Assembly: GCA_031425655.1 (NCBI GenBank) | Contig: JANPJS010000263.1 | Coordinates: 1-23,666, forward strand | Direction of reading: 5' to 3' | DNA length: 23,666 nt | Origin: Abditibacteriaceae bacterium | GTDB taxonomy: Bacteria; Armatimonadota; Abditibacteriia; Abditibacteriales; Abditibacteriaceae | Part shown: positions 1 to 23,666 of the stretch, piece by piece | How the letters are laid out: every line of letters starts with the position of its first letter | Position numbering within the stretch: the stretch's first letter is position 1 | Position numbers and translations under genes: made by a program | Notes under the pieces: generated by a model | The model's input: the letters and a program-made list of their open reading frames with translations, nothing else | Told to the model about the DNA's origin: nothing | Databases searched by the model: none

Positions 1-11
1 ACTTGAAATCT

Positions 12-100
12 CGTGCGCGAAGGCGCACGGTCGGCGCAGAGCGCCCGGAGCCGCGATTTCAATCGCAGGGCACTTGCCACACCCAACTGCGTAAGGTGAG
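12..100. repeat. REP/MITE-like structured element, probably truncated by the window edge
   Basis: Two hairpins, CGTGCGC-gaag-GCGCACG (12-29) and GCGATT-tc-AATCGC (53-66), followed by CTGCGTAAGGTGAG (87-100), which could be a terminal repeat. No partner end is visible. Confidence 0.4.
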
Positions 101-112
101 TTATCTTTTAAA

Positions 113-139
113 CCTCTGCGTCCTTCGCGTCCTCAGCGG
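113..139. repeat. Degenerate 9-bp tandem repeat, 3 copies
   Basis: CCTCTGCGT CCTTCGCGT CCTCAGCGG immediately before the apbE start. Confidence 0.6.
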
Positions 140-1323
140 TGACAAATATGAATCCAGCTCTTGCTCTTGACCGCGACAGCATCGTTGCGCCACTGCATCG
201 CTTCGCGCACATGGCGATGAATTGCGATTGGGAAATTTTCATCGCCGGCGAAGACGCCGAATACGCGCGGCAGGCGGCTTTTGCGGCGTGGGACGAAGTG
301 GATCGCATCGAAGAGCAAATCTCGCGCTTCATGCCCGGCAGCGACGTGATGCGTTTGAACGCGGCGCAGCCCGGCGACGAAATTCGCATCGGCCCCACCG
401 CGCTCGACTGCCTGCTTTTGGCGAATGAAATCAGCGAGCAAACGCAGGGCGCTTTCGACGTGATGGTAGGCCGCGCCATGGATCGGATTCGCGCCGGTGA
501 AAACAGCGGCCCCGAATTTTTGCCCAACGCGCCGCTGCTGGAAATGGACGCGGCGCGCGGCATCGCGCGTGTTTTGGGCGAAGGCGTGGCCATTGATTTC
601 GGCGCGTTGGGCAAAGGCTACGCGGTAGACCGCGTTTTGGCCGTGCTACGCGAATGGAGCATCGAAAACGCTTTGGCGCACAGCGGCAGCAGCTCGTGCG
701 CGGCGCTGGGAACGCCGCCTGGCTGCGACGGCTGGCCCGTAGGTCTGCGCGACCCGCGCGATGCGAGCAATGAGGCAACGCTGGGCCGGGTTTCGTTGTG
801 CAACGCGGCGCTCAGCGGTTCCGGTTTTCAAACGCAGGGGCATCACATCATTGACCCGCGCAACGGCACTTTAATCAAAGGCAGGATCGGAAGTTGGGCG
901 TTGTGCCGCAGCGCCGCACGTTCGGACGGAGTTTCCACCGCGCTGATGGTGATGGCGCCCGACGAAATTGACCACTTTTTCGCGCAGAATGCTGAGGATT
1001 CCGGTCTGGTTTTGCTCGGATCAGCAAGGAAACCGCAGGTCGTGGGCAGCGGGTTTTTGGCCGAGGTGAAATTAGATTTCGACGCCTTTACGCCGCCGGA
1101 ACCAGCGCCGGACGAGCCGCCAGAGATTTCGCTGCTGGCCGACCCGATTGTGCGCCCGTTCGTAGGCCATCGCGCCACGCTGGTGTGGCCGAATGGCGCA
1201 AAGCAAAGCGGCGTTCTCATCGCCGCCAGTGCCGATTGGCTGCATTTACAATCCGACGACGGCGCGACGATTTTAGTCCCGCGCGAAGCGATTGCGTGGA
1301 TTGACGCAAACCCGAAAGCATGA
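139..1323 (+). CDS. apbE: FAD:protein FMN transferase (ApbE family) with a C-terminal ~60-aa extra domain
   Basis: ApbE motifs: AMNC (usual AMGT), SRF..GSDV.RLN, TQGAFD, IDFGALGKGYAVD, GWPVGLRDP, HHIIDPRNG, SDGVSTALMVM. No signal peptide or lipobox. Start is GTG139 or ATG148. Confidence 0.92.
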   Translation: MTNMNPALALDRDSIVAPLHRFAHMAMNCDWEIFIAGEDAEYARQAAFAAWDEVDRIEEQISRFMPGSDVMRLNAAQPGDEIRIGPTALDCLLLANEISEQTQGAFDVMVGRAMDRIRAGENSGPEFLPNAPLLEMDAARGIARVLGEGVAIDFGALGKGYAVDRVLAVLREWSIENALAHSGSSSCAALGTPPGCDGWPVGLRDPRDASNEATLGRVSLCNAALSGSGFQTQGHHIIDPRNGTLIKGRIGSWALCRSAARSDGVSTALMVMAPDEIDHFFAQNAEDSGLVLLGSARKPQVVGSGFLAEVKLDFDAFTPPEPAPDEPPEISLLADPIVRPFVGHRATLVWPNGAKQSGVLIAASADWLHLQSDDGATILVPREAIAWIDANPKA

Positions 1324-1360
1324 GAAGTCGCGTCTTACTTTCCTGTGGTCGGCGAAGAAT

Positions 1361-2134
1361 TTAACCTTGTCCGAGGTCTTGTTCGACAAATTTTTCGCCA
1401 TCCCAGCGGTAGATCAAAAAATCGTCCTGTTTATCATATTGGCTCGCGGTTTCTTTGAATGTTTGACCGTTCCATTTGTAGACAACCATATAAATTAATT
1501 TGCTATTTTGAAACTCTAACGTCCAAGGCACGAGGAAGCCATTTTTATCCAACGCTCGTCTATAATCCATCTCCCATTCGTGCCAGCCATTTCCACCAAC
1601 GCCTTCAAAAATATTTATTGCGGGTTTTTTGCGAAGGCCATTTTTAAAAGTCAGAATTGTGTCAGCGCGAGCGAATCCGCTATATGGCGACTGAGTCGTA
1701 ATTCGTGCCAAGATAATGGGCTTGGTTTTGCGAGTTGGGTTAAGCCAACATTTGAGCATTTCGCAAACGATTTTCGTCATTGGCCCAAGAGAAACAACGC
1801 GCTTCAGAGCGATGGTGTGCATCCTCTTATAAAACAACGCTTTGCGCCCGCGCCGGACGACGAATACATCTAACCGGCTGTTGTGAATGCCGTTTGCGGC
1901 GAGTTTCTTGATTGGTTTAAGATCATAAAAGTGCAGCGCCAGCTTTTGGCCTTGAATCGTAGTCAATCCGTAAAAACGCGTGATGGCGGTTTTGGGACGC
2001 CATTTCACCACGGATGGGGGAATGCGCGCGACGTAGTTGATTTTCGTCGCGCCGGGCGGAACATTTTTGACTTGGCTTTGCGCGGCGCATTGCAATGCTA
2101 AAGCAGCGGCGAAGAGAAAACGCAGGCGCATCAT
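1361..2134 (-). CDS. Hypothetical secreted basic protein (257 aa)
   Basis: Start reassigned to ATG at 2134: MMRLRFLFAAALALQCAAQS is a signal peptide, TACAAT lies 7 nt upstream, and the longer ORF would overlap the MFS gene. Confidence 0.75.
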   Translation of the reverse strand: MMRLRFLFAAALALQCAAQSQVKNVPPGATKINYVARIPPSVVKWRPKTAITRFYGLTTIQGQKLALHFYDLKPIKKLAANGIHNSRLDVFVVRRGRKALFYKRMHTIALKRVVSLGPMTKIVCEMLKCWLNPTRKTKPIILARITTQSPYSGFARADTILTFKNGLRKKPAINIFEGVGGNGWHEWEMDYRRALDKNGFLVPWTLEFQNSKLIYMVVYKWNGQTFKETASQYDKQDDFLIYRWDGEKFVEQDLGQG

Positions 2135-2141
2135 GCTTGAT

Positions 2142-2147
2142 ATTGTA
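2142..2147 (-). promoter_or_regulatory. -10 box TACAAT, probable leaderless promoter
   Basis: TACAAT-N7-ATG with no Shine-Dalgarno. Confidence 0.6.
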
Positions 2148-2186
2148 ACCGGACGCGCCGGCAAACCTCTATTTCGCAAAATCGGG

Positions 2187-2214
2187 TTGACGCGGCGCGC
2201 TCGTGTGTTAACTT
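2187..2214 (+). promoter_or_regulatory. Sigma70-like promoter for the MFS gene
   Basis: TTGACG-N16-TAACTT with an extended -10 TG at 2206-2207. Confidence 0.45.
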
Positions 2215-2288
2215 GACCTTGTGTCCGACAGCGAACAGCAAGCGAATTTGCGGCTTGCTGTTTTTGTTTTGTCTGAGCGATTTTTCTC

Positions 2289-3773
2289 ATGTCCGCCCAA
2301 TTTTCTCCGCTTCGCCACCGCGCCGACCGCGATGAAACCGCCGAATTGGAAGGCGAACGCCTGCTCGAAGGCGAACGCTTGCCGGTCGAAACGGTGCGGC
2401 TTTCGATGACGCGCGTTATCGCGGCGTGGGGCTTTGGCGCGGCGTTTTTCAATCTCGCTTCGGGCGCGATTTACACGGCGTTCGCGCGGAAATTGGGCGC
2501 CGACGAGCGCGTCATGGGATTGCTTTTCGCGGCGCTGCCGCTCATGAGCATTTTTCAGGTGATTTCGGCGTGGCTGCTGGGGCGAACCGGCAAGCGCAAG
2601 CATCAAATGATGATCGCCGGACTGGTTGGGCGCAGTTTGTGGATGGTCATGCCGCTGCTGCCGCTGTTTGCGGTGTGGTTTCCCGACCGCATTACGCAGC
2701 GCGAAATTTTGCCGGCGGTCATCGGCTGTGTGCTGATTTCGAGCATTTGTCAGGCGTTTACGGGGCCGGCGTTTTTCTCGTGGATGGCCGACCTTGTGCC
2801 CGCGCGGGTGCGCCCCAACTTCTTCGCGCAACGAATGCGCGTCGGCACTTTGGCGGCGATTGTCACGGCTTTGGCGGGCGGTTTCATCGCCGACAAATAT
2901 CCGACAATGGGCGTTTATTGCGCGCTTTTGATGGTCGCCGGCTTTTGCGGCATCATGGACATCGCCTTGTTTTTCGGCGTGAAAGAGCCGCCGTCCAGTG
3001 AAGGGCCGCAAGCTGACAACAGCGCATTGCCTCCGCTGCGCGCGGGGCTGCAAAACGCCCTGCGCGAGCCGGATGTGCGCCGTTTTTTGGCGTTCGTGGC
3101 ATTACTGACGGCCAGTTACGGCCTGACCGGAGCGTTCGCGTGGCTTTTCGCGCTGGAATACCTCGGCTTGTCGAAAACCACCACGAGTCTGATTCTCAAC
3201 ATCGCACCGCTGCTCGGCATCGCGCTGACTTCGCGCTTCTGGGGACGGGCGATTCAGCGTTACGGCAACCGTCCAGTGATTCGCTTTTGCTCGGTGGGTT
3301 TGGCCCTTGTGCCTCTTGGTTTCATCACGGCGCAAAGCAATTCGTGGTTTTGGCTCTTCGTCATAACGTTTTTATCGGGCGTGGTGGCGGCGGGCATCGA
3401 ACTCACCAACGTCAATCTCATGACCCGATTGGCGCCTCATATCCCGCGCTCGACGATGACGGCGGTTTTTTCGATTGTCGCAGGCATTTCGATGGCCGGC
3501 GCCTCACTTTTGGGCGGCCAACTGGCGCACTCGCTGACGTGGGTCAATGAGATGGATTTCGAGCTTTTCGGCCTGCCGATTGTGAATTATCACATTCTTT
3601 TCGGGCTGAGCCTGCTGATTCGCTTGGTCAACGCCACGTTCGTCGTGCCGCGCTTGCAGGAACCCAGCGCCACCAGCACGCTCGAAGCCGTCAAGGAACT
3701 GGTGCCGGAAATGATCGAAGGACTGGCTTCCCGCCTGTCGCGCCCGATTCATATGCGCGCTCACGAAGATTGA
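2289..3773 (+). CDS. MFS transporter
   Basis: About 12 hydrophobic segments in two halves; loops GRTGKRK and FWGRAIQRYGNR; SWMADLVP..R..FFA.R motif. Confidence 0.9.
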   Translation: MSAQFSPLRHRADRDETAELEGERLLEGERLPVETVRLSMTRVIAAWGFGAAFFNLASGAIYTAFARKLGADERVMGLLFAALPLMSIFQVISAWLLGRTGKRKHQMMIAGLVGRSLWMVMPLLPLFAVWFPDRITQREILPAVIGCVLISSICQAFTGPAFFSWMADLVPARVRPNFFAQRMRVGTLAAIVTALAGGFIADKYPTMGVYCALLMVAGFCGIMDIALFFGVKEPPSSEGPQADNSALPPLRAGLQNALREPDVRRFLAFVALLTASYGLTGAFAWLFALEYLGLSKTTTSLILNIAPLLGIALTSRFWGRAIQRYGNRPVIRFCSVGLALVPLGFITAQSNSWFWLFVITFLSGVVAAGIELTNVNLMTRLAPHIPRSTMTAVFSIVAGISMAGASLLGGQLAHSLTWVNEMDFELFGLPIVNYHILFGLSLLIRLVNATFVVPRLQEPSATSTLEAVKELVPEMIEGLASRLSRPIHMRAHED

Positions 3774-3777
3774 GTGC

Positions 3778-3815
3778 TGGGCGCAATCCGCCCAAAGGGC
3801 ACCGGGCGCCCCTAC
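3778..3815 (-). repeat. Double hairpin or GTAG-type REP-like sequence between convergent genes
   Basis: Minus strand reads GTAG-G-GGGCGCC-c-GGTGCCC then TGGGCG-gattg-CGCCCA. The TAG is the kinase stop codon. Confidence 0.35.
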
Positions 3816-5350
3816 TTTGTCGCTTCGCCCATTTGACACGGCAAACGAATTTCCACCAGCAATCCGCCGCTTTCGGCGTTGCGGGCGACGACTTGGCCGC
3901 CGTGTAAATGCACGGCGCGTTCGGTAATGGCAAGGCCCAATCCGACGCCGCCGCTTTGGCGGTCGCGCGCGTCGGCGATGCGATAAAAGGGGCGGAACAA
4001 TTCGCTTAACGATTCTTCGGGCACGCCTTCGCCGTAGTCGCGCACCGCGATGACGGCCCAATCGGTGCCTGTCGCGTCGTGTTCACAAGTCAGGCTGATT
4101 TGCACGGTTGTATCGTCCTTCGTGTAGCGCACGGCGTTACGCACCACGTTTTCAATCGCGCTCCGCAGCAGCGATTCGTTGCCCGAAACCGCACACTCGC
4201 AACTCGATTCCACGCGCACCGCGCACTCGCGGCTGCTGGCTTCAAAGTCGGCATCATCGCCGATTTCCGCGACTAAGCGCGCGATGTCTACGGGCGCGGT
4301 TTGCGTCATTGGCTCGCCGCTTTCCAATCGTGAAATCGTCAGCAGTTGGCCGATCATGAAATTGAGGCGCTCGGCTTCGAGTTCGATGCGATCAAGGTCT
4401 TCAACCGATTCGTCGCCGGCTGTCGTGCGCACCAAACCTAAAGCCACGCTGAGGCGCGCTAAAGGTGAGCGCAATTCGTGCGAAATATCGGCGATGAGGC
4501 GATTTTGCGCTTTCATCAGCGATTGCAGGCGCTCGGCCATTAAATCGAAATCACTGCCCAAGCCGCCTAATTCATCGCGGCGCTTTGTCAGTTTGGCACC
4601 GACGCGCGCCGATAAATCGCCGCGGGCTAAGCGCTGTGCGGCGCCGCGCAACTGCACAATCGGCGTCGTCAGGTTGCGCACCAAGCCGTAGCAGACAAGC
4701 CCTGTGGTTGCGAGCAAGGCCAGCAGGCGCAGTATCTGCGTTTGTGAGTCGGCGAAAAGCCACCACACATACCAGCGAAACGGCGGCCCGCCCGGAGGCC
4801 CGCCCGGAGGCCCGTCCTGTCTCCGCCGGTCGCCGCCGCGCCCTCCACGCGGCCCAAAACGCCCGCCGCTGGTCGTGCCCGCCACGACATAAGTTTTGCC
4901 GGCGAAACTGGCGCGCCGCGCTGCAAGAATGCGCCCTTCAGACGATTCGCGTTCGAGATTACCGCTGCGTATGGCGCGTTGCACCAAGCCTTTCAAAGTC
5001 GCCGCGCTATTGTCTTCCGGTTGAGAAACAGAGGGCGCGGGTCGTTTCAAGGCGCGCCCTTTGTCGTCGAATAGAAAAGTTTGCAATCGCTCGGTGTCGG
5101 TGAGATAAGGTTTTGCGGCGTCCGGCCCGGAACGGCTGAGAAGGGCGGCGGAGGCTTCTAAATAAGCTGTCAGAGCATCGTTGGACGGTGCAAAACGGCG
5201 CTGTGAAGAGCCGTTTTCGCGGTCTCGCCGCTCTTGCATCTGGGTGTGCGCGCGTTCCTGCGTGCTGGCCACCAAAGCCGCGAAAACGATGACGACGAGG
5301 GCCATCGCCATCCAGAACCACAGAAAAATCTTAAGAAACAGGCTTCGCAT
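3812..5350 (-). CDS. Sensor histidine kinase, CpxA-like (TM-periplasmic-TM-HAMP-HisKA-HATPase)
   Basis: MRSLFLKIFLWFW N-terminus, H-box DISHELRSPLARL, N-box ENVVRNAVRY, D.G.GV, FRPFYR..ARDRQSGGVGLGLAI. Confidence 0.95.
   Translation of the reverse strand: MRSLFLKIFLWFWMAMALVVIVFAALVASTQERAHTQMQERRDRENGSSQRRFAPSNDALTAYLEASAALLSRSGPDAAKPYLTDTERLQTFLFDDKGRALKRPAPSVSQPEDNSAATLKGLVQRAIRSGNLERESSEGRILAARRASFAGKTYVVAGTTSGGRFGPRGGRGGDRRRQDGPPGGPPGGPPFRWYVWWLFADSQTQILRLLALLATTGLVCYGLVRNLTTPIVQLRGAAQRLARGDLSARVGAKLTKRRDELGGLGSDFDLMAERLQSLMKAQNRLIADISHELRSPLARLSVALGLVRTTAGDESVEDLDRIELEAERLNFMIGQLLTISRLESGEPMTQTAPVDIARLVAEIGDDADFEASSRECAVRVESSCECAVSGNESLLRSAIENVVRNAVRYTKDDTTVQISLTCEHDATGTDWAVIAVRDYGEGVPEESLSELFRPFYRIADARDRQSGGVGLGLAITERAVHLHGGQVVARNAESGGLLVEIRLPCQMGEATK
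4785..4814. repeat. 12-bp tandem repeat (2.5 copies) encoding GPPGGPPGGP
   Basis: GGCCCGCCCGGA GGCCCGCCCGGA GGCCCG. Confidence 0.8.
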
Positions 5351-5354
5351 GGAG

Positions 5355-6068
5355 TTAAGCTACGGCGTCCTGACGGGTCAGGGCGTAAACGTAGCCCGCC
5401 CCGCGCACCGCTTTGATGCGCTCGGCTTGGCCGACCGAGTGCCCCAGTTTGCGGCGCAGATTGCTGACTAAAGTGTCAATGCTGCGGTCAAAGGGACTCA
5501 GCTTGCGGCCCAGAACGGTGCTGACTAATTCTTCGCGCGTGACAATGCGCCCGGCGTTTTTCAAAAGAAGCGTTAATAAATCGAATTCGGCGCCGGTTAG
5601 CTCGACGATTTCGCCGCCGCGCTGCGCCAGACGCGCACCGAAATCCAATTCCATGTCGCCCACGCGCAGAGTTTCGGGTTCGGAGCCATCCGGCAAGGCC
5701 GCGCTTTTGGTGCGGCGCAGAATGGCACGAATGCGCGCCGTCAGTTCGAGAGGATTGAAAGGCTTGGCTAAGTAATCGTCGGCGCCGGATTCGAGGCCGA
5801 CGATGCGATCCACATCGTCGCCGCGTGCCGTCAGCATCAAAACCGGCGTTTCTAATTCGGCGCGCAAACGCCACAAGACATCGAAGCCGTTCAATTTCGG
5901 CAGCATTACATCCAGCACGATCAGCACGTAGCCGCCGCCGAGCGCCTTTTCGACGCCGCGTTCGCCGTTGTTGGCGGTTTCGATTTCAAAGCCTTCGCGC
6001 GCCAAATAGCGCGTCACCAGCGTGCAAAGCTCCACGTCGTCGTCAATAATTAAGATTCGCTCTGCCAT
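5355..6068 (-). CDS. OmpR-family response regulator, CpxR-like
   Basis: RILIIDDD, LDVMLP, GADDYLAKPF, winged helix SPFDRSID..VSNLRRKL, VRGAGY. Start reassigned to ATG6068, which has GGAG 5 nt upstream. Confidence 0.95.
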   Translation of the reverse strand: MAERILIIDDDVELCTLVTRYLAREGFEIETANNGERGVEKALGGGYVLIVLDVMLPKLNGFDVLWRLRAELETPVLMLTARGDDVDRIVGLESGADDYLAKPFNPLELTARIRAILRRTKSAALPDGSEPETLRVGDMELDFGARLAQRGGEIVELTGAEFDLLTLLLKNAGRIVTREELVSTVLGRKLSPFDRSIDTLVSNLRRKLGHSVGQAERIKAVRGAGYVYALTRQDAVA

Positions 6069-6093
6069 GTTCGCTCCGCTTGTTCCGAAGTCA

Positions 6094-6102
6094 ATTTTAA
6101 CA
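6094..6102 (-). promoter_or_regulatory. Extended -10 for the regulator/kinase operon
   Basis: TG-T-TAAAAT, 25 nt upstream of ATG6068. Confidence 0.5.
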
Positions 6103-6143
6103 AGGCCGCGTTCGCTGCCCTGTGGAGAATTGTCAAGCCGCGC

Positions 6144-6160
6144 TTCACAAAATCTCACAA
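6144..6160 (+). promoter_or_regulatory. Candidate OmpR-family direct-repeat binding box
   Basis: TTCACAAAATCTCACAA, i.e. TCACAA repeated with a 10-bp period in the divergent intergenic region; identical 16-mer at 20348-20363. Confidence 0.6.
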
Positions 6161-6242
6161 TGCGAGCGAGGCTGTGAAGCAACCCCGGCAAGCGGCACGC
6201 TTTCTAAACGGCCATTCAACAAGCGTTGGAAAAGGAAAAATC

Positions 6243-6971
6243 ATGAAAAATCAAAAATGGATCGCCGGCCCTTTGGCGCTGGCGTGCAGTCTGGGAATGG
6301 CCGGATTAGCCGGCGCGCAACCGCCTGCAACGCCCGGCGCGGGCACCAATCCGCCCAATCAGACGGCGGGCGGCAACCTGCGCGCGACTTGGCAAAACAT
6401 GACGCCCGAACAGCGTCAAGCGGCCATCGTGCAGTTCACGGAGCGTCGTTTGCGTAACGATCTGACGCAGGCCGGCTTTGCCGACGCGGCCACGCAAGAC
6501 CCGATTGTCGCTTTCTCCAAAACCATGGAAGCGCTGCGCCGGCCCTTGCGCGAAAAGGCGACCAAACTGCGCGAAGCCGTTGCCAATAAAACTGCGGACG
6601 CCGTCGTAACGCCGCTGATTAGCGATCTGCGTAAAGCAACCGAAGACGCCAAACAGCCACGCGAAGAAGCGTTGAAAGTTTTGGACGGCAAAATCAACTA
6701 CAGCACGAAGCCGCGCCTTCAAGCCTTTTTAATGGTTGGCGGCTTGCTTGGCGATGAGATGGCCTTCGCAGGTGGCGCCGGTGGTTTCGGCGCCGGTGGT
6801 TTCAGCGGTGGCGGTTTTGGCGGACAAGGCGGACGTGGCGGCGCCGGTGGACAAGGCGGAGCCGGGCAGGGCGCAGCCGGGGCCCAGAACGGTCAAGGCG
6901 GCGCCGGTGGCCGTGGTCGCGGACGCGGTGGACGCGGTGGAAACAACGCCGGCAATGCCGCCAACAATTAA
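6243..6971 (+). CDS. Periplasmic Spy/CpxP-like helical protein with Gly/RGG-rich tail
   Basis: ATG6243 with AAGGA RBS; signal peptide ending AGA-Q; MTPEQRQ (LTxxQ-like); helical core; divergent from cpxRA-like genes. Confidence 0.65.
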   Translation: MKNQKWIAGPLALACSLGMAGLAGAQPPATPGAGTNPPNQTAGGNLRATWQNMTPEQRQAAIVQFTERRLRNDLTQAGFADAATQDPIVAFSKTMEALRRPLREKATKLREAVANKTADAVVTPLISDLRKATEDAKQPREEALKVLDGKINYSTKPRLQAFLMVGGLLGDEMAFAGGAGGFGAGGFSGGGFGGQGGRGGAGGQGGAGQGAAGAQNGQGGAGGRGRGRGGRGGNNAGNAANN

Positions 6972-7003
6972 GAACGGTTTGAATTCGCGTTGAAAAGCGA
7001 TTT

Positions 7004-7052
7004 CAAAAGCAACGGCCATTTTCGTATTTTGCGAAAATGGCCGTTGCTTTTG
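7004..7052. terminator. Bidirectional intrinsic terminator
   Basis: Perfect 21-bp inverted repeat CAAAAGCAACGGCCATTTTCG with a 7-nt loop, between convergent genes. Confidence 0.85.
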
Positions 7053-7058
7053 CAGCAT

Positions 7059-10000
7059 TCAATTCCCCTTCAGCGTCAACGGGAAATTCTGGCCTCTGGA
7101 AAACGGAACGGGCCATTGTTCGCGCCCACGATATTGCTTGGCCAGTTCGGGCACGCGCTCTTCGGTATACGCGAAAAGTTGGCTGACTTTGACGATGCTG
7201 TCGGTTCCCGCCGCTTTACCGCCCAAGCCTTCGAGCAACGCATAAGTGAGGATGCCGTGACCCAGCGATTTGACTTCGTTCGCGTATTGTTGGCCGGTTG
7301 AAGCCGTGAGGACGTGGATGCCTTGCGCTCTTGCTAACATCGCTAAAGCTTGTTGCTCATCGGAGCTGCCACGCGTTGCGCCCGCGACGGCTGCCCCACT
7401 TTTGCAGGCGTCGTAGATGAGAATAATCTTGCGCGCCGGGATTTTTGAAACTAATTCGTCAATGGTTTTGCCGCTGAGACCGAACTGGCGCACGCGCTCT
7501 TTCATTACCATCTGGCGCATTTCAGCCGGCAGAAAATAGAAGCTTTGCGCCGAGGCCGGATCGTCGTCTTTGGCGGCGCTGTCGGCAGCGGTTTCGCCAT
7601 GCCCGGCTAAATAAATCACGGCCACATCTTCGGGTTTGGCGTTTTGCGCGATTTGTTTCAGCGCGTTTTGAATCGCTTCGCCGGTTGCGGCTTCATCGAG
7701 CAAACTCGTGACATTGATGCGCGAAAACAAGCCTTTATTTGCCCTTTGCGCTTGGAAAAACTGCGCCAAAGCCTCGGCGTCGGGCCGCGCGTAACTCAGT
7801 TCCATCGTAGCGTCGCGGTATTGGTTAATGCCGACGCAAACGACGTGCAACGCCGGTTTTTGCGCGGCTGCTGCGAATTGCAATTTTACTTCGTCAGGCC
7901 GGCTTTCCAGATCGGTTTGCGAATACGCGACGGTGCGCAGCACGTTATCGCCCGGCGCCAGCGCGACGTTGAATTTCTGCGCGAAATTATTGTTTTGCGC
8001 CGCTTCCACGACAATGCCACGCAAATTAGGCGGGCCACCGACCAATCTGCCGTTGTGATAAAGGCGAATCGCTTTGACGCCGTTCGGCGCGCTCGCTTCG
8101 ACACTGACTTCGATTTGCTCGGTTTTGGCTGCGCCTGCGGTTGGCGAAGTGATTTTTACAACCGGCGGCGCGCCTTGCGATACGGCTTGCGCCAGCGATG
8201 TCATCGGCGCATTTTCATTCGGCGCCTGCGTGAGAAGTCGCATTAAACCGGGACGATAAAATCGCTCGGCGAACTGGTCGAGCGCGTAAATCTGTGTGCC
8301 GCGCGCGAACGAGACGTTTTTCAGGGCGCCGGGCGAGCCGTCAAATTGGCCATCGGGCGTGTAGGCCAGCCAATCATCTCCCGGCAAGCGCACGAAGCGA
8401 AATAATTCTTTGCCGTTGTCCAGTCGCCACACGCGCAACTGTTTATAACCGTCTTCGCTGATGCCCAGTCCGCGCGTCACATCCAGTCCGACATCGTGTT
8501 GCATCACGTCGAATTCTTTGAAACCTTCGCTGCCGGGAATCGGCAATTCTTTCAGCGTTTTGCCGTCAGCATCCAAAATCACGAGATGCGATCCTGCCAC
8601 ATAGATTTTCTGGCTATCCGGCGAAAACGCCAGACGCACGAACAAGCCTTTGCCCAAATATTGCGACTTGGGGGCGCCGGTGGCGGCTTCAAAAAGCCGA
8701 ATGACATTGAAACCCGCTGCCGCGATGGTTTTCCCATCAGGTGAAACCGCCACGCGCAGCGGCGAGCCGGGTGCCTCGGCTTTGGGGTTGAGCGTGGATT
8801 TGGTTTTCCACAGTTGTTTTCCGCTATCGGTGTCGTGAGCGCGCAAAAATTCGCCGTTGCAGGAATAAAGCGTGCGATTGTCTGGCCCGAAGGCGGCGCC
8901 GATGAAAGTCCCACGAAAAGTCGAGCCGATATTCGGCGCATCCATGCCTTGCAGCGGCGGCAAAGGCTTGAAATCGGGGGCGCCGAAAACCATCTGTTTT
9001 TCTCTGGAACTCGCCGCGACGCGCGAAGCATCATCGCTCCACACGGCAAAGCCGAGGCTGCCGAAATCCTGCGCCGTGCCTTTCCTGGTGCCAATCACGC
9101 GCGGCGCGCTGGGGTTTTTGGCGTCCCAGAACCACAGCGTATCTTTCCAATCGTTGCCGAGGATGCGTCGCCCGTCGGGGCTAATGGCAGCCGCGCTAAT
9201 TGGTTTTTCGTTGCCGCGAAAAAGCTGCGTGCCGCCGCCTGCCAGATCGCGCAGTTCAAACCGGCCATCGTCGGCGGCCAGCAGCATTTGACCGGTGCGC
9301 GTGCTGCCGACCACGCGCGTCCACGGCAACTCGCTCGAAATCGTGCGCGGCGTGCCATTTTGCCACAACGTGACGGCATCGCTGCCGCCACCAGAGGCAA
9401 TTTTCTGCGAAAGCGGCGAAAACGCGATGTCTTTAATGTCGCCGCTTTGCGGGTTTTTCCAAGTTGATGTGACTTTTCCGGTTTGCAGATCGCGCGTTAG
9501 CAAAGCGCCGCTTGCCGTGCCATAAAGCAGCGTTTTGCCGCCCTGCGAAAAGCGCGCGACTTGCAAGGTCGTGCCGGGAATTGGCGCTAAAATCTGCGGT
9601 GCCGCTGTGCCATTGACCGTGAAAATCAGCGTTTTGCCATCGTCGGAGAGCGCCAGAATTTTGGAATTGTCGTTGTTCCAATCGAGGCCGCTCACGCCGG
9701 ATTTCAGCGGCCAGGCCCATTCCTTGAGCACCTTGCCGGCGGGGTCGTAAACGCGCAGCGGCGTTTTGCTGCCGCCATCCACAAACGCCGCGAGCGATTT
9801 TCCATCGCGGGAAACTTGCAGCGATTGGACGTTATAGCCGTGTGTTCGCAGCGCGGCCTGCCAACTGACAAGAGCTTTTTCGCTTTGCGCGTCGTAAATG
9901 CGAATTTTGCCGTCGCTGTAAGTGCCGTCGCTACCCGTCACGGCCAAATTTCCATCGGCCAAAACGCAGATTTTCGAGCCGCCGAAGCGCATTTTCGTGA

Positions 10001-10376
10001 GCACGGGTGCCGCTGTGCTTTGCGGGTCAATGCAATAAATGCGGCCCACGAAATCGCCGGCCCACAGCACGCTGCCATCGCGTGAAAACGCCAGTTGCTT
10101 GATGGATTTCTCAAAATTCCAAGTCTGAACCGCGCGTCCACTGCTCACTTCCCACAGCTTCACGCTTTCATCGAAGGCGGCGCTGGCCACGAATTTTTCG
10201 TCGGGCGACCAGCGCAAACTGTCAATCCATTTGGTGTGCCCGACCGGCAAAACAAGGCGCACCGGGTCGCCGGTTGGCCGTGCATCTTCGATAACAATTT
10301 GTTTGGAGGCCGGTTCGGCAGCAAGAATCGGCAAAACCAGCAGAGCTGTCAGGCTGAGAAGTATTGGGTTTCGCAT
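7059..10376 (-). CDS. Secreted WD40-repeat + Ig-like + caspase (peptidase C14) protein A
   Basis: Signal peptide; WD40 repeats (GHTKWIDSLRWSPDEKFVASAAFDESVKLWE); dyad YLAGHG and YDACKSG; GHGILTYALLEGL; EQWP. Confidence 0.92.
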   Translation of the reverse strand: MRNPILLSLTALLVLPILAAEPASKQIVIEDARPTGDPVRLVLPVGHTKWIDSLRWSPDEKFVASAAFDESVKLWEVSSGRAVQTWNFEKSIKQLAFSRDGSVLWAGDFVGRIYCIDPQSTAAPVLTKMRFGGSKICVLADGNLAVTGSDGTYSDGKIRIYDAQSEKALVSWQAALRTHGYNVQSLQVSRDGKSLAAFVDGGSKTPLRVYDPAGKVLKEWAWPLKSGVSGLDWNNDNSKILALSDDGKTLIFTVNGTAAPQILAPIPGTTLQVARFSQGGKTLLYGTASGALLTRDLQTGKVTSTWKNPQSGDIKDIAFSPLSQKIASGGGSDAVTLWQNGTPRTISSELPWTRVVGSTRTGQMLLAADDGRFELRDLAGGGTQLFRGNEKPISAAAISPDGRRILGNDWKDTLWFWDAKNPSAPRVIGTRKGTAQDFGSLGFAVWSDDASRVAASSREKQMVFGAPDFKPLPPLQGMDAPNIGSTFRGTFIGAAFGPDNRTLYSCNGEFLRAHDTDSGKQLWKTKSTLNPKAEAPGSPLRVAVSPDGKTIAAAGFNVIRLFEAATGAPKSQYLGKGLFVRLAFSPDSQKIYVAGSHLVILDADGKTLKELPIPGSEGFKEFDVMQHDVGLDVTRGLGISEDGYKQLRVWRLDNGKELFRFVRLPGDDWLAYTPDGQFDGSPGALKNVSFARGTQIYALDQFAERFYRPGLMRLLTQAPNENAPMTSLAQAVSQGAPPVVKITSPTAGAAKTEQIEVSVEASAPNGVKAIRLYHNGRLVGGPPNLRGIVVEAAQNNNFAQKFNVALAPGDNVLRTVAYSQTDLESRPDEVKLQFAAAAQKPALHVVCVGINQYRDATMELSYARPDAEALAQFFQAQRANKGLFSRINVTSLLDEAATGEAIQNALKQIAQNAKPEDVAVIYLAGHGETAADSAAKDDDPASAQSFYFLPAEMRQMVMKERVRQFGLSGKTIDELVSKIPARKIILIYDACKSGAAVAGATRGSSDEQQALAMLARAQGIHVLTASTGQQYANEVKSLGHGILTYALLEGLGGKAAGTDSIVKVSQLFAYTEERVPELAKQYRGREQWPVPFSRGQNFPLTLKGN

Positions 10377-10382
10377 AATGCT

Positions 10383-13300
10383 CTATTTTCGGACAATCGG
10401 GAAATTCTGGCCTTTGCCGAAGGTGACAGGCCATTGCTCACGCCCGCGAAATTCTTTAGCTAAAGCCGGCACGCGATCATCGGTGTAAGCGAACAAACCG
10501 TTGACTTTCACCAGCGAATCGCTGCCTGCCGCTTTGCCGCCCAAACCTTCAAGCAGAGCATAAGTAAGAATGCCGTGACCAAGTGCCTTGACTTCGCCCG
10601 CATATTGCTGCGCAGTCGAAGCTGTCAGCACGAAAATGCCTTGCGCGCGGGCCAGTTGGGCTAAAGCCTGCTGCTCATCGCCAGCGCCGCGCGTAGCATT
10701 GTCAACTGCCGCGCCGCTTTTGCAAGCGTCATAAACCAAAACCACTTTGCGCGCCGGGATTTTCGAGATAAGCGCGTTGATTTCCGCGCCGGACAAGCCG
10801 AATTCGCGCACGCGCTTTTTCATAACCATCTGGCGCATTTCGTAAGGTAAAAAGTAAAAGTTTTGCGGTGCGTTCGGGTCGTCGTCGCCGGCTTCATCGG
10901 GCGCGGCGGTTTCGCCGTGTCCGGCCATGTAAAGGAAAACCACGTCTTCGGGCTTGGCTTGCGCGGCCACGTCTGCGAGTGCTTTTTTGATGGCTTCGCC
11001 GGTCGCGGCTTCGTCCATTAGCGCCGTGACGTTGCTGCTCGAAAACAGCGTGGTGTTTTTCGCATCTTTGAAAAATTGCACGAGCGATTCGGCGTCGGGA
11101 CGCGCGTAAGTCAGGTTCATGGTCGCATCGCGGTAAGCGTTGATTCCAATTGCGACAACGTGCAGAGCCGGTTTTTGCGTCGCGCTGGCGAAACTGATTC
11201 TGACTTCGTCCGACTTGCTTTCCAGATCGGTTTGCGAATAAGCGACGGCGCGCAAAGCGTTCTCGCCGGGCGCTAATAAAACACTGAATTTCTGCGTGAG
11301 CGCGCCGTTTATCGGAGCGGCAGGCACAGCAGCGGCCTCGACGACGATACCGCGCAACTGGCCCGGCCCGCCGACCAAGCGTCCGTTTTGATAAAGTCGA
11401 ATCGCTTTGATGCCGCCGTTGTTTTGCGCTGTCGCTTGCACCGTGACTTCGATTTGCGCGCCGGGCGCCGCGCCGGTTTGCGGACTTGTGATTTTCACGA
11501 CGGGTGGCGCGCCCTGGGCTAAAAGCGCACCGGCGCTGGCTTCGGGCGTTGCGGCTCCGGCGTTGTCGCCTTCAGCGCCCTGCATAATCTGGCGCACCAA
11601 TCCGGGACAATAAAAGCGTTCGGCGAACTGTTCCAGCGCGTAAGTTTTGCCGTTTTGCTCAAAGGTCACGCGCTCGATGCCGCCGGGCGAGCCGTCGAAC
11701 AGGCCGTCGGGCGTGAAGGCCATCCAATCGCCGTTTTCCATCGCCAAATAAGTGAGTAGGGTTTTACCGCTTTGCAATTCGCGCAGCGCGATGCTGCCGT
11801 TGTTTTGAACGATGAAACTGAGTTTTTTTGCTGCATCTGAGCCGGTTACTTCGCGTCCGCTTTGCACGTCCCAAACTTGCGTGATGCGTCCTTGCGGTGC
11901 TTGGTTGAAAACCCATTTGTTGTCGCCCGAAAATTCAAAAGCGTAGTTTCGCTTGCCCAGTTCGCGGACAAATATGCCGTTTTCCACATCATACAAACGC
12001 AGAACCGGGCGCGATCTTTCCTGCCCTTCGTAGATGAATGGCTCCGTCTCGGCGCTGCTCAACAGAAAGCGGCCATCGGCACTGAAAATGGTCTGGCCCA
12101 ATGTTGACAGGTAACCTTGTGCGTCGGGTTTGGCGAAGCTCCATTGCTTCACCGGGCGCCGTGCGGCGATGTCCCAGACACGCGCCATGCCACCGTCGTC
12201 GAGGCTGATGGCGCGCTGGCCGTCATTGCTCCACATCACGTTGACGATGTTTTTCCCAGCGCCTTCCATGTTGGCAATGGGCAGGGCGGCATCCAGATTC
12301 CACAAATGCAAAATCATGTCATCGCCGCCACCTAAAAACTGCCGCCCATCGGGACTAAAAGCCAGAGCATGAATGCCATGGGTAAAGCCCTTGTATTCGC
12401 GCACCGGCTGGTCGGAAGTTGTATCGAACAGCCAGAGGCGTGAGGCATGGTCAAGATCGCCCGCGCTGACTAAAACGCGGCGGCTGTCACGGCTCCACGC
12501 CACGGCGTTGGGCGTCCCCGGCACTTGCCAGCGGCGCAAGCGGCGACCTGTCGCAATGTCCGAGAGTTGCAGGATATTGGTGCCGTCGTCCGTAGGCGAA
12601 TAGGAATCGGTGCGCGCCAGCATCGAGCGTCCATCCGGGCTGATGAGCAGCTTTTTAATGAGAAGGGAATAGCCCCGAAACGCGCGCACGCTGCGGCGCG
12701 CAGCATTGGAAAGGTCGGCAATGCTCCACATTTGCGCGATTTTATCAAAGCCCGCCGAAACCAAAGAAGCGTTGTCATTGCTGAAAGAAAGGCCAAAAAC
12801 GCTATCTTTATGGCCGCGCCACGACGCGACAAGACGCTTTGTCGCCACTTCCCACACGCGCAAATCGCCCATATCCGAGCCGGTAGCGACCATCTTGCCG
12901 TCCGGCGAAAGCGCGCCCGCAGTGCAAATGAAGTCGGGCGCATCAAAGCGCGCGGTTTCGCGGGCCGCGTCCACATCCCAAATCAGCACGTTGTCTGGAA
13001 CACTCCCAACCAGAAATTTCCCGTCGCGGCGCAGTGCCAGTGGGTCGAATTCGATTTTGCGCGATGTGAGCAGCTTGCCCGTTTCGATATCGTAGCCAAT
13101 TATGCGGCCATCAACAGCGGCACCGATGGCGCGCTGGCCGTCGGCGCTCCAGGCCACAGCGCGCGTTGTAGATAGAGCGGTTGTGGATTTGGCCGGATCG
13201 GTTTCCATGACGCGCATTTGCTCGCCGCTTTCCAAGTTCCACAAACGCACTTTCCCGTCTTCGCAACCTGAAAGCGCCTGCCTACCATCGGCGCTAAAAG

Positions 13301-13703
13301 CGATGGATTTTATGCCGTAGGGATGCTTCATTTCGCGCAGCACTCGGCCCGATTCCACATCCCACAGATAAAGAATGCCGGCATCGTTGCAACCGACCAG
13401 AGCGCGTTTTCCATCGGGACTAAAAGCCGCTGACGAAGCGTAGCTTTTCAGCGGCAGCACCCGCACTTCGCGGCCCGACGCCACATCCCAAAGCCGCGCC
13501 GCGTAATCGCCGCCGGCTGTCAGCATCAAATCGCCGCGCGGCGACAGCACCGCCGCAAACAAACCGCCGGTGTGGCCAAGCGGCGGCACCATGCGCAGCG
13601 CGCCTTCGCTGTCCGCCGCGCTGCCGGCCTCGACTACGATTTGTTTGCTGGGCTGCGCGAAAACCGGCAATGCAAGCGCGAGGAGGAGAAATAGAAGACG
13701 CAT
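10383..13703 (-). CDS. Secreted WD40-repeat + Ig-like + caspase (peptidase C14) protein B
   Basis: Signal peptide ending VFA-Q; canonical GH...WD repeats; dyad YMAGHG and YDACKSG; C-terminal ~400 aa closely parallels protein A. Confidence 0.92.
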   Translation of the reverse strand: MRLLFLLLALALPVFAQPSKQIVVEAGSAADSEGALRMVPPLGHTGGLFAAVLSPRGDLMLTAGGDYAARLWDVASGREVRVLPLKSYASSAAFSPDGKRALVGCNDAGILYLWDVESGRVLREMKHPYGIKSIAFSADGRQALSGCEDGKVRLWNLESGEQMRVMETDPAKSTTALSTTRAVAWSADGQRAIGAAVDGRIIGYDIETGKLLTSRKIEFDPLALRRDGKFLVGSVPDNVLIWDVDAARETARFDAPDFICTAGALSPDGKMVATGSDMGDLRVWEVATKRLVASWRGHKDSVFGLSFSNDNASLVSAGFDKIAQMWSIADLSNAARRSVRAFRGYSLLIKKLLISPDGRSMLARTDSYSPTDDGTNILQLSDIATGRRLRRWQVPGTPNAVAWSRDSRRVLVSAGDLDHASRLWLFDTTSDQPVREYKGFTHGIHALAFSPDGRQFLGGGDDMILHLWNLDAALPIANMEGAGKNIVNVMWSNDGQRAISLDDGGMARVWDIAARRPVKQWSFAKPDAQGYLSTLGQTIFSADGRFLLSSAETEPFIYEGQERSRPVLRLYDVENGIFVRELGKRNYAFEFSGDNKWVFNQAPQGRITQVWDVQSGREVTGSDAAKKLSFIVQNNGSIALRELQSGKTLLTYLAMENGDWMAFTPDGLFDGSPGGIERVTFEQNGKTYALEQFAERFYCPGLVRQIMQGAEGDNAGAATPEASAGALLAQGAPPVVKITSPQTGAAPGAQIEVTVQATAQNNGGIKAIRLYQNGRLVGGPGQLRGIVVEAAAVPAAPINGALTQKFSVLLAPGENALRAVAYSQTDLESKSDEVRISFASATQKPALHVVAIGINAYRDATMNLTYARPDAESLVQFFKDAKNTTLFSSSNVTALMDEAATGEAIKKALADVAAQAKPEDVVFLYMAGHGETAAPDEAGDDDPNAPQNFYFLPYEMRQMVMKKRVREFGLSGAEINALISKIPARKVVLVYDACKSGAAVDNATRGAGDEQQALAQLARAQGIFVLTASTAQQYAGEVKALGHGILTYALLEGLGGKAAGSDSLVKVNGLFAYTDDRVPALAKEFRGREQWPVTFGKGQNFPIVRK

Positions 13704-13715
13704 AATGGGAGGGCT

Positions 13716-13871
13716 TTTAACACCATCCCCGGCCCTTCCCCTTGAAACGGCTAAGGGGAAGGGGGTTGTGGCCCATCTGTTCCGAAAAAATTAATAGTTT
13801 TTCGGGACAAAAGTGGCGGTTCTCCCTTCCCCTTAGCCGTTTCAAGGGGAAGGGCCGGGGATGGGGTTAAA
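13716..13871. repeat. Inverted doublet of BoxC-like palindromes (REPIN/MITE-like)
   Basis: Perfect 41-bp inverted repeat 13723-13763 / 13824-13864, extendable with one mismatch. Each arm holds an 11-bp hairpin CCCTTCCCCTT..AAGGGGAAGGG. TTAA on both flanks. Confidence 0.9.
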
Positions 13872-16004
13872 TCAATCTTTAACCGTCAAAAGCACGATGT
13901 CGGTGGCCCAGCCTTCGGTGGTAATCGGCTGATTGCGCGCATCGGGCGGCAACACTTCGATGCCGCGTGCGCCGTTGTTGAGTTCGCGCTTCAACTGTGC
14001 GAGCAGCGCGGTGGCGATGTCGGAGCCGTTGCCCTGCAACGTGGCGATTTCGCCGCCTGCCGCTTCCAAGACTTCGAGCCGCAGCGGCGCTTCGGTGACG
14101 ATAGCCTTAATGGCTTCGCCACCGGCAGGGCCGGCTACACGCAAACGATATAAATTCGGCGCCGGCAAGCTGGTAGTTTCGCCGGCGCGCAGCTTGTTAT
14201 TCGCCGCGTATTTGTTGGGAAAAAGCACCGTCACTTTGCCCGCCGGGTCAACGTCCACCAGATACAAGTAACAGTCGCGCTCGGCGCGGGCCGTGAACGA
14301 AACCGTATCGTTGATCTTGATGGTATCGAAATCTTTGCCGTTGACCTGCAAATCAACGTGCATGGCGGCTTTGGGATTTTCCATCGCCACCAATTGATTG
14401 ACCGTATAAAGATTCTCTAAAACGCGCCCGATTTTCGGAAACACGTCGTCCACATCGGCGCCCGTAATCGCCGGAAGCTGCTGTTGGTTACGATATACGT
14501 TGAGGCGAAGGCCGTCGCCTGCTCCGCCGCGCTGCGAAAACTCCAGTTCAGCCTCGTGTGGCGCCTTCGCGTCAACAACCTGCACGAAATCGAGAGCGCC
14601 GATTTTCTGCGAGAGCGCGGCTTTGCTGTTGCCGGGAGCCTCGCCAAGCAATGCCACGCGCAGCTTTTTCGAGGCGACGAAGTGAAAGGTTTCGCGCAAT
14701 TTGTCGCCGGCGGCAAAAGTGCCTTTGACGATGCGCGCTGTGCCGCTGGTGCCGTTAGCCGTGAGAACGCGCAAAGCCGAGCCGCCAGCGTTTTCAAAAA
14801 TGCTGCCCGGCGAAAGCTCCAAACCGGCGCTAACTTGAATCTGCGCGGTATCGCCCGCGATGGACAGCACGCTGGCGTTGGCACCGGCGATTTGCGCTGC
14901 GACTGGTTGCGTAACCGGCGGCGCAACGACAACGGGCGGCGTAACCGACGTTGGTGGTTTGACTGCGGTCGGTGGCGTCGTTGCGGGCGCTGTGGTTGGC
15001 GGTGTGGGTGAAGCCAACAAAGCATTCAGGGAAGCGGCTAACGCGGCGACTGTGCTGCCATCGAGCGTGGTGCGTTTGAGCGCGGCGCCTTCGAGTTGCG
15101 GCACTTGCTCGAACTTTTGTTTTTGCAGCCACAGGCTCAGGTCTTTATGAATGTCGGCGTAGCTGGCATCCGGCTTTTCAAGGGCCGTGGCTAAGAAGGC
15201 AAACGTCAGCGCGCCCATAAAAGGATTGATGACCTGGTCGCCGCAATACTTGCCTTTGGTTTTGATTTGGTCGAGATAAGCCTTGATTTTGGCTTCTTCG
15301 TCGGGCAGCAAAAACGGATAATCCGACGACGTTTGATCGGAGCGGCAACCGGTGAGCAGAACCGGAACGGCGCCGTCGGGCGCCAAGTCGTCGGCGCGGG
15401 CGTTGGCGGCGCCGATGGGGAATTTGAAATCGCGCGGATTGATGCCCAAATCTTCAGCGTCAATGGCGCGCGGGATGCCGCCGCCGCGCAAACCTGTGCC
15501 GCTGTGACATGAATCGAGCATGATAAAGGCGTTTTTGGTTTTGAGACGGCCTACCCAATCGCCCAAGTTGTCGTCGGTGATATACGATTCGATGGTGCCG
15601 CCGGCATCGTAAGGCACAAGGGCTTCGTCTTTGCCGTCGGCTTCGTCGCCGTTGCGGTCGGGCAGCGAAGTGCCGTGCCCGGAATAATAAAACATCACGA
15701 AATCGCCCGGCCCGGCCTTGTTAATCAGATGGTCGCGGAACGCCTGCTCAATGCCGGCGCGCGACGATTGCGCTTTTTCCAGCGAGCGCACGTTTTCCGG
15801 CTTGAAGCCGTAAATGTCTGTCAGCACGGTGCGCATTTCTTTGAGATCGTTGACCGGGCCGCTCAGCCATTTATCGCGCGGCGATTTTTGCATCTCGCTC
15901 ACGCCGACCAAAAGCGCGTATTTTTCGGCGTGCGCCGGCTGCGCCACGCCGCTCAAAACCATCGTGCCGCCTATGAGCGCGACCTTCGTAATCAAAGTTT
16001 TCAT
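13872..16004 (-). CDS. Secreted caspase (peptidase C14) + Pro/Thr linker + DUF4384 protein C
   Basis: Signal peptide ending AHA-E; KYALLVGV, LSGPVND, FYYSGHG, DGKDEALVPYD, LDSCHSG; C-terminal DCYLYLVDVDPAGKVTVLFPN..GPAGGEAIKAI typical of DUF4384; GGAG RBS. Confidence 0.9.
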   Translation of the reverse strand: MKTLITKVALIGGTMVLSGVAQPAHAEKYALLVGVSEMQKSPRDKWLSGPVNDLKEMRTVLTDIYGFKPENVRSLEKAQSSRAGIEQAFRDHLINKAGPGDFVMFYYSGHGTSLPDRNGDEADGKDEALVPYDAGGTIESYITDDNLGDWVGRLKTKNAFIMLDSCHSGTGLRGGGIPRAIDAEDLGINPRDFKFPIGAANARADDLAPDGAVPVLLTGCRSDQTSSDYPFLLPDEEAKIKAYLDQIKTKGKYCGDQVINPFMGALTFAFLATALEKPDASYADIHKDLSLWLQKQKFEQVPQLEGAALKRTTLDGSTVAALAASLNALLASPTPPTTAPATTPPTAVKPPTSVTPPVVVAPPVTQPVAAQIAGANASVLSIAGDTAQIQVSAGLELSPGSIFENAGGSALRVLTANGTSGTARIVKGTFAAGDKLRETFHFVASKKLRVALLGEAPGNSKAALSQKIGALDFVQVVDAKAPHEAELEFSQRGGAGDGLRLNVYRNQQQLPAITGADVDDVFPKIGRVLENLYTVNQLVAMENPKAAMHVDLQVNGKDFDTIKINDTVSFTARAERDCYLYLVDVDPAGKVTVLFPNKYAANNKLRAGETTSLPAPNLYRLRVAGPAGGEAIKAIVTEAPLRLEVLEAAGGEIATLQGNGSDIATALLAQLKRELNNGARGIEVLPPDARNQPITTEGWATDIVLLTVKD

Positions 16005-16063
16005 ATACCGTTCTCCATTCCAATTACGGCCCGTTTACCAAAGAAAATGCCCATTATTTGCAC

Positions 16064-16101
16064 AAAACGCGGCTCACTCCGATAGGGAGGGAGCCGCGTT
16101 T
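16064..16101 (-). terminator. Intrinsic terminator after the oxidoreductase gene
   Basis: AAAACGCGGCTC ... GAGCCGCGTTTT with inner CTCC/GGAG pairing; separates the caspase genes from upstream genes. Confidence 0.75.
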
Positions 16102-16132
16102 TATTGCGTTGCCGGATTGAACGGGCGCGCTA

Positions 16133-17287
16133 TTAAAATGTTCCCGAAAATTCCAGCGATTTGCCCTCGGAATCTTTCTTGAACGTCGAGTTTTGAATGC
16201 GCTCCTGCAGCTTTTGATAATAAAGCTCATCGTCGAAGGGCAGGTCAACCCAGTTGTCCGTCCACGACGAGAGCAGCATGGCGTTGGCCAGCGTTACGCC
16301 GTTGATGCCTTCCTGACCGCGCGCCAAAAGCGGCACGCCGTCGCGGATGGCGGCCACAAAGTTTTTGGTGATGCCTTTGTGGTCTTCGCCGCTTTTGGTG
16401 GGAATTTCGATTTTCCACGTTTCGGGCTTCTCGAAGCCGCCTTTTGCGGTTTTTGTCCATTCGGAAACCGGCACGCGCGTCTGCCAGAAGGTTAATTTGC
16501 CTTCCGTCCACAGCAATTTGCCGCGATCTCCGACGATTTCCAGAGAATTGGTGCCCGGCACCTCGCCGGTCGCCGTGATGAAAGTCCCTGTTGCGCCGTT
16601 GGGATATTCGACGAAAGCCGTCACGTCGTCTTCGACTTCGATGTTGTGATATTTGCCGAAGCCGCAGGAAGCGCGAACGCGCGAAGGCATTCCACAAATC
16701 CACTGCCACAAATCGAGGTTGTGCGGGCTTTGATTGAGCAAAACGCCGCCGCCCTCGCCTTCCCACGTCGCGCGCCAGCCGCCCGAATCGTAATAGGCTT
16801 GCGAGCGAAACCAGTCGGTGATGACGTAGTGCGTGCGCTTGATTTCACCTAATTCGCCGCTGTGAACCAGTTCGTGCAGCTTTTGGTGCGCGCCGTGCGT
16901 GCGCTGATTGAACATGATGCCGAAAATCTTGCCGCTTTGCTCGGCGACTTCGTTCAATTCCTTCACTTGCTTGGTGTAAACGCCGGCGGGCTTCTCTACC
17001 AGCGCATGAATGCCGCCTTTAAGCGCGGCAATGGCCAGCGGCGGATGCAGGTAATGCGGCGTAGCGATAATCACGGCGTCCACGGTGCCCGATTGCAGCA
17101 GCGCGGTGGGCGAATCGAAGATTTGCACGTTGCCCTCGAAGCGCGTCTGCGCCCAATCGAGCGCAGCGGGCACAGCATCCGCGACAGCCACCAATTTGGC
17201 GCCGGGAATCTCGTTGCCATACAAATACTGCGCATGATGGCGGCCCATGCCGCCGATGCCGAGAACGCCGAAACGAACGTCTTTCAT
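16133..17287 (-). CDS. Gfo/Idh/MocA family oxidoreductase
   Basis: GVLGIGGMG, DAVIIATPHYLH, LVEKP, GWRATW.GEGGGVLLNQSPHNLD; AGGAG RBS. Confidence 0.95.
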   Translation of the reverse strand: MKDVRFGVLGIGGMGRHHAQYLYGNEIPGAKLVAVADAVPAALDWAQTRFEGNVQIFDSPTALLQSGTVDAVIIATPHYLHPPLAIAALKGGIHALVEKPAGVYTKQVKELNEVAEQSGKIFGIMFNQRTHGAHQKLHELVHSGELGEIKRTHYVITDWFRSQAYYDSGGWRATWEGEGGGVLLNQSPHNLDLWQWICGMPSRVRASCGFGKYHNIEVEDDVTAFVEYPNGATGTFITATGEVPGTNSLEIVGDRGKLLWTEGKLTFWQTRVPVSEWTKTAKGGFEKPETWKIEIPTKSGEDHKGITKNFVAAIRDGVPLLARGQEGINGVTLANAMLLSSWTDNWVDLPFDDELYYQKLQERIQNSTFKKDSEGKSLEFSGTF

Positions 17288-17366
17288 AAAAAATGCTCCT
17301 GTGAAATGCTCTGTTAAAGGATGCCCCGCACGCCGCCGCGCGGCAACCGGCGGTTTGGCGCGAACC

Positions 17367-19082
17367 TCACTTTTCCTGAACGATTTTCAGCACTTGATCC
17401 GCGCTGACGTTCAGCTTTTCGCTGCGCTGGCCGTTCGGCCACTGCACTTCTACGCGGTCAATGCGCGAGGCGGCGCCCAGCCCGAAAGTCAGGCGTGGGT
17501 CGTTTTGCGAGAGGTAGCCCGATGCGCTTCGCACTTCGGCGAATTGGCGCGTTTGGCCGATGGTGATGCTGACACGGGCACCGATGCCGTCGCGGTTGTC
17601 TTTGCTGCCCACGCAGCGCACGCCCAGCCAGTGATTGCGGTTGCCGCCCTCGTTGCGCAGCAAAGCCGCCGGGCCGTTCAGAGGCGTCATCAACATATCC
17701 AAATCGCCGTCGTTGTCGTAATCGGCGACGGCCAAGCCGCGACCGACGCGCGGTTTCACGAAGTCTGCGCCGGCGGCACGCGAAGCGTCGTTGAACGTGC
17801 CGTTTGCGGCGTTTTGATACAACAAAGCCGGCTGTGCGAACGACAAATCCTTGCGCGCCGCCGCGATGTTGTCGGCGACGTGGCCGTTGCTCACGATGAT
17901 GTCTTTCCAACCGTCAAGGTCAACATCCGCGAAGGTCGCGCCGAAGCCGACAAACGGCATACTGGGCGGCCCGATGCGCGAGGCGACCGTGACATCGGTG
18001 AACAAGCCTTTGCCTTCGTTGCGCCACAATTCGTTGGGCAGATCGGAGTAGTTGGCGGCGACAATGTCGGGGCTTCCGTCGTTGTCATAATCGGCCATGT
18101 CGGTGCCCATGCCGGCCATCGCACGCCCGTTTTCGCTGAGGGCCACGCCCGCTAAAAACGCCACATCCGTGAAAGTGCCGTCGCCTTTGTTTTCAAAAAG
18201 CGAGTTCGCGCGGCCATCGTTGGCCACGAAGAAATCAATTTTGCCGTCGCTGTTGAAATCGCCCCAGACCACGCCCAAATTTTTGCCGGCCACTTGTTCC
18301 ACGCCCGCCGCTTTGGTTACGTCGCTAAATGTGCCGTCGCGGTTGTTGCGGTAAAGGCGCCCGCTTTCGCCCTTAAATTGCGTGGGCGGGCAATAGGAAT
18401 AAACGCCCGCGCCAATCGCGCAGCGCGGGTCTTCGCCCACCTTATAATGGCAATAGTGCCCGACGTAAAGATCAACCCATCCGTCGTTGTCGTAATCGGC
18501 GAAAGCGGCGCTGGTGCTCCATCCCTTACTTGCGCCCAGCCGCGCTTTAGCCGAGACATCCGCGAAAGTGCCGTCGCCGTTGTTGCGATAAAGCAGGTTG
18601 CGCCCATAGCAGGTCACCAATAAATCAACCCAGCCGTCGTTGTCTACGTCGGCGGCGCAAACGCCCTGTCCGTAGCCTTTTCCCGCCACGCCCGCTTGCT
18701 TCGTGACATCGCTGAATTTGCCGTTGCGATTGTTGCGATAAAGCCGGTTGCCGCCTTGTCCGAAGCCCGAACTGCCCGGCAAAACTCCGTTTTGGACAAG
18801 GTAAAAATCCATCCAGCCGTCGTTGTCGTAATCGAACCAGCAGACGCCGGAGCCGGTGGTTTCCAAGAAATTATATTTGCCGCGTGCGCCGTTGTTTTGA
18901 CGAAAATCGAGGCCCGAAACCGCCGTCACGTCGCGGAAACGCAGTTTGAGCGGCGCAACAGCGGCTTTTTGCGGTTGAACAACAGTTGTTTGCGCTGTTT
19001 TTTGCTGCTGATTGCATCCGGCGAGCGCAAAAGCCAGCACAGTTATCGCGCAAAAGCGGCGTTTGACGGTGCGGCGTTTCAT
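17367..19082 (-). CDS. CRTAC1-family lipoprotein (FG-GAP/VCBS repeats + ASPIC/UnbV)
   Basis: Lipobox LAGC; repeated DYDNDG..D and LYRNN.DGTF.DV; C-terminal NRDGIGARV..GYLSQ...LTFGLG...EVQWPNG. Confidence 0.92.
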   Translation of the reverse strand: MKRRTVKRRFCAITVLAFALAGCNQQQKTAQTTVVQPQKAAVAPLKLRFRDVTAVSGLDFRQNNGARGKYNFLETTGSGVCWFDYDNDGWMDFYLVQNGVLPGSSGFGQGGNRLYRNNRNGKFSDVTKQAGVAGKGYGQGVCAADVDNDGWVDLLVTCYGRNLLYRNNGDGTFADVSAKARLGASKGWSTSAAFADYDNDGWVDLYVGHYCHYKVGEDPRCAIGAGVYSYCPPTQFKGESGRLYRNNRDGTFSDVTKAAGVEQVAGKNLGVVWGDFNSDGKIDFFVANDGRANSLFENKGDGTFTDVAFLAGVALSENGRAMAGMGTDMADYDNDGSPDIVAANYSDLPNELWRNEGKGLFTDVTVASRIGPPSMPFVGFGATFADVDLDGWKDIIVSNGHVADNIAAARKDLSFAQPALLYQNAANGTFNDASRAAGADFVKPRVGRGLAVADYDNDGDLDMLMTPLNGPAALLRNEGGNRNHWLGVRCVGSKDNRDGIGARVSITIGQTRQFAEVRSASGYLSQNDPRLTFGLGAASRIDRVEVQWPNGQRSEKLNVSADQVLKIVQEK

Positions 19083-20287
19083 GGCGCTCTCGTCTCCGCT
19101 GCGCCGAGTTTGGCCAGCGCCGAGCGCGCGGCCTGATGCTTCGGGTCAAGTTCGAGAGTGGCTTCGTATTGCGCGATGGCTTTCTCTTTATTGCCCGCCG
19201 ACGCATACAAATCGCCTAATTGGCGATGCAAATCCGCATCGCGCGGGCGCATTTTCGATTGCGTCGTCAGGTGGCGCACGCGATCTGCGAAGGCGATTTC
19301 ACTTTGCAAAACCTGTAACTGGGCTTTGGCTTCCTCGGCGCGTCCGGCGCGCTGATAGGCTTTGGCTAAGTTGGCGCGCACTTCGATGTCGCCGCGATTA
19401 GAAAGCAGGGCGTTTTCCAGATGTTCGACGGCTGCTTCGCTGCGTCCGGCGCGCAAGTCGAGAATGCCTAAAATGGCGTGGGCCGCGCCGTGTTGCGGGT
19501 TGGCAGCGAGGGCTTGCTCGGCTAAATCGCGCGCTTGTTTTAAATCGTCGGAGACGCCGCTTTGCATTTTGGCGCGGCTGAGAATCGTGAGAGCGTCCGG
19601 GTTCGAGGGCGCGATGCTTAATGCGCCCCGGCAGGCCGCTTCCATGTCTGCCGTCTGGTTCAAATCGGAAGAAATGTCCGCTAAAAGCAGCCATGCCGGC
19701 AAAAGCTGCGGCTCCAGTTTCACGGCGCGGCGCAATTCGGGAAGCGCGACTTCGGCGGGCGCGGTTCGCATCAACAGTTGAGCGCGAATGAAAGGCACGC
19801 GCCCCGATGATTTATCGGCGGCAGCGGCGCGGTCGAGTAGTTGACTTGCGCGCTTTAAACGGCCTCGTTTGAGTTCGAGTTGGGCTAAAGCGCACAAAGT
19901 GACCGCATTATCAGGCGCCAGCGCCACGGCTTTTTCATAGGCTGCGGAGGCGGCGCGCGTTTGCCCTTGCAGCGTTTCTAAATCGCCCAAAGAAAGCCAC
20001 GCCTGCGGATCATAAGGCGCCAGACGGCAGCCGTCCTGCATCAGGCGCCGCGCATCATCGGCGCGCTGCAATTTCAGGTAGTAAGTGCCAAGCTGATAGC
20101 GCAGTTCAGCTTGATGAGGCGCCGCCGCGAGGCTTTGCTCCATCGTGGCGACAGCTTGTAAATCGCGCTGCGCGGCTTCGCTGACGGGGGCGGGCACGCT
20201 CAATTTCGCACGCAGCGTCCAAGCCATCGCCAAAGCAATCAGGCCGATGGCCACTATTTTTACCAAGCGTTTGGGAATGGGAATCAT
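19079..20287 (-). CDS. Membrane-anchored TPR protein
   Basis: N-terminal hydrophobic segment and multiple TPR units (A...Y..A..L.P); ATGA overlap with the CRTAC1 gene. Start ATG20287 preferred over GTG20329 because TACACT lies between them. Confidence 0.85.
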   Translation of the reverse strand: MIPIPKRLVKIVAIGLIALAMAWTLRAKLSVPAPVSEAAQRDLQAVATMEQSLAAAPHQAELRYQLGTYYLKLQRADDARRLMQDGCRLAPYDPQAWLSLGDLETLQGQTRAASAAYEKAVALAPDNAVTLCALAQLELKRGRLKRASQLLDRAAAADKSSGRVPFIRAQLLMRTAPAEVALPELRRAVKLEPQLLPAWLLLADISSDLNQTADMEAACRGALSIAPSNPDALTILSRAKMQSGVSDDLKQARDLAEQALAANPQHGAAHAILGILDLRAGRSEAAVEHLENALLSNRGDIEVRANLAKAYQRAGRAEEAKAQLQVLQSEIAFADRVRHLTTQSKMRPRDADLHRQLGDLYASAGNKEKAIAQYEATLELDPKHQAARSALAKLGAAETRAP

Positions 20288-20306
20288 GTCCGGTGTGGAA
20301 GTCGTC

Positions 20307-20312
20307 AGTGTA
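20307..20312 (-). promoter_or_regulatory. Candidate -10 (TACACT) for the TPR-CRTAC1 operon
   Basis: TACACT 19 nt upstream of ATG20287. Confidence 0.45.
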
Positions 20313-20347
20313 GCGAAAAAGAACGTCACGGAAGTAAAGAGAAAGAG

Positions 20348-20363
20348 TGTGAGATTTTGTGAA
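20348..20363 (-). promoter_or_regulatory. Second copy of the direct-repeat box
   Basis: TGTGAGATTTTGTGAA is the exact reverse complement of 6144-6159. Confidence 0.55.
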
Positions 20364-20390
20364 TAGCGTTTAAGTCCCCTTTAGTTCAGT

Positions 20391-20430
20391 TATAATCCTC
20401 TCAACTTATCGGATTTAAGGAGTTGGTCTT
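20391..20430 (+). promoter_or_regulatory. TATAAT -10, leader and RBS of pilin-like gene 1
   Basis: TATAAT 20391-20396 and TAAGGAG; conserved before all three paralogs. Confidence 0.8.
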
Positions 20431-21159
20431 ATGTTATTTGTTACTCGCCGTATCCGTTCAGCGAAGCGACGTTCAGGCTTCACGTTGATCGAACTGTTGG
20501 TCGTCATAGCGATAATCGCGCTCCTCGCCGCGATTTTGTTCCCGGTTTTCGCACGCGCCCGTGAAAACGCCCGCAAATCAAGTTGTGCCAACAATGTTAA
20601 GCAGATTTTGTTGGGTGTGGCTCAATACACGCAGGACTACGACGAGACGTATCCCCTTGGTTGGGCCGGTCCTGGCAACATCACATGGAATCAGCGGATT
20701 TTTCCCTATGTAAAGAGCAAGCAGGTCTTCTTGTGCCCAAGTGAGTCCAACCCTACCTACGTGTTTTCCACGGGCACTCTGGATGGCGTCACCCCATTCG
20801 TCACGACCTACAATGCCAACAACTCGTTCATCAATGGAGGCGGTCCGAGTCTGAACATGGCTGACCTGGTGAAGGCGTCAACCACTGTCTTCATGAGCGA
20901 TTCGGGTGTCACCACAACTGCGGCTGCCCCCTACATCAGCACCAGTCCCTCCATCAAAAAAGGTGCTTGGATATTGGTTCCTGCCAACAACGGAAATGCA
21001 ACTAACTCTGGCAACGCGGACTGGGCTGGCCCAAATGCACGTCACTTGGAAACCGCCAACCTGGGCTTCGCCGATGGTCACGTCAAGGCAATGAAGAACA
21101 ATTCATGGTATTCCGTTGGTGCCACCACCCCGTGGCTCAACCCCGCAGTCGGCGGTTAA
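20431..21159 (+). CDS. Prepilin-type N-methylation / DUF1559 / H-X9-DG protein, copy 1
   Basis: G^[58 protein letters not shown]. Confidence 0.93.
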
Positions 21160-21178
21160 ACCGCAAGCCATGATGAAT

Positions 21179-21214
21179 AAAAGCCCGCGATGTGGAATTC
21201 CATCGCGGGCTTTT
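21179..21214 (+). terminator. Intrinsic terminator 1
   Basis: AAAAGCCCGCGATG ... CATCGCGGGCTTTT. Confidence 0.85.
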
Positions 21215-21314
21215 GCGTGCCTGCGCGGTTGAAACCGTAAACTGCCCGCGTGAGCAACGGTCGCAAAATAACGCGAAAGGTGAGAAATCGTGTTTAGGTT
21301 GTCCTCATGTCGGT

Positions 21315-21355
21315 TATAATCTTTTCAACTTATTGGAATTTAAGGAGTTGGTTTT
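21315..21355 (+). promoter_or_regulatory. TATAAT -10, leader and RBS of copy 2
   Basis: TATAAT 21315-21320 and TAAGGAG. Confidence 0.8.
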
Positions 21356-22102
21356 ATGTTTACCTGTCACCGTGTTGCTGTAGAGAAGCGCCGTTCGGGC
21401 TTCACCCTGATCGAACTGCTGGTCGTCATAGCGATAATCGCGTTGCTTGCGGCTATCCTGTTCCCTGTTTTCGCTCGCGCTCGTGAAAACGCCCGAAAAT
21501 CCAGTTGCGCCAACAACGTCAAACAGCTCCTGCTGGGCGTTGCGCAATACACTCAGGATTACGACGAGACGTTTCCTGTTGGCCATAATGGCATCTCAGG
21601 CGCAAGCGTGTATTGGGGTCAGATCATCATGCCCTACATCAAGAGCACGCAGAGCTTCTTGTGTCCCAGCCAGTCCGGGGCGACGTATATATGGGCCACC
21701 ACACCTGCGCCCGCCGGAATTGCGAACCCCTTCGTCACCAGCTACGCCGCCAACTATCAATTGCAGCGCGATGGCGGCGCCGGTGGCGGACGGAGCATTG
21801 CTGACGTAGCCAAAGCTTCCAATACCATCTATATGTCCGATTCAGGAGTGCAGGCTACAGGCGCCGCTCCGTGGATTACGCCCAATCCCACCGTGAAGAA
21901 AGGGACATGGATTTTGCAGGATCCGACCACGACAGGTTGTCCTGGCTGTGCAACGAGCGGCAATCAAGACTGGGCTGGCCCCCATGACCGCCACCTTGAT
22001 AGTGCCAACGTCGGCTTTGCGGACGGCCACGTTAAAGCTATGAAATACACCACGTGGTATTTCGGCAATACACCGTGGCTCGACCCGGCGCGCGGCGGCT
22101 AA
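21356..22102 (+). CDS. Prepilin-type N-methylation / DUF1559 / H-X9-DG protein, copy 2
   Basis: Same motifs; [15 protein letters not shown]. Confidence 0.93.
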
Positions 22103-22122
22103 AACCGCCTGCTTTGCGCTTG

Positions 22123-22159
22123 AAATCCCCGCGATGTGGAAACACGTCGCGGGGATTTT
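22123..22159 (+). terminator. Intrinsic terminator 2
   Basis: AAATCCCCGCGATGTG-gaaa-CACGTCGCGGGGATTTT. Confidence 0.85.
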
Positions 22160-22259
22160 CGTGTCTCGCTTTCTGTAACCATAAACTGCCCCGCGTGAGC
22201 AACGGTCGCAAAATAGTGCGAAATGTGAGAAATCGTGTTTAGGTTGTCCCCACGTCGGT

Positions 22260-22301
22260 TATAATCGTTTCAACTTATTGGAATTTAAGGAGTTGGTATT
22301 C
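22260..22301 (+). promoter_or_regulatory. TATAAT -10, leader and RBS of copy 3
   Basis: TATAAT 22260-22265 and TAAGGAG. Confidence 0.8.
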
Positions 22302-23045
22302 ATGCTGTTTGTTACTCGCCGTATCCGTTCAGCGAAACGTCATCAAGGTTTCACGCTGATCGAACTGTTGGTCGTCATAGCGATAATCGCTTTGCTCGCG
22401 GCCATTCTTTTTCCGGTTTTCGCCAGAGCGCGCGAAAACGCGCGCAAGTCAAGTTGTGCCAACAACGTCAGACAGCTCATGTTGGGTGTGGCTCAATACA
22501 CCCAGGATTTTGATGAGACGTTCCCCACCGGCCACACCAACAACGGCGTTAATTGGGCTATGAGGCTCGTCCCATATCTGAAAAACACCCAGGTTTTTAT
22601 CTGTCCCAGTCAGTCAGGGCCGTATCCGGTATGGGGCAACGTCGTTGCGGGCACTGCCGCCCCACTGCCAATTAATTACGTCGCCAATTATCGTTTACAG
22701 CGCGACGAGGGTGCGGGAGGAGCGCGCAACATGGCGGATGTTGCCAAGTCCGCATCCACGGTTTACATGGTTGACGGTGGAGCAACGGCCTTGGGCGCAG
22801 CGCCGTGGATTGTAAATCCGACTAATCCCACGCCGAAGAAAGGCGCCTGGATTTTAACTGACCCAACTTACGCCGGCGGTGGATGTTGCACCCAGAACGC
22901 TGGCGATCCCAACTGGGGCACCCCGTTAGATCGTCACCTGGACTCATCCAATGTCGGTTTTGTAGATGGACACGTCAAGTCCATGAAATACACCTCATGG
23001 TATTACGGCGGCACCCCGTGGCTCGACCCGGCAACCGGCGGCTAA
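22302..23045 (+). CDS. Prepilin-type N-methylation / DUF1559 / H-X9-DG protein, copy 3
   Basis: Start reassigned to ATG22302 (RBS and paralogy); HLDSSNVGFVDGHVK. Confidence 0.93.
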   Translation: MLFVTRRIRSAKRHQGFTLIELLVVIAIIALLAAILFPVFARARENARKSSCANNVRQLMLGVAQYTQDFDETFPTGHTNNGVNWAMRLVPYLKNTQVFICPSQSGPYPVWGNVVAGTAAPLPINYVANYRLQRDEGAGGARNMADVAKSASTVYMVDGGATALGAAPWIVNPTNPTPKKGAWILTDPTYAGGGCCTQNAGDPNWGTPLDRHLDSSNVGFVDGHVKSMKYTSWYYGGTPWLDPATGG

Positions 23046-23065
23046 ACCCGTCGCTTTGCGCTTCC

Positions 23066-23100
23066 AAGCCCCGCAACGTGAAACACGTTGCGGGGCTTTT
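23066..23100 (+). terminator. Intrinsic terminator 3
   Basis: AAGCCCCGCAACGTG-aaa-CACGTTGCGGGGCTTTT. Confidence 0.85.
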
Positions 23101-23124
23101 GCGTGTCTGCCGTGTTTGAAGCCG

Positions 23125-23130
23125 TAAACT
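23125..23130 (+). promoter_or_regulatory. -10 TAAACT, probable leaderless promoter
   Basis: TAAACT-N7-GTG, no Shine-Dalgarno, directly after a terminator. Confidence 0.55.
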
Positions 23131-23137
23131 GCCCCGC

Positions 23138-23666
23138 GTGAACAACGATTGGGACGTGATTATCATTGGCGCGGGCGCGGCAGGACTGATGGCGGCGATT
23201 TTCGCGGCGCGTCAGGAAATAGACGGGCGTCGTCCGCGCGTTTTAGTGCTTGATGGCCAGACCAAAATCGGCGCCAAAATTTTAGTGGCGGGCGGCGGGC
23301 GCTGCAACGTCACCAACGAAATCGTGGACGCAACGCGCTTTCACAGCGAATCGGACAGCGCAACGCAGACGCATAAATCGTTCATCGCGCGTGTGCTGCG
23401 TTCTTTTAATGTCGAAGCGACGCATCGTTTTTTCAACGACTGCGGCGTCGAACTCAAGTTAGAGCCGAGCGGCAAATATTTTCCCGTTTCCAATTCGGCG
23501 CGCACCGTTTTAAACGCGCTGCTGCACGAAGTCGAAGCGTCGGGCGCGGTTCTGAAAACTGGGTGCCGCGTGAGCGAGATTGAGCGCGGCAGAGACCCCT
23601 CACCCCCGGCCCCTCTCCCAATTCGCTTCGCGGGAGAGGGGAGTTCAAACTCTTCTGCTCTGAAAG
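23138..23666 (+). CDS. HI0933/YhiN/BaiN-family NAD(P)/FAD-dependent flavoprotein, 5' part (runs off the window)
   Basis: Manual translation: MNNDWDVIIIGAGAAGLMAAIFAA...KIGAKILVAGGGRCNVTN...GVELKLEPSGKYFPVSNSARTVLNAL; no stop codon before the window end. Confidence 0.92.
   Translation, partial: MNNDWDVIIIGAGAAGLMAAIFAARQEIDGRRPRVLVLDGQTKIGAKILVAGGGRCNVTNEIVDATRFHSESDSATQTHKSFIARVLRSFNVEATHRFFNDCGVELKLEPSGKYFPVSNSARTVLNALLHEVEASGAVLKTGCRVSEIERGRDPSPPAPLPIRFAGEGSSNSSALK
23596..23643 (+). repeat. BoxC-like palindrome inside the CDS
   Basis: CCCCTCACCCCCGG then CCCCTCTCCC-N12-GGGAGAGGGG (10-bp perfect stem, 23610-23641). Confidence 0.8.

What the first reader, a model, noticed from the sequence alone, without database searches (positions are those of the whole stretch)
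7059..16004. Three co-oriented, all-exported caspase-like proteases: candidate extracytoplasmic proteolytic cascade
Seen: three adjacent minus-strand genes bounded by terminators (7004-7052 and 16064-16101). Each has an N-terminal signal peptide and an intact His-Cys dyad (AGHG/DACKSG twice, SGHG/DSCHSG once). Two carry ~650 aa of WD40 and one carries DUF4384. No gasdermin, TIR, NACHT/STAND or CRISPR gene is recognisable in the window. Known: characterised bacterial C14 proteases are mostly cytoplasmic defence or death enzymes; WD40-caspase and caspase-DUF4384 architectures exist individually but are poorly understood. Inference: a periplasmic or secreted sensor-protease relay in which the propellers bind ligands and the proteases activate one another.
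Basis: partly seen in the sequence, partly recalled or inferred. Interest (0 to 1): 0.8.

Follow-up and report, generated by a model that had tools for sequence, protein, structure and literature searches.

The report
Exported caspase-like protease relay module
Three neighbouring genes encode exported caspase-like proteases, two with variable sensor-like propellers and one constant partner, that are inherited together and share a short conserved arginine tag, which makes them a testable candidate for a protease signalling relay outside the bacterial cytoplasm.

Summary
Observation confirmed: three minus-strand genes, each with a signal-peptide-like N-terminus and an intact His-Cys C14 dyad (two double-propeller WD40–Ig–C14, one C14–DUF4384), between two terminator hairpins. 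SignalP was not available. The pairing is conserved: among 401 genomes of the phylum, close relatives of the two types occur in the same six, adjacent in five (sixth fragmented). Propellers of the two paralogs are 14–23% identical, protease domains 73%. Acidic S1 residues predict Arg-specific cleavage. It lies in a disordered Ig loop, recurs at the mature N-terminus, and survives between the propellers where the Ig copy was lost. The partner has a near-invariant Arg seven residues after its catalytic Cys. Best model (0.55): the propeller proteins sense a ligand and activate the DUF4384 protease by Arg cleavage. Against: no output gene, tag missing from DUF4384 in 6 of 20 relatives, only modest enrichment family-wide, no cleavage or binding shown. 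I found no description in print; this scan noted similar Arg-Gly motifs beside exported caspases in eight other genomes.

The parts
13872..16004 (-). P0003, 710 aa: signal peptide (1-26), C14 metacaspase-like domain (27-310), Pro/Thr linker (331-372), two small middle domains (375-544), DUF4384 beta-sandwich (545-710); proposed constant downstream protease
15927..16004 (-). P0003 signal peptide, ending in A-H-A directly before the first caspase strand
   Evidence: no SignalP
15672..15683 (-). P0003 SGHG, catalytic His110
   Evidence: 81 of 82 aligned homologs
15498..15515 (-). P0003 DSCHSG, Asp164 and catalytic Cys166
   Evidence: 80 and 81 of 82
15480..15491 (-). P0003 LRGG, Arg173 at Cys+7 in a low-confidence loop; proposed activation cut
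   Evidence: 78 of 82; pLDDT below 50 at 168-175
13953..13967 (-). P0003 tag RGIEV (680-684) in the DUF4384 insertion
   Evidence: 13 of 20 clade members, absent in 6; ordered in the model
13716..13871 (.). 156-nt palindromic repeat element between gene 1 and gene 2; genome-wide repeat, not specific to the system
   Evidence: 74-nt arms; 59 genome loci with hits, itself and partial ones included; -118 kcal/mol; no hit in four relatives' loci
10383..13703 (-). P0002, 1106 aa: signal peptide (1-16), two WD40 propellers (37-663), helical linker, Ig domain (731-840), C14 domain (845-1106; His929, Cys994); proposed sensor-initiator
13629..13646 (-). P0002 N-terminal tag copy KQIVVE (20-25), just after the signal peptide
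   Evidence: 8 of 32 clade members; disordered in model
11337..11354 (-). P0002 Ig-loop tag RGIVVE (784-789)
   Evidence: 29 of 32; R 93%, G 100%, I 89%, E 93% against 3-27% in the next ten residues; pLDDT below 50 at 783-793
10683..10694 (-). P0002 post-catalytic TRGA (Arg1005, Cys+11)
   Evidence: Arg kept in 29 of 32
7059..10376 (-). P0001, 1105 aa: same architecture as P0002 with divergent propellers (His926, Cys991)
10287..10304 (-). P0001 N-terminal tag copy KQIVIE (25-30)
8004..8021 (-). P0001 Ig-loop tag RGIVVE (786-791)
7365..7376 (-). P0001 post-catalytic TRGS (Arg1002)
7004..7052 (.). terminator-like hairpin closing the unit, shared with the convergent gene 6174-6971
16064..16101 (-). 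terminator-like hairpin after the upstream oxidoreductase gene, 59 nt before the P0003 start

Best explanation
A two-part extracytoplasmic protease relay. All three proteins are exported by Sec (inferred from sequence). Each has an acidic S1 pocket and should cut after Arg or Lys (inferred from family knowledge). The WD40-Ig-C14 proteins come in one to three old, maintained paralogs with highly variable double propellers on a constant Ig-protease chassis (shown); they act as sensor-initiators (inferred). Ligand binding at the propellers switches the protease on; it cuts the single C14-DUF4384 zymogen at Arg173 in the loop after the catalytic Cys, as linker cleavage activates type II metacaspases (inferred). 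The shared R-G-I-x-V-E tag is the recognition site used among these proteases, for cross-cleavage, feedback or docking (conservation, disorder and relocation shown; cleavage inferred). The trigger is most likely a foreign or damage-associated protein in the envelope, and the output is cleavage of envelope or foreign proteins not encoded in the unit (least supported step).
For: Co-inheritance: the same 6 of 401 genomes hold close relatives of both types; adjacent in 5 of these 6, gene order as here in 4. Two of four genomes of this genus have both, two have neither with these queries. Propellers 23% and 14% identical between P0001 and P0002, Ig 64%, C14 73%; P0002 groups with proteins of other genomes (100/99), not with P0001. 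S1-position Asp53/Asp164 in 80 of 82, Asp870/Asp992 invariant in 69; non-caspase C14 enzymes cut after Arg/Lys (PMC5756287). Arg173 in 78 of 82 and in a low-confidence loop. Tag in 31 of 32 WD40 relatives, the exception being a partial protein; two of the three low-confidence segments of the P0002 model are the two tag copies. A copy between the propellers (3 seen, 0.12 expected by shuffling) is the only copy in the lineage that lost the Ig copy. In G003 all 3 genome-wide matches to the tag pattern lie in the operon. The post-catalytic Arg is dispensable in some propeller proteins (3 of 32 lack it) but invariant in 20 of 20 partners, as expected of initiator versus executioner. Closest folds are AtMC9 and AtMC4 (Z 28, rmsd 2.4-2.7, 244-255 aligned).
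Against: No cleavage, binding, localisation or expression has been shown. No substrate or effector gene lies in the unit, flanking genes differ between genomes, and no third exported protein with the tag was recognised in this genome or five relatives. The DUF4384 tag is missing in 6 of 20 clade members whose WD40 partners keep theirs and is ordered, not loose, in the model. Across the wider family the pattern RG[ILVF]x[VIL] is only modestly enriched after dereplication (50 against 36.7 +/- 5.7). The relocation is one evolutionary event, and the six genomes are about three lineages. Outside this clade the link is loose: 4 of 59 C14-DUF4384 loci have a WD40-Ig-C14 neighbour, 0 of 16 metagenomic WD40-Ig-C14 loci (mostly distant relatives, many short) have DUF4384.
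Confidence: 0.55

Rival explanations
1. Independent self-maturing exported proteases. Each enzyme activates itself; the tag is a cis self-cleavage or self-blocking segment, like the inhibitory linker of type II metacaspases, and the propellers select protein substrates for digestion or surface-protein maturation. The genes travel together only as one functional cassette.
For: Each protein has its own dyad and its own post-catalytic Arg. MaOC1 autoprocesses without a partner (PMC5756287). The tag is confined to the proteases themselves. Papain-family peptidase genes lie beside related cassettes in G233 and G365.
Against: Strict co-occurrence of two distant protease types; same tag in three non-homologous sites of one protein and in the partner; the P0002 model did not dock either tag copy in its own active site (weak).
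Confidence: 0.25
2. The tag is not a cut site but a docking strand (I-V-V-E) that assembles the proteases into a complex through DUF4384 or the caspase domain; activation is by proximity, as for MALT1 or caspase-9.
For: The N-terminal copy keeps I-V-V-E but has K-Q for R-G (8 of 32). Some Csx30 proteins, substrates of the Csx29 protease, end in DUF4384 (10.1101/2022.08.17.504292). DUF4384 resembles macroglobulin domains of complement C3/C5 (Z 8.1-9.1, rmsd about 2, about 90 aligned; near the background level).
Against: Arg and Gly are the best conserved letters of the internal copies, which fits an S1/S1' site of an Arg-specific enzyme.
Confidence: 0.12
3. Secreted offensive or contact-dependent weapons whose variable propellers pick target cells.
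For: Patchy distribution (6 of 401) and hypervariable binding domains on a constant enzyme.
Against: No immunity-like small gene, secretion-system gene or anchor domain in the unit.
Confidence: 0.05
4. The N-terminal helices are uncleaved anchors or the proteins are cytoplasmic death proteases.
For: No dedicated predictor was run; P0003's h-region is only moderately hydrophobic.
Against: Basic n-region, short h-region and small-x-small site kept across divergent N-termini.
Confidence: 0.03

Closest known systems
Type II plant metacaspases AtMC4 and AtMC9 (PDB 6w8r, 8a53) and Geobacter GSU0716 (3bij), family C14B
   Same: Closest fold to the P0003 protease domain (Z 28.1, 28.0, 25.6); same dyad motifs and acidic residues; activation by cleavage between p20 and p10 (PMC5756287, section read).
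   Different: Cytoplasmic single-module enzymes; their linker is long, while P0003's conserved Arg is 7 residues after the Cys; no DUF4384 or propeller partner.
SAVED-CHAT to PCaspase cascade of Haliangium type III-B CRISPR (10.1101/2023.06.23.546230; passages read)
   Same: A sensor-fused caspase-like protease activates a C14 protease by cleavage: the only two-step bacterial caspase cascade I found described.
   Different: Cytoplasmic, triggered by cyclic oligoadenylate, with sigma factor, inhibitor and kinase genes; none of these was found here.
DdvA periplasmic TPR-CHAT anti-sigma of Myxococcus xanthus (PMC11506125; passages read)
   Same: Caspase-fold His-Cys protease with a repeat sensor on the periplasmic side, proposed to be signal-activated in defence.
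   Different: One membrane protein tied to an ECF sigma factor; CHAT not C14; the window's unit has no membrane-spanning or transcription component.
Apaf-1/caspase-9 to caspase-3, and MALT1 (caspase-Ig paracaspase)
   Same: Tandem WD40 propellers match Apaf-1 among other double propellers; C14 plus Ig domain and Arg specificity recall MALT1 (a site L-I-S-R/S in PMC9463181, passages read).
   Different: No STAND NTPase, CARD or death domain; the propeller match is generic, shared with ribosome-assembly proteins; analogy only.
Prokaryotic metacaspases with N-terminal helices and multi-metacaspase operons (PMC3501461; passages read); EACC1-caspase and vWA-MoxR systems (PMC7159879; passages read)
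   Same: Signal-peptide-like helices (46 of 398 single-domain sequences), WD40 as commonest partner domain, up to three metacaspases per operon.
   Different: No pairing, tag or mechanism described in the passages seen; NF047832 (EACC1-type caspase) scores 44-82 against a cut-off of 140; no EACC1, MoxR or vWA gene recognised.

Membership tests
Peptidase C14B (metacaspase/orthocaspase) | Caspase-haemoglobinase fold with His-Cys dyad | tested here: met
   PF00656 above cut-off in all three; Z 28 to AtMC9/AtMC4 for P0003; dyads intact
Peptidase C14B (metacaspase/orthocaspase) | Acidic S1 pocket residues | tested here: met
   Asp53/Asp164 and Asp870/Asp992 conserved and aligned with the metacaspase motifs; their role as S1 residues is recalled from TbMCA2, not from a call
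Peptidase C14B (metacaspase/orthocaspase) | Cleavage after Arg/Lys, autoprocessing, calcium dependence | not testable with these tools
   Needs enzyme assays; the acidic residues D123, D126, E127, D133, D144, D145 of P0003 are kept in 74-79 of 82
Type III CRISPR protease cascades (SAVED-CHAT/PCaspase, Craspase) | Linked Cas genes and a SAVED/CARF or TPR-CHAT initiator | tested here: not met
   None in the ORFs scanned; the genome's two CHAT genes are on another contig
DdvA-type anti-sigma systems | Transmembrane zinc anti-sigma with ECF sigma partner | tested here: not met
   None in the unit; such pairs do flank other C14-DUF4384 genes
EACC1-caspase two-gene system | NF047832-type caspase with upstream EACC1 gene | tested here: not met
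   Scores below cut-off; no small upstream gene in the 59 nt before P0003
Gasdermin, TIR-caspase and STAND-caspase defence systems | Linked gasdermin, TIR or STAND gene | tested here: not met
   Only the generic caspase model and repeat-domain models hit in PADLOC; the contig ends 7 kb either side
Sec-exported proteins | Cleavable signal peptide | tested here: inconclusive
   Anatomy and clade-wide conservation fit; no validated predictor available, own heuristic unspecific
Protease cascade (functional class) | Trans-activation of one protease by another | not testable with these tools

The most novel reading that the evidence does not exclude
A mobile extracytoplasmic innate-sensing cascade: a panel of hypervariable double-propeller receptors fused to initiator caspases (Apaf-1 and caspase-9 logic in one chain, without an NTPase) signals to one executioner metacaspase through a portable hexapeptide, R-G-I-V-V-E, that works wherever it sits in the receptor, and whose cleavage exposes a G-I-V-V-E ligand that the mature N-terminus (K-Q-I-V-V-E) mimics.
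Probability: 0.3. Interest if true: 0.85.

Novelty: new variant of a known kind. Interest (0 to 1): 0.66.

Why it matters
Many bacterial caspase homologs carry signal-peptide-like N-termini, yet the cascades I found described are cytoplasmic, and the activators and cut sites of the exported ones are open questions. This module reduces the problem to two gene types from an environmental bacterium with named residues to mutate (Cys166, Cys991, Cys994; Arg173, Arg680, Arg784, Arg786, Arg1002, Arg1005). A positive result would be an initiator-executioner caspase cascade outside the cytoplasm, would give DUF4384 a role, and would offer a family of variable propeller receptors whose ligands can be sought with a protease read-out.

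Tried and rejected
RNA runs: no RNA holder listed. Rfam: no match in the window. Signal-peptide heuristic: rejected as unspecific. Family-wide motif enrichment of 2.9-fold (89 against 30.5 in 182 proteins; neighbours 114 against 114.6) was largely redundancy and fell to 1.4-fold after clustering at 40% identity, so I do not claim a universal code; T-R-G stays 2-fold (83 against 41.2 +/- 7.1). Recent tandem duplication of P0001/P0002: rejected by the tree. The palindrome as part of the system: rejected, it is a genome-wide repeat absent from four relatives' loci. A link to the neighbouring two-component system or oxidoreductase: not conserved in G003, G203 or G233. External substrates carrying the tag: none recognised (13 pattern hits in this genome; 30 of 35 matches in five relatives translated, judged by eye). 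A planned within-locus versus between-locus test of tag similarity was not completed; only a listing was made. ESM Atlas gave only DUF4384 and unnamed clusters below 0.9. The metagenome scan returned mostly distant relatives. No solved structure of DUF4384 or of a WD40-Ig-C14 protein was recognised in the lists returned. Literature searches that found no description of this module: DUF4384 + caspase (4 papers), DUF4384 (7), metacaspase/signal peptide/WD40/periplasm, CHAT/CHASE2/anti-sigma/caspase, bacterial caspase/periplasmic/beta-propeller/cascade, Armatimonadota + caspase. The library lacks most subscription papers and no supplements were read; supplementary tables of PMC3501461 and PMC7159879 may list such operons.


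Full report
OBSERVATION. P0003 (13872-16004) is signal peptide, C14 domain, Pro/Thr linker, two small domains and DUF4384. P0002 (10383-13703) and P0001 (7059-10376) are signal peptide, two WD40 propellers, a helical linker, an Ig domain and a C-terminal C14 domain. All dyads are intact. Hairpins ending in T runs flank the unit. Export rests on sequence anatomy and its conservation; no validated predictor was available and my heuristic failed as a test. No gasdermin, TIR, STAND or Cas family was found in the ORFs scanned. The window is a whole 23.7-kb contig of a 97%-complete genome whose phylum includes Armatimonas-named relatives. The genome has six PF00656 matches and one more divergent copy; three lie here.

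THE PAIRING IS CONSERVED. I searched 401 genomes of the phylum with the Ig-C14 part of P0002 and with the C-terminal 342 residues of P0003. Seven and eight genomes passed the cut-offs. Close matches (E below 1e-120 and below 1e-50; boundaries drawn afterwards at natural gaps) fell in the same six: G000, G003, G203, G233, G335, G375. The genes are adjacent in five; in G335 both end at contig edges. G003 has three WD40 genes, frameshifted in its assembly. G365 has a more distant WD40-Ig-C14 gene (40% identity) two genes from a different C14-DUF4384 gene. Two other genomes of this genus (85% and 93% complete) had neither with these queries. Six longest-contig lengths are shared between hits of the two protein searches; one of them was confirmed as adjacency (G203), the rest are inference. 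The six genomes are about three lineages, so no p-value is given. Outside this clade the link loosens: of 80 loci from the genome collection, 59 hold a C14-DUF4384 gene, 29 of these have a second C14 or DUF4384 gene, and 4 a WD40-Ig-C14 gene. Other neighbours include ECF sigma with zinc-finger anti-sigma, TPR-CHAT, nSTAND1-TPR, trypsin and CHASE2 proteins (73 of 139 selected neighbours scanned). The C14-DUF4384 protein looks like a constant module coupled to different sensors.

VARIABLE SENSOR, CONSTANT ENZYME. P0001 and P0002 share 23% and 14% identity in the propellers, 64% in the Ig domain and 73% in the protease. In a tree of 35 Ig-C14 regions P0002 joins P0004, P0005 and P0006 from other sources (100/99), not P0001; the paralogs are old and maintained.

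SPECIFICITY AND ACTIVATION SITE. The Asp residues of the motifs G-x-x-N-D and D-x-C align with those of AtMC4, Yca1 and TbMCA2 and are nearly invariant; that they form the S1 pocket is recalled. C14 enzymes other than animal caspases cut after Arg or Lys, and type II metacaspases are activated by a cut between p20 and p10 (PMC5756287). The nearest folds to P0003 are AtMC9 and AtMC4 (Z 28). Arg173, seven residues after the catalytic Cys, is kept in 78 of 82 homologs in a loop with pLDDT below 50. In 132 dereplicated family members, 108 have an Arg at Cys+5 to +15 (51% expected), 65 at exactly +7. In the WD40 type the matching Arg is at Cys+11 and is lost in 3 of 32.

THE TAG. P0001 and P0002 carry L-R-G-I-V-V-E-A in an Ig loop, P0003 carries A-R-G-I-E-V in DUF4384, and both WD40 proteins begin, after the signal peptide, with K-Q-I-V-(V/I)-E. 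In the P0002 model (pTM 0.84) only three segments fall below pLDDT 50, and two are these tag copies. In 29 aligned relatives R, G, I and E are 89-100% conserved while the next ten residues are 3-27%. Of 32 clade proteins, 29 have the Ig copy, 3 a copy near residue 350 between the propellers (0.12 expected by shuffling), 8 the N-terminal copy; 31 have an internal copy, and the exception is a partial protein that lacks that region. P0011 has both internal copies and is sister (99/98) to the Armatimonas lineage that kept only the propeller copy: gain at a new site, then loss at the old one, a single event. All three G003 paralogs have the propeller copy, and the three genome-wide matches to the tag pattern in G003 lie in the operon. 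Similar pairs (A-R-G-V-x-V-V-A and T-R-G-I-x-V-V) occur in two Nitrospira loci. Limits: 6 of 20 partners lack the DUF4384 copy; that copy is ordered in the model; family-wide enrichment is only 50 against 36.7 +/- 5.7 after dereplication; no other exported protein with the tag was recognised, so it is an internal element, not a label on outside substrates.

MECHANISM. Shown: architecture, co-inheritance, variable propellers, conserved disordered Arg sites. Inferred: export, Arg specificity, ligand sensing, cleavage of P0003 at Arg173 by the propeller proteins, use of the tag for cross-cleavage or docking. Unknown: trigger and output; no effector gene lies in the unit and the flanks differ. I give the relay 0.55, independent self-maturing proteases 0.25, docking without cleavage of the tag 0.12, weapons 0.05, cytoplasmic location 0.03.

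COMPARISON. The proteins are members of C14B by fold and dyad. The unit works, if the model holds, like SAVED-CHAT to PCaspase (10.1101/2023.06.23.546230) and like an apoptosome cascade, but fails membership of CRISPR-linked, gasdermin, STAND, EACC1 and DdvA-type systems. DdvA shows that a caspase-fold sensor can sit in the periplasm (PMC11506125). Some Csx30 substrates end in DUF4384 (10.1101/2022.08.17.504292). Signal-peptide-like metacaspases and three-metacaspase operons were counted in 2012 (PMC3501461). Six searches found no description of this pairing or tag; I saw listings, passages and one section, no whole texts or supplements.

EARLIER SCAN NOTES. I noted the tag before looking at the scan's notes. 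Eight notes on other genomes describe Arg-Gly motifs beside exported caspases; one found them no commoner than chance, in line with my dereplicated count. They are unchecked and not independent support. None matched this sequence or its look-alikes. What this locus adds is the strict two-gene co-inheritance, the variable receptor panel, and the movement of the tag within one protein family.

VERDICT. Real, conserved and not found in print; a new variant of bacterial caspase signalling with precise residues to test. Interest 0.66.

Noticed in passing
window 13716-13871; L024 15009-15064: A strong hairpin separates the C14-DUF4384 gene from the first WD40 gene both here (genome-wide palindromic repeat, 59 loci with hits) and in G003 (unrelated 14-bp hairpin with T tail, z -4.95); G203 has only a 16-nt gap. 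It could lower expression of the WD40 genes relative to the partner.
   Followed up: partly
G000 C84 12975-23733: A second system in this genome: CHAT-domain protein, STAND-like TPR protein, exported DUF4384 protein and exported TPR-CHAT, the last two with R-G motifs; similar layouts in L028-L030.
   Followed up: partly
G000 C74, C305, C177, C218, C250: Further WD40-Ig-C14 or C14-TPR genes with signal-peptide-like starts that lack the RGIVVE tag and have no DUF4384 neighbour; C177's copy lies beside a Ser/Thr kinase and an FHA-adenylate-cyclase-like gene (read by eye).
   Followed up: no
L036, L159, L160: Papain-family (C1) peptidase genes beside short C14-DUF4384 or DUF4384 genes; in L036 the DUF4384 protein has K-Q-V-V-I-G-G after its signal peptide and K-A-V-V-I-G-G near its end, and the caspase has R-G-V-Q-I-G, a locus-specific variant of the tag.
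   Followed up: no
L052, L053, L062, L069, L071, L075, L080, L094, L099: In Nitrospira and other genomes, ECF sigma and zinc-finger anti-sigma genes lie directly upstream of C14-DUF4384, often with a divergent DUF4384 gene (some by size and position only).
   Followed up: partly
window 14373-14882 and 13875-14372: The middle part of P0003 models as a small beta-barrel (like the F1-ATPase beta N-terminal barrel, Z 8.6) and an alpha/beta domain; DUF4384 resembles macroglobulin domains of complement C3/C4/C5 and alpha-2-macroglobulin (Z 8.1-9.1). All near background level.
   Followed up: partly
window 20362-23110: Three tandem DUF1559 prepilin-type genes repeated as about 945-nt units with conserved upstream sequence and downstream hairpin.
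   Followed up: no
window 3812-6971: Two-component system (response regulator, HAMP histidine kinase) divergent from a 265-aa exported Gly-rich protein without Pfam match; convergent with the caspase unit and not conserved beside it in relatives.
   Followed up: partly
P0137-P0141: A three-cysteine insertion in the caspase domain of the partner clade that lacks the DUF4384 tag.
   Followed up: no

Follow-up and report, generated by a model that had tools for sequence, protein, structure and literature searches.

Why do three neighbouring genes for likely exported caspase-like proteases repeat one short peptide, a basic residue followed by GIVVE or a close variant, at five places? The genes, here called A, B and C, lie on the minus strand of the window (the whole stretch of DNA analysed, 23,666 nt), as do all of the protein features given below, and their signal peptides were assigned by eye. 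Gene B (10383..13703; 1106 aa) encodes a signal peptide, WD40 propellers, an Ig-like domain and a C14 domain (His929, Cys994, Asp870 and Asp992). Gene A (7059..10376; 1105 aa) is its paralogue, with 64% identity in the Ig domain and 73% in the caspase domain, and with diverged propellers (19%). Gene C (13872..16004; 710 aa) encodes a signal peptide, a C14 caspase-like catalytic domain (15069..15926), a Pro/Thr linker, a small β-barrel (residues 374-441; 14682..14885) that resembles the barrels found at the N-termini of F1-ATPase and HerA (Z 9.2-9.7), an alpha/beta domain and a DUF4384 domain (13875..14372). An imperfect palindrome of 156 nt between C and B (13716..13871, no strand assigned) is a dispersed genome repeat and is separate from the motif, and a perfect 21-bp hairpin directly past the A stop (7004..7052, no strand assigned), between convergent genes, is a likely terminator. 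A promoter/terminator scan remained at chance level, and no sigma or anti-sigma gene is seen next to C, B and A.

The five peptides of a preliminary description of this DNA are all present, and each is encoded where that description placed it. Two copies follow the signal peptides: KQIVIE in A (residues 25-30; 10287-10304) and, directly behind the signal peptide, KQIVVE in B (20-25; 13629-13646). Two identical copies, RGIVVE, occupy an Ig-domain loop in A (786-791; 8004-8021) and B (784-789; 11337-11354), and the fifth, RGIEVL (680-685; 13950-13967), lies in an insert that precedes the last strand of the DUF4384 domain of C. The claim of a five-fold reuse stands as a count of copies; because A and B are paralogues, these represent only three independent contexts (post-signal, Ig loop and DUF4384 insert). 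Different codons often encode identical motif residues (5/6 between the A and B Ig-loop copies), and the copies therefore do not derive from a recent duplication of DNA. Among the 4388 non-overlapping ORFs of the genome, [RK][GQ]IV[VI]E has four matches, all in A/B (five shuffles, 0-2), and a wider pattern that includes C has 13, five of them at this locus (shuffles, 0-7), both patterns having been defined post hoc. Across the genome, a loose RG pattern shows no more than mild enrichment (86 vs 59-70). The genome contains no convincing further carrier of the exact motif, and we found no paper on the motif in the literature.

Conservation among homologues, on which the earlier proposal depended, is readily observed: the motif is present in 31/32 close A/B homologues, with 40 occurrences of the strict form vs a shuffled mean of 0.115. 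The Ig-loop copy is the most frequent (29/32), followed by post-signal (8/32) and propeller-loop copies (3/32); the latter include two of the three homologues that have no Ig-loop copy. For the 88 distant A/B homologues, counts of an RG form hardly exceed chance (40 vs a shuffled mean of 24 and maximum of 39), and the exact GIVVE form is limited to the close clade. The motif itself is broader than reported, and is better described as R/K-x-hydrophobic-x-hydrophobic. Across 74 caspase-type anchors that span many phyla, a looser form is found 111 times vs 24 times after shuffling (6/80 loci had no anchor and were excluded from anchor and neighbour counts), with up to five copies in one protein. 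Its sites are the segment after the signal peptide, the Ig loop, the propeller loop, the segment after the catalytic Cys and the DUF4384 insert, so that the motif recurs above chance at non-homologous positions. Some Ig loops contain tandem seven-residue arrays (loci L037, L039, L041 and L042, and one caspase of the own genome).

The motif also occurs in proteins that begin with DUF4384. Among 111 such DUF4384-first representatives, 67 have a post-signal copy (10.6 expected) and 78 an insert copy (15.6 expected), and two or three matched copies are seen in proteins of this type that lack a protease domain. The negative control gave 3/506 leader-bearing proteins of the own genome (two of which are A and B) vs 37/111. 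Ordinary operon neighbours (121 proteins) are not enriched (19 vs 21 shuffled), and thus no outside substrate was found among them; a search of short proteins gave two matches. No clear split by signal peptide or by DUF4384 fusion was detected, with a leader test that was crude and a matrix that was partly circular.

The alignments place the conservation at the basic residue and downstream of it, in accord with the earlier proposal of a cut after R/K that exposes a strand. Position 1 is R or K in 79/99 and 91/104 aligned rows, and the basic residue is retained in all eight post-signal copies of the close A/B homologues. Ahead of it, the post-signal copy contains approximately 1 bit per position; to our knowledge, such weak conservation ahead of the basic residue is unusual for clan CD proteases. 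The restriction of the second residue to G or Q describes the copies in A, B and C and does not extend to the family: D is the most common in DUF4384-first proteins, and A, Q, N, S, T, R and M also occur. For the DUF4384 inserts, G is found in 15/33 caspase-fused and D in 79/118 stand-alone examples. A general rule by which Gly marks cleavable and Gln or Asp uncleavable copies is unsupported, because the second residue changes by locus.

A buried core strand would have argued against the earlier proposal, and the models of B and C rule out this arrangement for both proteins. The B model has a mean pLDDT of 87.6 and four segments below 50, two of which hold both B copies, and the C copy is modeled as coil; the motif is thus predicted to lie in disordered segments of B and C. 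A complex prediction that combined both caspase domains with a 30-residue B Ig-loop peptide scored 0.00 twice, and carries no weight in either direction.

All three proteases exceed the Pfam Peptidase_C14 cut-off (61.8, 60.4 and 80 bits vs 21.4), and a fold search with the C model returns caspase folds. The His-Cys dyad is His929/Cys994 in B (invariant in 77 rows) and His110/Cys166 in C, and is likewise present in A. The acidic S1 residues, Asp95 and Asp211 in the TbMCA2 numbering (PMC4357240), correspond to Asp53/Asp164 in C and Asp870/Asp992 in B, and align with AtMC4 and Yca1. The preliminary description took meta- and orthocaspase cleavage after Arg/Lys as its basis, and the acidic S1-type pocket retained in the alignment is in accord with this; judged from sequence, A, B and C are likely Arg/Lys-specific. 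The specificity-pocket Cys that metacaspases have (PMC5756287; Cys92 in TbMCA2) is missing, with Pro50 in C and Ala in A and B (Ala867 in B). C retains Asp144/Asp145 of the four-Asp Ca2+ site of metacaspases, a pair that is missing in B. In the post-cysteine linker of C (15453..15488), which opens a low-confidence region of the model, residues 179-184 read RAIDAE, and Cys+7 is Arg173 by spacing, though HMMER places this Arg as an insertion ahead of Asp; Cys+7 is R or K in 109/110 C-type proteins. The post-cysteine loops of B (10686..10691) and A (7368..7373) each contain a conserved Arg-Gly, which in B has no hydrophobic tail. Within the phylum, 119/301 genomes have C14 matches, not all of them exported, compared with 46/47 DUF4384-positive genomes, a set that includes many fusions and related genomes that are not independent.

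The DUF4384 domain of C is recognized by Pfam (PF14326; 76.2 bits vs 27). A sequence search against the PDB gave no match, and an ESM Atlas search returned only DUF4384 clusters. Its predicted structure superposes on macroglobulin MG domains (Z 10.3, rmsd 1.9, 93 aligned residues for C5; Z 9.9 for alpha-2-macroglobulin), and DUF4384 thus models as a macroglobulin-type domain.

The different copies of the motif vary together. In DUF4384-first proteins, post-signal and insert copies co-vary (n = 59, 0/5000 permutations), and a copy resembles its partner in the same protein more than that of the nearest relative (16.6 vs 13.8; 35 wins, 16 losses; p = 0.002). Between proteins, the Ig-loop copies of WD40-caspases agree with the DUF4384 inserts of their own loci (12.3 vs 8.5, p = 0.00015, for 13 pruned loci that still include relatives of one clade); the own locus is ranked top in only 5/13, and L035 and L050 are mismatched. 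For caspase-DUF4384 fusions, co-variation was not detected (n = 17, p = 0.55; K/R concordance, p = 0.12). Of the long stretches with DUF4384, 7/16 have no Ig-loop pattern match, including L036, which has a visible variant; 3/13 of those without DUF4384 still have the Ig-loop motif. Since related clusters carry their own matched versions, the motif is likely a cluster-specific tag.

The explanation that we favor, and which we consider close to an even bet, is that the motif is a portable, locus-specific tag that is bound, and probably cut, by the likely Arg/Lys-specific exported C14 proteases. Its basic residue would occupy the acidic S1 pocket, and the hydrophobic residues past it would pair as a short β-strand on the prime side, giving each locus its own address. 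The internal Arg-Gly copies (Ig loop, DUF4384 insert and post-cysteine linker) would be cleaved as A, B and C mature or activate one another, and the Lys-Gln copies tethered behind the signal peptides may be poor substrates that compete for the same site. Signal input would come from the WD40 propellers, which have diverged between A and B. Several results weigh against this reading: ordinary operon neighbours lack enrichment, the two co-variation tests on fusions were negative, the RG form of distant A/B homologues hardly exceeds chance, some loci mismatch, Asp is the usual second residue in DUF4384-first proteins, little conservation precedes the basic residue, the specificity-pocket Cys is missing, and an Arg-less form exists in Deinococcus.

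The motif might alternatively be a docking strand that works without cleavage, its copies pairing with each other, with a groove of DUF4384 or with a free edge of the caspase sheet to assemble a locus-specific complex of exported proteins. We consider this possible though rather doubtful. The metacaspase sheet is extended by two strands inserted past the catalytic strand (PMC4357240), which are absent from the models of B and C, and the matched copies of protease-less DUF4384-first proteins and the tandem Ig-loop arrays also fit a docking strand. Three Deinococcus plasmid DUF4384 proteins have a strand at both equivalent sites without Arg or Lys, and DUF4384 is matched without C14 in the control genomes of Thermus thermophilus, Deinococcus radiodurans and Thermotoga maritima. 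However, outside Deinococcus position 1 is almost always R/K, the copy of C is not modeled as a strand on its DUF4384 domain, and A and B have no DUF4384, nor do the stretches noted above that keep the Ig-loop motif without it. The plasmid search also gave no support to the idea that Deinococcus has no caspase: one plasmid with an Arg-less DUF4384 protein encodes two caspases approximately 210 kb away. A more elaborate variant, which seems to us quite unlikely, regards the motif as the post-cysteine strand of metacaspases that has become a portable, locus-coded ligand. Provided in trans by Ig loops, N-termini or macroglobulin-fold DUF4384 adaptors, it would fill the open edge of the caspase sheet and seat its Arg at the acidic calcium site, and would in this way turn exported bacterial caspase cascades on or off, each module with its own address.

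The preliminary description had instead proposed that a cut after R/K frees an N-terminal strand (GIVVE, and by extension GIEVL or DLxVE) that docks on a caspase or DUF4384 as a tethered ligand, with the post-signal copies as ready-made mimics. The IAP-binding motifs of caspase-9 and Smac provide an analogy. Conservation at the basic residue and downstream fits this proposal, as does a propeller-loop copy that looks like a duplicated N-terminal segment; the post-signal copies begin a few residues past the likely signal cleavage site, so that the chief effect of cleavage there would be a new N-terminus. We judge it unlikely, since the residue after R/K is free to vary by locus (G, D, A, Q, N, S, T, R, M), with none of the fixed first residue of IAP-binding motifs, which argues against a pocket for the new N-terminus, expected to restrict this residue. 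In addition, the post-signal copies retain the basic residue, and a new N-terminal Gln from a Lys-Gln cut would likely cyclise and be blocked, a poor fit to a free-amine ligand. Paralogy combined with chance, i.e., exposed loop Arg-Gly and a frequent hydrophobic pattern that share no function, might be suspected because four of the five copies form two paralogous pairs, the patterns are post hoc and loose RG is only mildly enriched. This reading is very improbable, and is largely refuted by the co-variation within proteins and loci; the enrichment, the movement between non-homologous sites and the retention of the motif despite synonymous codon change also speak against it. Sortase- or ligase-like transpeptidation was considered (legumain, GPI8 and gingipain folds appear in the fold search), and we found no evidence for it.

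The favored tag reading can be compared with known systems. C14B meta-/orthocaspases (MaOC1, AtMC4, AtMC9, Yca1 and TbMCA2) share with A, B and C the fold (C vs AtMC4: Z 28.0, rmsd 2.9, 252 aligned), the His-Cys dyad, the acidic S1 residues and a basic residue in the post-cysteine linker; autoactivation of MaOC1 occurs after Arg219 (PMC7475262). Unlike these enzymes, A, B and C are likely exported, multidomain and three per locus, reuse the motif in unrelated loops and partner proteins, have an Arg at or beside the fourth Ca2+ ligand position, and lack the specificity-pocket Cys. MALT1, which cuts between Ser/Pro-Arg and Gly/Ala (PMC6237847), is similar in the exposed Arg-Gly and in having a caspase fold beside an Ig domain (Z 22.8). 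Arg followed by Gly or Ala is found in the three internal copies and not in the two Lys-Gln copies, and in place of Ser/Pro ahead of Arg these three have Leu, Leu and Ala. What defines a MALT1 site lies mostly ahead of Arg, and its P1' residue is small, whereas the information here lies past Arg and the second residue changes by locus, with Asp commonest in DUF4384-first proteins.

Among bacterial caspase-like proteases, PsCaspase (type IV Thoeris), which requires Arg at P1, and PCaspase also cut after Arg (10.1101/2024.10.24.620036). The available text of that report presents them as promiscuous defence effectors that act on cellular proteins and describes no matched tag, whereas A, B and C have signal peptides. 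Craspase (Csx29/Csx30) and the anti-sigma factor DdvA, which has a periplasmic CHAT domain (PMC11506125), likewise couple a clan CD protease to a dedicated partner, and one C-terminal group of Csx30 is DUF4384 (10.1101/2022.08.17.504292); these are CHAT rather than C14 systems, and Csx30 is cut after Met. The DUF4384 domain of C shares its fold with the MG domains of alpha-2-macroglobulin and complement and carries a basic-residue loop, and the tandem loop copies may recall the macroglobulin bait region. A trap cage is not apparent, as C has a single MG-like domain and none of the other macroglobulin domains, and the family has only one to three; the shared fold does not in itself indicate function.

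A 2017 review names a single orthocaspase with biochemical characterisation (PMC5756287). Bacterial caspase-like proteases that are exported are nonetheless widespread, and a shared, locus-coded motif would supply ready-made reporter peptides, predicted cut sites and a specificity swap test for them, while DUF4384 acquires a predicted fold and becomes a candidate bait or adaptor.

The exported bacterial caspase systems represented by genes A, B and C share a motif, a basic residue followed by an x-hydrophobic-x-hydrophobic pattern, which is real, widespread and apparently undescribed. The three genes are co-oriented on the minus strand in the order C (13872-16004), B (10383-13703) and A (7059-10376), and their leaders appear signal-peptide-like by eye. 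C has Peptidase_C14 first and DUF4384 last, and in B and A Peptidase_C14 is preceded by WD40 propellers and an Ig-like domain; these domain architectures are already known, and PMC7475262 lists DUF4384 and WD40 as orthocaspase accessory domains. B and A are spaced by 6 bases, a perfect hairpin lies directly after A, and C is separated from B by a 156-nt imperfect palindrome (13716-13871), which is dispersed in the genome (104 BLAST pieces over 48 contigs) and represents a repeat family resembling MITEs or REPs. Armatimonadota are the nearest named relatives, and the order of C followed by one or more A-type genes is found again in genomes G266 and G193. In the former, locus L031 (G266:C8:46600-59300) contains one C-type gene and then at least three A-type caspase domains, with fragmented frames and adjoining transposase-like ORFs; two of its Ig loops carry RSIAVE. 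Elsewhere in the window are a two-component pair divergent from an exported Gly-rich protein (3812-6971; the latter, 6174-6971, has no Pfam match), an FG-GAP/ASPIC-UnbV gene adjoining a TPR gene, both upstream of a Gfo/Idh/MocA oxidoreductase (17367-20329), and three tandem prepilin-type genes (20431-23045), the first with N-methyl and DUF1559 matches, whose upstream regions are repeated and each of which is followed by a short palindromic element.

All five peptides of the preliminary description are present, but since A and B are paralogues (identity is 19% over the propellers and 64-73% over the Ig and protease domains), the proposed five-fold reuse comes down to three independent contexts. 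The strict form, [RK][GQ]IV[VI]E, has four matches in the 4388 ORFs of this genome, every one in A or B, and identical motif residues are frequently encoded by different codons. It occurs 40 times in 32 A/B homologues of at least 47% identity (shuffled mean 0.115): 29 copies sit in the loop of the Ig-like domain before the protease, 8 behind the signal peptide, and a propeller loop holds the other 3. Three close homologues have lost the Ig-loop copy; two of these have a propeller copy, and the sequence of the remaining one is partial. The segment behind the propeller copy resembles the N-terminal segment, and so the Lys-Gln and Arg-Gly copies are likely forms of one element. For 88 more distant homologues the Arg-Gly form barely exceeds chance (40 versus 24, maximum 39), and a subgroup has RG[LIV]G[IVL] behind the leader. 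The DUF4384 copy is common among C homologues, with one subfamily having lost it.

The looser pattern is enriched across many phyla, occurring 111 times (24 when shuffled) in 74 anchor proteins from 80 genome loci, but not in 121 operon neighbours (19 versus 21) or 706 other ORFs (96 versus 116). In 47 non-redundant anchors, with up to five matches per protein, 12 matches follow the catalytic Cys, 8 lie near the C-terminus (versus 1.6), 3 in the linker (versus 1.4) and 25 elsewhere (versus 12). All but one of 110 C-type proteins have Arg or Lys at Cys+7, and in 22 of these 109 both hydrophobic positions follow (background 8.4%). One WD40-caspase subfamily (L042 7153-10545, L037, L039, L041 and, in this genome, G000:C305:3137-6403) has an Ig loop of two to five tandem seven-residue units, each starting with R or K.

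According to 10.1101/2022.08.17.504292, DUF4384 is uncharacterised and frequently protease-fused. It is the first domain in 111 of 147 new representatives, all 111 of which lack the catalytic-Cys pattern; one, P0379, has a Pfam C14 match in a scan that covered 39 of the 147. Of the 111, 67 carry a post-signal copy (10.6 expected) and 78 a copy in the insert before the last DUF4384 strand (15.6 expected), and strict matches in the same residue range occur in 37 of the 111 versus 3 of 506 leader-bearing proteins of this genome. The second motif residue is Asp in 129 of 194 copies, then Ala, Gln and Asn, so Lys-Gln, as seen in A and B, is a normal variant of the motif. In rows aligned irrespective of the pattern, information content resides in the basic residue and downstream of it. 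P0252-P0390 form a large exported tandem-DUF4384 family that lacks a protease domain and carries two or three copies of the motif per protein.

Copies co-vary. Two copies within one protein are more alike than permuted pairs (n=59, 0/5000), and a protein's own second copy beats its nearest relative's (35 wins, 16 losses, p=0.002). Between non-homologous proteins, too, the WD40-caspase Ig loop agrees with the DUF4384 insert from the same locus (p=0.00015; 13 loci, left from 18 after removal of one duplicate and four relatives, with L167 and L172 of the L044 clade both kept). The pair is RGIVVE/RGIEVL in our locus and RALVKV/RMLTKV, RRIQEV/RRIIEV, RDFQLV/RDFIMV and RQLVRN/RQLTRE in others. Weighing against co-variation, the own locus ranks top for only 5 of the 13, L035 and L050 are mismatched, and two earlier tests detected no co-variation inside caspase-DUF4384 fusions. 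RG[LI]G[LVI] is common to three different proteins of L237.

In the B model (mean pLDDT 87.6), two of the four segments below 50 (16-30, 369-372, 711-718 and 783-792) are motif copies, and in the C model the copy is coil (pLDDT ~65) in the insert. Residues 374-441 of C (14682-14885) resemble, in a whole-protein search with moderate Z, the ring-forming N-terminal barrels of F1-ATPase and HerA, and C-type caspases may oligomerise through this predicted domain. The same search, also at moderate Z, matches DUF4384 of C to macroglobulin domains (C5: Z 10.3, rmsd 1.9, 93 aligned). The Cys+7 motif region of C-type proteins falls where metacaspases have two extra strands behind the catalytic one and use an Asp at Cys+7 to coordinate calcium (PMC4357240); the post-cysteine linker of C is modelled at low confidence, the B and C models both lack strands there, and we regard this placement as a structural lead.

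The mechanism proposed here is inferred. Since the basic residue is near-invariant, the loops are exposed and the tail changes in step at each locus, the simplest reading of the motif is a site that proteases of the same locus recognise. These retain the metacaspase dyad and acidic S1 residues, characterised relatives cleave after Arg (PMC7475262, PMC6237847 and 10.1101/2024.10.24.620036), and C14 accompanies DUF4384 in 46 of the 47 DUF4384-positive genomes of the phylum; with the motif pattern, these observations tentatively favour, at slightly short of an even chance, a recognition tag whose internal copies would be cut by the C14 proteases and whose N-terminal copies would compete for recognition. 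Prime-side information, an Asp that often follows the Arg, and an Arg-less form in Deinococcus speak instead for a strand acting independently of cleavage, which we consider rather unlikely overall. The preliminary description's proposal, that cleavage after R/K exposes a (G/Q)IVVE neo-N-terminus docking by strand addition, appears improbable, chiefly because so variable a residue would stand first after the cut.

At L036, L045 and L047, caspase-DUF4384 and WD40-caspase genes lie alongside a papain-like protease whose leader has Arg-Gly or Arg-Ser directly before the apparent mature domain, making it a candidate substrate. L164 (NC_007765.1, Rhizobium etli p42e, 9842-19627) has, in one run, a DUF4384-OmpA-like gene, a caspase, a trypsin-caspase-DUF4384 fusion, a serpin and a Ser/Thr kinase.

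The literature consulted, mostly open-access main texts, holds no account of the motif that we could find. What is new is that it reaches DUF4384 proteins without a protease domain, together with its post-signal copies, its free second residue, its co-variation under controls and a predicted macroglobulin-type fold for DUF4384.
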